Notes under the pieces: model-generated
Seen by the model: only the letters and a program-made list of their open reading frames with translations
The model's database searches: none
What the model was told of the DNA's origin: nothing
DNA from: Trypanosoma brucei
Lineage: Eukaryota
Direction: 5' to 3'
Assembly: GCA_000002445.1 (NCBI GenBank)
Contig: CP000068.1
Location: 1,024,001 to 1,088,000, forward strand
Length of the DNA stretch: 64,000 nt
Translations under genes and position numbers: made by a program
Shown: piece after piece, positions 1 through 64,000 of the stretch
Layout of the letters: every line of letters starts with the position of its first letter
How positions within the stretch are numbered: position 1 is the stretch's first letter

Positions 1-2060
1 CTACGCATCTTCTTCAACTCAATCGTGCTCCTTTCTCCATTAGGATGCAGTATAACACTGCTGGTGTTAATGTTGTGCCATTCAATAAGGTGTTGGAGCA
101 GAAGAAGAAGATAACCACAGGCGTTGTTGATCTCCGTTGTGCTTACAAAGCCTTGACGCTTGTCAAGCAAACCTCTCGTGAAGTGCAAGCACACTTGTTG
201 TTGCATGGTCGTCAATGCGGTAAATTCACCAGCACCACAGCACGAAACATCCGACCTATCCTTTGAATCCTCCTTGTCTTCCGATATAGCTGGTACCGCC
301 TCTTTATTTGTTGCAGGGGTCGCTACGACCTGGGTCTGTTTTGGGGTGTTTGGGGCGACTTTCCCAAGGCGTAGTCGGGCTATGGTTCCGATGCTGCCTT
401 TCGTGTTAATTGGAAAGGCCAATGAGGTCGCACGGGTGCTGCGAGCGAGGGTGTAGCTCTGCGACATGTTTTGTATGGATTTTTCTAAGGCGGCTGCCGT
501 TTCAGCAACCTCGTAAAACGCTTTCGTTTGATATGCAGTGGTCCTAATACTAACCTCAATTATCTTCCGCGAAGTTTCTTCACGTTGCGCTTTCAGGTCC
601 GGGAGCATTTCATCAGCAACCTCCAAGTGTGCCCAAGAGATGTGTGCCAGGTGCGACTCTGCTTCGTCAACCTCAATACTCAACCTTTCCAGGCTCTCCT
701 GTTGCTGCAAATCGAAAACGCCGGATTGTCTATCTTGCTGCTCTTTGCAGTTACTTTTATCCACATGGTAACCACTCGGCTGAACTTCCAACTCATCAGG
801 AATCTCCGCTACCTCCATAAGCTTTGCCAAATCTTTCATAGCAATAGTTGTGGCATCCTTTTGTCCTGCTAGTGCAGATATCCAGCAACTAATGCATAAG
901 GGCAGGTCTGTCGTACTTCCATGAACCACCTGCCGCATCAGTCGCTCGGAGAACTGAGTTAAAAGCGCCTTGTAAACGTCTGTCATCGGCGGGGGTGATA
1001 TGGTGCCGCACGATACTGTTCTTTCTAACGTCAGTGTCCGTGCTAACCCAATCCTGCTGCAGCTAACGTCGTTTAGTTCCGCATTTACATTCGTGGGGGC
1101 ATTTCCACTTCTTTGGGGTCGGGGAGACGGGGTTCTCAAAGCATGCGATTCATTTGACTGCAGGCCTCCGCCCATTTGAGCAAATGTGAACGAAAGGTGA
1201 GAGCCAGCCATGGAGTAATATTCATTGCTATCGTCACATTCCTCGAGGTTCGCAGCATTGGAACGATTACACGCCTCACCATCAGCAGCTCCACCACCAG
1301 ACCTTCCAGGAGACTCAGCTTCCACAATCCCTGCTATATGGGGAGTTGAAATATTAAGACTAGGGAATGGAGTTGATAGTATTAGGGACGCCAGCGGTAT
1401 CGGAAGTCGGTCCTGCAAAATGTTGCTGCAAGGGGCAGAGGCCAAAGCGGTAGAGGGATTTAACGCGCCAGATGAGGGAACTGTGCTGCCCTCTTGTACT
1501 GAACTCCAAACATCAGAAATATACGCGTCGTTTTTTTCCTTTGGAAACCATGCATACTGATGTGCAAAGGTTTCCGGTAACGTCGCCGTTATCTGGGCTC
1601 TCCCCATCGCTACCTTTTTCACATTACCGTAGGTTGTAGACGCTTCGCTTGCTCCGCCGCAATCGCTCTCGGTATACTGACTGGCCTCTCGACTATTTCC
1701 GTCTACAGACCATGGAGTGAATGGAGAGGGCGACAGCGCACCATATTTACCAGTGGCTGTCGTGCGTGATCCTTTGACCGCTGGGTGGAGCCTAACCTTC
1801 CCCTGCTGATGCCTTTCATTACGTTGAGAAGTAACAGGGAATGCCGCGCAGCACTCCTTTGCGCTCTTTACATCCTCGTCAGTGTTTGTTTGCGCTCTCG
1901 ATAAAAATTCGGGTTTTTTGTGTTTATATATTCTTTTTGCGCTGCCAGGAATGTTCATAGTGCAGACGGTACTTTGCCCTGCCAACGGCACGCTGCGGCG
2001 GCATACACAACACACGAACAGGGCACACACGGACCCTCCAGGATGGCTGCCGTCGCCCAT
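1..2060 (-). CDS. Partial CDS, 3' end beyond the left window edge. Ser/Thr/Ala-rich low-complexity hypothetical protein, at least 686 codons in window.
   Basis: Manual minus-strand translation gives one frame with no stop from a TAG at ~2110 down to nt 1. The first ATG is at ~2058-2060 (MGDGSHPGG...). A second in-frame ATG is at ~1956-1958. The ORF is absent from the ORF track because it has no in-window stop. A chance open frame of ~2 kb is extremely unlikely. Confidence 0.6.
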   Translation of the reverse strand, partial: MGDGSHPGGSVCALFVCCVCRRSVPLAGQSTVCTMNIPGSAKRIYKHKKPEFLSRAQTNTDEDVKSAKECCAAFPVTSQRNERHQQGKVRLHPAVKGSRTTATGKYGALSPSPFTPWSVDGNSREASQYTESDCGGASEASTTYGNVKKVAMGRAQITATLPETFAHQYAWFPKEKNDAYISDVWSSVQEGSTVPSSGALNPSTALASAPCSNILQDRLPIPLASLILSTPFPSLNISTPHIAGIVEAESPGRSGGGAADGEACNRSNAANLEECDDSNEYYSMAGSHLSFTFAQMGGGLQSNESHALRTPSPRPQRSGNAPTNVNAELNDVSCSRIGLARTLTLERTVSCGTISPPPMTDVYKALLTQFSERLMRQVVHGSTTDLPLCISCWISALAGQKDATTIAMKDLAKLMEVAEIPDELEVQPSGYHVDKSNCKEQQDRQSGVFDLQQQESLERLSIEVDEAESHLAHISWAHLEVADEMLPDLKAQREETSRKIIEVSIRTTAYQTKAFYEVAETAAALEKSIQNMSQSYTLARSTRATSLAFPINTKGSIGTIARLRLGKVAPNTPKQTQVVATPATNKEAVPAISEDKEDSKDRSDVSCCGAGEFTALTTMQQQVCLHFTRGLLDKRQGFVSTTEINNACGYLLLLLQHLIEWHNINTSSVILHPNGERSTIELKKMR

Positions 2061-2849
2061 GCAGACTAGCAACACGCAACAATGACGAAATGGTAGCCCA
2101 ACGCAGAAAAAGAAAATAAAGCACAAATAAATTATTGAGAAAGGGAACTATACCTCGGGGAAGGCGGCGGCAAGCTCAAGTAAAGGGGCCGAGCAACTCT
2201 TGTCAAAACACAAAAACGACTCCCGATAGTGGCTAACAGTGCAAAAATACCGAATGAAAATAAAACGTTTAGCAAAGAAAAAAAGACGAGAGAGAGAGAG
2301 AGATACCGCTCACTGAGTTTACCGTTGTGTATGGCCTTGCAGTCCGCACCGCATACAATCGCTGTCACTTCCCCCACCTCCTGCAATGAATATCCCTTGG
2401 CTCGTATTTAACTTCGCTTAAGTGAACAAAGTAAGAATCCAAGGACGGCAAGTACTAAATGTTACCTTATAACACTTTGAGTTCCCTCTTTTCCTCGTGG
2501 ACGAAACGCTAACTGAAAAACGAAATGGGGGAATCCAGGAAAACAACACGAAAAGGAGTGTACTGCCAAGTAACGTCGGGAACGAAAGTACACAAAGAGG
2601 ATTTTCAAGAAATATTACACATTATTTAACCTCACAGGTGTGAACAGAGAATTTCATAACCTCACCACCACGTCTTCCTTGTAACTCCCTTCATCAACAT
2701 GTTATCTACTGTGCGTCAATACTGCAAGCAGAGTGCAAAAAAGGTTCCTCTATCCATGCACTTTGCTTCAAGGCAAAGTTTGTCACATCATTGTCAAAAT
2801 CATAACCGTATCACCAACCCCAAGATCACGTGGCACCAGAACCGATAGT

Positions 2850-5800
2850 TTACTGCGCAGAAGTATATGGGAGTTCAACCCCTGATAGGCACACAGAACG
2901 AGGATGGTACAGTGGCTTTGAATGTTCAGCGGCAGCAGCAGGACGATGGCTGTAATTGCAAGAGGAGTGGTTTAACCTATCAGTGGTGTAACTCTGTTGC
3001 TGTTCTGCGAGTTCAATAGAAAGTGAACGCACCTCGTCCCGCATCTTATGAGAGGACGCCAGTAGTTCCACCTCACGCATACGCAACTGTGCGTTAACTT
3101 CTTCAACGACGCGGCGTGCCTCCCGCTCCTTGTGGAGTTCGTCATACAATTCACTGAGGCGCTGATCCACACCTCTACACGCGCCGCGTGCCGCGCTGCT
3201 GACGGCAGCCTCCAGCTCATACTCTTCCTGCTTCCGTAGCAACGAAGTCGCCATTTGTTGTGATTCCTCCAATTGAGCACGAAGTTGACGATTTTCCTCC
3301 AAGGCACCGCACATCGCTTCCTTGTGCTTTTCTTGTTCGCGCTTCAGCTTGTCAATGCGGTGGCGTAAAAAGTGAAACACCTCACGCAAGCGTTGGGCAG
3401 GCGCCATTTTGGAGGGACCACTACAGGATCTGCCACAATACTGTTTGCCTACCCTCACCCATTTTGATGGGTCGGTCTTCCATGATGGTGTCATTGAGGG
3501 GGCGAAATGGGCCCGATATTCGTTAGAAGCAACGTCAACCTCCGCAATATCAATAACCTGTTGCAGTAAATAAGTGCTTCCAACTGTGTTATTTTTCTCG
3601 TATATACCGACTATGATGGGGAGGAGGTCGCGTAACGGGGGTATTTGCACCGTCCGCACAATATTCGTGAGAAACGGTCTACGAAAAAGTTCTGACAAAA
3701 GGGGGACGCTTTCAACTACACCGCGCAAACTGTTAGGCGGAGCGAACACTTTACCGCATGCGGGCACACTAAGCCGTGAGGCGCCATCATCGTCTTGACC
3801 ATCGGCATGACTGTCATGAAGTTCAAACGATACACGTCGAGGGCGACGAGAACGTTTTGTCGCCCGGCTCATGCGCGTGCACGCAATGGACACAGTTGCC
3901 ACGGCGAAGAAGGAGGGGTGATAGATAAATGGCGCCAAGCGTTTGCTCTCTTTTCGTCGAGTTTCCTCCACTTTTATATCTTTTATCGTATCCCTCAGCT
4001 CCAGCATCATCGAGCGACACTCTTCCGTAGCGGCTTCGTAGGCTCGACACATTGCGCGTCTCTCTGCCACAACCGTCCGCACACGCATCACCACAGCAAT
4101 TAAAACACCACAGAAGCATCGTGCAACCTCATACAGTGCATGTTTTCCTTTCTCTTCACGCTGTACACGCTGCTCTAGCGCATCTGTGATGCGAACCAGA
4201 TCATCACACCGACCACGAAGAACCGCCATCTCGAAGTGCTCTTCACGTCGCTCCGTGAGCTGTTCCCTAAGCGCATCAATATCCTTAGTTCGGTTCCCAA
4301 CTTCTTTTCGTTGTAACTCACAATCCTCCTTCATCGCCTGTAATTCCTGCTGCAACTGCCGGTGTCGCTTTCCAAAGGACTGCAGCTCCATTTCTGCTAT
4401 TTCCGCTTTCTTCACTGCAACCTTTCGTTCGACGACTGCAGCGGAGAGTTTCTTCTCTAAATCAACTTCTGTCGCTCGCGCAGCTGTCAGCGAGGCCTGG
4501 AATCGCTTTGTCGTCGCCTGGTGTCGTTGCCTCACTTCCGTAGTCGCTGCAATAAGCCGTTGACGTTCCTTTTGCCATTGCGCTTCGTTAGAATCCAGAG
4601 TCTCCCGCATATCCTCGAGAGCGCAGCACGCTGCTTGCTGTGAGGTCTTCAGCAACGCCAGCAACGACTCGATTTCTCCACCTGATGACGGAACATCCCC
4701 TAGCAGTAATTTCGCAGGATTCAAGAGTTCCGCTGGTGACGCTACCTGGGGAGACACAGAATTGTTTCCCTTACCCTCAATAGTCAACAAATCCCCAATT
4801 TTCCTTACTGCGGTCACTTCTCTTTCAGCGGAATTCTCTGACAGCTTCCGTTCCTGTTTTGAATTGCCTGACTTGCTTTTGTTCTTACTTCCCTTCGCCG
4901 AGACTGAGAGTAACTGACGGCAGTGGCGCTTCACTGCCTGTGCTAGTTGATTGTACCGACAGTCAGCAATAGTGAGTTTTTCCTTCATGTCCTCGGCACC
5001 TTGCCGCACAGTTTGTAGAGTTTGCTCGATATTCCTTAGCTCATCCTGATGTGTACGCCGCTCAGTGAGTAGTAAGTTTTGCATATCCCGCTGTTGCTGT
5101 GTAGCGGTTAAAAGTTGGTCCCCAATAGCCGTTTCTATTGCTTGTAGTTGCTTCCCGACTTCGTTCGCACAGCGCAGGAGAGTGGTGTATGCACAACTGC
5201 CCCCCACTTCACCGTCATCAGGACAACCGCCATCACTCAGTGAAGCATCTGAGCGAGTAAGGGTGTTGACTAATTGTTTTCCATGCTTACAAAGCAACAG
5301 CATGGTTCCACATGTTTCCCTCTGTATACGGTGTAGGTAGTCCACATAAACCTCGAAAACTTCTCGCACTGCAGCTGCTTCAAGCTGGCGACGCTCCATC
5401 TCTTCATAAAGCTGAAGAAATGTTATATGCAGGGTAGCATCCACCTCCCGCCTGTGCTCATCATCCACATCGGTGGTGGCTGTATTTTTACTTTGCTTCA
5501 CTTCACAAGCTTCCGCGTCAACAACCTCAATATTCTTCGCATTCACCTGTTCCAACTTGGCACAACGCGAATGCATAACTTTCAATTCACCGTGTATTCT
5601 CTCATTTACATTCCTCAGCTTCCCCAGTTCCGCTTCGTACCTTCCTTTACACTCGGTCAAAGCCACGCGCTCCTTCTCAGACTGTTCTAACAGCTTTCGA
5701 GTGTGCCTCAGCTCTCGTCTCAATCCACCCAGTTCACCTTCCATAACGCGTAAGGCATGGACTTGCGGTTCGAGCGCCAATCGAGCCTCACGCCGCTGCG

Positions 5801-6416
5801 CTGCAGCCATGGCTACAAACTCACGGCGACGTTCCTTCTCGTTAAGTGCTGCAATGCGAGCACCAATGAGGGCATCTTCGAGGACTGCTTGTTTCTCATT
5901 CACAGCGCACAGTGCAACTTCCTGCTCCCTACATCGGTCCTTGTACCACTGAAGCTCCCGCTGCTGCTTCGCTGTTTCAATGAGAAGATTTTCCCGTGAG
6001 AGAATCGCCGTGGGCAACGCTGCCGTTGTTAACGTTGGAGGGTCCTCATCCTTCGCTTCAGGATGTAGGCCATTGGGTGAAGAACAACATTCACTTGGAG
6101 GGAGTGTACTAGCTCTGCCGTCCGGAGCCGTGTGATCCGGTGATCCGCTGACTTGTTCTCCACCGGGTGTGTGCTTCGTTACTCCATGCTTGCGAGGGCT
6201 CTCTGTGGTTGGTTCCGCTTTGATTCTGTCGTTGGTAACAGGCGGTGACTCCTCCTGAAATGATGGTTGAGTGTTTAACGGAGTGTTTTTACTTGTCCCA
6301 CGACCGCAAGTCCAAACATGATGGGATAAAACCGGTTCGACCCCCATCGTTTGGTTACCAACTTCATGACCACTGCCGCGTGTTACAGTGCTCTTACCCA
6401 ACTGCAAGGATGCCAT
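2850..6416 (-). CDS. Large coiled-coil protein, 1188 aa. The N-terminal ~200 aa are Ser/Pro-rich, followed by long E/R/L/Q/K-rich heptad-like segments with an embedded globular region. Function unknown.
   Basis: Single 3.6 kb ORF with an ATG start verified by reading (MASLQ...). Composition is typical of coiled coils. No motor or P-loop motif was seen. Confidence 0.7.
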   Translation of the reverse strand: MASLQLGKSTVTRGSGHEVGNQTMGVEPVLSHHVWTCGRGTSKNTPLNTQPSFQEESPPVTNDRIKAEPTTESPRKHGVTKHTPGGEQVSGSPDHTAPDGRASTLPPSECCSSPNGLHPEAKDEDPPTLTTAALPTAILSRENLLIETAKQQRELQWYKDRCREQEVALCAVNEKQAVLEDALIGARIAALNEKERRREFVAMAAAQRREARLALEPQVHALRVMEGELGGLRRELRHTRKLLEQSEKERVALTECKGRYEAELGKLRNVNERIHGELKVMHSRCAKLEQVNAKNIEVVDAEACEVKQSKNTATTDVDDEHRREVDATLHITFLQLYEEMERRQLEAAAVREVFEVYVDYLHRIQRETCGTMLLLCKHGKQLVNTLTRSDASLSDGGCPDDGEVGGSCAYTTLLRCANEVGKQLQAIETAIGDQLLTATQQQRDMQNLLLTERRTHQDELRNIEQTLQTVRQGAEDMKEKLTIADCRYNQLAQAVKRHCRQLLSVSAKGSKNKSKSGNSKQERKLSENSAEREVTAVRKIGDLLTIEGKGNNSVSPQVASPAELLNPAKLLLGDVPSSGGEIESLLALLKTSQQAACCALEDMRETLDSNEAQWQKERQRLIAATTEVRQRHQATTKRFQASLTAARATEVDLEKKLSAAVVERKVAVKKAEIAEMELQSFGKRHRQLQQELQAMKEDCELQRKEVGNRTKDIDALREQLTERREEHFEMAVLRGRCDDLVRITDALEQRVQREEKGKHALYEVARCFCGVLIAVVMRVRTVVAERRAMCRAYEAATEECRSMMLELRDTIKDIKVEETRRKESKRLAPFIYHPSFFAVATVSIACTRMSRATKRSRRPRRVSFELHDSHADGQDDDGASRLSVPACGKVFAPPNSLRGVVESVPLLSELFRRPFLTNIVRTVQIPPLRDLLPIIVGIYEKNNTVGSTYLLQQVIDIAEVDVASNEYRAHFAPSMTPSWKTDPSKWVRVGKQYCGRSCSGPSKMAPAQRLREVFHFLRHRIDKLKREQEKHKEAMCGALEENRQLRAQLEESQQMATSLLRKQEEYELEAAVSSAARGACRGVDQRLSELYDELHKEREARRVVEEVNAQLRMREVELLASSHKMRDEVRSLSIELAEQQQSYTTDRLNHSSCNYSHRPAAAAEHSKPLYHPRSVCLSGVELPYTSAQ

Positions 6417-6454
6417 GGAATCGGCGGTTATCGAATGACTAACTTTGTGTCAAC

Positions 6455-6457
<3 letters not shown>

Positions 6458-6499
<42 letters not shown>
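6458..6499. repeat. (TA)~21 microsatellite, ~42 nt upstream of the coiled-coil gene ATG.
   Basis: The perfect tatata... run is visible in the sequence at 6458-6499. Confidence 0.95.
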
Positions 6500-6501
<2 letters not shown>

Positions 6502-7723
6502 CTATATATGTTGACGTGGACCGTAAAGCAACGTTAAAACTGTTTTCTATGTACAAAGCTTAAGATTCGCTTCGCTGGAACGCACTTTTACTTGAGGAGC
6601 AACCTCATTCGTGCTTAAAAGTCAAGCAGAAGGAGGTGCTCACTCCTCTTTCTTTCTCTTTCTTTCCCTTTTCCTTGTGTTTTCTTTGACGTCTTCCTAG
6701 TGAATAGGGGGACGTCAAGTTAATATAACTGTAACTTATACAAAAAAAAGATTTTGGGACGCAAAATAAAATGAAAGGAAAATGTTCAGTGAAATCAAAA
6801 AAAAACAATATGTGGCGATCAACCCTCCCTTCGTTTCTTTTCCCATCCCATATCTTGGGAGCAGAGTTAAAACGAGGAAGAGAAGAACAGAGTAAAACCG
6901 AACAAAAAAGCATGAGATAAGTAAAAAAGAAAAGGGGGCTGATAGATGAAGGGGGAGCATTAAAAAAAAAAAGAAATTAAAACACAGAGCGGCAGAGATG
7001 CCTGACATATTGTAAGAGATGGTAATCGGATAACTGATTCACAACCAAAGTAACGACAAAGATATTCATTAGAGCTGTAGAAGAGAAGTAAAAGGGGGAA
7101 ATGGAATAAAGCGGTACAAAACTGTGCGATATCTCTGTGAATGGCCCATGAGAGAATTTAGTCCTCTCCTCACACCTCGTATGATATGATGGGTAGGCCA
7201 CACTACACCTAAATTCCAAAAGGACTGGAGTAAAAACAAAAAAAAGGGGACAGTACATACACAACAAATACAATATCATACTCATTGTTTGACAACAAAG
7301 AAAAAAAAGTGATACACTCCTTCAATACTTCTGCAAAACACACATAAATACACATAAACACGCACACCTAAGAAAAAAAAAGAAAAAAGAAAACAACCGT
7401 GGAAAAAGAAATGTTCACACAAAAGTTCTTGCTATTACCAACCCTTCTGGTACCGTTGTATTGATACTTTTATTTGCTCACCAGTTTGTTTCCACTTCCC
7501 TTATTATTTAGTTTCAGTTCCCACCTTTCCACTTTCCCACATGTAACTCATGTATTTCCCAAGCGAAGGCAGAGGGAGCACAAACACAAACAATGGAAAC
7601 CGATGTGAGACGTGGCGACATAGTTTTTTTTTCTTGAAAAGTTTGTCGTCTGCGAAAACAAATGAGGAACAATGGCAAACATAAGTAGGAGAGAACAGCA
7701 GCTGTAAACTGCACACATAAAGT

Positions 7724-7726
<3 letters not shown>

Positions 7727-7758
<32 letters not shown>
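7727..7758. repeat. (AT)~16 microsatellite inside a 2.9 kb spacer.
   Basis: The run is directly visible in the sequence. Confidence 0.95.
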
Positions 7759-7762
<4 letters not shown>

Positions 7763-8512
7763 ACATGAAACCGACAGTTGTTTTGTGCCTGCGTTGTTGG
7801 ATACACCATAATTGAAGGGGGAACAACAAAAAAAAAACACCAGAAAGAACGGCAAGAAGGAGTGCAAGTAAGTAAGCAGAGCACAATATAGAAATTTCGT
7901 TTCAGTTGATGAAGTGCGTAATCGACAAGTTCGCATTGCATTTCTCCACTCCACCATCATCACTATTTGAAAGAACAACAACAACAAAAAATGCAATATG
8001 TTATTAATTTCATATCCAACCTCATATAAACGCTTACACCCAAATTATTCCCTCTTTTTCTTTTTTTTAAAAAAAAACTTTCTCCCTTCTATGCTCTCGT
8101 TTTAATTTTATTAGCAGGAAAAGTTACCTGTTTCTCTGCCCTCCAACTCTTTCTTTTTCTGTTATTGCTGCTTCTAGTTAGTGACGGCTATTGGTAGATT
8201 TCTGTTTCTTTGATTCACGCATTACTCAGACACCGGCGAGTGGGGTGAACACAATTAGATACAAACGGCAATAACAAAAAGAAACGTGAAAAAAAACATA
8301 AAACAGCATAAATCTAATCCAGTGAATAAGCAAATGACATGAAACGAAAGAAACATTCACGGAATGGAAAAGGAATATTTGGGTCGTGAAACAGAAAGAA
8401 AGAAAGGCGTCAAATACAAGAAAAAAAAAAAGAATCACGGTGTGATATTTTCCCCCCCCTTATATTTGTTTTCTTATTACTTTATCACGGAGAACAAAAA
8501 CAGTAAAAAAAG

Positions 8513-8620
8513 GAGAGAGAGAGAGAGAGAAAGAGAGGACAAAAACACATTATTAAACGAAATTAAATTCCCCTAAATACAGACACACACACACACACAT
8601 ATATATATACATATATATGT
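8513..8620. repeat. Compound microsatellite (GA)n / (CA)n / (TA)n: gagagagagagagagaaagagagg ... acacacacacacacatatatatatacatatatat.
   Basis: The compound repeat is directly visible in the sequence. Confidence 0.9.
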
Positions 8621-9317
8621 ATACTTACCTATAGAACAGTTTTGTAAACGATTTTCCCTCTTTTTTTCCTTCGAAAAAAAAAAGTCCCAGCTGTTATGTA
8701 AAAGCTATAACTGTGTGGAGGGGGAGAGGGGAGTGTTTTGTGCTTTAGAAGTTCTGAAAAAGTTAAAATAATCATTTCTTAACCTCCATTTGGGCCCTCA
8801 CTTCCTCCCACTATACTTCGGGAAAGATGAAGAAAAATTGTACATTTCAGTTGGGATAACAGCAGGAAAAAAGTAGTTGTGAAAATACACAGAGATACAA
8901 TCCCAAACGAACAAACAAAATAATTACGCTGAAGAAAATAGAAAAAAAAACAGTGTACATCATAAGTAATGAAAATAATCAGGCACACGATCAGAGCATA
9001 CCTGGCAATGAATTGTGCCCCATACAAGTTTTCACACTCTACACGCACTAACACACAAAACACACGTAAGTGCAGGCGCATACACAGAAATACATATAAA
9101 CGTATCTACAGATATGTACGTATATAGATTTATTCATCTGATACGGGCACAAAATAAACATTTGCGCTTACTTACCTATATGTGGTCGACTCATGGAGAG
9201 GTTAAAGTTCGGTGTCACACCCCCTTCTCCCCTTCAACCACACCCGCATCCTCCTCAGATCCGATGTGATACACATACACATTTTAAATATACCCACGTA
9301 AACGAACATGTGAAACT

Positions 9318-12300
9318 TTACTTCTTTGGTGTTGCAACACTTTTTTTCTTTCGGTTCTTCATAGCCCTTCCCAAATCCGTATCTGCAGCTTCTTGAAATA
9401 CACCGGAGAGCAGTTGATGTGCAAGATTCAGTCCGCGCTGGGTATTCTTGTTATACTCCTGTCGGTGTTGTTGCTCCCGTTCTTGCAAGCAAACCATATT
9501 TTGCTCAAACTGCATGTGCCTTTTCCTGATTTCTTTTGTCAACCCTTCAAACTGAAGTGGCCGAGGATGCGTCTCAGAGGCTGGGATTAGCGTCATGCGT
9601 ATGGGTTTTTTCGAACTTTCAATAAGGGTCATTGGTGTCCGCTTTGTTGCTTCACCGTTCTCAATGTACCGGGGCGTGACAGCCCCACTAGAAAATGCGT
9701 CAGTTAACTGCTTAGATGCCCCTGGTGAGGCAGTTCTATTATCGAACTGAGTACCGGACGGAAAGCAGCGGGGGCTCGGTTGTGCCGATGTTTTCACTTT
9801 GGAAGCATCTACACCCCCTAAGTTTGAAAGTACAGAAGGATGCAGCCGATGCCTCGCGTAGTGAAGGAACAGCGGCGAGCTTAAAGGAAGTGGTACCTTT
9901 ACAGTTCTGTCACGGGTGCTGCGGGTATTGGTCGTAATGGTGGCGGGTAATATGCCCACCGCCGAATTCTCGTCGTGTTCCACAAGCGTAAAAGTCGGTT
10001 TCTCCTCTAACGTGTCATCTAAAGGGGGAAGTGGCACATGCGCAATACTCGCGGCTGAGTGTGCTTCAATGTAATTTCTCACCTTTGCGAGTGCAGCATC
10101 AAGGGGGAAACTACATATCACAGAGTCGCGGACAGCAGTGTCATTGCCACTCTGATTGTTATTCCCGCTTGTATTTTGCTTGCCAGCACCTACTGAAAAC
10201 GAGACCGAAGCCCTGCTCTTTCCGTTGGGAAATATCTGTGGTAGAACATTGTTTCCCTCATTGCCGTTATGCTTTGTCTGGCCCCCCAATGAGTTTTGCC
10301 TAATTTTTTTCCCTGTCTTCCCCTTCGTGTCATCATTTAGAGACTCGGTAACCACACCGGTACCGAGTTTTACGCTCTTATTCGTGCCAAGTGGGGCGTC
10401 CGCACCTGTCTCTGTGAAGCAAACGGACTTTCCACCTTTTTTGTTGCAGTTGCCTTCGGGGCATTCCTGCTTTGGCGCTTCCGTCAACCGGTCGTGCATG
10501 GAGGTCGTGCGCTGCTCAAGTTTCTGAACAAGAAAATTGACGTGCTTAGCGTACTTTTTGAACTCCAGCACTATCCTGTGATATCCGTTTACCACTTCTA
10601 CATCAACATCATCAAACGAGTCATCACCAAGAAATTCAAGCTGCTCATCCTCTGCTGCGGACCCTGCTGCGGTGGACTGCTCGCCATCATTTGAACCCCC
10701 ACGAGGTGAGGAGGGACCGGTGCTGTTGGCCGCGTTCGGATCGCTGTCAAGAGGTCTACTCCCTCGTTTGATAGGAGGGAGCCCGTTGAAATCTGCCCCG
10801 CTTCCACGCGACTGGTGGTCAAAAGAGGGCTGCGCTCCCCCTTTCCTTTGCCGCGGTGTCGGCCACCCAGAGGAACGCACATAGGTTGCCACCAGACCAC
10901 TGCACCAGTAGTAAAATATACGGTAAATATTCACACGCATGACGGCGTTGAGAAGACCTGCTAAGAAGTCGTTTGGAAAACAGTGAACCAGAGCGTAGTA
11001 TGTTACGTGAGGCACGATAATCATATAAGCTGAGAAGACATTATCCTTCTCTGACCGCAGCCGTTCAAAGGACTCACCAAATAGCATGGCAAGTCGGTGA
11101 AAGCAGCGTTCTGCAAGATTCCTCAGTTCGCACACTTCAACGTGAGCAACGGTGAATGTGTCTATGGCATTTGCCAACCGCAACGTCATCACCTTCACGC
11201 CGTCGTGCATCGGGCTCTTCGTGTCGTCAGTTGCACCTGCCTTACCACCATCATCCTCCCTATCAGCACGATTCAGTTGTAACGGATCGAGCGTTGGGTG
11301 AGTTGTGTCCGTGCAGCTCTTCATAGTGTCCGCATTCTCATTGGCTTCTTCAGCGTCACCAAACACGAAGGAGGAAGCAATATTAAATATATTGCTACTA
11401 CATGGTTCAGGTGCTGACAGCATCGCTATAATATCCTCCAGAACCAAGGCTCTTGTTTCTGCCTTCCTCTCGCTACTAATGTTCCTCCCAGTACAGGCAT
11501 TTCTCAGACGTCTGGTAACAATCTGCTCAAGCACCGATAAAGGTGGTAGATCAGACATATAGCGAGGAAACATGGTGCGAAAGACGTGTTCCAGGTTAAC
11601 ATAGCGGTCGATAAGAACTCGTTCAGAGGAGGCGCGACGTGCGTGTGCTACAATATACCAAAAGAACAAGTATATAATCTCATGGCTTTCTGAAAAGTTC
11701 TTCAGGAAGTTCGTGATTCCCACACTTGTTGTCTTTACTCTTTGCTCTCCACGCTCCAGTAAAAGCACCTTTTCAATGGCCTCACTCACGGGCAGAGAAC
11801 TGGGAAATGAGCAACTATCTCCCAGTTTTCCTGTTGTTTCATCAAAGGATGGAAGTGTTACGGAGTATATGGACGGGGCATCCTTCTTTGTTTGTCGCTT
11901 CTGTGTTTCCCGCAGCATCATATGTTTCATAACCGTGACGTCCATTGGCATGTCGTCTGGAACCCCAAGTTCCTCATTTTCGGCCTCACGCATTCTCAGT
12001 GAAGTAACAGAGACCCTTCTACCAACCTTTAGCTCCTCCATAGACGGTTTACAGGTTTGGCAATCATTCGTGCCAGGCCGACTAGTTTCTGGAGTGCGTC
12101 GAATAACCACACGCTTTCCACCTGATTTCAAACGGGCCGCGGGCGGTGGATTGGAGCCGTCTTTCGGAGAATGCGGGGCGCCCTTGCGTGGGGTGGTGCA
12201 ACAACTGCTATTTGCCAACGAAGGTTGACTAAAGGGATTTTCATCACCGTTAGTAAGGTTGCTTTCAGTCCCATCTGTACATGGCACTGCCTCCTCTTCA

Positions 12301-12887
12301 TTTAGCATATCAATGGCAGTGCTAAATCTTTGGCAAAGATTCACTCGCACATCGGGTGTTTCATCCCCCTGTTTTAACGTCGACGAACGAATGCAGGGTC
12401 TCCCCATGTTCCCAGAGATATTGGGGAAAGTGTCTGGAGCTTCGGAACTGTCATCCGACCCCTCAGAACCAGGAGCTTCATTTGAGGAATTAAATCTTGC
12501 ACTTCCGCAAAACTTAGCGCCACCGCCCGGAGGCCCTAGCCCAGTTGTCCCCTTGTTTATACCGATGGGCACAGTAGTTTGTGTGTGGTCGGGCTTTAAT
12601 CTAATGCTTGGTAACCGTCCAGATGTGGATTGAGGTGCAACACATGCCGGAGATTTCCGGTCGGGTTGCTGAGTGCCGCCTCCGAGTGGAAGACAACCTG
12701 ACACTAATGACTCACATTTCGCAAGAAGCGAGTTATACTGTTTAGTTTGTTTTCTCTCCTCCCCCTTCTTGCCGAGCAGAGATGAGGTAATATTGGGTGG
12801 GTCCACACGCGGCAAGGTGGGAAAGGACGTCATCCTCTCTCCTGGCTCACTGCGCTTCGCATTACCCCGCACTCCTGTGATTTGCAT
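9318..12887 (-). CDS. Hypothetical protein, 1189 aa. It has Ser/Gly/Pro-rich low-complexity N- and C-terminal regions and a central hydrophobic-core globular region.
   Basis: Long ORF with a verified ATG start (MQITG...). No confident family motif was recognised. Confidence 0.65.
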   Translation of the reverse strand: MQITGVRGNAKRSEPGERMTSFPTLPRVDPPNITSSLLGKKGEERKQTKQYNSLLAKCESLVSGCLPLGGGTQQPDRKSPACVAPQSTSGRLPSIRLKPDHTQTTVPIGINKGTTGLGPPGGGAKFCGSARFNSSNEAPGSEGSDDSSEAPDTFPNISGNMGRPCIRSSTLKQGDETPDVRVNLCQRFSTAIDMLNEEEAVPCTDGTESNLTNGDENPFSQPSLANSSCCTTPRKGAPHSPKDGSNPPPAARLKSGGKRVVIRRTPETSRPGTNDCQTCKPSMEELKVGRRVSVTSLRMREAENEELGVPDDMPMDVTVMKHMMLRETQKRQTKKDAPSIYSVTLPSFDETTGKLGDSCSFPSSLPVSEAIEKVLLLERGEQRVKTTSVGITNFLKNFSESHEIIYLFFWYIVAHARRASSERVLIDRYVNLEHVFRTMFPRYMSDLPPLSVLEQIVTRRLRNACTGRNISSERKAETRALVLEDIIAMLSAPEPCSSNIFNIASSFVFGDAEEANENADTMKSCTDTTHPTLDPLQLNRADREDDGGKAGATDDTKSPMHDGVKVMTLRLANAIDTFTVAHVEVCELRNLAERCFHRLAMLFGESFERLRSEKDNVFSAYMIIVPHVTYYALVHCFPNDFLAGLLNAVMRVNIYRIFYYWCSGLVATYVRSSGWPTPRQRKGGAQPSFDHQSRGSGADFNGLPPIKRGSRPLDSDPNAANSTGPSSPRGGSNDGEQSTAAGSAAEDEQLEFLGDDSFDDVDVEVVNGYHRIVLEFKKYAKHVNFLVQKLEQRTTSMHDRLTEAPKQECPEGNCNKKGGKSVCFTETGADAPLGTNKSVKLGTGVVTESLNDDTKGKTGKKIRQNSLGGQTKHNGNEGNNVLPQIFPNGKSRASVSFSVGAGKQNTSGNNNQSGNDTAVRDSVICSFPLDAALAKVRNYIEAHSAASIAHVPLPPLDDTLEEKPTFTLVEHDENSAVGILPATITTNTRSTRDRTVKVPLPLSSPLFLHYARHRLHPSVLSNLGGVDASKVKTSAQPSPRCFPSGTQFDNRTASPGASKQLTDAFSSGAVTPRYIENGEATKRTPMTLIESSKKPIRMTLIPASETHPRPLQFEGLTKEIRKRHMQFEQNMVCLQEREQQHRQEYNKNTQRGLNLAHQLLSGVFQEAADTDLGRAMKNRKKKSVATPKK

Positions 12888-13986
12888 ATACGGTCGCCTG
12901 CTGCAGTGCTATATTATCACGCCGTTTTGCCCTTGCTGTTCCTGCAACTGCCGTGTGGTTGAGGAAACCAGTGTAAAGTGGGATGTTTCCCCTCTTTAAC
13001 GATCGTCGTTCACCGCACTTAAACCCCCGTGACCCACGCCGTGGACGCGAATCTCCCAAATCCCTCCCCTTCCTTTCCCTACCGTCGAAACTTTCAGTGG
13101 AGAGAAGCCGTGATGGTGCAGCGCAGCACTGTCCCCTTCCACACGTCAACGGGTGAGCGCCGCCTAAACTACGTATCACCTACGGGAAAAGGATGTAGAG
13201 AAGACGCAACAAGAGAGAAGGCAACATGCAATCTTTTTTTCTGTACGCCTACACACAGACATATATATTTATATAAGCATATACTGGTGTGTCCGTGCAG
13301 CGAACGAATGTTTGTATATGTGCCCGCGTTCTTCTCTAGCCCAACTGCCGATGAAAAATCACTTTATGTAATGCCTCTCTCATCTGCCGTTACTATTGTG
13401 TGTTTTTCTCACTTAATCCGTTCCCTCTTTCCACGGTCCCGCAACCGGCGGCAAACGTATCTGGGGGAAGAATTTCAATACTGTAGGTAGGATGGTAGGA
13501 AGCAAGTAAAAAAATAAAAAAAGAAAGTCGAAACACAAGCGAGACATGTGCGTGCACCAGATGCAGTAACCTCACTTCCCCCCCCCCTGCAATAGGCAAA
13601 TTCCAGCTCTACATGGAAACACACTCAGTCTGCGGGTTAAACATCGACTACTTTTCACGATATTTGGGGCCCCAGCACATTTCTTCACACATGTGACTCA
13701 AAACACTAACCTCCAAATGCGGTGGCCAAGATATTTTTTCTGCTATCACCAACATCTGCACTTGCTAATCATTTACACCGACAACATCCCTGCAAAGCCC
13801 ACGAGTGCATTCTTCCCCGTGACCTACAACTGCGTCATTTCTTTTATTTTTTGTCAACCATGTTGTGCTGTCGCTGTTTGGAACCCTTTACAAGTCTCAT
13901 CAATCCAGTCGTATTTTTTCACTGTTTACTCAACCCCACACTGGGAAAGAAGATGCAGAAGTCAGTAAGGTTTGTGCGCCCCTCAA

Positions 13987-14008
13987 ATATATATATATAT
14001 ATATATAT
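13987..14008. repeat. (AT)11 microsatellite.
   Basis: The run is directly visible in the sequence. Confidence 0.95.
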
Positions 14009-14255
14009 CCTTCAGTGAATGCCACTGCGCGTGCTAAATTCTAAAACTACTGCCCCACGAAAAGGGCGGCACAAACTACTGCTAAAATTATACGTAACTA
14101 TAGGACCTGCCATCTCCTCCACGTACCAGAAACTCAACACACACTTCACTAATCAGAGGCGGTTCACCGATTCCTAAGCGTGAAATCATTTTGCTAGCTA
14201 CCACACTACACCCAGAAACAGCAACGCAGATTTTCCATTCTCGTGGCCCAGTCGA

Positions 14256-14903
14256 TTAGTTCGCGCTCGTCATATGCCGCCACTCCGATTCATCCTGGTA
14301 TTGCATAGGAATCTTCCAGCTCGTTTGCGCCCCATCGCGTTTGGTCAATGGTTTCCAATTCCAAAATCTCTCATATTTTGCGTGCTTCTCTCTAATCTCA
14401 GGCCGAATCCACTGGTCCAAGTAAATGTCGTCCTCCTCCAGCGTGGGAACGTTGGGTTGATCAAGCACAACGCTACGAAAGTGAGTCCACCCCGGCTCCG
14501 TTCCCATGGCGCGGTAGCAACCCCAAAGTGTGTACCAGGAGTAAATAAACATGAGACTCCATGCCATCCAAAAGGTGGGTTTCGTGGACATATTCAACCG
14601 CATACCGTAGCGACTTGCCATTTCGTCCATTGTACTTTCCCACGACTCCTCAGTCATGCGAATACTTTCCTCACGCGTATAGGGATATTTTGGGTCGAAT
14701 ACTTCTTTGGGGTACTCAAACCACTCAATATGCGGGTTAAAGTCCATGGGCGTGATGGGTTCATTGTGTTGTATTGCCGGGGGGTGCGGTCGGTTCCCGC
14801 CAAAACTTGATAAGTCCTTCGAACCGGTGGATGAGTGCCGTGACGACGTACGCGAGGCAACAACTGTAGCAGAGGGTGATATTGCAACAGCTCTGCGTAA
14901 CAT
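14256..14903 (-). CDS. Small protein, 215 aa. It has an Arg/Ser/Ala-rich N-terminus resembling a mitochondrial presequence, one predicted TM helix (PTFWMAWSLMFIYSWYTLWGCY), and a Trp-rich C-terminal half. Putative mitochondrial inner-membrane protein.
   Basis: ATG verified (MLRRAVAISPS...). The antisense plus-strand ORF 14274..14810 is a shadow ORF. Confidence 0.55.
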   Translation of the reverse strand: MLRRAVAISPSATVVASRTSSRHSSTGSKDLSSFGGNRPHPPAIQHNEPITPMDFNPHIEWFEYPKEVFDPKYPYTREESIRMTEESWESTMDEMASRYGMRLNMSTKPTFWMAWSLMFIYSWYTLWGCYRAMGTEPGWTHFRSVVLDQPNVPTLEEDDIYLDQWIRPEIREKHAKYERFWNWKPLTKRDGAQTSWKIPMQYQDESEWRHMTSAN

Positions 14904-15895
14904 TTTACGTCCCCTACTCGTGTGTAATGTTAGCGTGTATCTGGTTACGGGTGATAGAGAGGGGGGATGCCGCTACTTGTATGGTTTCCTCTACAACCTG
15001 CTAATTATCCCCAACCACGACGAGAAACGAAAAAAAGAAAACTTTGTACAGAGGAGTGCACTCCGTTGTTCATAGAATATTTAGCATTGTTTAAAAATAG
15101 CAACAGTTTCTTCCCGAACAGCGAATTTATCACTAACAAAGTCGGACACTTCCCTTTCATTATGTTCGCAGCATCTTCTGCAATTCGCATCGAGGACAAC
15201 TGCATTCGAAGGTACAAGACAAGAATGAAACAGCAAAACTTCAATGACGAATTGAACACAACACAAAACTTTACTCCAGAAATCGAATGAAAACTAACTA
15301 ATACCATTGCTGAACGGATTTAATTTGTGATCTGCTGGATGGCCAAGACGATGTCCTTTGGTGTGTAAACTGAAGATACCAACAAACTGTGAAAAAACAA
15401 CCTTCTACATGGAGTGGTACACAACACGTCTAGGAGAAGGAACAGCGCAAGTCCTTCCAGGTTGTTACTTGTATAAAACCACAAGCACATGTCCACACGC
15501 ACGCGGTAAGGGTAACGAGATATGACGGCTAATAAAACACGAGGAAACATAACCGCACCACACCCAAGGTGGAGCTGCAAACTAAAGAGACGAGTTTGCT
15601 TGACGGTAAGATATCGCTCCATCCTTCTCATTCCCCACACATACGCGATAGCAATGTAGTGGCCTCGTCAGACAACCGTCTGAGGAAAAACAAATAAAAA
15701 TGAAGCAAGCGTATAAAATTAGTCAGTAGAACATCGTCATCATCAAAATCTGCACAAAAAAATGAAACTCAGGTAGTGTGGTAGAAAAGCAGGGAAAATA
15801 ATGGCGTCACCACTCAAAAAAAAAATTATTTGTTAAATAGGTCTATTTAACCTCTAGTTATGTGACCACAGTCCGCGGGAGGGATAAAGTTCATT

Positions 15896-16969
15896 TCATG
15901 CAAGTGACAGGAAACCCAAAAGACCTGCTGCATCTCGCTTTAAACATGCCGCAACTGCCATGTTTCTTAGAGATTCTAATCTTTCAATTGCTACGTAGTT
16001 TTGCTGAATAGCGGATGCGTAAATGGAAGGGCAAGTGGAACACTCACTGGCCGCTGAGCCGCTGCCGCGCAGGTTTTCTGACGTATGAGGTTCACATGTC
16101 AAACCATCGCTACCATGCTGAAAAGTCGTCTCGCCACCCGCAAGTTTCCGGCTATTGAGTTCTTTCATCACGCCCTCGAGTACGTTTAGAAGTCCTGGGG
16201 CGGCTTCCACACCATCACACGTGATATTGAGCAGCGACTGAGCATCTCTTTCCTCCGATGTTTGGCCCTCCTGGAGAAGTTTCCCATCATTGCTATCTGA
16301 GTTCTTGAACACACCCTTCCCATTGCTTCTGCCGCCATACGACGCCGTACCGGCGTTCACACCTGCCGCCGCCTCCATATCACGTGTAAAGGTTGCACCC
16401 GAAGTTTCCTCCCCACGGGGGCGCTTCCTCGATAATAAAGCGTCTGCTCCTTCTTCATTTATAACATTTTTGTCAACTCTAGTCCCCAGAAACGAATGCA
16501 CTCGTCTCTCGAGTTCGCTCGCCTCTAAACCACGCTTGAAGGCTGCATCCCTGATCCAGCGCCACATCTTTAACTCTTCTACAAATGCATCTCCTTCTAA
16601 CCATGCGCAAGCCGTCATGTTTCCCACTCCTGTAGGAACAAGTCGGCTACCCTCATTGCCACTGCCGCCGGAGTCTGTTGATGCCGGAGATGAGCTAAGT
16701 GACTGCACAAGAGAGAGCACTCGCTTCGCATTAAGTAACCGTGTCATAGAGGTGGGATTGTCGCAGAATTGAATGTCATGGAGAGATACGACAGGTCCAC
16801 CGTCTTCTTCATTTTCACCTGCGTGGTTGTTGAAAATGGCGTGAAGGAGCACTGCAACGTCTTTTGCCGCAATATCTGTGAAAGAGCTGTATTCACTCCG
16901 TAGAATGCTTGCCGCCCAGCGCAGAATTGCAGAGCGGGCGAAAATGTTATCCTCCTGTGGATCCGTCAT
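15896..16969 (-). CDS. Hypothetical protein, 357 aa.
   Basis: ORF with a verified ATG (MTDPQEDN...). No recognised motif. Confidence 0.55.
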   Translation of the reverse strand: MTDPQEDNIFARSAILRWAASILRSEYSSFTDIAAKDVAVLLHAIFNNHAGENEEDGGPVVSLHDIQFCDNPTSMTRLLNAKRVLSLVQSLSSSPASTDSGGSGNEGSRLVPTGVGNMTACAWLEGDAFVEELKMWRWIRDAAFKRGLEASELERRVHSFLGTRVDKNVINEEGADALLSRKRPRGEETSGATFTRDMEAAAGVNAGTASYGGRSNGKGVFKNSDSNDGKLLQEGQTSEERDAQSLLNITCDGVEAAPGLLNVLEGVMKELNSRKLAGGETTFQHGSDGLTCEPHTSENLRGSGSAASECSTCPSIYASAIQQNYVAIERLESLRNMAVAACLKRDAAGLLGFLSLA

Positions 16970-18192
16970 GTTTCCTCGTAGTGTGCGTACTTCTCTCTCC
17001 TATTTACGTGATAATATTTGAGAAAGAAAGAAAAAAGCGAGGGAATTCTGCCGTGTATCCCCTTGCTTTCCTCACCGCAAGGCATCATTATTGTGCACGA
17101 AAAAAAAAAAGAAGAGAAGAAGAAATCACAAGAGGATGGAATATGAAACAACTGAGCGAGGCCCTCTTCCCTTCCTTAAGGGCACTCTGCTCTTCATGCT
17201 GATCATCAAAAGATCCCCTTCTTCACTTATGCTAAAACGCTTCACTTCGAACCGCAAGTGGTAAAAAAACCTACTTAAGAAAAGAGGTGTGCAAACAAGT
17301 GTATCGCTCTTACAATGGTAAAATGATAATCATCTTTCTGAATGCCAGTCGCATAGCTTTCATTCACTTGTTCTATTATTCACAAAGTAGTCCGCTACCA
17401 GCGTGCACAACGTCTAAAACTGGTACTGGACGATATTAGAAATAAATCCTCATCTTTGTCCAATGATGCTGGAACCACCACCCAAGTAAGCGTCAACGAA
17501 ACCAATACAAAATATTAAATGCATTCTTGGAGTAGGAAAAAACCAGTGACAGACACTGACCGCTCAGAGCAAACTACTTACAGGGGGTCATAAAGGAGTA
17601 AATCACTTCCCTGAGGGGTGTTTCTAAAGCGAAAAGAGGGGAAACATTTATAACATTAATTTATCTGCCAAACAATCACCGACCGAACAATTTTTGTCAC
17701 TCGTCAAAACTAGTTTGATAAACATGGACGACAAACCTGAATAAAACATTTATCCCACTCGCTAACAATTGTTTAACATGCAAAAAAAAAGGGTCCCTGA
17801 TTTCCTGTATTAAAGAAAAGGTGGGAGCCCAAAACACAAGTGCCCCAAATATATCCTCCCCTTAATCAGGAAAAGCAAAAGGGGTATACAGCATACTAAA
17901 GAAGAAGGCGAAAAAAAAACTATTTTGGTACTGGCCCTCTCCCTGAGCCATATTTTGCGTCTACCTATGAGTCACATAGTATGCGAGATCATCATATTCT
18001 GCAAAACACCAACAAAGACGAATGCACCAAAAATTGTTCTCACCAAAACTACCAACCAAAAATAGAAGCGAAATCACGAGGCACAAAGACTGACCCTTTT
18101 TGCACATGATATCCCCCACATGAGCAAAACTGGTAGGATACGAACCACAAAAAATTACAAATGATGCAGAGGAGAACGTATATGAAAGAGCT

Positions 18193-21100
18193 TCATGCAT
18201 CAACGGCAACAACGCCACCAACACGTTGAAGAAGGAAGACCGCATCCCTCCGCTGTGCGGGGTCGATTCTGAGGCACGAAGAAACTACTAACTGTATTGT
18301 CGGGTCCGCATCCTCTGGAGGTGGTACAGGTTCCAAAAGACCTTCACGCAGCGACTCCATTAGCGCCTCGTGGTCCGAAAGCACCGCAAGTAACTCGTTA
18401 CGTGACCGGCTGATTTGTGCATTAGCTGTCCACCGCCATGGGAAGTCGTCGTTCAACATCTCTATAACAAGCAACCCAAGGGCATACATATCTGTCATCC
18501 ACGACTGGGGTTTGCCACGAGCTTCCTCTGGACTGACACAATAAGTCATTTGATGCTTGAGTAAAGGTGCAGCATCAAGCAGAACCCCAGTCAATCGGCA
18601 ATGGCCCCCCACACAAGTGACAACTGTTTCAGGACACAGGCAACCCTGAACAAGGCCACGCTCGTGGAGACAGGCGAGTCCTCGCAACAGAGAGGTGACG
18701 TGCCGCTTCACCGTGGCGGCGGGTAGCTTCCGGCCATATCGCACTTTAAGATCACGAAGCGTACCACCGGGGACGTACTCCCAAACAAGCAAGACGCCGT
18801 GAGGGGGGACATGACAATACGACAAGCATTGCACAAGGCTGACACTTTCCCCAACCTGAAGCACTTTATCCAGTGCAACGTCCAATTCCTCACGCGTCAA
18901 GCGTTCTCCAAGTTCTGTTAGAGGGTAAAGCTTCAGCAAAGCAAGTACCCCAGTGGCAGACATTCCCATGTACGCTACGCCTACAGAGTTGGCACCCTCA
19001 TGAATGGGGTCGATTGAGCGCTGCCAACTGTTCCCATGACAGTCCTCGAGAAAACGAGGTATCTCACCATTCAGTGTCGAAGCTGCATTCTCCCCCACGA
19101 AGACCGACGGAGTCCGCGGGGAGCCACCGTCACACGGTGACGAGCTTCCACCAGAGGTTTTTCCAGTACCACTCAGCAGCGGCGGCGAAGATATCAGGCT
19201 CGTTGCGCTGCTGTTCAGGCTATCAGGGACGATAAGTAATTGATTAACAAACGGTGTGCGGTCTCTTCTCCCAACACGCGCAGCACACTCATCACGAAGA
19301 CGTTGGGGTTGCAATGACATAAACGAAGGTGATTCCCCCGATAAGGTCACCGACCCCACGGAAATGGCCTTGTCCAGCAATCGTAGTGCAGAGACGTAGT
19401 TGCCACGCACCATCATATCGTACGCCTCGTTGTAGTGGCCCTCAAACTCATTCCATGTCGGCTGCCCAGCATCCCCGGAAAGTACCTCATACAACGTTAC
19501 GCAAACACCGTCTTCGCCTTCCAGAAAAACAGACCTAAATGGTAACAAACGGAAGTGGCCACGCACCAGCAGTGCTGTCTCTTCTGTGACCGCTGCCGCG
19601 ACTCCCACAGATTGAAGGGCATCACCAACCCGCCGGTAGATATTGCGGCACAGAAGCACATAGCGACTTCGTCCACCTCCGCTAACGATGCCACTCGGAA
19701 ATGCACCGGACTCCACAATCACGCGATAAGCACCAGAAACTTCGCTCCGCGCCATCAGCTTCGTGGCCACTTGACGCGCGAACTCAACGGCCCTCGTCGC
19801 CTCAGCAGCGAATTCGCGGTCCATCGACTGCACACCAAAACTCACAATGCAGTAGTCTGGGCGCTGCACCTCGAAGCACCCACCGCAGGCTGCAGCAGCA
19901 CTGACAACTATCTGCATCATCAGCTCCACAACGGCGTCGCTGGGGTTGCGCGTTCTACCGGGCGTATAGTAAACGTAGGCGACGCTGCAGGCGACAGGCT
20001 TCAGTTCCTCACCATATCGACGTGGTGACGAGGCTGCCTCAGGATCAGATGCGCATGCGTCCTTGCTCCTTGACACGCTCGCTGCCGCACCACTTAAATC
20101 AAAAGCACGGTCTGGCATGTATGTCCGCACCGCATTCAGGCGTCGGCGGAGCACACTACACACACCGTGGAGCTCACAAACCTCTCTCAGTGCAATCACT
20201 TTTTGCTTCTCTTCATCAGAAGATTTGACTAGCCCGGCCCTCAGCTTTTCCTCCGTACTTCGGAGCGGGCGGTGAAGGCAAAGCTCCACAAAATAGTAAC
20301 AAGCGGCTATCACAATGAGGTACATTACAAAGCTAGAAAGGCCAGCAATGCCCCCGTAGGTGGCAATCGGGCCCAGGTAATAGCTGGGGTTCGTGACAAC
20401 AACAACAACCATTTCAACCCCGCTGTCAGTGACAATGTGATGTGCACTGGCCACCGCAGCCAACCCGCCGTACATGAACCACGACCTCTGGTTCTTGCCT
20501 CGCGCGGCCTCTTGCAAGTCGAGGTATCGGATAGCTTTGCTCATCAGCGGGTCAGAGACGTCGTCAGGGCTTAGGAACCGTATTGGTTCACCCATGAAAG
20601 CGGATTTCCACTCATCGCTCACATTCGCAAGCGGTTGGCCCCAGTTGTTCGCAAACACGTAGAATTGGCCGCTTTCGTTGTTGGGATCCACAAGCATGAC
20701 GCGGACACCGCTGTCAGACGCCTTGTGCCACCTCACACTAATTTTTCCTGTGTGCATTCCCACGTAAATGTACCCTACACCAACTGTTCCATCGTCCTCT
20801 CTCTCGAAGAAAGGATAGACGTACGCTGCATAAGTGGGTGGGAACCGCGGGCGAACCCAGTACTCAGACGGTTTCATCTCTCGACCTTCTCGCACTGACT
20901 CGTTCCATATCCGCACAACGGAATCAAAGTGAAAGCGTTCCGTGTATTCAGTAATCGTTAATCCAGAGGTAGTGGACTCATACCGTTTCAGTGGCTGCTG
21001 GTACTCCATCGTTACAGGGTCCATATAGTAGAAGTCTTTCATTATCCCTCCCTCACTCACGTGACCATAATACTGGCCAGGATTACTCTTTGAGGCGATA

Positions 21101-21954
21101 CACAGGGCGGCTTGTTTCTTCGTCAACGAGAATGCACCGATAGATGCTATCATGCGCCTTTTATCTACGTCACGAAGAGTAACGCACAGGCTAGAGACCA
21201 TTCCATCCTTTAATGGCATTGCATGATCCATTACGGGATTCGAAAAAGTATTGTTCGAGAAATACATGCTCCCTATCCCCTTCGCCATTCGTGTCATACG
21301 CAGGAAGGGAGTGAACCCCGAAAGGGTGACATAGTTGACTTCGACAACATCATGCAGGGACCCCATCACCGCCACAGAGGCCCGCGCCCATGGGGCGATT
21401 GCAAGTGCTATAGAGATAGCGTACACACAAGTCATGATAACAATCAGGGGGAACAGCACCCAGCAGCGCAGCGACACTCCCCTTGTGGGATTCGTGGTGG
21501 TTTGGTTCGAAACACGAGGCACTTCCTCCTCCATTGATCCTACCACTGATGCAGAACGGGAGTTGGCAGGATGTGTGACAACCTGCAACCCACGTCCAGT
21601 GTTGCAGTGAGTGTTGGGAGAATGATGGTCATATTTCATTGCATAGCCACTTCCAGGGCGTGGTGACCAGGGACCGATACCACCAAAACCAGGTAAGTGA
21701 ACCCCTCCCCCATGATGCCCCACAGCGGCCCCAACCAGCCCCGAGGACGGTAGCGGCTTCGCGTCGCTGCTAAACGGATGTTCGGTGCTCCTCGCGGTAT
21801 TACGGACAATCTCCGGTGCCGTTTCTCTACCATTACACTCCCTTGATGAGCATGGCGCTGCATTTCCTACGTTAAACCCGTCCCGCTTCGAGTGGTTGTT
21901 TTCCTTCTCGGTACTGAAGGAGTGACTATCCCCGAGGGAAGAAACATTGCGCAT
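18193..21954 (-). CDS. Receptor-like membrane protein, 1253 aa. Two predicted TM helices flank a ~330-aa ectodomain. A long cytosolic region follows, ending in a protein-kinase-like domain that is probably a pseudokinase. A divergent nucleotide-cyclase-like stretch may precede it.
   Basis: ATG verified (MRNVSS...). Hydrophobic segments: VLFPLIVIMTCVYAISIALAIAPW and YLGPIATYGGIAGLSSFVMYLIVIAACYYFVELCL. Kinase-like blocks: VWEYVPGGTLRDL (hinge), LACLHERGLVQGCLCPETVV (the HRDLKPEN position, with the catalytic Asp missing), and DMYALGLLVIEML (subdomain IX). The cyclase-like block ...YRVIVESGAF...GIVSGGGRSRYVLLCRNIYRRVGDAL is only a weak resemblance. Confidence 0.7.
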   Translation of the reverse strand: MRNVSSLGDSHSFSTEKENNHSKRDGFNVGNAAPCSSRECNGRETAPEIVRNTARSTEHPFSSDAKPLPSSGLVGAAVGHHGGGVHLPGFGGIGPWSPRPGSGYAMKYDHHSPNTHCNTGRGLQVVTHPANSRSASVVGSMEEEVPRVSNQTTTNPTRGVSLRCWVLFPLIVIMTCVYAISIALAIAPWARASVAVMGSLHDVVEVNYVTLSGFTPFLRMTRMAKGIGSMYFSNNTFSNPVMDHAMPLKDGMVSSLCVTLRDVDKRRMIASIGAFSLTKKQAALCIASKSNPGQYYGHVSEGGIMKDFYYMDPVTMEYQQPLKRYESTTSGLTITEYTERFHFDSVVRIWNESVREGREMKPSEYWVRPRFPPTYAAYVYPFFEREDDGTVGVGYIYVGMHTGKISVRWHKASDSGVRVMLVDPNNESGQFYVFANNWGQPLANVSDEWKSAFMGEPIRFLSPDDVSDPLMSKAIRYLDLQEAARGKNQRSWFMYGGLAAVASAHHIVTDSGVEMVVVVVTNPSYYLGPIATYGGIAGLSSFVMYLIVIAACYYFVELCLHRPLRSTEEKLRAGLVKSSDEEKQKVIALREVCELHGVCSVLRRRLNAVRTYMPDRAFDLSGAAASVSRSKDACASDPEAASSPRRYGEELKPVACSVAYVYYTPGRTRNPSDAVVELMMQIVVSAAAACGGCFEVQRPDYCIVSFGVQSMDREFAAEATRAVEFARQVATKLMARSEVSGAYRVIVESGAFPSGIVSGGGRSRYVLLCRNIYRRVGDALQSVGVAAAVTEETALLVRGHFRLLPFRSVFLEGEDGVCVTLYEVLSGDAGQPTWNEFEGHYNEAYDMMVRGNYVSALRLLDKAISVGSVTLSGESPSFMSLQPQRLRDECAARVGRRDRTPFVNQLLIVPDSLNSSATSLISSPPLLSGTGKTSGGSSSPCDGGSPRTPSVFVGENAASTLNGEIPRFLEDCHGNSWQRSIDPIHEGANSVGVAYMGMSATGVLALLKLYPLTELGERLTREELDVALDKVLQVGESVSLVQCLSYCHVPPHGVLLVWEYVPGGTLRDLKVRYGRKLPAATVKRHVTSLLRGLACLHERGLVQGCLCPETVVTCVGGHCRLTGVLLDAAPLLKHQMTYCVSPEEARGKPQSWMTDMYALGLLVIEMLNDDFPWRWTANAQISRSRNELLAVLSDHEALMESLREGLLEPVPPPEDADPTIQLVVSSCLRIDPAQRRDAVFLLQRVGGVVAVDA

Positions 21955-23311
21955 TGTCAGTGCTACCTCGGCCTACAAACTAAAAGAGTGTCCGCACGTT
22001 TATTTCTTCACTACACTCGACCAACCACTATATCACTTAAATTACGAAAAAAAAAAGAAAGAAAACGTGTTGAGTAAGTGGCAGGAACGTGCTTATCCCC
22101 TCGTGCTGGTAAGGAAGTTACTCACTTTGTGCTGCTGTTCGTTACTTTATTCACCTCGTTTTTTCATATGCTTTTAGTACACCTCTGATGATACTTGTGT
22201 TTGCTTGCCTCCACAGACTCGTTGTGCATATATAATAAGTTCCGTGCCCAAGGTGATGAAGATTGCATTCTCTGGGGTATTATTCACGTTGATACGGTCA
22301 TCAATAAATTTTATTTGTTGGTACAGATGACGCTTCGCTGTTAAGCATACCGGTGTTGGTTAGGCAGACACCAACTTTGGGATGAGGTTCAGCACGGCAT
22401 GCTGTGGTTGAAAAAATACCCACTCATCCCCGTTATTTAGTTGTGTTAACTTTCCAGCCCGCGATAACACACTCCCGCAAAAAAACTTGCGGGGTAGAGA
22501 GGCACTATAGATGCTTTAAAAACATATGGTGAAGAGAACGATTATGCAAGATAAAATTAGCAGCGGTATAGCCCGATGGTACGGCATACTGCTTACAATG
22601 TTCCTGTTCTTGCACGATTATGCGAAGATACGTACAAGAGTAAGCAGTTAACTGAGTGACGTACAATGGGTTTATTCGACAGCAACTTGAGACAGATGTT
22701 TTCGACCTTCGGTCGCTCGCTCCCGCAAGTGGTGTACCTTTTGTGGACAGAGTAGTCAGCGTCGTACCTACCCCACTTTCAAAGGGAGAAAATAGTAGTG
22801 GAAACGAAACGATAAACAAACATGGTTTTGTAAATTTTGCACAAAAAGTAAACCCGATCATCGAAAACGTTTTAAAGTTAAGGATTTAGCTTACAATAAG
22901 AAAGCGGCGAAAGCATCTCTAACCCGCCTCCCGCGCGAAGTGGAGAGGGTTGTCACTGGGTGGGTTTTCAAAACTTACCTCCCTCATCATTGCGTGTGTG
23001 ATGATATAAAAGAGAAAACATAAAGATTATAAAACTGTGGTAAGATATCACCGTTTCTTTCAGAAGCTCACACATTGTCAGTGGCATTGAACAAAAACAA
23101 AAGGGTTAAAGCGAAACTTTAAAAAAAAAAGAGGTAAACGCGATAGTACATGAGTTAGTGTGAGGAAAGAATGTCTGACCTCCGAAAGACTAAGGAGCAC
23201 ATAAACTCTCACTTTATACAGTTCGCGGGCTTCACAGTTTTATCGCCACCCTATCGTTCAATGCCCCAAAACAGTCTTCACACAGAAAGATATCCCTTCA
23301 ACAGCATTTGT

Positions 23312-26300
23312 TTATTGCGGACGAATTTTCATCATCACTGCAAAAGTGGACGGCGATAGACTAGAATGAGCTTTTCCATTACGTGCGTCGCTATCAGAGG
23401 CGATGAGGCTTCTTTTCACAAATAATTTATGCTCTTCAAGCAGGTGCAGGGCCAGACGCCAGAACCCCAGGGGTATGTTGTTACTGCGCTCTGTATTCAC
23501 TACATGCTGCCTTTGCCATAGTTGATGTGCCGTGTACACTGTCCTAACCAGGCGTTCAAGAAGAAAACCGTCAACAACCACATGCTGTGAGAGGAGCTTC
23601 TCGGTGTCTATATCATCCGCGTTAACCGATGTGTCGAACCCACTTTCTCTCTTAGGAGGGTTGGTAAGGGCTTGCAAGGTTCGCCTCAGTGGTTGCTGGC
23701 CAGGCGCACCGACTCGTGCGACATATTTGCAAGCCGAGCTCCACTGCCCACACCGGCAAAGAATTTCCAACAGTGTCACGAATGGAACAGAGAGGTCGGC
23801 TTTCGGACGTGCGTTAAGAAAGAAAACACCAAAAAGTTGTAATGACTTTTCCCAGAGAAGCAGATCGTTGTCGCAACTGCGTGTGGAAGTTGGCTCGCCG
23901 TTTACTTCACCCAACCGTTCTTCCCACGACAGTCCTCTGCCCTGACCCCAATCCCCTTTATCTTCAAATTCGTTGCAATCTTCGGCACCTTCCCCGGAAC
24001 TGCATGGCAGCAACACCTCACCAAGCGTCAAACTCTCTTTCGGGGCAAAGCATAGACGAACAATATCAAAAGCCTTAGAAACATAATGAACTACAACCGC
24101 AGCTGTCACCCCCTCGACCTCCACGTCGGGACAAGCGCTTTTGTAAAAAAGATCCCACAAAACTGACTGCTCCGCGACGGTTAAAGCGAGCAAATAGCGC
24201 AGCGGTGGAGTAATAAGTTTATCATCCCGTGCGATTTGGCTCAGAACTTCAAGTGTTTGGGAGAGCCTCGTGGAACCACACCCCGCGACCGCTGCAGCAA
24301 ACACGCGGCACAACAACGACGATGAAATTGGAAGAGAACTGTGAAGCATCATCTGTTGCTTAATGACATGCGCCGCTGCAAGAGCAGTGTTGCGAAGTTC
24401 ACAAAGGGATTCTTGCGTGGGAATGACGGTTTGCACCAATTCGGGAATCTGGATACGGTCCCCGCCAATATTTTCACCCGAAGAGCGCATGCTCATTTGG
24501 AAAATGGACTGTGCATCTTCGCTGAAGGCATGACCTCCAAATGTCCGTGATAAGGCAATGGGTAGTAGTACCCTAACGTCACCTAAAAATTGCTGAGTAA
24601 CGGCAACAGCATGGGATTCATTACCCATAGTTTTTGGTGTCATAGACGCCTTTTCCGGCAACGTACATAGAATCAGCACTATTGACTCCACGAGACTAGG
24701 TTTGAAGCAATGAATGCGACTGAACTGGGTGGACCATTCCAGGAACGATGCGAACATCTGAATACCCTCCTGTGTCTCATCAGCTGAAGCACACCCTCCC
24801 TCTTGTGTAGCAAACCGTAGTTTCCATGCCGCATCCGTGATAAGGACAAGTAGTTCCTCGGAGGGAATAAAATAAGGCATTTCTCCCACCTCATATGCGT
24901 TCGTTTCTGAGCGTGGTAAGGAAGATATCTTCTGCCCGGTATTACGTCCGGTTCGTGCATAGGGGATTAACGTCATTGCTTTCGCATATTGTAGTATAAG
25001 TAAAGGAGGCACAGCAGCTCGTGAGAGTACATGTAGTAACCTCTCGACGTCTCGTACATCCGGTGTACTACCATCTTGAAGTTGAGAAAAGTACAAGAAC
25101 ATTACCGCATCAGCCATCTCAATAGGTTTCAAGCCTTTTCCGCGTTCTTCCAAAAGGAGGAATAATTTCCGATAATGGCTCCGTTGCAGCCGAACACCTG
25201 CAGCCCGCCTCTTTTCAACCAAAAAGACAAGTTTGGCACAATCAACTGACAATTTTTTTTCAACGGTTGAAAGGTATTCCAATTCTTGAAGTTCCATATC
25301 ATCCGCTAGCAGTTCTGCTTGCCGCTGTGCTACAAGCGGAGGACCACCCAGAAGTGACTCACAGATCACAAGGAATCGTAAGCCATGCCTCTGGTCCATA
25401 TTATTAATACACGCCACCTTCAAAAGTGACATCGCCTCCTCCGACAATCGAATGCCATGAGGACGCACCAGGGAATCGCACAGTGCTTTCATTGCATTCA
25501 ATCCCCTGTCACCCGTAAGACTTGCACAATGAAAGAGTGCATCAACAACATCCTGCCTCAGCATACCCTGCTGAGAAAGGTTACACCCCTTGCCAGTACT
25601 GAAGAAACAACGACGGAGCTCATTGTTGCTTGCTACCAAAGACAAGGCGTCACACCATAACCCTTTGAGCGCCTCCTGGCATCCGGTCACTGCGGGAACG
25701 GGACACTTTTGGAGCTTGTTGAGTATCACAAACGCGTCACGGATGCTAACCATCACGGCGTTAAGTACACTGGCGTGCCGTTGGTGTGGGGGCAATGCAT
25801 TTAGAACACACAAAAGCAGCAACCGCCACCGCTCAAGCGACGAAACAATATTGGCGGCTGAAATATTACCACGAGTGGTTGATGCGGTTCCTATGGGCGT
25901 TAGTGCGAGACAGCCAATCATGTGGCACCCCAGCTCCGTGTTACCCCAAAACGCTCCGATCCCCGATGTAGAAGAAACAGATTCTTTCTCCTGCAATCGT
26001 TCCAAAACATCCTCAACAAAATGATTAAGCATTTCAAGCTCGTTAAGCGTATTCTGCAAAAGCATTGGTAGATGCTTCTCGGAGGTCTCAGTGTTGACGA
26101 AGTTGATAGCCTGACGCTTCATGGAATGCAACCCAGAAAATAACAGTGATAAGGCTTCCGTGCAGATTGAGTCGGCAGTGCTCACGGAATCGCCCAACGG
26201 AACTGCTTCAGGTGAAAACAAAAACACATCGCGCGCTGCAGTAACAACAACTCCAAGGGACCCGCTAGCCACCATTAGGTTAACTAGCTGCGTTGCTTGC

Positions 26301-29300
26301 GCTGCCGTAACGCACGGCCGTCCGATATAGGATCTTGCAGAGACGTACGCTGCGAGGGCCGATAGCCAATCACTGCTTCCGCCGCCAGGTCTGGCGCGAA
26401 ATATCTCCCGATTGCGCCAAAAAAGTATCGTATTGCGCTGGTTTGTATCTGAAGGAGTTCTAGCAAGCAACTTATACTGTTCGTTGTTCGTGTACAGTGC
26501 CTCGTTATACGCAGCTGTGGAGCACAAGAAATCTAACCATTCATTCTTTTCTTCAGTGGGTGGACACAGCTTTACTTTTTGGTATTCACGCTGGAGCGCC
26601 CCGCAAAGCCGAGAAGTGGTGGTTGGGAACACGCCGGAAAGGATTTCCACTAGCAGCCGAGTCGCGGTGCGGTTCACGCAAAGCATACGCAATGCTGAGG
26701 AGGTAACACCCTCACTGTCATTCTCTATCTGATTGCCCTCTGCAGCTTCACAAGTGGAAAGTATTTCTTGCACAGTAGCTTCCAAAACACTCAGTGGTCC
26801 CTCCACAGTTTTCGGCACATCTCGTTGCACCCACCGAAGTGTCAACGCGAGTGGCTCAAAACAAACGGAATCATTTGTTTGTGCCCTCAGCCATGCCACG
26901 GCTATAAAAACCCCTGTCCACTGCGAGCGCTCGGAAAGTCCGCTAGGACAATTAGATGCGACTTCGAACGCGGTTACCGCTAATGTTAACGAATCCGCGG
27001 GGAGATTGCGAAAAATAACAACCCGTTCGTAGCACTGAATGTATGTTGTCGGTGCCGCGTACATGCATTCACTTCCGTCCTGCCCACCATGAAGCAACTC
27101 GTCATAGAAGTGTACGACGGCACTGTGATGGAACCGCCGTATCAAACTGACGCAGGCGTCGTGAGTCGCCCGAGATTGAAGTAACTGAGGCGCCTGTCTT
27201 GCAACAACAGCTGCGTCACCAGTTTGACCATTGCGCAGCAAGTCATGCAGGTGCCGTTCTTTCCTCGATAAGGTCCCGGAGGATTGCTCCCGTAGCATAT
27301 CATCCACAGTTTTACCAATAAGTGTGCCATTCAGAAGTGAGAGGATCACCCACGGCCCGTTGCTATCGGCAGAGATGGGGAAAACAACTGATGCTGCGTG
27401 TTCCAGCATCGCCAAAGTATCGCGTCCTCTAATTCGAGGGTTATCTGTTGTCTGCTGTGCTGCTTCCACAAACCTCAGCAAAGGTTCATATGCCTGTCGC
27501 TTGTACATCCGCTGCATTGTCGCGGTCACAAAGGCTGCCTTTGCTTCGCGCAAAATGATATAGGATTTGTCACCATTGTCTCTCTTTGGATCCGTCTTCT
27601 TCGTTACATCACTTGAGTTCGGCCGATGAAAGCTCAAAGATTGCAGGACAGCGAGGCCGTCTATCCATCCCAAATATGGGTGTTTCTGCAGTTTCTTCGT
27701 GAGGTCCGCAAGCATTTGGGCGCAGTTTAGGTGACGGACAGAACTGTTACACCCTCTACTAATGAGTTGTACGAAGGGTGGTTTAGCAGCAAGGAAGCGA
27801 AGAAATTCCACTAAGACTGCGATTGGGATGGAAGTCATGCTGCAAGCTCCAAGTACGTAGCGTAGCGTTTCCGATAGTGCCTCATCAACTGTACGAAAGT
27901 ATTGCAGAGTTGAGCCAGCAGAGACTGCGGGGAGGCGCTGCACTAGGTTAAGGGCGGGCACCCACTGATCTAATGGTTGCGCAATGTGGATGGTGCGAAG
28001 CGCAAGTTCGGTCGCGCGGCGGCAGTGCTCATTTCCACTTACAACACACCACATATTCTTTTCTGCAGTCCTGGTGATGGAAACAAGGGCTTCTTTCCAT
28101 AGGTGACGAATAGCGTTAACGCCCCTACTACGAAGCAAAAAAAGCTGCGTCATGATAACTATAAAAAAACGACACCGCAACCCCTCGACACCACACTCGT
28201 CGCTGTTGTCAGGCATGAAACGTAACGACCGGCGCCATGGCAGAAGCCTTATCTCTTCAGAACTAGCATGCATGGGAGAAGCGTACGCTTCCTTTTCCAA
28301 TGACTTCAGCAACCCTTCAGTGAGGCACACATGCGTACTTTGGTTTGGGGTTTTTCTGAAGATGAGGAGAGCGTCTAGCATTCGGCCAAGGCGAAGAAAT
28401 GGTGGGTCGTAGTGCGGTCTGTTATTCCTATAAAGGAGAAATAGCCTGCAACCACGATGAACAGATTTTAAAGAGTGATACTCTAAAAGAGACAAAGCAT
28501 CCTCGAGTGGCGCTCGTTCGACCCGGTCCGATTCCACAACGCACCGCCAAAGCAGGTGCTCCAACTCCACCTCTTCGATCTCTGACATACCAGAGATAGT
28601 GCGGCTCTTTGCAGAGAGCAATGCATATAACTCAGCCATCATCGCTACTGCCTCTGGGGTGTTTAGTGGAACGTACTGGAATCTACGCAAAATTAAGTCG
28701 AGGGTTGAACGACACAGCGCAGCACAGCTCTTAGAGACACGATATTTTTGCGCCTCGATCAACAAAACTAGCACCTTTTCCAGCATCATCGTTGTGACCA
28801 CCATGTAGGGGGCAACTGTAGCAAAAACCTGCAGGGCCGCACATATGGCACCGACGTCGCCGTTACCTGAGACGGCCGCATCAAGGATTTTGAATGTGAC
28901 ATCATGCGAAGGTACAACGGCGGCGCTCCACAGTGCTTTTTGCACAACAGTATATGTATCGGGGAATGCGGATAGTAGCGCAGAAAACTCTGCACCCTTC
29001 ATTTCCTCACCATCCAGAAGCAATATTTCTGGAGCGCCAGCGATCACATCACCACCGTTATGGCTTGCAAGTATTTCGTGCAGTTTATAGTGCAACCGAA
29101 CTTCTTGTCGCTGCCTTCTAGTGTCTTGCCTTTTCCACTTACCATTCAAAAAATCCAGCAACATTTCAACTGTTACAGCCTCATCCTGGGAAACTGCTGT
29201 CCGTCTTGGCCGCGACGCCAGAATAACCCTGCGAACGCCAGAACCAAATATCTTCTCCAACTCGCTCTCCACCTCACCTGTCACAATATCCACTTCCCTC

Positions 29301-32300
29301 AACGACAGTTGACCTCCGTCGTATAGTAGGAGAAAGTCTAAAAGCGCGGTGTATGCAGTATCAAGTGTTAATTGCCGTTTATCATGCCATCCCAGAGGAT
29401 TAACGAAACGAACTGATGCGACAAGGGCCCGTACATGAAACAATAACATGTCCTTTAAATCACAGGGTTGCCTCGACCTGCCAATCTCAACTCCCAAATT
29501 ATCAGGAAAGTTTGACCAACTGGAAGTTTTAACATCGTTAGCTACCAGTAGACGAGTGGCTTCGCGCCGCTGCTCTAGTTTTAGCAGCGACACCACGTGG
29601 TCAACAACGACGGTGCGCCGTTCTTCAAGGTCCTCGCGTACCACAAGCAACTGCGTGAGCGCAACCACTCCAGTTGTACTAACTGGTGCATAACCCGATA
29701 GGAATGAGTGCGCCCCGGAAGGCGGTTCAGAAATGCGACTTGTGCGTGGGAAAATAGCATCCACAAGGTTACGAATAACATCATATACTCCTATGTTGGC
29801 GTGGTCCGACCAATGACACGGTTCCCGTGACCATCGTTTGATAGCGAGAGAGGCAAATTGATCAACAACGAGTCCAGCGGCTGTTCCACGCACATATAGC
29901 GGAGCCGCCGTACTGTCCTCTACCTTCACTTGTGTGCTTCGCTCTGGTGACACCAAAGTGAAATAAGCAACTCCCCTCAAAATGTAACCCTGTAAAATGT
30001 CAAGCAAGCCGATGACGTCGAAAAGTCGTGCCTTCTCTCCACGAAAACGGGAAGATGCAGCGACACACTGTTCCATTAGCCAACAAATTGCTTTGGGGTG
30101 GCGAACTTGGCAAGCATCCACCTTCACTGAATTACTACAAAGAACCCCATCGACATACCGACGACAACGCGACAATTCCAACGACATAGGCGGCCACAGC
30201 GAAATCCACGTGGTATCATCACGTACTAATCGAATCGCCAAATTAATATGGTCATCAAAGAAAGAACTTTCACAAACTTGTACATGCCAATGTTTCTGCA
30301 GCCCAAGCTTGCGAATAGCAGCTCCCGCAACGTCGACACACCTTTTTCTAAACAGTGCTTCATCAAAATGTCCCTGCTTCTCTTCCCACTCACGATTCCG
30401 GCTACCACCACAAACAATAGCAGTGTGCGCAAACATCTCAGCAATAAGCTGCCGTTGTTGTTGGGTGCTATTCTTCGAAATTAATGATGAATCCCCACTA
30501 CGTCTTAGCGCACCCACTGCCAGAACGACAAATAACGCTGCTGTATTGTGATCGAGAGGGGCTTCCGCCACCCCTTCTACGTCAGTCGACTCCTGAAGGC
30601 CGCCAAACTCCACGCGACGGATGCACAAAACATTCCACATGCTGATCACAGCGTCTAACAGCGGTGGTGGGCCGTTGAGTCGTTTGAGAACCGCGTGAGC
30701 GACCTCCTGCATGCTGCGACAACATCCAGCAATAAACAAAAGCAACTCACGCTCCTCTTTCACAGGCCCCCCACTACTGAAAAGAGCATAAACGTATTGT
30801 AGACAACTGAAACCGCTACTCACGGCGAGGAGAGTGTCTTCAACAGTTACATCTGTTATATAGCCATCCCCACGCAGCACAGTCATTATGGTTTTACAGT
30901 CGTAGGGGAAAGGAATAACGAAATCTGACCCTTTTGACCCATTTGCACCCACTCTTTCCGACTGTTCTCGCCGAAGTTCCTTGGCCCAAGACATGCCAAA
31001 CAACGCCCGTGGAAAGTTCAGTGTAACTGAGCTAGCAGCAACTGTGGTGGCAGGCACGGTCGCCGAGTTCTCCACAGAGAAGGAGGTGGTGGGAGGTGTT
31101 TCCAACGCCATGGAGGGCGACACCAAAAGAGGTTGAGTCTCTTCACTTTGGAGCCGCCGTCCCAAAGCTGTTGTGGCCTTCAAAGTAGCGTAACTCCAAA
31201 TAATAAAGTGCTGAGTGTCATTACTTATAGCTTCCCACGGCCACAATGCAACGCAGTCGACTATCCACGAATCAAATGTATCACGATCCCGGCCCCGTTG
31301 CTTTTGGGGTGAAGTTCCGATCCCATGAGATAATGATGCCATACGTTCACAGGCTACAAACTGTACGGACGAATCACAACTCAAAAGTGTCCCCAAGACG
31401 CGTTGTCGGCCCTCTCTGTCGTGTTTTTGCCGTGCGTTTCCCAGCACTATAGATGCAGCCTGGAATATCTGTTGATGCCGACGCTGCACTAACAGGCGCA
31501 ACGGCGACGAATCGGGTCCCCGATATTGTGGGGGCGCAAGGCTGCTGCAATTAAAGTGAGCATTGAGGTCCGACGTAGCCCGCAACAGTTCGACATAGTC
31601 TTGCTGCAGACCGGAGTGATGTTTATCATCCCTACGCCCCTCCGAACAAGGTGACCCACAACGAACCTCAAGGAGCGTTTGAAGTGCCACACCCCGGGGC
31701 CACGGTCCACATGATTGGATGGCAACTGCTAGCCTTTCCCAGAGTTTCGCCTTACTAACTAGAACCTCATTTGCATCACTCACTTCTTTTCGCTGCGGCT
31801 GCGACAAAACCAATGAACAGCCACGCGCTGCGGCGAGTGCTAAGTCCCATCTGTTCGGTACGGTGGCACCCACTGCATTAATAACAGAAAACACCACCTC
31901 CTCCGCATGCAGACTAGTATACTCATCACGTTGCCTGTTGGTTACAAGCACACCGAGAACGAGAAGCTCCACCAAATTCTCACCCGAACAAATAATCATT
32001 CGCAGCAACTCGGATACCATGGTAATGCGCATCGCCGAAGGTAAGAAATAGAGAAGGAGCTGCTCAGCATTTGCGATAAATTGTGGTGTGAACGGAACCA
32101 GCGATTTCACAACGCGGTGGATCAAGGAGGGAGAAACGCCCAAGAAGATCAACCAGACGACCACAAGGACTGTCAAAAGAGATGCATCTCCCTGCAGCAA
32201 CTCCCTTGCTTTAGCATCAAATGGAAGAATCAATACAGCGTCCTGCAGAAAATTGTTCGGCATCGATATAGCTGATTCTAGCATTATCAGCGCGACAGCC

Positions 32301-35300
32301 AATGTTGCGCTTTGAAGAGAATCTGTGGTATTGGAAGTTTGGTAATCCACGGCATGTACAGCTGCTTCTTTGAGTAGGTTGTTGAATTCAACGTCTTTAA
32401 TAGTCACCCTGCGAAGAACACTATCGAGTACCCGAAGAACCATGCGCGTGCTCCACGTCACACCAAAATTGGAGGTACCAGCACCTTCAAAAACAAGCCG
32501 ACTTAGGGAATCACACAATCTTTGTAGTTTAAACATACATTTTTCCTTGTGAGAAGACTCCCCCCAAGCAGCGCACGTTCCTGTCGCCTTCGCGACAAGT
32601 TGAATCAGGAAACGCACGTGTTCTGTATGTATGAAAGAAATTGAAGAGCCTCCCACTTCAATTTTGTTCACCTCCGCGGTGCGTGCGAGCGGAAGAATCC
32701 AAGCGGAAAGTAGTTTGACATACGAGAACACATATTCAGCTGCCTTATGTGCCATACATGCAAATGTTCCCTCAACTGTAGCACTCAAGCTACCACTAGG
32801 GTGCCCACCAACCGCCAACTGCAACAACGACTGCCGAGCGTAGAAACCAGAAAGAATTCCTTGTAAAGATACCGCACCGTACACAACTGTTGAGTAGGAT
32901 GCGGTAAAGTCAGCACTGTCGAGAGGACAGGTTGGTAATTCACGAAGTTGTTGCAGCATCAAGGCAGCACCAGAGAGAAATGCAGAAAGTGACGGGTGCT
33001 TTCCAAAATGTCGGCAAAGCGTGTAAATGATGGCATCAAAAGAGCATGGAAGTAATTCTCTACGAAGTGAGTGCACGTAGGAGGTTTCACTTACACCTTC
33101 TCCCAGTTTGTGTATCATATGCAGACGATGGCACGTTTCATCAAGCGCTTTCGTCACCACATCTTTCAAAAGCGAGTCTACCGCTTCGATAGCTGCTGCG
33201 TTGTTTTCAGCGACAAACAACGAGGGACAAAACGGCGAGAGATTACTGCCTTTCCGGGCAGGAAACTTACGCCCGACAGAGCACCCCGCTAACGAATAAT
33301 GTAGTACCTTAAGCCAAAACAAACTGGCAACTGGCACAACATCACCGAATTGTTGCTGTAACTCTTCCACATGCACTATCAAAACCTCAACGAGTCCTGA
33401 AAAGGATGCCTCCTCGGAAGGTGCCTCCGACCCTGCACAACTCTCACTAGTAACCTCGGGAGGAATCGACAAAAGCACTCCAACGAAACTCGATATATCT
33501 CGCAGAAACCGGGTGTGGCTTTTAACCAAGTGGTCAAGTAAGATATGAAGCACAGAGAGCGCACGGTGCCGCATCCCCCGTTTCATAGTGCAGGTGAAAA
33601 TCGGAGTGATAGTCGTGTGATAACCTTTGTCATTGTAGAAAGGAATGCCAGACGTTATTCGGATATTGCCTCCGTTAGAATCCCACGTTGCTGCGCTCCT
33701 AAGGCTGAAAAGCACGACACAGACTCGTACAAACACGCTATTTTCTCCAGACGTGTTATGCTTCGAATCAAGATAAAGCGCCGAGTCGTGCATACTCAAC
33801 ACATCCAGCAAAACAGTTAGTAACCACGACGTTCCTTCATTCAGTGTGGCGTGGCCTCCATCCACTTCAACTACCTGCTCATCATTGAGACCCATCACAC
33901 ACAACTCCAGAAGTTTCAGCATGCTCTCCTCTGGAACTCGAAGACCCATCCGCCTCCTGCGAAACTCCCTGTAAGCGGAGGCCGCAGATTTCACATCATG
34001 GGTACGATGACACAAATCAAGCATATGCGTCAGTTCCGCTATCTCTGAATGTAGCTCCGGTGACTTGTATATGAAGCTCCGGTTGAGTAAGAAATACGCC
34101 ATTTCCACGTCACCTCCACACCCCTGCAGCACCGTTTTCCAAATAAAGGTAAAATCCACCTCCTTGACAACAGGCACCGGCCAAACCTGAAGTGCTAGAA
34201 GTATAATATGTCTCACCTCGTGCAACACAAAACACCGTCGTTGTTGATCTTCTGCCGTACTTGCGTCCTTATTCTCCTCACACAAAGTGTCATCCCCGCC
34301 ACGCCTATTACATTCCTTTCCTTGATTAGCTCTTTCCTTGTAATGGTGGCCCTGCCCCCTATGGCGAGGATTTCGGTGCTCTAGATGCCTCACACGCCGC
34401 GCACACGCCGTCAACGCCGCTTGTGCGATCCCTCGACTTTGCTGGTGACCCAACGCCAACAACGCAATGCGTATGAAGGAAAGTGGAGCGTGTGCAAAAG
34501 CAAATGAAAACCCTGCTATGTCGTGACTACTCAGCAGCCTCGCTTCATACTGTGTGAACAGAGACACTGCGTCAACCCACTGTTGCTGCTGCTTCAGTGA
34601 ATCGACCGTTTCAAACAAGTCAATATGCTCACTCTCGCTCAACGGAAGCTTCTTTGCCGGTGTGACGCTTCGTTCAGTTGTGCCGCGGTAGCGTAAAGCA
34701 GCTTCACTAGCAGTTTCAACAACTTGCAAGGCCTCCCGCCACCGCGGAGGGGTTGTTTGTGAGACCAACACGTCCATAATATACACGAGAGTGGTGCTCT
34801 TGTTAGTCGAATTATTGACTGCCACCACTTCATTACAATCACCTGCTATCGGATTGTGACACGGTTTTTGAGCACAAATAGAAATAGTCGCTTCAGCGAA
34901 AAGGGCTAGAGATAGTTCCCACATCTTTTCGCTCGGTTCAGTGCCTTCGAGAATGTTGACCGCGAGCCCTGTTTTTTCATTTGGGGGAAAGACACCACTT
35001 TCGTGCACAAGAGCGGCGACAGCAACCCGGCACAATTGCCACCTTTCCTTCTTTTCTTTAGTTTTCATTTGAAGTCTCTTGTTTTTTGTCAACCTTAGCA
35101 TATGCTCCAGCAACCCCTTTACGCGATAGTCCGCTATGGACTTAACGAGTGTGCCCAGCGTGGCAGTGATGTCGGGCACGGAGACTGAGTTTCTTTCCAT
35201 GTGAGTATGCGCAAGCATGGAAGCTAAATCGTTTACACTCTCTTGACGCTTCAGCACTTCTGATAGCCCGGGGACTACAACCGAGGAGTCAGACCCCATG

Positions 35301-37390
35301 CGAAATTGAGTGGGATTGTCATCTCGATGTTGGTGGTAAAAACAACCACCCTCTCTGAGAGAGACACCACAAATATCCACGGTAAACCGTCTGCTGAGAA
35401 ACTCCACTAGTTGCTGTATTTGCTTCATGGATTCGTCACTGACAGGAGATAGATCTTCCGTAATAATGTCATCGTCAACGTTAACGTGTGGGTCCCGCTT
35501 ACGGTTGCGACGGTTTTTATTTGTCGACTCATCGCCGCTTTGGGAAACCACCCGGGTCTTTCCTGCTTCACTTTCTCTATGTATGCGGTCCACGTAATTA
35601 TCGGCACCGAACCACATTGCCAACGCTGACGTCTCAGCAAAAAGCTCTCGTAGAAGCTCTTGCCAAGCGATGCATACACGCAGTTCATCCCCTTGTGCTT
35701 CTTTTTGGACATGGCGAAGAAACAAAGTGCTATTTGGAAAAAACACATCAGTCCAAAATTTTCTCCGCATCGCCGTACGAACAGAATTTGCGTCGAAAGA
35801 AAGTGAATCGGCAGAGCACTTTGAAACATCGCCGAAAGTGGGTTGCCGAATAACCCGGCATCCATCGATAACACGACAACTATTAACGCATGCGGTCATA
35901 ATTGTTCGGACGGTATCGACAACAACCCCAACGATAGCATCTCTCATTTCAACCTCGTGCTCATGAGTAAGGGCAGCAATCACAAGAGCGCCGTGCGACA
36001 TCAACAGCTGCAATACACGCTGCGCGTACTTGAGTTCAGAGTTGTCCAGCAGGCACACTGAGCAATCCTTCTCCCCATCCCCACCGTCCAGTAGCACTAA
36101 ACGTGCCGAAGCACACAACCGTATCAATGTGGTGGCATCCTCCTGCAAATGCTTCTCCTCGCTCTTCCGGGGTAGCAGATGTGGGGAGCACCGGAACTCA
36201 AACTGTCGCCTCCGCTGCTCAACCTTCAAAATAACCAAGTTAAGAACTGCCCTCCATTTCAATAGTTCTGTGTCGACTGCTGCACCCCAGTTTTCTCTTA
36301 GCTGTGCACACCACAAGAGTAAGTTCGCCGCATTGCACTCGAGGAAATGTGAGGGTGCCGTATCATCCCTTTTAACATCTTTTCCCTCACTCATTATGTA
36401 AGTGGGTAGATCGCGAATTACACAACCGTCAAGCATCTGTTCCAAAGCGATTTGAAGAACGTGTTCCATTGCTTGGGGCCGAAGGTTAGCGTTGTTGGCG
36501 ACCGCAGATATCAGTGAGTTTAAACTACAGCGCTCTGTCAGGTTATCGCAAACTCCGTTTCCCTCTACTCCTACCTCCCTTGGTGTGCCTTCGTGGTACG
36601 TGCAAACACGCAGTAACGTATATACTGCATCTTCCCACGATGAGGTGAAGCAGTCTGACATCTGCCCCTGTAACTTCAGCCAATGGGACTTATTACCAGG
36701 ACCATCGGCCTGATCTGAAGGTTCAAACACATCACGCACGCCAAGAAGCAGTTCAACTTGAATTACTCGAGTTTTCGTGTGTGGTCCTAAATTACACAAA
36801 TCAACAGCGCGAACTGACGAGTGCTCCTCCGTAAGTGATGCATTTGCCAGGAGAATATTCCTTGCGAACATTAACTGTTCCCTTCGCTTATCAGTCTCGA
36901 ATGTTGAAAATTCGTTAGAGTTACTACTTTGTCCACTCCCATGCTGTTGCCAGCTGTCCATAGCACGCAGAGCACTACGTACAATATCAGGCTCAAGCTG
37001 CAGCCTTTGTTCAGTGGCGTGTCGCACAAGCATCACCACCGCTCGCCAGCTCCCCATGCTGATAACGGCCTCTGACGCAAGAGCGGCGCCAAGCAGTACG
37101 TTACACAAATCCTCATCATCTTTTTTAATATCAGTAGTCACTGCACCAGTGCCCGCAGTTGTGGGGGTAGTTTTTTCATTCACTGCGATGAACTGACTAC
37201 TTAAACGGAGGACAAATTCCCACTGTCCGTTAGCTACTAAAAATGGGAAAAGTGTTTTGTATGGGAGGCTGCGAAGCGAGGTTCTGGCTTTCTCACACCC
37301 ACGGAGCACGCGTAAACAGGCGCGCCAGTCACCGCAATCAATATGTTTGGAAAAATATGTCGATAGAGAGTCACGTAGCCGTCCGGCCAT
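23312..37390 (-). CDS. Giant hypothetical protein, 4692 aa counted from the first ATG. It is Leu/Ala/Val-rich and probably an alpha-helical repeat (HEAT/ARM-like) scaffold. No P-loop, kinase or HECT motif was recognised.
   Basis: The track ORF 23312..37600 is uninterrupted for 14.3 kb. Its first codon is TTG, with TAA two codons upstream. The first in-frame ATG is at residue 71 (MAGRLRDSL...), which places the start at ~37390. Confidence 0.8.
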   Translation of the reverse strand: MAGRLRDSLSTYFSKHIDCGDWRACLRVLRGCEKARTSLRSLPYKTLFPFLVANGQWEFVLRLSSQFIAVNEKTTPTTAGTGAVTTDIKKDDEDLCNVLLGAALASEAVISMGSWRAVVMLVRHATEQRLQLEPDIVRSALRAMDSWQQHGSGQSSNSNEFSTFETDKRREQLMFARNILLANASLTEEHSSVRAVDLCNLGPHTKTRVIQVELLLGVRDVFEPSDQADGPGNKSHWLKLQGQMSDCFTSSWEDAVYTLLRVCTYHEGTPREVGVEGNGVCDNLTERCSLNSLISAVANNANLRPQAMEHVLQIALEQMLDGCVIRDLPTYIMSEGKDVKRDDTAPSHFLECNAANLLLWCAQLRENWGAAVDTELLKWRAVLNLVILKVEQRRRQFEFRCSPHLLPRKSEEKHLQEDATTLIRLCASARLVLLDGGDGEKDCSVCLLDNSELKYAQRVLQLLMSHGALVIAALTHEHEVEMRDAIVGVVVDTVRTIMTACVNSCRVIDGCRVIRQPTFGDVSKCSADSLSFDANSVRTAMRRKFWTDVFFPNSTLFLRHVQKEAQGDELRVCIAWQELLRELFAETSALAMWFGADNYVDRIHRESEAGKTRVVSQSGDESTNKNRRNRKRDPHVNVDDDIITEDLSPVSDESMKQIQQLVEFLSRRFTVDICGVSLREGGCFYHQHRDDNPTQFRMGSDSSVVVPGLSEVLKRQESVNDLASMLAHTHMERNSVSVPDITATLGTLVKSIADYRVKGLLEHMLRLTKNKRLQMKTKEKKERWQLCRVAVAALVHESGVFPPNEKTGLAVNILEGTEPSEKMWELSLALFAEATISICAQKPCHNPIAGDCNEVVAVNNSTNKSTTLVYIMDVLVSQTTPPRWREALQVVETASEAALRYRGTTERSVTPAKKLPLSESEHIDLFETVDSLKQQQQWVDAVSLFTQYEARLLSSHDIAGFSFAFAHAPLSFIRIALLALGHQQSRGIAQAALTACARRVRHLEHRNPRHRGQGHHYKERANQGKECNRRGGDDTLCEENKDASTAEDQQRRCFVLHEVRHIILLALQVWPVPVVKEVDFTFIWKTVLQGCGGDVEMAYFLLNRSFIYKSPELHSEIAELTHMLDLCHRTHDVKSAASAYREFRRRRMGLRVPEESMLKLLELCVMGLNDEQVVEVDGGHATLNEGTSWLLTVLLDVLSMHDSALYLDSKHNTSGENSVFVRVCVVLFSLRSAATWDSNGGNIRITSGIPFYNDKGYHTTITPIFTCTMKRGMRHRALSVLHILLDHLVKSHTRFLRDISSFVGVLLSIPPEVTSESCAGSEAPSEEASFSGLVEVLIVHVEELQQQFGDVVPVASLFWLKVLHYSLAGCSVGRKFPARKGSNLSPFCPSLFVAENNAAAIEAVDSLLKDVVTKALDETCHRLHMIHKLGEGVSETSYVHSLRRELLPCSFDAIIYTLCRHFGKHPSLSAFLSGAALMLQQLRELPTCPLDSADFTASYSTVVYGAVSLQGILSGFYARQSLLQLAVGGHPSGSLSATVEGTFACMAHKAAEYVFSYVKLLSAWILPLARTAEVNKIEVGGSSISFIHTEHVRFLIQLVAKATGTCAAWGESSHKEKCMFKLQRLCDSLSRLVFEGAGTSNFGVTWSTRMVLRVLDSVLRRVTIKDVEFNNLLKEAAVHAVDYQTSNTTDSLQSATLAVALIMLESAISMPNNFLQDAVLILPFDAKARELLQGDASLLTVLVVVWLIFLGVSPSLIHRVVKSLVPFTPQFIANAEQLLLYFLPSAMRITMVSELLRMIICSGENLVELLVLGVLVTNRQRDEYTSLHAEEVVFSVINAVGATVPNRWDLALAAARGCSLVLSQPQRKEVSDANEVLVSKAKLWERLAVAIQSCGPWPRGVALQTLLEVRCGSPCSEGRRDDKHHSGLQQDYVELLRATSDLNAHFNCSSLAPPQYRGPDSSPLRLLVQRRHQQIFQAASIVLGNARQKHDREGRQRVLGTLLSCDSSVQFVACERMASLSHGIGTSPQKQRGRDRDTFDSWIVDCVALWPWEAISNDTQHFIIWSYATLKATTALGRRLQSEETQPLLVSPSMALETPPTTSFSVENSATVPATTVAASSVTLNFPRALFGMSWAKELRREQSERVGANGSKGSDFVIPFPYDCKTIMTVLRGDGYITDVTVEDTLLAVSSGFSCLQYVYALFSSGGPVKEERELLLFIAGCCRSMQEVAHAVLKRLNGPPPLLDAVISMWNVLCIRRVEFGGLQESTDVEGVAEAPLDHNTAALFVVLAVGALRRSGDSSLISKNSTQQQRQLIAEMFAHTAIVCGGSRNREWEEKQGHFDEALFRKRCVDVAGAAIRKLGLQKHWHVQVCESSFFDDHINLAIRLVRDDTTWISLWPPMSLELSRCRRYVDGVLCSNSVKVDACQVRHPKAICWLMEQCVAASSRFRGEKARLFDVIGLLDILQGYILRGVAYFTLVSPERSTQVKVEDSTAAPLYVRGTAAGLVVDQFASLAIKRWSREPCHWSDHANIGVYDVIRNLVDAIFPRTSRISEPPSGAHSFLSGYAPVSTTGVVALTQLLVVREDLEERRTVVVDHVVSLLKLEQRREATRLLVANDVKTSSWSNFPDNLGVEIGRSRQPCDLKDMLLFHVRALVASVRFVNPLGWHDKRQLTLDTAYTALLDFLLLYDGGQLSLREVDIVTGEVESELEKIFGSGVRRVILASRPRRTAVSQDEAVTVEMLLDFLNGKWKRQDTRRQRQEVRLHYKLHEILASHNGGDVIAGAPEILLLDGEEMKGAEFSALLSAFPDTYTVVQKALWSAAVVPSHDVTFKILDAAVSGNGDVGAICAALQVFATVAPYMVVTTMMLEKVLVLLIEAQKYRVSKSCAALCRSTLDLILRRFQYVPLNTPEAVAMMAELYALLSAKSRTISGMSEIEEVELEHLLWRCVVESDRVERAPLEDALSLLEYHSLKSVHRGCRLFLLYRNNRPHYDPPFLRLGRMLDALLIFRKTPNQSTHVCLTEGLLKSLEKEAYASPMHASSEEIRLLPWRRSLRFMPDNSDECGVEGLRCRFFIVIMTQLFLLRSRGVNAIRHLWKEALVSITRTAEKNMWCVVSGNEHCRRATELALRTIHIAQPLDQWVPALNLVQRLPAVSAGSTLQYFRTVDEALSETLRYVLGACSMTSIPIAVLVEFLRFLAAKPPFVQLISRGCNSSVRHLNCAQMLADLTKKLQKHPYLGWIDGLAVLQSLSFHRPNSSDVTKKTDPKRDNGDKSYIILREAKAAFVTATMQRMYKRQAYEPLLRFVEAAQQTTDNPRIRGRDTLAMLEHAASVVFPISADSNGPWVILSLLNGTLIGKTVDDMLREQSSGTLSRKERHLHDLLRNGQTGDAAVVARQAPQLLQSRATHDACVSLIRRFHHSAVVHFYDELLHGGQDGSECMYAAPTTYIQCYERVVIFRNLPADSLTLAVTAFEVASNCPSGLSERSQWTGVFIAVAWLRAQTNDSVCFEPLALTLRWVQRDVPKTVEGPLSVLEATVQEILSTCEAAEGNQIENDSEGVTSSALRMLCVNRTATRLLVEILSGVFPTTTSRLCGALQREYQKVKLCPPTEEKNEWLDFLCSTAAYNEALYTNNEQYKLLARTPSDTNQRNTILFWRNREIFRARPGGGSSDWLSALAAYVSARSYIGRPCVTAAQATQLVNLMVASGSLGVVVTAARDVFLFSPEAVPLGDSVSTADSICTEALSLLFSGLHSMKRQAINFVNTETSEKHLPMLLQNTLNELEMLNHFVEDVLERLQEKESVSSTSGIGAFWGNTELGCHMIGCLALTPIGTASTTRGNISAANIVSSLERWRLLLLCVLNALPPHQRHASVLNAVMVSIRDAFVILNKLQKCPVPAVTGCQEALKGLWCDALSLVASNNELRRCFFSTGKGCNLSQQGMLRQDVVDALFHCASLTGDRGLNAMKALCDSLVRPHGIRLSEEAMSLLKVACINNMDQRHGLRFLVICESLLGGPPLVAQRQAELLADDMELQELEYLSTVEKKLSVDCAKLVFLVEKRRAAGVRLQRSHYRKLFLLLEERGKGLKPIEMADAVMFLYFSQLQDGSTPDVRDVERLLHVLSRAAVPPLLILQYAKAMTLIPYARTGRNTGQKISSLPRSETNAYEVGEMPYFIPSEELLVLITDAAWKLRFATQEGGCASADETQEGIQMFASFLEWSTQFSRIHCFKPSLVESIVLILCTLPEKASMTPKTMGNESHAVAVTQQFLGDVRVLLPIALSRTFGGHAFSEDAQSIFQMSMRSSGENIGGDRIQIPELVQTVIPTQESLCELRNTALAAAHVIKQQMMLHSSLPISSSLLCRVFAAAVAGCGSTRLSQTLEVLSQIARDDKLITPPLRYLLALTVAEQSVLWDLFYKSACPDVEVEGVTAAVVVHYVSKAFDIVRLCFAPKESLTLGEVLLPCSSGEGAEDCNEFEDKGDWGQGRGLSWEERLGEVNGEPTSTRSCDNDLLLWEKSLQLFGVFFLNARPKADLSVPFVTLLEILCRCGQWSSACKYVARVGAPGQQPLRRTLQALTNPPKRESGFDTSVNADDIDTEKLLSQHVVVDGFLLERLVRTVYTAHQLWQRQHVVNTERSNNIPLGFWRLALHLLEEHKLFVKRSLIASDSDARNGKAHSSLSPSTFAVMMKIRPQ

Positions 37391-38255
37391 AAAAGGAAAG
37401 TTATTATTCCTCGTATTGGTGTGCTGCGCTAATGTAAACGAAAATACGAAAAAAAAACTATTAATTAGATCAAATCCAAAGAATATCCGTCTCGGACCTT
37501 TTTTGATGTGTGCACGCGGGCAAGTAGTTGTTTTTGTAAGTAGTCCGACCTCACTGTGAAGAGGATGGCACTGCACAAGGAAATGGGCAACTTCCCACAA
37601 TAGTTATGACTAATCCCTGCAATGCGATAACGGTAAAAGGGGAGTGCCTCATTGTTTAAAGCAAAAACAGAGAAGGTGTAATGCTGAATGTGCCACAAGG
37701 AGAGTTGGAGTAGCCAAAACAGGCTAACAGTGCCATAAAGTGGCACAGGAAACGTTTTAACACTGCAGCGAGGGTTAGCAGTCATTAAAAAAAATGTGTA
37801 AAGTGCTTGTTTTATACGTGAATGATTCATTCAACTGTAAAATCGGGGGAAATGAAACAAGCAACTCTTTTCGCACTCATACAGTGTCTTTTTTCATTCA
37901 TCCCCCTTCCAACTATCTTGTCACTCACTACAATCGGCGACCTCCGCGCCATAGACACCTATAAGCTCATCCGCAAAAACGCCCTCGATCCTTTCCAGTC
38001 ACCCTTAATTTAACTCGCATTAAGACACCTTCTCTGCGTGCCATACTCTCCCAAGAGAGACCACCGACAAACCACTAATAACCGTAGCGCATTTAGAACC
38101 CCCGACCGCGCCCTTGGTAACCAACATCTGCTATATCAGTTTCCAAGCGAGGTGGTTGGGAAGCCGATACTCTTGTCCTCCCCTTAAACCAAAATAAAGA
38201 AACTTTTCCTCACGCGACACCAATGTTTCTTGAAGGAGGGAGGAGGGGGGAGGTG

Positions 38256-38543
38256 CTACTCCATACCGAGGGATCCCGGGGGCAGCCCTTGCAGCATCTC
38301 TTTTTCCCGTTGCTCCCTCGAAGCGTTCATCAAACGCATAACCTCAAAGTGCCGTGCGATGCACTTCCGCTGGCAAGCCTCCATCTTTTGTAGTTTAGCG
38401 TCCGGTAGAACCCCTTCAACTAATTCGTGTCGGGTGAGGTTACGGTCATAACATATGTCCCAGCATTGCTCAAGCGCACTATTTGCGAGATCAAGCATCC
38501 CGTAGCGCTCCATAGCCTGCATGAGCATCATTTGGCTCTGCAT
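38256..38543 (-). CDS. Small twin-CX3C protein, 96 aa from the first ATG. Candidate small Tim-like intermembrane-space chaperone.
   Basis: The track ORF begins with TTG, and the first ATG gives MQSQMMLMQAMERYG.... Two CX3C motifs are present (CWDIC and CQRKC) with an atypical ~25-residue spacer. Its size suits a small Tim. Confidence 0.4.
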   Translation of the reverse strand: MQSQMMLMQAMERYGMLDLANSALEQCWDICYDRNLTRHELVEGVLPDAKLQKMEACQRKCIARHFEVMRLMNASREQREKEMLQGLPPGSLGME

Positions 38544-38704
38544 GACTACTTCCAGCCACAAGTGATTGAAGTGGATAAGAAACGAAAGTAATTAACACTT
38601 TCCTTGTAACTTATTGCACGGCTACTCCCCCTGTGCGCTCTGTTTGACCGGCAAAAAAGATACCTACGTCTGGAGGAAAAAAAAATCCCTAAGTGATTTT
38701 TGGC

Positions 38705-38727
38705 ACGCCTTCCTGTATATATATATA
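38705..38727. repeat. (TA)~11 microsatellite.
   Basis: The run is directly visible in the sequence. Confidence 0.9.
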
Positions 38728-39699
38728 TATATATATTAGGTCCGTAGTCCCCGTGGGTAAAGAATGCGCGAAGGTATTTGAAGATGTGAAAGTGTGCAAG
38801 GGAAGAAAAGAACCGAAAGGTGACTTGGAAAAACGTAACTTAGAAGTTACATGAATAAAAATGAAGGCAGTAGCGACAACATCGTGTAGAAATGGGGAGA
38901 AGAGAATCGTGAAGAAAGAAGATTTGCACAGCTGTCCATGTAAGATCGTACGCTACATTTTCTATTTTTATTTTCTTCTTTCCCCACCAACGCCACCGCC
39001 GTGAGGTGGCATCTTTCCATATAGATTTCACAGCTGGTAATTGATCTACTTTTGCTTTTTTTTTTCCTTCCCCCCTTCCCTTGTGCCGCCGTTTCACATC
39101 CCTATTTGCGCCCTCATTAAAATATACACCACCCTTTCATCAACTCGCAGTTGCAACCCTATCCACCCCTCATATTATTTTCTCCATTCGCCATTATTTA
39201 CACATTTTCCCTCCCCATTCTAAACTCCACCATTTCTTCCCCTCCTCCTCCTCCGGTTACTAAATCTTCCACTACAATGTGAACAAGTTTATGGTATTTT
39301 GAACTGAAGAAGCAAATAGGAACCAGAGGACGATAGAATCATTATAGAAGGTGCCGAAAATGTACGAGTAAAGGAAAATAAATAAAAATAAATAAGAGTC
39401 ATGGAGGAAAATACAAAGTTGTGAAGGGACCTAAGCATCCGATCCAACAGTAAGAAAAAAAGTGGGAGACATCAAGCTACGTTCGGTTGCGTATAACTTA
39501 ATTAACAGCTGCATCGCACATCCATGAACGGAAAGCACAACCTCCTTCCAGAAATATCTTCACTAAACTATAAAAGTAAGGGAGACAGTTGAGTCAAAAC
39601 CGTGAGAAGCATCAAAAAACAGTAAAGTTTAAAAAGTTAAAGGCGCGCACCGAAAAAAAAAATTAATGGATAAGCTGACCTTTTGCAGAGGCACTGAAG

Positions 39700-40416
39700 T
39701 TACTTCATAGCCTGTTCATACGTCCTTGAAACAAACTCCCAATCAACAATAGTCCAAATTTCCTTGAGGTAATCCACGCGCCGGTTTTCAAAGTCCTTGT
39801 AATATGCATGTTCCCACACATCCACTGTGAAGACGGGTCGGAGTCCTTTTGTGATTGGGCACCCGGCATTGCTGGTATTATCAATTACAAGAGGTTTACC
39901 CTTATTTTTCGGGTCCACACACAACCACGTCCAGCCAGAGCCAAAGTTGTTTGCTCCCGCTTGCATGAACGTGTCCTTAAAACCGTCAACTGAACCAAAC
40001 TGAGCAGTGAGGGCAGACTCCAGGGATTTGGGCATTGGCTTCCCATTGGGTGTAATGCACAACCAATAAAAGGAGTGGTTGAAGTGCTGTGCCGCTTGGT
40101 TGAACAAGACCTTCTTCTCAGAATCATTAGCTAAAGCAACGATAATATCCTCCATAGTTTTTCCATCGTATGTGGCTCCCGCCAGTGCATTCAACTTGTC
40201 AACATACGCCTTGTGATGCTTCGTGTAGTGCAGCTCCAACTGACGTGGGCTGAGCACCGGTGCACATCCGTCTTTCCAGTTGAACTGAAGCGGTGGCAAT
40301 TCCGCTGCTGCTCCATTTGGCTTCTTAAGGTTAGGCAAAGTTGCGTACTGCATGCACGCAAGGCCCAGTGGTGCCATGTGATGGCCCGTTGCGCAACGCA
40401 TCATGACAGACCTCAT
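39700..40416 (-). CDS. Iron superoxide dismutase (Fe/Mn-SOD family) with an N-terminal mitochondrial-type presequence, 238 aa from the first ATG.
   Basis: The track start at 40443 is GTG. The first ATG gives MRSVMMRCATGHHMAPLGLA.... Conserved SOD blocks: HYTKHHKAYV, NQAAQHFNHSFYW, GSGWTWL, DVWEHAYY. Confidence 0.9.
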   Translation of the reverse strand: MRSVMMRCATGHHMAPLGLACMQYATLPNLKKPNGAAAELPPLQFNWKDGCAPVLSPRQLELHYTKHHKAYVDKLNALAGATYDGKTMEDIIVALANDSEKKVLFNQAAQHFNHSFYWLCITPNGKPMPKSLESALTAQFGSVDGFKDTFMQAGANNFGSGWTWLCVDPKNKGKPLVIDNTSNAGCPITKGLRPVFTVDVWEHAYYKDFENRRVDYLKEIWTIVDWEFVSRTYEQAMK

Positions 40417-41354
40417 ATGATAAGATAAAGTGCCTGCACACACCAGTTGCTTTCCAGTTCCTCTTATTTTCCCTATGCCAAAACCTCGCTCACAAATGAT
40501 CTATACTCTCCTCGGTTTGAACGAAACCTCTTTTTTCTCCAGTGTGTCGCAAAGCCAACTCTTGATATATAGTGACAGCAATAATTTTTTTTTTTAAATG
40601 TTTTCTTCCACTACCCAGCTGCTAATACGCAAGCTGTCAATAAGTCCGTAATAATAATAGTAATAACAATGACAACAGCAACTACACGGTGCGCGTAGAA
40701 AAAAGAAACGTTTTTTTTTGACTTTTCCTCTTGCTGTATTTTTTAGTCGTAAGTGTTCAAGTAAAAAACTAAAACAAATAATAATGATAATGATAACAGT
40801 AACCTTTAACCACACAGTAAACGATAACAAACAAACAATAATAACAACAGCAATAGTAAGTCCTTAGATGTGACAACCCTGATGGTCCCTGGTTTCTTTT
40901 ATTTCCTTAAGCGAGAAAACACACAACGTGTAAAGAGAAAAAGTGGAAACAAATTGAAGAAAGGGTTGTAAATAGTAAGAGGGATATGTTTCAAAAAAAA
41001 AAGGCAATGATGCGCGATACTGGGAAGCGTGGGGAGCCACAAATTACCTGATCGCAGCCTCGGTGGCGAACATGCCTACGAAAAAGGCGGTACAGTGGGG
41101 AGAAACCTATCGCGGGTAGTAGTTTGTAAAACAACAAAAACAACAGAATGAAAGGTAAAGAAATAGGGATCAGATGTACCACACTGAAGCATATGAAGCC
41201 TCCCCCCCTCCTCCGTTAAAAACAAAGGAAGGCGCGACAAGAGGCACGAAGAAATAATTCACGTCGTGAATAAATTTACCTCTTTTCATTATTACCGGTC
41301 ATATTACGTCAGCTTGTTTTTCCGACAACGCCACGACCGCAAATAACTCAACCT

Positions 41355-42590
41355 TTACCTGTAAACAGGATCCCGATTAGCCCAACTGTATGTCTTTGAT
41401 TTAATGTCCGCCACCGTCTGACCTTTATTGTACTGTCTACCTCGTAGAATGTAACCTGACAGCCAATATTTCGTCTTGACGCAATTGCGCGGGTGGATCC
41501 GCCAGTCTAACGGCACCAACAAGTTTGAAGAACCACCATTACCTCCACCAGCAGGGTGACTGGAAACCCTTTTTGTTTTGGAGTGTACTTTCGGTCGGTG
41601 GGGCATATACTCCTCCACGTTCCTCTTACCGAAGTTTCGCTGGTAGCGATACATCACACCTGCCCGACGACCGAACACCGCATGACACTCATTATCAAAG
41701 AGACGCACCTCCTTGGAGGGAAGGAGTAATGGAACAAGATTGGGTTCCGCGCCACGCAGCACAACCGCCGCGGCGCCACTTGCACGGCAAATGACACCTC
41801 CGTGGCCGGGGTACATCTCAACCGAGTGCAGTTCCTTGCCATAAGTCACTTCACTAAGCGATACAGTTTGCCCTATCGTCGGTAAACCGCTGCTAGATCG
41901 TTTGTTGTAACATATTCGTGGAAGCTGCTTGTACGTAAGAAGCTCAGCAACGTACGCACCATTAGCGTAAAGGAAGAAACCAACAAACTTCTTTTTCCTT
42001 GGCAGGTGCACAATGCACGCAAGCCATTTGGGGACACGTTTTTGTGGTTTGTGATTCACCATAATTCTATACCCCCAAGAGCGTTCCTCCACACGGCGGT
42101 AATGTCCCATCACCACTTTACTTCCTGGGTTCGTTCCCGAGCGGTGCCCCCAGTAATCGCGGCTGGAAAACCCTTGCCAATCGTAATACAGGGGTGTATA
42201 TATCATCATATTTGCATTCACCTGAAATGGAGACCAAATATCCTTCTGCAAAAGTTGCTGCGAAAAACCATGGTCTGGGGACCGCACGTATTCCAGTCGA
42301 AGCGTCATGGGCGGGCCTTCCTTGAAGACACCGAAGTCATCGGTGTAGCCATCATACATTTCGGTATGCTTAATTTGTACATCCTTTCCTGCCTCCAGTT
42401 TTGGTTCTGTACCGTAATGTTGGCTACCTTGCTTACCTATTGGATTCGATAGTTTTACGCCTCGCTTTGAGCCGCACAGAACGACGGGTAGAAGTGTTGA
42501 CAAGTCAGAAACCGCTGCCGTGCGGGCAGCTACTGACCGGTGCAGGACATTTCCATATATCAACGTAATGGGGCGTCGCCATGTTGCCAT
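41355..42590 (-). CDS. Divergent ribosomal protein uL2 (L2 family), probably the mitoribosomal large-subunit protein.
   Basis: The first displayed codon is GTG, and the ATG is at residue 4 (MATWRRP...). L2 C-terminal domain blocks: LHSVEMYPGHGGVICRASGAAAVVL (compare VHNVEMKPGKGGQLARSAG), VRLFDNECHAVFGRRAG, and SHPAGGGNGG (compare HPHGGGEG). The long divergent N-terminus suggests an organellar form. Confidence 0.7.
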   Translation of the reverse strand: MATWRRPITLIYGNVLHRSVAARTAAVSDLSTLLPVVLCGSKRGVKLSNPIGKQGSQHYGTEPKLEAGKDVQIKHTEMYDGYTDDFGVFKEGPPMTLRLEYVRSPDHGFSQQLLQKDIWSPFQVNANMMIYTPLYYDWQGFSSRDYWGHRSGTNPGSKVVMGHYRRVEERSWGYRIMVNHKPQKRVPKWLACIVHLPRKKKFVGFFLYANGAYVAELLTYKQLPRICYNKRSSSGLPTIGQTVSLSEVTYGKELHSVEMYPGHGGVICRASGAAAVVLRGAEPNLVPLLLPSKEVRLFDNECHAVFGRRAGVMYRYQRNFGKRNVEEYMPHRPKVHSKTKRVSSHPAGGGNGGSSNLLVPLDWRIHPRNCVKTKYWLSGYILRGRQYNKGQTVADIKSKTYSWANRDPVYR

Positions 42591-42921
42591 TTGAACCACT
42601 TGTAGCGCCTGTACACTGCTAAGGAAAAGATATATATTTACATGTTACGTGGAAAGAGAAAAAATAGAAAGGGAAAATAATTGTATGCAATAAACAGTGA
42701 GTAGACGAGCCTGTGCAGGTAAACATGCATACACATAGCGAAAAAGACAAAACGACATGGCAATCAAGCAACAAACACAACGGAAAACACCACGAATCAC
42801 AAGGAATATGAGTACCATCTTCTCATAATTTTGTTTGCAAAACTCTCACGTGTGAAGAGAGTAGTGGGAACATTAGATAGAGAGAGAAGGGACGGTGCGT
42901 GAGTGATACATCACATTGCTA

Positions 42922-42946
42922 ATATATATATATATATATATATATT
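42922..42946. repeat. (TA)~12 microsatellite. A second run is at 43163-43184.
   Basis: The run is directly visible in the sequence. Confidence 0.9.
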
Positions 42947-43227
42947 CGCTTGTTATAATTAAAAACAGGAAGCAGGAAAACAAGAACTATTACACATAAA
43001 CATTTGACAAAAAAAAAGTATTATAGGACAAACGGGAGGTACAAGTTAAAAAAAAAAACAGAAAAAACAACGCAAAATAGAATAGATAGACACACAACAT
43101 TAATAAAAAGGAACGTACAAAAAGCGAGAGAACAAAAAAAAAACGCCAGTGCTCACACACATATACTATATATATATATATATTATATGAAGCATCGGAA
43201 CAATTCCGTGCTATCCCCAGGCTTAAG

Positions 43228-44928
43228 TTACCTTTGTAATGATGGCGACTTCGTGATGCGCAGTTCTATAGTCAGGCGACTCCCACTAAGTTCGCGCGCA
43301 GTTTCACAACCCAAAACACCACTTTTTCCGGTATGAGTAGTGCTGGCGCTGCTGTCACCCCCCTCGAGGGAAGATTCAACTGCCGCCATAGGTACTGCAG
43401 TTTCGGTAGCAGCAATACAGCAGTTCGCATCGGCACCACTACCGGAAATCCCCGAAGAAGATAGAAGTGGAAGTCCAGTGAAGAGTGCATATGTGGAAGC
43501 GGTACAATTCACAACAAAGGCGTTACCACCAGGTGTCGAGTCTCCATTAGTACACCATTCACTACCGCATTCATTACTAACCTTGATTACGTCGCGACGC
43601 TCATTTGTCCTTGGCATAACGATAGAATCATTGCGCAACGCAAGCTCAGCGGAGCGAGCAGGATGCCACTCTACAGGTACGAAGTTGGTGGGGCCACCAT
43701 TTTTCTCACTGGGGTTTCCTTTTCCATCAACCGAACTCTCAGACGAATTAAGCGACTCCTTCGGTGTGGTTGTCACTTCCCGCACCAAATGAGTTAAAGG
43801 TCGTGCTGTTTGCTTTCCCGGGCTTGGTTGCTTTTGAAAGAACGCATTTGTGCATATAAAAATATTTCCCGCTTCTTCCGTTGAACCCCCTTTTGAGCCG
43901 CCCAGTGAGTTCTCTTCCGCACTCTCCAGCTTTACAGTTGTTTCCCGATGGTTATCAAACGAGGCGCCCTGTGATTTACCACAGCGATCCGAATAATGGC
44001 TGAACAACGCGCTAACGAAACACACGGAGAAGTTAGACAACGAATGCTCCTGCGGTTCTTCTTGCACGTCACGTACGTTTTCTGGTTTTGCCTGTGAACT
44101 TATGATAAGTGCTCCCTTCGTATGAGCCTCCGTTACACAATGAAGTGCATCTTTACATGAGTGCACATGCAACAGCTCGTAGTACGTTTGAAGGGAAGGA
44201 TGCCCTTCTTCCAATACCGCTAGCGTTGCCTTAACTTCCTCATCCGTTAACTCCTCTTCAGTAACAGGAGGTGGACCATCATGCCTCTCCTCGCTGCACA
44301 CGCCGATACCGGTTGCACTACTTTGTAGCCTCCCTGGGCAAGTGTTATGGCTGATGCCAAACTCGTCAGTGCTGTACGTTTCCCTCCTCGCCAAATGCGA
44401 AACGCTAGATCTCCGCCTAAGGTCAGCACCTATGGACATTCGTCGTTGGCTACTCCCAACAGAGCCGTCTTTAGAGACAGTACTCAGTCTCCGTTTCAGT
44501 ACAGAGTTTTTATTGCCATTACCGCTACCATTGTCCGAAAGGGGCAAACTCCACTCCCGCCGCCCAAAGGCACCATTGGACACGAGGCTCCCTCGTGGTT
44601 TGCCCAAATGCCCCACGGAACTTCTTACGCTACTTCCTCGGCTGCTACTACCTTCGCGCGGATGAGTAGTGCTTGAGGCCCTCGCTAACATACCGGACGG
44701 ACAAATCAGCGGGTCAACATGCCGTACAAACGTCACTTCTCTGTCTTCCATTGCACTACTGGTTGCCTCAATAATTCTCGTTGAAAGGTCTATCACACGG
44801 TCCACAAGTTTGTTGAACTGGCGCTGCACAAGGTCCACATGACCGTTGGCGATTGCGGTGCGCGTAATATCCAAAATGGACTCACATTCCCCAGGTTTTA
44901 AGCCTGGAGAATTCCCTGTAGTGTCCAT
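43228..44928 (-). CDS. Hypothetical Ser-rich protein, 566 aa, probably largely disordered.
   Basis: ORF with a verified ATG (MDTTGNSPG...). Confidence 0.55.
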   Translation of the reverse strand: MDTTGNSPGLKPGECESILDITRTAIANGHVDLVQRQFNKLVDRVIDLSTRIIEATSSAMEDREVTFVRHVDPLICPSGMLARASSTTHPREGSSSRGSSVRSSVGHLGKPRGSLVSNGAFGRREWSLPLSDNGSGNGNKNSVLKRRLSTVSKDGSVGSSQRRMSIGADLRRRSSVSHLARRETYSTDEFGISHNTCPGRLQSSATGIGVCSEERHDGPPPVTEEELTDEEVKATLAVLEEGHPSLQTYYELLHVHSCKDALHCVTEAHTKGALIISSQAKPENVRDVQEEPQEHSLSNFSVCFVSALFSHYSDRCGKSQGASFDNHRETTVKLESAEENSLGGSKGGSTEEAGNIFICTNAFFQKQPSPGKQTARPLTHLVREVTTTPKESLNSSESSVDGKGNPSEKNGGPTNFVPVEWHPARSAELALRNDSIVMPRTNERRDVIKVSNECGSEWCTNGDSTPGGNAFVVNCTASTYALFTGLPLLSSSGISGSGADANCCIAATETAVPMAAVESSLEGGDSSASTTHTGKSGVLGCETARELSGSRLTIELRITKSPSLQR

Positions 44929-45860
44929 GACTTGATTCCCTGTTACTGTGGTGTGTTCAAATTTATTTATTTATTTATTAATGCAGAAGCAGTAACTCAA
45001 CCCAGAGAAAAGGAATATGCTGCAAAAAAAAAAAAGAGGGTAACCTATGCAAGGAAGGAACGAGGGAAGCTATGTGAAAAGGTGAAGTTATATGCCAAGA
45101 TGAAAAATGAAAGAGATTACATTGTAGATACGGGTTAATGGTAAATCCAGCAACGTAAATGTTGGAAGTGTTCGTAGCTATGTGCATAAAACGCAGATCA
45201 CTAACTAATCAGGTGTAGTAAACAATTTTTATTTACTTAGCTCTCCCTTTCTCTTCTTTTTATCCATTTCTTCTTCCCTTTCTCTCTAATATAACTGCAT
45301 GACAAGCGCAACTAATCGGCGCAACAAAGTGTGGGGGAAAGCTCGAATGCTCAATATATAGACACATTCCGATTGTCAACGTACACGTATATGAATACCA
45401 TATGCCACCACAACATGCGTAACAACATAACAATATATGAACAAAAATAATGCACATTTTCCCGATACCCCCTCCCCACTGTGAAGTAAACCACTACAGT
45501 CTATTTCAACCTCCTAAAAGGAAATCAAGTAATGCTTCCTTCGATTCTTCAACCTGTGTCAGCCAGATACAAAACAACGAAAACGTTTTGTATGCAAATA
45601 TATTAAAATATAAAACGTCTACGCAACGCACATGCCCTTGGTATCGGTGACACTCGTAGACATCACTTGTGCACAGCGAAACGGAGCAAAGTGAGTGCCC
45701 TGTGTATGAATAATACAGTAAAAAAAAAAAATGGTCCAATCTGCCTTCCGTCTCTTGTTTCCCTCGCTGTGTTCTGCTATTGTTGGCCTCCCACATCACA
45801 CACCAACGGCATTGGCTACGTGTAATGACCAATACAAAACTGCGCATTTAAAAAAGAATG

Positions 45861-47684
45861 TTACTGGAAGCCGAGCTGTCGCTTCACCACGGTGATGCGT
45901 TCACGGTCCATCATGTGCCGCGCTTCCAACTCTAATATCCGTTGACGCCGCTGACGTGCGGCTTCGTCCCGAGGTGAGGAATACTCCCGCCGGCGAGCTT
46001 CCGAGGGAGACGAATCGCTACTGCCGGCAGGTTTCTTGGAAGTGGCCGGCACTATACGGGGTAAATTGCGAGCATATTCCAGTGCGCGGGCCCTTCGCTG
46101 CTGTGCCTGAACACGCTCGGGTGGGGGCGGCTGTCGAATCACAGCCGTTGCCTCCGTCGCGGCGGCCGACTGAGCGCCATCCTCTTCATTGTTACTTTTC
46201 TGCTTCTGTAGCTGCGCCCGTTGTTGCTTTTCACGGATATCTTCTATTATGTGCTGTTCAGCTTGGACTCCATACTCACGTTGCCGTTGCATTCGCCTTC
46301 TCGCCTCTTGCCGCTCCTCAGTGTCCACAAACCCAAGGCTGCCAAGCTTGCGATTTGCTACCTCCTCCATCAATGCCTTGTACTCCTTCAGACCATGCGG
46401 TTTGTACGTTATGGTTCTTTTCTTCTCAGTCTCTTCTGCTCCATCACCAGTAGTATCCCCCCTTTCATCAGTGTTGGTGGTGGTGGTAAAACTGTTCACC
46501 GCGTACGCGCTGTTATTCAGCGGTGTCTGTTTCAGTGGCTGTAGTCGCCTAGGGTGCGATGCCGGTCTTCGGTGCTGATCATTACCAGATATCTCTTTTG
46601 CACGCTGCGGCTTTGGAAGTATCGGGGTATCACCTACTCTCATCTTATCTTCGCCTCCTGGGTTTGAAGCACTTGTAGACCTTGCAGGGCTCGAAAAGGG
46701 CTTCCTGTGCTTATATGAAGCATTCTCTGACATGTCTTGAAGAAGCTTTCCCATTGGTTGGTACATAGGAGGTACAATCGCATCGCCGCGCAACGCGTTC
46801 GCTTGTTTACCGTCTTCACTGCTTTGGGGAGAAGCGCCACAACCGCCTTGGCGATTCTCAACTTGGCCGCTGATGCCACCACACCGATTGGGAGAGTCCC
46901 CAGGAGTTAGTGAAACCTCCGCCACCTTCGACGGTTTAGGCATAAGGGATGTGGAGTAACCATTTACAATGCGCGGCCGAACTTGAGTCAAAGGGTGTGG
47001 CGCCAGGTCGGGTCTTTGTGCAACTCCCAAGGAATCAGCTATCGGGCGGGCAGGGCCACGAGAGGGCGATGGGTTAATATTAGAGCTGGTACGATCAGCA
47101 ATGAAAGAGCTCAACGGATCAGCGGTGCCGTTTCCTCCACAAGACGGAATATTCGAGAGAGAAAGCAGCTGCGGCCGGGGTGGCAGGGCCATCGGTTCAT
47201 ACATAATGTTGTCTTCGACACTCGGGCATGTCGACGGCTGCACGGCAGTCGCGCCAACGAGTGCACCGCTACTTACGGTATCCGCTGAATCATTCAGCGG
47301 TCGTTGTACCGTTCTGTCCTTACAAAGCACAGCACCTTGTCGAGCAACAACAGGGCACGGACGGTGCAGCTGTCCTCTTGTAGGTCTTTTTGCCACTTCG
47401 TCTGGTGCACGAATACCTCCCACTATAGTTGGTTTGCCACCCATATATTCGGGTGCTTTGTGCTTTTGATCTATTATACCCGCAGCCAGCGGACCATTCT
47501 TCGCAACGGGAGGCACTTTCAGTGACTTGACTGGTCCCGCTGTGATCAACTGCGCGTTGCTACCGTCCTTCCCGATGATTACTGCACGGTTTTGAAAGTG
47601 CAGCTGAAACGCAGAGGGAGGAGGCGGCACGTTTTGTCGGTCCTCCGGAGGGTCCCAAACATCCCTGTCTCTCCGCACCATCAT
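45861..47684 (-). CDS. Hypothetical Pro/Ser-rich protein, 607 aa, with a charged and probably helical C-terminal ~150 aa (KPHGLKEYKALMEEV...RQREYG...).
   Basis: ORF with a verified ATG (MMVRRDRD...). Confidence 0.55.
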   Translation of the reverse strand: MMVRRDRDVWDPPEDRQNVPPPPSAFQLHFQNRAVIIGKDGSNAQLITAGPVKSLKVPPVAKNGPLAAGIIDQKHKAPEYMGGKPTIVGGIRAPDEVAKRPTRGQLHRPCPVVARQGAVLCKDRTVQRPLNDSADTVSSGALVGATAVQPSTCPSVEDNIMYEPMALPPRPQLLSLSNIPSCGGNGTADPLSSFIADRTSSNINPSPSRGPARPIADSLGVAQRPDLAPHPLTQVRPRIVNGYSTSLMPKPSKVAEVSLTPGDSPNRCGGISGQVENRQGGCGASPQSSEDGKQANALRGDAIVPPMYQPMGKLLQDMSENASYKHRKPFSSPARSTSASNPGGEDKMRVGDTPILPKPQRAKEISGNDQHRRPASHPRRLQPLKQTPLNNSAYAVNSFTTTTNTDERGDTTGDGAEETEKKRTITYKPHGLKEYKALMEEVANRKLGSLGFVDTEERQEARRRMQRQREYGVQAEQHIIEDIREKQQRAQLQKQKSNNEEDGAQSAAATEATAVIRQPPPPERVQAQQRRARALEYARNLPRIVPATSKKPAGSSDSSPSEARRREYSSPRDEAARQRRQRILELEARHMMDRERITVVKRQLGFQ

Positions 47685-48089
47685 CTGTTATGTAAAATAT
47701 ACGTGAATACAGACATAAAAAAGCAAGATGAGGGGAGAGGAAATATGCAAGTAACATATATTTTCTTTTAAAATGAAACAGAAAGAACACTTCTTCAAGA
47801 AAGTAAGAATTTACCATTATCGGAAGGAGTTGTTGCCGTCTCGAAAACAGAAAAAAAAGTTAAAAACACCAACCATGTCAACAATGACAAAAAAAACATG
47901 AAACACTGATCGGCGAAATACATAAGTAAACCTCAACAAAAAATATATATACGAGAAGCGTACGGCAGAATGTTGAGTAACAACCAGCATACTGGAAAGA
48001 GTTCCCAAATGCGATTCTTAAAGTTCCCCTCCCTCCCTCACACGTACAAACAGAACCGCTGCCATTGAATGTTGCTTCCACATGCACGA

Positions 48090-48446
48090 TTATTGTGATA
48101 CGGTTGAGCCCGGTGTGAGGCAAAACTTCATGGCGGCGTCTAATCGGGCAATGCTGCGTGTTTGCTCCACATTTTGCAACTCCAACCTACGAACGGAGGC
48201 ATCGCGTGCTTTGATATCACGTGCCCAGTCCTCCTCCAGTTCCTTCATTAGCGCGCGGCTCTTCGCGAAGGCATTTTCCGATACCGCTTGGCACTTCTCC
48301 CGTGATGCACGCAGCGTAGCGGATGTGGAACGGGTGTACCACATGTAAATGAATGCATTGACACAACCAGTTGCAACACATACACCCAGCAAGGGGTTTG
48401 TACGCAGCGGCTCAAGGAGAGTTTTACAGAGCGCGCTATTTACCAT
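48090..48446 (-). CDS. Possible small protein, 118 aa from the first ATG, with an N-terminal hydrophobic helix followed by a coiled-coil-like region.
   Basis: The track ORF begins with GTG, and its first 27 codons are read through a poly-C10 tract (GGG codons). The first ATG gives MVNSALCKTLLEPL.... Coding status is uncertain. Confidence 0.3.
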   Translation of the reverse strand: MVNSALCKTLLEPLRTNPLLGVCVATGCVNAFIYMWYTRSTSATLRASREKCQAVSENAFAKSRALMKELEEDWARDIKARDASVRRLELQNVEQTRSIARLDAAMKFCLTPGSTVSQ

Positions 48447-50067
48447 TGTATTGAGACTTTTCAAATTCAGTGCAGCGTGACAGTATTCTGATATGCTTCT
48501 TTGTGAACGTCCCCCCCCCCTTGTCACAGAACAAATACCTCGCTATGCAACAATAAATCACCTCGTCGTCACTTGTTTGACACAACGCCAACAAGATTAA
48601 CAATGACAAGTAAAAAATATTCGGCGCGCTTAATTCAAGTTTAAACCTGAGAGTAGTGCTTTATTTATTTTTTTTTTACAGGTCTTGTTTCCTTCCGTAT
48701 ATCCCGATTTCTACCACTTACTACTACTAGCACCTATATCCAGTGCTTTCTCAAATGATATATGTCAAATCTATTCAGTTACTAATGACTGTAAAGTATG
48801 TGCGTGTCTGTTTGAATGATTTCCACCCGCGAAGCTAGAGCAGTAACAACCAAAAAAGGGAAAAGCGGAAAAGAAAGTAGAACATCGGTTCACCACATGC
48901 GCTAAAACGGCCATACATAAAGAGAGGAAAACGTTAGAGAACCTCTGACGGTGCCAACAGCGGCGATAGAAGAAGAGGTGAATACGTGAGCTCAAAACCT
49001 TTGCAATATGATCACATTAAATAACATTTTAAGTGACGAAGAGGAAAACACACTAACGACAACACGGGGACACGCGCACAAGCCGACACATAGGGGAACA
49101 AACGAACGAAGAAGGTAGGCGAATCTCAGTGGATGCTTCACATACTTTCAAAAACCAAATACCTCTGTTGTATTCTTGTCCTCCTTTCTTCTGTTGCTAA
49201 TAGATCATATCTCCTTATCCCTTCAATATTCAACTGCTACTGCCTCATCACTCTCTTGATTGTTGGATCCCTTGGGGCTATTTCCCCTTCTTTTTTTTCG
49301 TAGAAATTACCCCCTCTATTTTTATTTTCAACCATGAGTTTCAAAAATCAGTTGCGTCACCAGGTGGTAAAGCAACCCGCACGCCGCAGCGTTACCCTTC
49401 ACAACCCTTTTCCTCACGCAAACACCACACTCCTCGCCTCTAAAAAAAAAAGTCCCTTACCGTCCTTAAAATTATTTCCTTTCTTAATAATTAAGTCCCT
49501 TTTACTTTCGGTTTCCCTCTCCCACACCCCTCCTGCTTCGATCCCCCCTCCTTCGATATTCCACTCTGTTCCCCGCCATATTCTACTTTCATGACATTTG
49601 CTTTTATTTATCATTTCTATTACTCTCTCCTTTTCCTATTTTCGATTGATGACGAATACAACGTGCTCGTGCCCTCCACTTCCAAAACTCGCTACTGCCC
49701 TTCTCCCTCTCTTCACAATAAAGAGAAGGGGTAAAACAAAAACGAGTGGAGAAAATAAGAACAACAACAACTAGCGGCAAGTAGAAGGGAAGGAATACAA
49801 CACAACACCGAACATTACATCAGTGATGCGGAACGCATTAATAAATCTAAAAAGGAAGTTGAACGGTGGGGCAGTGACGGTTAGGGGAGATGGTGGGAAG
49901 GAGGGAAGAACAGGGTAACGCAAACCCCTCCGATTGGGAAATAAAAGGATGATTCGAAGGCAACAAAGACAAAAAATTAACCACGGGTTTTCGCACACCA
50001 TAATCACAAAGACAGCAAGGTGACACGGATTAATCGATGTAGCGAGAAAACGTGCACAACCGTCCGT

Positions 50068-50073
<6 letters not shown>

Positions 50074-50099
<26 letters not shown>
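50074..50099. repeat. (TA)~13 microsatellite, ~100 nt downstream of the SERCA stop.
   Basis: The run is directly visible in the sequence. Confidence 0.9.
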
Positions 50100-50203
50100 A
50101 CCAAAGTCACAGAAGAAGTAACAGTTAAAAGACCAGGGAGAGGGAGCGGACTCCCTCGGGTTAACATTTAGGTGCCGGCATTGCCCTAAATAAGAAACTA
50201 ACC

Positions 50204-53200
50204 CTAGTCCTTCTTCTTTTCCTGGGCCTTCTCCATACGCCGCGTAATAAACTTCAGCAATTCATCAAGAAAGATGACTGGTACGCTAAACACAATCACC
50301 GCCTTCCAGTCATCAAAGTTTGTTGGGGTGAGAATACTCCACGGCTGTGCCTGTTGCACAACATGCGGATCTACTCCGAGTGGCACAATGTTGAACAGCT
50401 TGGCAAAGAACGGCACGTACATTATGATTAGGTGCAGAGAAAGAGATGAAAAAATAGCGAAAAGAAGCCACACATTGCTGCTTGGTCGGGACACGATGAG
50501 CGAGGCATTTTCGCTCAGTGCATTCAGTGCGTTCAACATCTCAACCACGACGAGAATGGAGAGGGCGATGGCTCTCGCCGTCTGCGGGTTAGCAAGAAGC
50601 AAGCAAGTGCCGTTCGTCATGTCACTGCATGCCGTGTACGTGGTTAAGTCATGCCAGCTGAAGCCATGTCGCAGGAACCACCAAAGGAACCCACCGACTG
50701 TAGCCAGTCCAACGTATACACCAATAACCATGTAGCGCATAAACAACCAGCCGTTCACAATCGGCTCTTCCATGCGGCGCGGCCTCTGCTCCATGATGTC
50801 GCGGTCTGGAGCATTGAAGCCAAGGGCAGTTGCGGGAAGACCATCTGTAACAAGATTTACCCACAGGAGTTGCACTGGTGAGAGCGCCTCAGGTAAACCG
50901 AAGAGGCCTGTTACAAGGATGCACACAACCTCACCAATGTTACTGCTGATAAGGTACCGGATGAACTGTTTTGTGTTGTTGTAGATGGCTCGTCCTTCTT
51001 GCACCGCTTTGACAACGGTGGCAAAGTTGTCGTCCGCAAGGACCATTTTACTCGCTGATTTCGCCACCTCGGTTCCACTTCCCATGGCAATACCAATATC
51101 TGCCTTTTTGAGTGCCGGAGCGTCATTTACACCATCACCTGTCATAGCGCAAATGAGTCGCTCATCCTTCAGTAGTTGCACAAGCTGCATCTTGTGGGAT
51201 GGATCCGTGCGACTGAAAAGTACGGCTGTCAATACTGCTTCACGTTTCTGCGCCGGTGTCATTGCATCGAGCTCTTGTCCCGTATAACTCAGCCCAGTGG
51301 TGTCCGCTGTAGAAGACAATAGTCCCAGTTTGCAGCAAATCGCTTCCGCCGTCTCCTTGCGGTCTCCAGTGATGACGACAACACGGATGCCCGCGGTGCG
51401 GCACTTCACGATAGCATCGCGCACTTCCTCACGTGGCGGGTCAAGCATACCGCATGCACCAACAAATGTAAGGTCAGATTCGACATCCTCGAAAGTTGCA
51501 GGATCGTTCAGGCGCAGCTGCTGAACTGCCTTTGTCGGTTTAAAGGCAAATCCAATGCAACGAAGAGCGTTGGCACCACCTGATATTTTGTCCAATTGTT
51601 CTATAATGCGCTTCCGGTGTGTGGCATTGAGTTGTACAACGGCACCATTGTCCTGCATGACGTGTGTGGAACGACGCAAGACCTCTTCCGGTGCTCCCTT
51701 CACAAAAAGATTGTTTGTGCTTGAGGCCGGTGATCCCGTTACTGTGCTTGTGACGTGCACACTCATCGACTTACGCTTGCGCGTGAACTCCAATGTGGCA
51801 TTCTTTTTCCATTTCCCCTCGCAAAGTGTACGGAAGGCGTTTACCGCAGAGTCACCTTTTATATTTGCGAATTTCTCACTCATTACCAAAAGGGCTGCCT
51901 CAGTCGCTTCGCCAATCTTCTCAACCTGACCTGTGGCTGCGTTGTGGTGCAGGGATGCATCGTTGCAAAGCACAGCGATGTTCGCAAGCTTGGTGAGGGC
52001 ACCATCTTGCTCCAGCGGTGAACTCACTTGCCTTCCTTCGCATGTCACAGAGTTTGACACAATGTTAAACCTGGAGTCTTTCAACTCATATTCCTTGATG
52101 CTTCCGTCCCCCTTAAGAGTAAAGGCATGCAAAACAGACATCATGTTCGTTGTAAGTGTTCCCGTTTTATCCGAGCAAATGACAGTGCAGCGACCCAGTG
52201 TCTCTACGCTTGGAAGATCCCGTACCAAGGCATTGTGCTGCGCCATCCGTCGAGTCCCCAGTGCCAAGCAAGTTGTCACAACCGCGGGAAGACCCTCGGG
52301 AATAGCCGCAACCGCAAGTGCAACGGCAACTTTGAGGCAGTGCACACTAGGCTGAATGTACCGCGTGAAAAACGTCTCATTCTTTGTGGGTTTATGGGTT
52401 GCGTACCAGCGCACCAGGTTAACGGCGAACACAACAAGACAAATATACCCAATGACCTTCGACAAGAGCACACCAAACTCATCCAGTTTAACCTGGAGTG
52501 GTGTCTTTACTTCCTCCTGCTCACGCACGTCGCGCTCAATCGTTCCGATCTCTGTCGAGGCACCAGTGCGAACGACTACACATAGCGCTTTGCCGTAAAC
52601 GATAGCAGTACCGCTGTAAACCATACAAGCTGGAAACCGCTCCTGTCGTCCTTTCACTGCTTCGATTTGTTTCATCGCCTCCACGGACTCACCATTAAGA
52701 ATAGATTGATCAGCGCGGAGTGTCGTGCTATGTAACTCCACAACACGCATATCTGCAGGGACTCGATTGCCAACAGCAACCTCAACGAGATCGCCTGGAA
52801 CCAACTCCTCCGCATTAACGGTTTTGATGTCTCCATCACGAAGAACAACGGCGGTTTTAGGCACAAATGATTTGAGCGCTTCAATAGCCCCCTCCGCACG
52901 GTTCTCCTGCCAAACCCCAACGGTAGCATTGAGAATGAGAATGAGTAAAATGATGAACGGCTCTACAAAGTCTGCGGCGTTATTCTCCACAACGGCCATG
53001 GCAAAACTTACTGTCGCGGCCAACAGAAGAATACGGACGAGCGTATCTTCAAACTGGGCCAGCACTAGCTTCCAAAATGGTGTTGGTGGTTCACTTGGCA
53101 GTTCGTTTATTCCAAACGCTTGGCGACGTTCCTCCACCTCGTTGGAACTCAGTCCAACCTTCGTATCTACACGCAACGCAGCCGCCACCGCCGCAGGTGT

Positions 53201-53239
53201 CATCGCCGCGGGGTCGGTCGGAAGGTTCTCGGGTAGCAT
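50204..53239 (-). CDS. Sarco/endoplasmic-reticulum-type Ca2+-transporting P-type ATPase (SERCA family), 1011 aa.
   Basis: ATG verified (MLPENLPTD...). Motifs seen: [11 protein letters not shown] phosphorylation site, [30 protein letters not shown], and ten TM-like segments. Confidence 0.92.
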
Positions 53240-53310
53240 GACGACTCCTCACGCCACACACAATCAAATGTTTAAATTATGAGCTCACAAAAACGCAGTG
53301 GCTCACTTAA

Positions 53311-53345
53311 ACGAAGAAATGTAAAAAAAAAATGAATACGTGTAA
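53311..53345 (-). promoter_or_regulatory. Polypyrimidine tract (U10 on the coding strand) with downstream AG dinucleotides, ~80-110 nt upstream of the SERCA ATG. Candidate trans-splicing acceptor region.
   Basis: The plus strand reads gtaaaaaaaaaatg, which is c-a-t-10-a-c (cattttttttttac) on the minus strand. The kinetoplastid model places a polyY tract then AG upstream of each ORF. The splice site is not determinable from DNA alone. Confidence 0.35.
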
Positions 53346-53707
53346 GCTTATTCACACCGCTAATTGCTTTTCTAAAGTTTACCAAAGGGAGGAAATGAGG
53401 AAAATGTCAACCGTATCCTGTGTGGAGAAAGGAATGAAACAGAAAGCATGGGGATAGGCTACGCTTCAGCGCGCTTCCTAAGGCCTCCAAACGAACATAT
53501 ACACGAACACACGTCTGCCGTCAGCGAAGAGTAAAGAAAGACAGAGGAAACGCCTACCGCAAGCACTAAGTACCCCTCGATGCCACAAAGCGGTTACGAC
53601 AACAACACCCGTTCAATGTCGACAAGGAAAGCAATAAGGGTAGAGTGATTAGATATGTGTGGTTTACCGGTCAAAATCGCTTACCCTCGTTTCCTTTATG
53701 GATCACA

Positions 53708-54499
53708 TTAGAAGAGCTTGATTTTTCTAGCCTTGCGCTGTTTAACCGGGCCCTTACGCTGCGACACCACTCCATCACGTCCAGCGCCCGCCACGGACGA
53801 CAGGGCTATTTCCTCTGAGCCATCCCATCCGTCTTCTGGGCGATCCAAAAGCTCTGGTGGTCCGTCTTCGTACTTGCGGAATAGATACTCGATCGTATAT
53901 TTCCATCGCTCCTCATCATACCTCTGGCGCTCCAGCAACTTTTCATACTCACGAGGTGTCTTGGGTATTTCCTCATGCGTATGGTGATTCACTACGGGTA
54001 GACCAAGCAACTTATATGCTTCCGGTGTGGCGTAAATGGCGTATCGCTGTGGCATTAGTTCCTCACGCATAAACTGCCGTTCCACATAAACCGTCTCGTA
54101 CCGTCGCCCAAACCAACACCCCTTCGCCTCATCAAAGAGATTCACTAAAAATATAACAGGAATCCGTATACTCGGAATCTGCCGCGGCTCACCCACCTCC
54201 AGTAGCGGTCGGTTGCGAATTGTACACGGATACGGTGTGGGTAGATACCTAATGTCGTATTCACCTGGGCGGTGCTCGCTCATTGGGTAACGTGTAGCAT
54301 TCTCCATCATGCGCAGCTTATAAGTGGAGAGTGCCATGCGCTTCCAGTACGGTGTGCGAGCGAGGCGATCACTATAACCCTGTGAGACGCCAAAACGGCC
54401 CCCAACCTCACCGCCAGGAGGTGGTGGCATCGTTACTTTAATATCATGACGTGGCGGCGGCACCCAAGGGGCTACTCGTTGCACCACCGTGCGACGCAT
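53708..54499 (-). CDS. Hypothetical protein, 264 aa from the first plausible ATG, with an N-terminus resembling a mitochondrial presequence (MRRTVVQRVAPWVPPPRH...).
   Basis: The track ORF 53708..54853 starts with GTG, and its first 118 codons read through an AT-rich tract that includes a (TA)n microsatellite. The conserved-looking sequence begins at the ATG at ~54499. Confidence 0.5.
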   Translation of the reverse strand: MRRTVVQRVAPWVPPPRHDIKVTMPPPPGGEVGGRFGVSQGYSDRLARTPYWKRMALSTYKLRMMENATRYPMSEHRPGEYDIRYLPTPYPCTIRNRPLLEVGEPRQIPSIRIPVIFLVNLFDEAKGCWFGRRYETVYVERQFMREELMPQRYAIYATPEAYKLLGLPVVNHHTHEEIPKTPREYEKLLERQRYDEERWKYTIEYLFRKYEDGPPELLDRPEDGWDGSEEIALSSVAGAGRDGVVSQRKGPVKQRKARKIKLF

Positions 54500-54538
54500 T
54501 AAGGCACTCCTCCTTTTAAGCGATATTTGTTGCACCAA

Positions 54539-54556
54539 TATATATATATATATATG
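54539..54556. repeat. (TA)9 microsatellite just upstream of the preceding CDS.
   Basis: The run is directly visible in the sequence. Confidence 0.9.
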
Positions 54557-55336
54557 TATGGCTTCTGCACCTTTCGAAAACACAAGATATCGGGAAATGA
54601 TGTTTATAATAGTCACTGTTATTATCACGGATAAACGAGGAGTTTCGCACTTTCCTGAACAAGAGCAAATAAGACGCGGGTGCAAAGCGTTAAAATAAAT
54701 AACACAAAAAAGCCGCACTGAACAAAGGATTATCATTATTAATAATAAACTAAGGGGTTCGTTTCGCTTCATGATTTGAGAAGGTTCAAGTAATCGAAAC
54801 AATAATGTGTATGGTGTAAGTATTTGGTCGTGTGCGCACCCCAAGATCTTCACTACATACGTCCTGGAAAAAAAAAAAGCTGACGAAGAACACGAACCTC
54901 ACTAAGTACCAGGGGGAAAAAAAAACGTCGAGTTGTGGGACGATAACTATCTCACTAATGATGACTGTGGCACTTGATATGGGGTCAACAGTGGGAGGAG
55001 GGAAAGAATTCGAAAAACGGTAACTTTCGGCACAACCCACAAATTTTTTTAAATACCACTCTCACACCCACAGACATCCGATGAACAACAACAAACTGAA
55101 AGGTCCAAAGCGGTTCGCACATAAGTGATTCTCCCTGGTTAGAAAAGCAGAGGTACATCAATTACTGTCACCTAAAATGTTAATACCATCGGAAGTTAGT
55201 GATAGCTCTTGGATGGGAATACGGTAGGGCACCCGCAAGACCTTTACCGCTTCTTCTACTTCAAACACCGACTTTCCCTCGCTCCTTCAATTCATAAATG
55301 GTACTCATCGTCTTCATTCATCACACCACCTGTCCC

Positions 55337-56923
55337 CTAACCGCTAAGTTGCAGCTGCAGGGAGTCATCAAGTGCAGTTAGTAGTTCCGGATAGCGCCAC
55401 CTTGCATATGCAAGTTGAATGGAAGAGATTAGTTCTGACCACCATGCGCGAAGCATTAGCAGTAACACGTACCATTGAGATCTATCCTCATTGCAAATTC
55501 TTGCCGAGTAACGAAGCATCCGCAAAGGCCTGTTTACAGGATCATTCAGTACCTTGTTTATCGCCTTTGCTGCCATGATGTTCCGCAAGACTAACGAGTA
55601 CTCTTTGGGAAGTTCATAAACTATTTCGTTGATCTTGTCCATCTGGTTTCGCATTTGATCTTGCATAAGTCCCTTCGTCATTTTTGTCATCACGCGCCCC
55701 TCCGCGGTAAACAATTCATACGGGTGCTGTAAGAAACAAGAGGCAAGTAATGCGTAGTCCTCAATACCAAACTTTTCGGATATCCTTTTCAGTGTCGCGG
55801 TGTCATGTGTCACGGAGGAGGTCCAAATAGTAGCCAAATCCCTCCGCATTTCATCCGTTAACTCCGTACAGAGGCCGAAATCTAATAGAACTACCTGCGG
55901 TTTCCCGTTCGGTAGACGATGCACTAAAATATTCCCCGCGTGCGGATCACCATGTACGAAGCCCGAAACAAATAGCTGATACGAGAGTGCGTCATAGAGC
56001 CATGATGCAACCATCTTGGGTTCAATACCCAACTCCATTAGCCTACTTATATCTGTTATCCTCGCAGCGTCTTTGATCAGGCGCGTCGTCAGAACTCGAC
56101 GGGTGGAATATAATCGCAGCACCTCGGGGGTAACAACACGGTCCCCGAATCCACCGGCTTTTAGATCCCGTGCGCCCCGCTCGCAGTTGTCCGCTTCTAG
56201 TGCAAAATCTAACTCGTTCCCAACGGTTTTGTTAAGCTTGGAAACAATTCCTGAGAGATCATAACCACGAAAGAAGAACCCAGCAATATTCAGCATGAGT
56301 TGGATCGTGCGCATATCACCTTTAAAGCGCTGCGCGATGTCTATGTACTGAACCTTTACCGCAACATCGATACCCTCCTTCCTGAGTTTCCCTCGGTGCA
56401 CTTGCGCAAGGGAAGCGGCGGCAAGTGGTTTGGGATCAATCACTTCGAATATTTCGTCAACAGGCCTGTCGAGATCGTGCTCCAACACCGCCATCACCTC
56501 CGTAAAGGGCCGCTTGGCCACGTTGTCTTGCAACACCGCCATCACCGAGCAGTACTGCGGGGGTAGGACATGGTTCAGATTAGCGAAAACCTGCCCTACC
56601 TTCACATAAAGGCCACCGTTTGTCTCAGCAAGTTTCACTAAACGGGAGGCGCTGCGAAGGTGAACCTCATTCCACCTCTCTTGATCCTCCACGCCATGAA
56701 GACTCCACGCGTAGTCAACGAAGATGCACCCGCTAACATATGCACAGCGAAACACGCGGCCGACGCCATCCAACAGCACGCGGGAAGGCAGCAGCGGAGC
56801 TGGAACATATTCCAATGGGGGAACCATTAGCAGTGATGTTGCCACGGCAGCGCTTCCCACGGTTAAGGAAACACAACGGCGAGGGGACCGACGAGTAAAA
56901 CGACGAATTGTGCGCCAAGCCAT
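55337..56923 (-). CDS. ABC1/ADCK/UbiB-family atypical protein kinase, 528 aa.
   Basis: ATG verified (MAWRTIRR...). Family motifs: AAASLAQVHRGKL, HGDPHAGNILV, and the DFG-like LLDFGL. Confidence 0.88.
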   Translation of the reverse strand: MAWRTIRRFTRRSPRRCVSLTVGSAAVATSLLMVPPLEYVPAPLLPSRVLLDGVGRVFRCAYVSGCIFVDYAWSLHGVEDQERWNEVHLRSASRLVKLAETNGGLYVKVGQVFANLNHVLPPQYCSVMAVLQDNVAKRPFTEVMAVLEHDLDRPVDEIFEVIDPKPLAAASLAQVHRGKLRKEGIDVAVKVQYIDIAQRFKGDMRTIQLMLNIAGFFFRGYDLSGIVSKLNKTVGNELDFALEADNCERGARDLKAGGFGDRVVTPEVLRLYSTRRVLTTRLIKDAARITDISRLMELGIEPKMVASWLYDALSYQLFVSGFVHGDPHAGNILVHRLPNGKPQVVLLDFGLCTELTDEMRRDLATIWTSSVTHDTATLKRISEKFGIEDYALLASCFLQHPYELFTAEGRVMTKMTKGLMQDQMRNQMDKINEIVYELPKEYSLVLRNIMAAKAINKVLNDPVNRPLRMLRYSARICNEDRSQWYVLLLMLRAWWSELISSIQLAYARWRYPELLTALDDSLQLQLSG

Positions 56924-57761
56924 TTATTTCAAAGTTACGTGGCTTAGGGTGAGAAGTTCCACCTTCTTTTTGTGATGACTTTCAATCAGTGTGTGGCGGC
57001 TGCCGGACCCAAGCTTGTAAGAAGAGTGTAGTGAGGAATTCTCCGCTACGATTGTATGACTCGCTCAGACGAGGTCATCGTATCATTAAATATGCAAGTA
57101 TAAACAAAGAGGCACAAAAAGAAAGAGAAATAAATAACCGTTGAGTTTAGCGGATTCATGAACCAATGGTAACACCGTCAAAGCAAGAGGGAAATAGGCG
57201 CGTGCGGATCCCCTCACACGGCTTGACACATTTTAATAATTAGGTTTAGTAGATGTCCAACAAGTGCCATGGGGCACCTCTGTTGGTAGCCCTCATCGCC
57301 ATACAAAGGACAGCGACAGAAATAGGGGGACCGGCCTGTTAGCACCACAAATACGTTAGGGAGTTCCTTTCCGCAGCCCCTGCTCATGGACAAACCATTG
57401 TGCCTTCGTTCGTCGTCCTGCGCCAGCTGGGGTCTCTCTTGGACCGTTTCTCCATCAGATGATGTCACTCTCCCCGCACAAAACTAATAAGGTTAAGTGA
57501 GGCACCGCTTAGAGAACGACGCAACTACATGGGATTGGTCATAAGGTAGGGCACGCAAATAAGCAGAACACTGTTTCGCCCTATAATACAAAGCTGCAAA
57601 CGAACCACCAACCTGATATGCCTATGACGTGAAGCGGTCCTTTATTAGTAAACATGCGTATGCATGATCATCAGCCCCCGTTTGATCGATATTTTCGCTG
57701 CTTCACATATTTTAATCTGCTTTGCAAACTGCCGTACCCCACCAGTCCCTCCTTCCGCGAT

Positions 57762-60152
57762 CTAATCAATTTCTACAACCTCGTCACTATCTTCGTCCCC
57801 GGAGTCGATAAGCACAGGAACAGCGGCTTTGGAAAGGGTACAGCCACCCGCCGGCACATTGGCCTCACCGACAGCATCCCCAGCATCGATAGCTGCGGGA
57901 TCGGCAGTACTAATTGGCATCGCGAGAAGCGAACTCTCGAACTTTAAGGCCTCCTCAAGGCCTTCCACCACTACACCCGACTGTGGTACCTGCTCTTTGA
58001 GTTCTTCGCAATGATGAACTACCACTCGCCACTCTACGTCGTGGTCGAGATCGTCAACAAGAAGATCTAACGGCCTGTGATCATCCTTCATTTGTGATAG
58101 CAAAGGAGTAGAATTTAGGGCTTCATAGTCCCCTTTCTCGTACAAAATGCTTGCACCATGAAAAATTGTCGGCTCGTGCATATTCAAGTGTTGCTGAAGT
58201 ACGCGATGAACAAACAATTCGAACGTTACCTGCTTAGCATTCAAATACACGTCGACAGTTGGGTGACGATCGCGGCACACGAGACACTTATCACTGGCCG
58301 GATTAGGGGGCGCACTGTGAACAAGGTACATGTCTGAAACCCACCGTACCAACCCCAGTTTGCCATTTCCCCCTAAAACGGCGGAAGGATTGGCTGAAAG
58401 GCGACGGCGGCGCACTTGAGGTACTTTTCTAACGTAAATCATCTTCGGTTCAGGCGGTTGATTTCCCCCACGAGACACGAACAGTACACGCACAGCCTGC
58501 TGCACAACACCAGCAGCTATAACAGCATTTGTCGTTGCGATAGCGGGCACAATTGCCCCGGCAATGCTACGGATTTCCTCGACCGACTGCTGAGGTGATA
58601 TATGGAATATTAGAGCACGTAAATTCGACACACCCGCCACAAAATCAACCGCATCATCATCTTCCTTACGAAAGGCAACTCGTTGGCCACGCGAAGCACA
58701 GCGAACAAAAGCATCGACAAAAAGTAAAGCTGTTTCATTCAACGACATTAAACAATCCCGAGTCACTCGCGGGACTACGCCCTGGGGATTATCACACGCC
58801 GCTTTAAGTTGTTCCGCTGCTCCGTGAATAGCTGTGGGTTCAAGGGGGGACGGTGGTTGCGTTGGCCAAGCAGACTTAATGGAAAGGAGTTCCTCAATCT
58901 TCGAAACAAACAAACAACACCCTAGCGAAACCGCTAAGTTGTGCAAATTTAGTTTACCATTTTCTGTGTTGATCCCCTGCCGCTCTTTTTCCTGGTTTAG
59001 GAGATCATCGACGAAGGTTAGTTCATCCCCGGCATCTTGTTGTCCATCGCCGAAGAGACGCTCGTACAGCTCCTTTGCGTAGTGAACGCAATGAACCATA
59101 GTTGTGGGTCGAGCGTGAACTGTACAGACGGCTAGTGTTTGTTTTCCTGAAGCCTTTGGATGACAATCATAGCATTCATAGCGACCATATACAATGGGTT
59201 GAACCTGACCATTGTATCCCATCGTCCCACTCTCAACGAGCGGCACGCCTGCTTGCTTGCACATGCGATTGACACACTGACGAGCACTAACGTTGTCAAG
59301 GGCATTCAGCACAACCGCGAATTGAGCAAAGAACGCTTTACCATAGGCTTCATCCTTGATGTTGGCATGGTGAGCGCGAATGTTGGGAGGTCGCCGTGGG
59401 TTTGCAGGGGTGAACCAGTTCATGATGGCCTGACGTGCAGTGGCACTCTTGGACTGACCAACGTCATCCCTATTAAAAAGGAATTGCCGGTTGAGGTTTG
59501 TTGCGTCAACAGTGTCTAAGTCGAACACGTCGATGTCGCTAAACCCGTAAAGCACGAGAACTTTGAGCAGTTCGCACCCGATGCCTCCAGCGCCGACAAC
59601 GAGGACGCGGCTATCCAATAACACTATGTCTTTATCTGCAGCGTATTGTATATTCGTACCAGGAGTCTTTATCCGTCCTTCAACAGCTACTAGTGCAGTT
59701 GGTGTCGCCGCACACACTACTCTCTTTTCCCAGTACACCGGCAACTCCATGCCACCTACTTCATCAGAGAAGTGAAGTCTCACCTGCGTGAAACTTGGAA
59801 ACCCTGTAGCGTTCTGAATTTCGTCAAAAGTCAGTCCGGCAGGAATACAAACTTCCGTACCGGCGGGAGTGGAAAGTGACAGAGATAGGAATCCCTTAAC
59901 AAATGAAAATGAGACACCCTTACCACCCTCATGCACATGTACGTCAATGAATACATCGTCCACCGAAGTACCGTCAACAGCTTCCCGCAACGCTACGCGG
60001 ACTGCTGCAACAACTGATTCCCGAACAAAACGAGCATCGTCAGCAGCAACGCCCTGCGCGCCCTCACGTTTCACACGCTTCACAGAAACAGTCTGTGCTT
60101 CCTGCGATAGTATCGGCACGGGAAAGACAATATGTCCGACATTAACGTGCAT
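57762..60152 (-). CDS. UBA2: SUMO-activating enzyme subunit 2 (UBA2/SAE2-type E1), 796 aa, with a ~170-aa N-terminal extension ahead of the ThiF domain.
   Basis: ATG verified (MHVNVGH...). Blocks matching human UBA2: VLVVGAGGIGCELLKVLVLYGF, DLDTVDATNLNRQFLF, LNALDNVSARQCVNRMC, ECYDCHPK (zinc CxxC), AVCTVHARPTTMVHCVHYAKELY (catalytic Cys region), IVPAIATTNAVIAAG, and an acidic C-terminus VLIDSGDEDSDE. Confidence 0.85.
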   Translation of the reverse strand: MHVNVGHIVFPVPILSQEAQTVSVKRVKREGAQGVAADDARFVRESVVAAVRVALREAVDGTSVDDVFIDVHVHEGGKGVSFSFVKGFLSLSLSTPAGTEVCIPAGLTFDEIQNATGFPSFTQVRLHFSDEVGGMELPVYWEKRVVCAATPTALVAVEGRIKTPGTNIQYAADKDIVLLDSRVLVVGAGGIGCELLKVLVLYGFSDIDVFDLDTVDATNLNRQFLFNRDDVGQSKSATARQAIMNWFTPANPRRPPNIRAHHANIKDEAYGKAFFAQFAVVLNALDNVSARQCVNRMCKQAGVPLVESGTMGYNGQVQPIVYGRYECYDCHPKASGKQTLAVCTVHARPTTMVHCVHYAKELYERLFGDGQQDAGDELTFVDDLLNQEKERQGINTENGKLNLHNLAVSLGCCLFVSKIEELLSIKSAWPTQPPSPLEPTAIHGAAEQLKAACDNPQGVVPRVTRDCLMSLNETALLFVDAFVRCASRGQRVAFRKEDDDAVDFVAGVSNLRALIFHISPQQSVEEIRSIAGAIVPAIATTNAVIAAGVVQQAVRVLFVSRGGNQPPEPKMIYVRKVPQVRRRRLSANPSAVLGGNGKLGLVRWVSDMYLVHSAPPNPASDKCLVCRDRHPTVDVYLNAKQVTFELFVHRVLQQHLNMHEPTIFHGASILYEKGDYEALNSTPLLSQMKDDHRPLDLLVDDLDHDVEWRVVVHHCEELKEQVPQSGVVVEGLEEALKFESSLLAMPISTADPAAIDAGDAVGEANVPAGGCTLSKAAVPVLIDSGDEDSDEVVEID

Positions 60153-60180
60153 CCTATCGCGATAGCAACACTACCACATG

Positions 60181-60300
60181 TAAAAAGAAAAAGAAGATGG
60201 GCACACTGATAAAATACATAATAGACAAAAAAAAATGGTCGTCACACACTAATCACAAAGAAATAAAATGATAGTCCCTCCAAGAGTAAAAAAATGCTCT
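60181..60300 (-). promoter_or_regulatory. U-rich polypyrimidine region (coding strand) upstream of the UBA2 ATG. Candidate trans-splice or polyadenylation signal region.
   Basis: The plus strand is A-rich (gtaaaaagaaaaagaag...acaaaaaaaaatgg...agtaaaaaaatgc). The interpretation rests on the kinetoplastid RNA-processing model. Confidence 0.35.
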
Positions 60301-60950
60301 CAGATTCATCAAAATATAAGGTAAGAGCAAGCCGCCTTCATAGCCAAACCCAAGTGCAAATGTCCATAAGAATGTGCATACGTAAGGCCCACTTCAGTGA
60401 AGGAGCACAACCCGCACAGGCTACAGAAAATAAACAGTGAAAAAGAAGTAACAGAAAAAAATACATCACTCAGAATAAACATAAAAGCGCGGAACAAAAA
60501 AAAATAGCACAAAAATAAGAAGATGCAGATAATTAAAAAAAAAAAGTATGTAAAGTAGTATTGCAATCAACAAAAAGCAAAAAATTAAAAAACAACTATA
60601 ATCAATAGGTAACAACACCCAGTCGAAAGAAAGTAAATATGAAACTAAAATTGTTGAGCCGCACAAATGCTGCATGGCAACTTACCACCTTAACACACAA
60701 ACAAAGAAAGAAAGAAACACGAAAACACATACAAATACGAATACAAGAAATTGTGTATCATATTGTGACAGCCTGCGACATCAAAGTTACAAACACATTA
60801 CCTGTGATAAATTATAACCATATGCTGTTTCCGTCCTAACCATTCCAAATTAAGGGACAAAAAAAAAAGGAGGACATATCCGAAAACGTTTGCCGCAAGA
60901 AATGATCATGTAACGGTGGCAAAAAAAAATAACACACCCAAGTGCAAACT

Positions 60951-62096
60951 CTAAACTTGAATCACAGAAACCCGGTCCATACACTTCCGCTGGCCAGACA
61001 AGGCATGCTGAAATAACGTGTTAGATATCGTTGTTTGATCCACATGATAAAGTGTCAATAATTCATCTCTCACAACCAAAGTAAGAGGAACACTGGCACC
61101 AGGTACAATATCACCTCCAAGAGAGCGGAGACGGGCACATGTGACAAATGTTGCAAAGGGATCTGTGCACAACTGGTGCAGTTGGCAATACCGCCGCATG
61201 TGAATAGTCAAGAGAGTGCTATAACGCCTCCCATTGGCATTTACGCATTCAACTCGAGGACAAGTCTCACTGCTTGCTGCATTGGGGTTCTCCAATTGCT
61301 CCGCATTATACAACATCAAAGGAACAGCAGATTCCCCTGGAGGAGTATCGCTGTCCTCAACACGAGGATCACGGCTTGTGGAGGAAGACATTTCAGTCAC
61401 TGTAGGAGGACAGGGCACGGGAACACAACGCCCCCGCTCACTTGTCATCACCATTGTTCCAAGTGCTGCAGCTTCCTCTTCAGTTACCCAATATTGTGAC
61501 TTGAATCGTGTATAGAAGGGGTGACTCATAAGCACCAGCCGCAGTCTTCGAGAGAAGGGTCGCCCCGTTGCGCAGAGTGGCATGGCCTTCACCGACGCAA
61601 GCGCAACGCATGAATCAGCCTCCGGAGAGTTCGTTTGCTGCAGGTTGTAAAGAACCACGTTAAACATCGAGGTGCTCACTTCAACCCCAACCTCACATTC
61701 CAGCACCGTGTAACCCCCTCGTATATATGATGCATTTGTAGCCCAAACAGGCGATCGGAAACCTCGTAACTCCGCTGCATTCGCAAGTTGTTGTGCCACA
61801 TCGCCTTCATACAATACACCACGAAGGTTCATCGGTTTGTAGTATGATGGTAGAGATCCGACCCTCGTAACCGCAGCACGCTGGGAAGCGGTTTCACCGA
61901 GCAGGTTGTCAAGTGAGTTGCAAATACTTTCATTAATTGAAACTTGAGGATGTGTTGCAACTTCCTCAACAGCACATGCGGGAGTTTCTGATGACATCGC
62001 CAGGGGTTTTAACATTTCTCTCCGTCCTCGAAAAAAGACAGCAGAGTGCCATAAACTCCGTGTAACCAGCATGTGGTGTGGTGCAAACCGTCTCAT
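60951..62096 (-). CDS. Hypothetical protein, 381 aa from the first ATG, with an N-terminus resembling a mitochondrial presequence (MRRFAPHHMLVTRSLWHSAVFFRGRR...).
   Basis: The track start at 62120 is TTG, and the first ATG is at residue 9. No recognised motif. Confidence 0.5.
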   Translation of the reverse strand: MRRFAPHHMLVTRSLWHSAVFFRGRREMLKPLAMSSETPACAVEEVATHPQVSINESICNSLDNLLGETASQRAAVTRVGSLPSYYKPMNLRGVLYEGDVAQQLANAAELRGFRSPVWATNASYIRGGYTVLECEVGVEVSTSMFNVVLYNLQQTNSPEADSCVALASVKAMPLCATGRPFSRRLRLVLMSHPFYTRFKSQYWVTEEEAAALGTMVMTSERGRCVPVPCPPTVTEMSSSTSRDPRVEDSDTPPGESAVPLMLYNAEQLENPNAASSETCPRVECVNANGRRYSTLLTIHMRRYCQLHQLCTDPFATFVTCARLRSLGGDIVPGASVPLTLVVRDELLTLYHVDQTTISNTLFQHALSGQRKCMDRVSVIQV

Positions 62097-62467
62097 TGTA
62101 CCAACGGATGTTTGTTTCAAAAGGTGCCCGAGTTTTTTTTTGTTAATAATTATATTTCTTCAAAACAAAAAAAGAAATAAAATGGCAACGCACGTCTCTC
62201 CGTGTAACGACGAACTCCTACTAAGCTCAACGCAACTAACAAAAATTTTAAAAAATAGAAAAAAGAGAGAAGATAATAATGTTAGCATTTAAGAGCGAAA
62301 GGGTTCAACGAGAAAGGAATTTTTAACTGTGGGAATCCGTTCTGTGTATGTCTCGCGCAGTTCTTGTTACGCACAATTTTAGAAGACAGAGGTCAAAAGT
62401 TTTACCTCAACCAAATTTTATGAAAGGGATAAGAACACGACATTCCGTAGGCTGCAACAAACACTGT

Positions 62468-62483
62468 CACACACACACACACA
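62468..62483. repeat. (CA)8 microsatellite.
   Basis: The run is directly visible in the sequence. Confidence 0.9.
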
Positions 62484-62525
62484 GAGACAGAGAAACACAC
62501 GTACACTGACAAAATTCACTTAAGT

Positions 62526-63974
62526 CTATCTCCGTTTCTTCTTCTGCACTACGACGGTCGCTCCGGGAGGGCCAGCTGGCTTGGCTTGCTTTGGTGTTGA
62601 CGAGTCTGGCCGCCTCAATAGAGCTGATGCAGCGGCACTGGCATGAGGAGGTCTGTATGGTTGCGGTTTCGCCTGAGCCTCCGTTTTCCGTGGTGAGGCT
62701 GACCGCATCGGATACAAATGCGTCTGTTGGGTCTGGACCCAGTGAGCTCCATAAAGAATTGGGTACTTCTGAGTCAAAAGCTGTTCCCCGTTATTTTTAT
62801 AAAAAACAAGTTTGTTATCGATTCTCAAACGAGTAAATATTATAGCACAGAGAAAGATGTGTGAGTCTGGTGCCCAAAGTTGTACACTGCACTTGTGATT
62901 GAACTCACCCGTCGATACGGCTACGGTGGAAGTCGTTTCGGCGGGGCCACGTCCGTTGCTCCCACTTGATGGAGGCCGAACATCGAAGAAGACAAAATCT
63001 CCTGCAAGGTTCCCCGTTCCACCGAGAGTGCAGAAACGGCCATTCGGTGACCACAAAATAACATTCCTCGGTGCTTCACCAAATGTCATCAGCGCAACAC
63101 CCGCTTTGTCGTATAGTGTTGTCTTGTTGACGGGCATCTTGCCGTGCACGACCATAAGCTCGTCAACTGTCGGGCTCCATTGACAATCATGAACTGATTC
63201 CCCGCTAGGGAACTTTATCTGTTTTATCTTCCGCCCGCCTACGTCAACGAGATAAAGTAACACCGTACCATAGTAGCTTTTCCCGCTTGCGTCTCTCTCA
63301 GACTTCACGAGCACTGCCAGATGATTTCCCGAACCACTCCACAACAACGTTGCTGACTCCGCCCGGCCGAATGTTGCCTGAAACATTGCTCCGTCCCCCA
63401 AATTAGGCAGTCTGTATATAAAGAGGGTTCCCTGAGTTTGTTTGTGAAACGGTTTGAACAAAGCAAGAATGGGCATGCTGCTGGGGCACATTGACAACTC
63501 AATCTCTTTATCCTGAGGTAGTTGTAGGTCCAACTTGGAAAGTGCGGCCGCGTCCTCACTGAGCAGGTTACCATTCAACACGTGAAGGCACCCCTGTACT
63601 GGTCGGACGCAGTACAGATCCTGTTGGGTCCAGACCATCCCCGGCCAGCGGGCTTGCATACAGCGACGCAAAAGTTGCCCCGTGGCAGCATTGTAGAGCG
63701 CCATATTCCCCTCCGGTCGCTTGCTGTCCATCACAGAGTATGTAACAAGCACTGCGCCGGTGGCGGAGAAGGACAGCGCCACTGTGTTTCGTTCTTCCAC
63801 TTCAAAGATAAGATTCAGCTGCCACGAATGGTTTTCCGATGGAGTGACATCATTGACTGATTTCCCCACGGGTACCACCTCGCTGTAGCGCACGTGAGTC
63901 GCAGTGGCGTGGGCAAACGCGGTGGAGCGAGCAGGGTTAAAGCACACTTCGCACTCACGATAATCACCTGTCAT
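62526..63974 (-). CDS. Translation initiation factor eIF2A-family beta-propeller protein with a Lys/Pro/Ala-rich C-terminal tail.
   Basis: Blocks match human eIF2A: ASGKSYYG (compare TGASYYGE), APRN, and ILWSPNGRFCTLGGTGNLAGDFVFFDV (compare YSPHGHILVLAGFGNLRGQMEVWDV). The frame is open to the right window edge (TTG at 63998). The first in-window ATG is at ~63974 (MTGDYRECEV...), and the true start could lie beyond the window. Confidence 0.8.
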   Translation of the reverse strand: MTGDYRECEVCFNPARSTAFAHATATHVRYSEVVPVGKSVNDVTPSENHSWQLNLIFEVEERNTVALSFSATGAVLVTYSVMDSKRPEGNMALYNAATGQLLRRCMQARWPGMVWTQQDLYCVRPVQGCLHVLNGNLLSEDAAALSKLDLQLPQDKEIELSMCPSSMPILALFKPFHKQTQGTLFIYRLPNLGDGAMFQATFGRAESATLLWSGSGNHLAVLVKSERDASGKSYYGTVLLYLVDVGGRKIKQIKFPSGESVHDCQWSPTVDELMVVHGKMPVNKTTLYDKAGVALMTFGEAPRNVILWSPNGRFCTLGGTGNLAGDFVFFDVRPPSSGSNGRGPAETTSTVAVSTGEFNHKCSVQLWAPDSHIFLCAIIFTRLRIDNKLVFYKNNGEQLLTQKYPILYGAHWVQTQQTHLYPMRSASPRKTEAQAKPQPYRPPHASAAASALLRRPDSSTPKQAKPAGPPGATVVVQKKKRR

Positions 63975-64000
63975 GGAACTGCTTTCGATCTCAATCAACT

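What the first reader, a model, noticed from the sequence alone, without database searches (positions are those of the whole stretch)
18193..21954. Receptor-like two-TM protein ending in a catalytically dead kinase domain, possibly with a degenerate cyclase-like module
The layout is a short N-terminal region, TM1, a ~330-aa ectodomain, TM2, then a ~690-aa cytosolic region. The C-terminus carries recognisable kinase subdomains V, VIb and IX. The catalytic HRD Asp is replaced (LHERGLVQGCLCPE), so it is a predicted pseudokinase. The region just after TM2 weakly resembles a class III nucleotide cyclase core whose metal- and substrate-binding residues are not conserved. The classical trypanosome receptor adenylate cyclases (GRESAG4/ESAG4) run signal peptide, large ectodomain, one TM, then an active cyclase, with no kinase. 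This protein does not fit that layout.
Basis: partly seen in the sequence, partly recalled or inferred. Interest (0 to 1): 0.6.

Follow-up and report, generated by a model that had tools for sequence, protein, structure and literature searches.

The report
Membrane sensor with two dead enzymes
This Trypanosoma brucei gene (Tb927.5.3320) encodes a two-pass membrane protein with a bacterial-type outside sensor and, inside the cell, an inactive cyclase-like domain and an inactive kinase domain; it is an unrecognised "dead" relative of a known trypanosome receptor-kinase family, not a new kind of protein.

Summary
Window 18193-21954 (-) is a 1253-aa ORF identical to T. brucei XP_845004.1. Published RNAi primers show it is Tb927.5.3320, already annotated "pseudokinase, putative".

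- **Topology:** two hydrophobic segments (about aa 166-190 and 534-560) flank a roughly 340-aa ectodomain.
- **Kinase domain:** it passes the Pfam threshold but lacks the HRD Asp (QGC), the DFG Asp (TGV), the catalytic-loop Lys and Asn, and the alphaC Glu.
- **Cyclase-like module:** it is real but visible only at profile and fold level. A profile of 15 kinetoplastid relatives hits solved class III cyclases (best E=9.5e-6). An AlphaFold model of aa 561-900 matches only class III cyclases among its top 50 PDB hits. One metal Asp and both substrate-specifying residues are lost.

The cassette is therefore dCache-TM-(HAMP-like)-cyclase-like-(TPR-like)-kinase, the layout published for RDK1 and the "nucleotide-cyclase-like" kinases (Jensen 2021). 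That paper does not mention this gene. It is a new member of a known kind, with both enzyme modules dead but conserved. It most likely acts as a ligand-sensing scaffold or allosteric partner; this function is inferred, not shown.

The parts
18193..21954 (-). Whole ORF, 1253 aa plus stop codon = Tb927.5.3320 (XP_845004.1, UniProt Q57Z61)
   Evidence: ORF listing. Exact-sequence look-up. The Jones 2014 RNAi primers for Tb927.5.3320 match at 19041-19060 (-, exact) and 18607-18627 (+, 1 mismatch).
21460..21954 (-). N-terminal tail, aa 1-165. It is S/G/P-rich, poorly conserved (15-18% identity to orthologues) and inferred cytosolic. Some assemblies call the gene from Met106.
   Evidence: Composition, per-domain identity, 1148-aa variants in the cluster. 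The side of the membrane is inferred.
21385..21459 (-). TM1, about aa 166-190
   Evidence: Hydropathy peak of 2.55 at 166-184. In the model it is part of one continuous long helix.
20356..21384 (-). Extracytosolic double-Cache (dCache)-like sensor domain, about aa 191-533. It carries a Cys pair (C257, C285) invariant across the family and sequons conserved among orthologues (N235-T, N351-S, N444-S).
20275..20355 (-). TM2, about aa 534-560
   Evidence: Hydropathy peak of 2.19 at 542-560, followed by the basic stretch HRPLRSTEEKLR.
20110..20274 (-). HAMP-like two-helix linker, aa 561-615, ending in the family-invariant Pro of R-x-Y/F-x-P (RTYMPDR, 610-616)
   Evidence: It aligns column for column with the post-TM2 linker of the bacterial cyclase P0091, and P614 is invariant in 16 sequences. 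The model shows two helices at low confidence (pLDDT 53-69). Pfam HAMP is not detected.
20008..20109 (-). Variable loop predicted to be disordered, aa 616-649
   Evidence: pLDDT 29-43; 10-21% identity between orthologues.
19465..20007 (-). Degenerate class III cyclase-homology domain, aa ~650-830, the best conserved part of the protein. Metal Asp A is absent, metal Asp B is D700, the substrate Lys is V696, the Thr/Asp is V766, and the Asn and Arg are uncertain (N771 or Y773; R775 or R776).
   Evidence: The kinetoplastid-only profile A5 hits solved cyclases (2w01 9.5e-6, 6fht 1.6e-4, ADCY10 3.3e-4, CyaB 3.5e-4). The A2 profile hits the bacterial cyclase P0091 at E=4.2e-4 among 1.84 billion proteins. 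A5 hits P0097, a HAMP+Guanylate_cyc protein, at E=3.6e-5. The model has block-mean pLDDT 75-96 here. The Foldseek top 50 are all class III cyclases (1wc1 E=2.1e-10, target TM about 0.7). Identity to orthologues is 58-65%.
19261..19464 (-). TPR-like helical hairpin plus one further helix, aa 831-898
   Evidence: Pfam TPR_2 gives E=0.27 at 838-865, below threshold. The model has helices at aa 832-849, 853-870 and 882-895. Weak profile hits to designed TPR proteins. The same motif follows the cyclase domain in bacterial P0097 and in the paralogue P0042.
19030..19260 (-). S/P/G-rich variable linker, aa 899-975
   Evidence: 25-29% identity to orthologues.
18196..19029 (-). Pseudokinase domain, aa ~976-1253. 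K1008 is kept. HRD is QGC (1103-1105), the catalytic-loop Lys is C1107, the Asn is T1110, DFG is TGV (1122-1124), and SPE is at 1141-1143.
   Evidence: Pfam Pkinase, 43.7 bits against a cut-off of 31.7. Alignment to StkP. Motif alignment with 33 family kinase domains. 52-57% identity to orthologues.

Best explanation
Tb927.5.3320 is a two-pass membrane, receptor-like protein of the kinetoplastid 'bacterial sensor - cyclase-like - STE11-like kinase' family, whose known members include RDK1. Its domain order is: cytosolic tail, TM1, extracytosolic dCache sensor, TM2, HAMP-like helices, degenerate class III cyclase-homology domain, TPR-like hairpin, flexible linker, pseudokinase.

Shown here: the domain folds, the homology, the loss of catalytic residues in both enzyme-like modules, and their conservation across Trypanosoma.

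Inferred: the protein makes neither cAMP/cGMP nor phosphoproteins. A small ligand would bind the dCache domain on the lumenal or extracellular side. The signal would pass through TM2 and the HAMP-like helices to the cyclase-like domain, which in this fold family works as an obligate dimer and here would serve as a dimerisation and transducer module. The result would be a change in the arrangement of the pseudokinase domains. These would then act as a scaffold or allosteric regulator of an active partner, plausibly an active paralogue of the same family or another kinase.
For: - **Identity and topology:**
- **Kinase fold with dead catalytic motifs:**
- **Common origin with active kinases:** the kinase domain scores 103 bits (E=6e-32) against the active STE11-like paralogue P0042, but only about 30 bits against any solved kinase. 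This supports whole-protein duplication followed by decay of the active site.
- **Cyclase-homology domain:**, with the residue audit.
- **dCache ectodomain:**
- **Bacterial cassette:** the bacterial relatives carry the same layout. P0091 has a sub-threshold dCache_1 hit plus Guanylate_cyc. P0097 has HAMP, Guanylate_cyc and a weak TPR_2 hit.
- **Purifying selection on the dead modules:** the cyclase-like domain is 58-65% and the pseudokinase 52-57% identical across T. grayi, T. vivax, T. rangeli and T. theileri, against 10-29% in the linkers.
- **Extracytosolic exposure:** a Cys pair invariant across the family and N-glycosylation sequons conserved among orthologues lie in the ectodomain.
- **Literature:** the RDK1 layout is described as sensor, TMD, cyclase fold, ePK (PMC8519429). 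RDK1 has kinase activity but no adenylyl cyclase activity (preprint 10.64898/2026.05.05.722970). The mRNA is expressed and 2.4-fold higher in cultured bloodstream forms than in procyclic forms (PMC2771046).
Against: - No ligand, partner, localisation or phenotype is known.
- RNAi gave no growth defect in bloodstream forms, and RIT-seq shows no loss of fitness (PMC3894213 supplement). Any role is therefore non-essential in culture.
- Pfam does not detect the cyclase, dCache or HAMP domains on the single sequence.
- The HAMP-like helices are modelled at low confidence.
- The alignment used for the cyclase-region model contained one bacterial cyclase row out of 16, which could bias the model. The kinetoplastid-only profile result is independent of that row.
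- K1008 and possibly the Asn/Arg pair of the cyclase-like domain survive, so nucleotide binding cannot be excluded.
- Dimerisation and partner regulation are inferred from what is known of class III cyclases and of pseudokinases. Neither was tested.
Confidence: 0.72

Rival explanations
1. The protein is an atypical but active kinase, or another ATP-using enzyme. The kinase-like domain would use a non-canonical mechanism, with displaced catalytic residues or AMPylation-type chemistry, as seen in a few proteins once called pseudokinases.
For: The beta3 Lys K1008 and a Gly-containing loop (EGANSVG) are retained, and the domain is 52-57% conserved between species. From general knowledge, some predicted pseudokinases such as WNK, CASK and SelO turned out to be active.
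Against: Five canonical elements are lost together in T. brucei: the HRD Asp, the catalytic-loop Lys, the Asn, the DFG Asp and the alphaC Glu. The replacing residues differ between orthologues (QGC, HGH, HGR), which argues against a conserved substitute catalytic residue at that position.
Confidence: 0.08
2. The cyclase-like domain is a working adenylyl or guanylyl cyclase, alone or as a heterodimer in which a partner supplies the missing residues. This would be a receptor cyclase regulated by its pseudokinase, an inverted receptor guanylyl cyclase.
For: The fold is a class III cyclase. D700, possibly N771 and R775/776 are retained. Class III cyclases form composite active sites across a dimer, so a degenerate subunit can complement another (general knowledge). 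The RDK1 preprint leaves guanylyl cyclase activity open.
Against: Metal Asp A lies in a deleted segment. The substrate-specifying Lys/Glu is Val696 and the Thr/Asp is Val766. The Asn is His in T. rangeli and the Arg is Leu in T. grayi. Pfam Guanylate_cyc does not score. The related RDK1 showed no adenylyl cyclase activity and no effect on cAMP. The active-kinase paralogues inspected show similar degeneration, so no obvious complementing partner exists in the family.
Confidence: 0.04
3. The gene is a decaying relic: a duplicated receptor kinase drifting towards loss, with no function of its own.
For: There is no growth phenotype by RNAi or RIT-seq in bloodstream forms. The presumed Leishmania counterpart LmxM.08.0660 is dispensable and flagged 'not syntenic' in several species. 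T. grayi has an extra tandem paralogue that is missing at this position in T. brucei, which shows gene turnover at the locus.
Against: The 1253-codon ORF is intact and has long orthologues in five Trypanosoma lineages (two of the records are partial). Identity is domain-specific: 58-65% in the 'dead' cyclase-like domain against 10-29% in the linkers. That is the signature of purifying selection. The mRNA is expressed and stage-regulated.
Confidence: 0.06

Closest known systems
RDK1 (Tb927.11.14070) and the 'nucleotide-cyclase-like' transmembrane STE/STE11 kinases Tb927.3.5650, Tb927.9.12400 and Tb927.10.1910 (Jensen et al. 2021, PMC8519429)
   Same: The order of modules is the same: bacterial-type sensor outside, transmembrane segment, class III cyclase fold, C-terminal eukaryotic kinase domain. 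The structural neighbours of the sensor are also the same (TlpQ and the Zhang & Hendrickson histidine-kinase ectodomains). A profile of this protein retrieves kinetoplastid proteins of about 1100-1400 aa with an active STE11-like kinase and the same N-terminal cassette. Its kinase domain is far closer to theirs (103 bits) than to any solved kinase (about 30 bits).
   Different: The kinase here is catalytically dead. The gene is filed among 'Pseudo-Orphan' pseudokinases. It is not among the ten transmembrane kinases of that paper, which says the three listed kinases are the only T. brucei protein kinases identified with cyclase-like domains. I did not map individual hits to those T. brucei gene IDs.
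Bacterial class IIIb membrane adenylate cyclases with dCache/HAMP sensors (for example hits P0091 and P0097; solved catalytic domains CyaC 1wc1, CyaB 3r5g, Cya2 2w01)
   Same: The cassette is two TM segments, a dCache ectodomain, a HAMP-type linker with a conserved Pro, a cyclase-homology domain and a TPR-like motif. It is alignable over its whole length, and the cyclase-homology domain has the same fold.
   Different: The bacterial proteins keep all catalytic residues and end after the TPR-like motif. Here most catalytic residues are lost, a variable loop of about 35 aa separates the linker from the cyclase-like domain, and a eukaryotic kinase-like domain is appended.
Metazoan receptor guanylyl cyclases (GC-A and similar; RGC group)
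   Same: A membrane receptor that combines a pseudokinase (kinase-homology domain) with a class III cyclase domain. GC-A appears among the fold hits (9bcs).
   Different: The order is inverted (cyclase-like, then pseudokinase). There are two TM segments instead of one. The ectodomain is dCache rather than periplasmic-binding-protein type. The cyclase is dead here. Parsons 2005 found no RGC-group kinases in trypanosomatids.
Trypanosome receptor-type adenylate cyclases (ESAG4/GRESAG4)
   Same: [quoted passage not shown]
   Different: From general knowledge and PMC1266030/PMC8519429, those proteins have a single TM segment, a different ectodomain type, an active cyclase and no kinase domain. No such gene lies in this window.

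Membership tests
Eukaryotic protein kinase superfamily (Pfam PF00069) | Significant match to the kinase-domain profile | tested here: met
   E=2.8e-11, 43.7 bits against a cut-off of 31.7, aa 1035-1239. 343 PDB kinase sequences match at E<=1.
Eukaryotic protein kinase superfamily (catalytically competent members) | Catalytic Asp of HRD, the Lys and Asn of the catalytic loop, and the Mg-binding Asp of DFG | tested here: not met
   QGC replaces HRD, C1107 replaces the Lys, T1110 replaces the Asn, and TGV replaces DFG. The Asp and DFG are also absent in the T. grayi and T. vivax orthologues.
Eukaryotic protein kinase superfamily (catalytically competent members) | The beta3 Lys paired with the alphaC Glu | tested here: inconclusive
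   K1008 aligns with the VAIK Lys of active paralogues, but the alphaC Glu position is Ala. Pfam does not cover the N-lobe (profile positions 1-54 are unmatched).
Class III nucleotidyl cyclase (Pfam PF00211, Guanylate_cyc) | Sequence match to the family | tested here: inconclusive
   The single sequence gives no Pfam hit at E<=10, and a 3-ortholog profile gives no cyclase in the PDB. The 15-sequence kinetoplastid profile hits solved cyclases at 9.5e-6 to 3.5e-4 and a HAMP+PF00211 protein at 3.6e-5. The A2 profile hits the bacterial cyclase P0091 at 4.2e-4.
Class III nucleotidyl cyclase | Cyclase-homology-domain fold | tested here: met
   The model has block-mean pLDDT 75-96 over aa 650-830. 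The top 50 Foldseek PDB hits are all class III cyclases, with best E=2.1e-10 and target TM 0.65-0.71.
Class III nucleotidyl cyclase (active members) | Two metal-binding Asp, the substrate-specifying Lys/Glu and Asp/Thr, and the transition-state Asn and Arg | tested here: not met
   Asp A falls in a deleted segment. Asp B is D700. The Lys is V696 and the Thr/Asp is V766. The Asn is N771 or Y773 depending on the alignment, and the Arg is R775 or R776. These last two are not conserved in the T. rangeli and T. grayi orthologues.
dCache sensor domains (Pfam PF02743 and relatives) | Sequence match to the family | tested here: not met
   No Pfam hit for aa 161-565 at E<=10.
dCache sensor domains | A long N-terminal helix plus two tandem PAS-like modules, placed between two TM segments | tested here: met
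dCache sensor domains | A ligand-binding pocket with a known motif | not tested
   Model coordinates cannot be inspected with these tools. Only the family-invariant Cys pair (C257, C285) was noted.
HAMP domain (PF00672) | Profile match, or a two-helix parallel coiled-coil after TM2 with a conserved Pro | tested here: inconclusive
   No Pfam hit. The segment aligns with the linker of bacterial P0091, and the profile hit P0097 carries Pfam HAMP. The two modelled helices have pLDDT of only 53-69.
RDK1-type kinetoplastid sensor/cyclase-like/kinase family (Jensen 2021) | Bacterial-type sensor, TM, cyclase fold and a C-terminal ePK-type domain, in that order, conserved in kinetoplastids | tested here: met
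   All four modules were demonstrated. Full-length homologues with active kinases occur in Trypanosoma and Bodo saltans. Direct identity of the hits with RDK1 was not checked.
Metazoan receptor guanylyl cyclase group | Single TM, then a kinase-homology domain, then an active cyclase | tested here: not met
   The order is reversed, there are two TM segments, and the cyclase residues are degenerate.
ESAG4/GRESAG4 receptor adenylate cyclases | Single TM, an active cyclase and no kinase domain | tested here: not met
   There are two TM segments, a kinase-like domain is present and the cyclase residues are lost.

The most novel reading that the evidence does not exclude
Trypanosomatids hold a whole, unrecognised set of 'doubly dead' dCache-cyclase-like-pseudokinase receptors. 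The search found at least three clades, distinguished by their catalytic-loop motifs (HGx-CPE, HGN-RPE, HGx-S/LxD). These would act as ligand-binding regulatory subunits that heterodimerise, through the cyclase-like domain, with the active RDK1-type receptor kinases. The arrangement would parallel HER3/HER2 or the alpha/beta subunits of soluble guanylyl cyclase. It would give these parasites a combinatorial environmental-sensing system of bacterial origin.
Probability: 0.2. Interest if true: 0.65.

Novelty: new member of a known kind. Interest (0 to 1): 0.36.

Why it matters
How trypanosomes sense their hosts is poorly understood. They lack G-protein-coupled receptors and receptor tyrosine kinases, and only a handful of membrane kinases are known. 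One of these, RDK1, represses differentiation, and another, MEKK1, acts in quorum sensing.

This result shows that a gene filed as an 'orphan pseudokinase' carries the complete bacterial-type sensor cassette of that family. It also shows that several such pseudokinase clades exist. That enlarges the candidate receptor repertoire and suggests testable partners for RDK1-type kinases. It also explains why the 'cyclase' domains of this family show no cyclase activity: the catalytic residues are degenerate across the family members examined.

The advance is incremental. The pseudokinase call and the architecture type were both already published.

Tried and rejected
- **Pfam and NCBIfam:** scans of the non-kinase parts gave nothing useful.
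- **3-ortholog profile against the PDB:** a profile of the cyclase-like region gave only chance-level hits. More diverse sequences were needed.
- **First word-indexed homology search:** it found only three relatives.
- **Word-indexed search with the family alignment:** only 8000 candidates were scored and it returned a single protein, although an informative one. I could not list the T. brucei paralogues by name or map the hits to RDK1.
- **Possible cyclase neighbours:** I considered whether the two neighbouring ORFs of about 1190 aa (2850-6416 and 9318-12887) were GRESAG4-like cyclases or paralogues. They are not, and they are unrelated to each other.
- **Possible tandem-paralogue remnant:** I looked in the 1.36-kb spacer upstream for a remnant of the T. 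grayi tandem paralogue and found none.
- **Literature:** searches for the UniProt accession, for 'cyclase homology domain' with pseudokinase and trypanosome, and for LmxM.08.0660 in main texts returned nothing.
- **Unverified ID mapping:** the old ID Tb05.27M3.470 and its COG partner LmjF08.0660 (Parsons 2005) are linked to this gene only by inference. It is the only chromosome-5 non-catalytic kinase in the list.
- **Unresolved residue:** the position of the transition-state Asn (N771 or Y773) differs between the pairwise and the multiple alignment. I could not settle it without model coordinates.

Full report
**1. What is there**

The window is Trypanosoma brucei DNA. All 14 ORFs of at least 250 aa lie on the minus strand, as expected for a polycistronic unit. 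The flagged interval 18193-21954 (-) is one ORF of 1253 aa. It is identical to XP_845004.1 / AAZ11445.1 / UniProt Q57Z61, 'protein kinase, putative', of strain TREU927.

The gene-specific parts of the RNAi primers that Jones et al. 2014 list for Tb927.5.3320 match inside the ORF. One matches at 19041-19060 exactly and the other at 18607-18627 with one mismatch, and no match is expected by chance. The gene is therefore Tb927.5.3320.

**2. Check of the observation**

A hydropathy scan finds two strong hydrophobic segments, 166-184 and 542-560, and two weaker ones inside folded domains.

Pfam Pkinase matches aa 1035-1239 with E=2.8e-11, 43.7 bits against a gathering score of 31.7. The match covers profile positions 55-255 only. 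Solved kinases match at about 30 bits at most.

No cyclase, Cache or HAMP family scores on the single sequence, even at E<=10.

**3. The kinase-like domain is dead, and the loss is old**

I aligned the domain with StkP and with 33 kinase domains of the same family. The changes are:

| Element | In Tb927.5.3320 |
|---|---|
| HRD | QGC (1103-1105) |
| Catalytic-loop Lys | C1107 |
| Catalytic-loop Asn | T1110 |
| DFG | TGV (1122-1124) |
| alphaC Glu | Ala |
| beta3 Lys | kept (K1008) |
| APE-like motif | kept (SPE 1141-1143) |
| Subdomain IX Asp | kept (D1155) |
| Subdomain XI Arg | kept (R1235) |

The T. grayi and T. vivax orthologues read HGH and HGR, and LKG and LMG. Most paralogous pseudokinase clades also lack both Asp residues; one clade keeps HGD but lacks DFG.

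The domain scores 103 bits (E=6e-32) against the active STE11-like kinase domain of the paralogue P0042, whose motifs are HCDVKPHN and SDFG. This is far more than against any solved kinase. It therefore descends from the kinase of the same receptor family.

This status is already in the literature:
- 'Unique, probably non-catalytic' for the only chromosome-5 entry of that class (Parsons 2005 supplement).
- 'Pseudo-Orphan' (Jones 2014 supplement).
- 'Pseudokinase, putative' (PMC7952579).

**4. The cyclase-like module is real**

Region aa 650-830 is the most conserved part of the protein, at 58-65% identity to four Trypanosoma orthologues.

A 3-ortholog profile of aa 160-895 was searched exhaustively against 1.84 billion representative proteins and gave 81 hits. 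From their sequences these fall into five groups:
- orthologues;
- paralogous proteins of about 1300 aa with the same layout and a degenerate kinase;
- proteins with the same N-terminal cassette and an active STE11-like kinase, including one from Bodo saltans;
- kinase-less bodonid or other eukaryotic proteins that keep a GD motif, two of which score on Pfam Guanylate_cyc;
- a bacterial protein, P0091 (E=4.2e-4), which is a bona fide cyclase: Guanylate_cyc at 84 bits plus a sub-threshold dCache_1 hit.

A profile of 15 kinetoplastid sequences only (A5) was searched against the PDB. Its eight best hits are all class III cyclases: Cya2 2w01 at 9.5e-6, 6fht at 1.6e-4, human ADCY10 at 3.3e-4 and CyaB at 3.5e-4. 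With the bacterial row included, the CyaB hit rises to 1.5e-16. I discount that value as partly circular.

The same kinetoplastid-only profile, run in the 5.8-billion word-indexed search, returned a single protein. It carries Pfam HAMP and Guanylate_cyc (E=3.6e-5).

An AlphaFold2 model of aa 561-900 has mean pLDDT 77, with block means of 75-96 over the cyclase-like core. Its top 50 Foldseek hits in the PDB are all class III cyclases, including CyaC 1wc1 at E=2.1e-10 with target-normalised TM about 0.7, rhodopsin-guanylyl cyclase, Rv1625c, CyaB, bPAC and GC-A.

**5. Catalytic audit of the cyclase-like domain**

The reference is bacterial P0091, with motifs FFSDIADFT, KYIGD and YTVIGDAVNIASR.
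- The segment holding metal Asp A is deleted after C656-V661.
- Metal Asp B is kept as D700.
- The adenine- or guanine-specifying Lys/Glu is V696.
- The Thr/Asp is V766.
- The transition-state Asn aligns with N771 in the pairwise alignment but with Y773 in the multiple alignment. The Arg aligns with R775 or R776.
- These last two positions are His in T. rangeli and Leu in T. grayi.

Cyclase activity is therefore very unlikely. The active-kinase paralogues show comparable degeneration. This agrees with the report that RDK1 has kinase activity but no adenylyl cyclase activity (preprint 10.64898/2026.05.05.722970).

**6. The ectodomain is a dCache sensor**

An AlphaFold2 model of aa 161-565 has mean pLDDT 84.9 and pTM 0.78. 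It shows a long helix running from TM1, two alpha/beta modules, and a helix leading into TM2.

A Cys pair (C257, C285) is invariant across 21 family members. Three N-glycosylation sequons are conserved among orthologues. Both features fit exposure to the lumen or cell exterior. That orientation is an inference; basic residues on the cytosolic sides of both TM segments also support it.

**7. Linkers**

The 55 residues after TM2 align with the post-membrane linker of the bacterial cyclase. They end in a Pro that is invariant in all 16 aligned sequences (RTYMPDR in this protein, SRYVPHQ in P0091). The profile hit P0097 has a Pfam HAMP domain at the equivalent place. For this protein HAMP stays 'like' only: there is no Pfam hit and the model confidence is low.

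After the cyclase-like domain comes a TPR-like helical hairpin. The evidence is weak: TPR_2 at E=0.27, and weak profile hits to designed TPR proteins. The same motif follows the cyclase domain in bacterial P0097 and in paralogue P0042. It therefore seems to belong to the ancestral cassette.

**8. Comparison with what is known**

Jensen et al. 2021 (PMC8519429) described ten T. brucei kinases with transmembrane domains. [quoted passage not shown] RDK1, by HHpred, has a bacterial sensor (TlpQ-like), a TMD, an adenylyl/guanylyl cyclase fold and an ePK domain.

Tb927.5.3320 is not mentioned in that paper, and I found no paper giving it this architecture. It is not a receptor guanylyl cyclase, because the order is inverted, there are two TM segments and the ectodomain is dCache. 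It is not an ESAG4/GRESAG4 cyclase either.

**9. How it most likely works**

Shown:
- the folds;
- the homology;
- the dead catalytic sites;
- domain-specific conservation (cyclase-like 58-65%, pseudokinase 52-57%, dCache 40-48%, linkers 10-29%);
- expression.

Inferred: a ligand binds the dCache domain. The signal passes through TM2 and the HAMP-like helices to a dimeric cyclase-like module that acts as a transducer rather than an enzyme. The pseudokinase then scaffolds or allosterically regulates an active kinase, possibly an active paralogue.

Against a strong role: there was no growth defect by RNAi or RIT-seq in cultured bloodstream forms. The presumed Leishmania counterpart is dispensable in promastigotes; that mapping rests on Parsons' orthology table and was not verified here.

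**10. Verdict**

The finding is a new member of a known kind: the pseudokinase branch of the RDK1-type family of sensor, cyclase-like domain and kinase. Interest is modest. It refines an annotation, extends a small and biologically important receptor family, and suggests a heterodimer hypothesis. Both the pseudokinase call and the architecture type were already published.

Noticed in passing
window 21955-23311; locus L001 3507-8100: In T. grayi the gene order is: giant 4629-aa gene, a 185-aa ORF, a 1344-aa paralogous pseudokinase (P0023, HGN-RPE type), then the orthologue of this gene. In T. brucei only a 1.36-kb spacer separates the giant gene from Tb927.5.3320, and tblastn finds no remnant of the paralogue. 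The tandem copy was therefore lost in T. brucei or gained in the T. grayi lineage.
   Followed up: partly
window 23312-37600 (-): The ORF directly upstream is 4762 aa, listed from a TTG codon. A 4629-aa gene sits at the equivalent position in T. grayi. I did not examine its function.
   Followed up: no
window 21637-21639 (Met106 of the ORF): Several independent assemblies call an 1148-aa product that starts at Met106 (MKYDHH...). The first 105 residues are poorly conserved, so the true start codon is uncertain. The T. vivax orthologue is called at 1185 aa.
   Followed up: no
window 1-64000: All 14 ORFs of at least 250 aa are on the minus strand, so the window lies within one polycistronic transcription unit. 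GC drops to about 0.40 at 6001-10000, between two long ORFs.
   Followed up: no
window 2850-6416 (-) and 9318-12887 (-): Two ORFs of almost equal length (1188 and 1189 aa) lie downstream. They are not paralogues of each other (best blastp E=0.52) and not related to the receptor family. The second has a sub-threshold Pfam FWWh hit (19.6 bits against a cut-off of 25).
   Followed up: partly
window 41355-42599 (-) and 45861-47684 (-): The first is a 414-aa ORF with a Ribosomal_L2_C domain (E=7e-21). It is long for a bacterial-type L2, so possibly a mitochondrial ribosomal protein. The second is a 607-aa ORF with a just sub-threshold JHY (cilia-related) hit (25.3 bits against 27).
   Followed up: no
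proteins P0035 and P0039 (family members): One paralogous clade keeps the catalytic Asp (HGD...RPEN) but lacks DFG (KLRGFFGN). The active site of this receptor-kinase family has therefore decayed in different ways in different clades.
   Followed up: no
proteins P0047, P0049 and P0056 (family members): Three family members are about 3500-3800 aa long. Huge low-complexity insertions surround the same dCache/cyclase-like/pseudokinase core. Their species were not determined.
   Followed up: no
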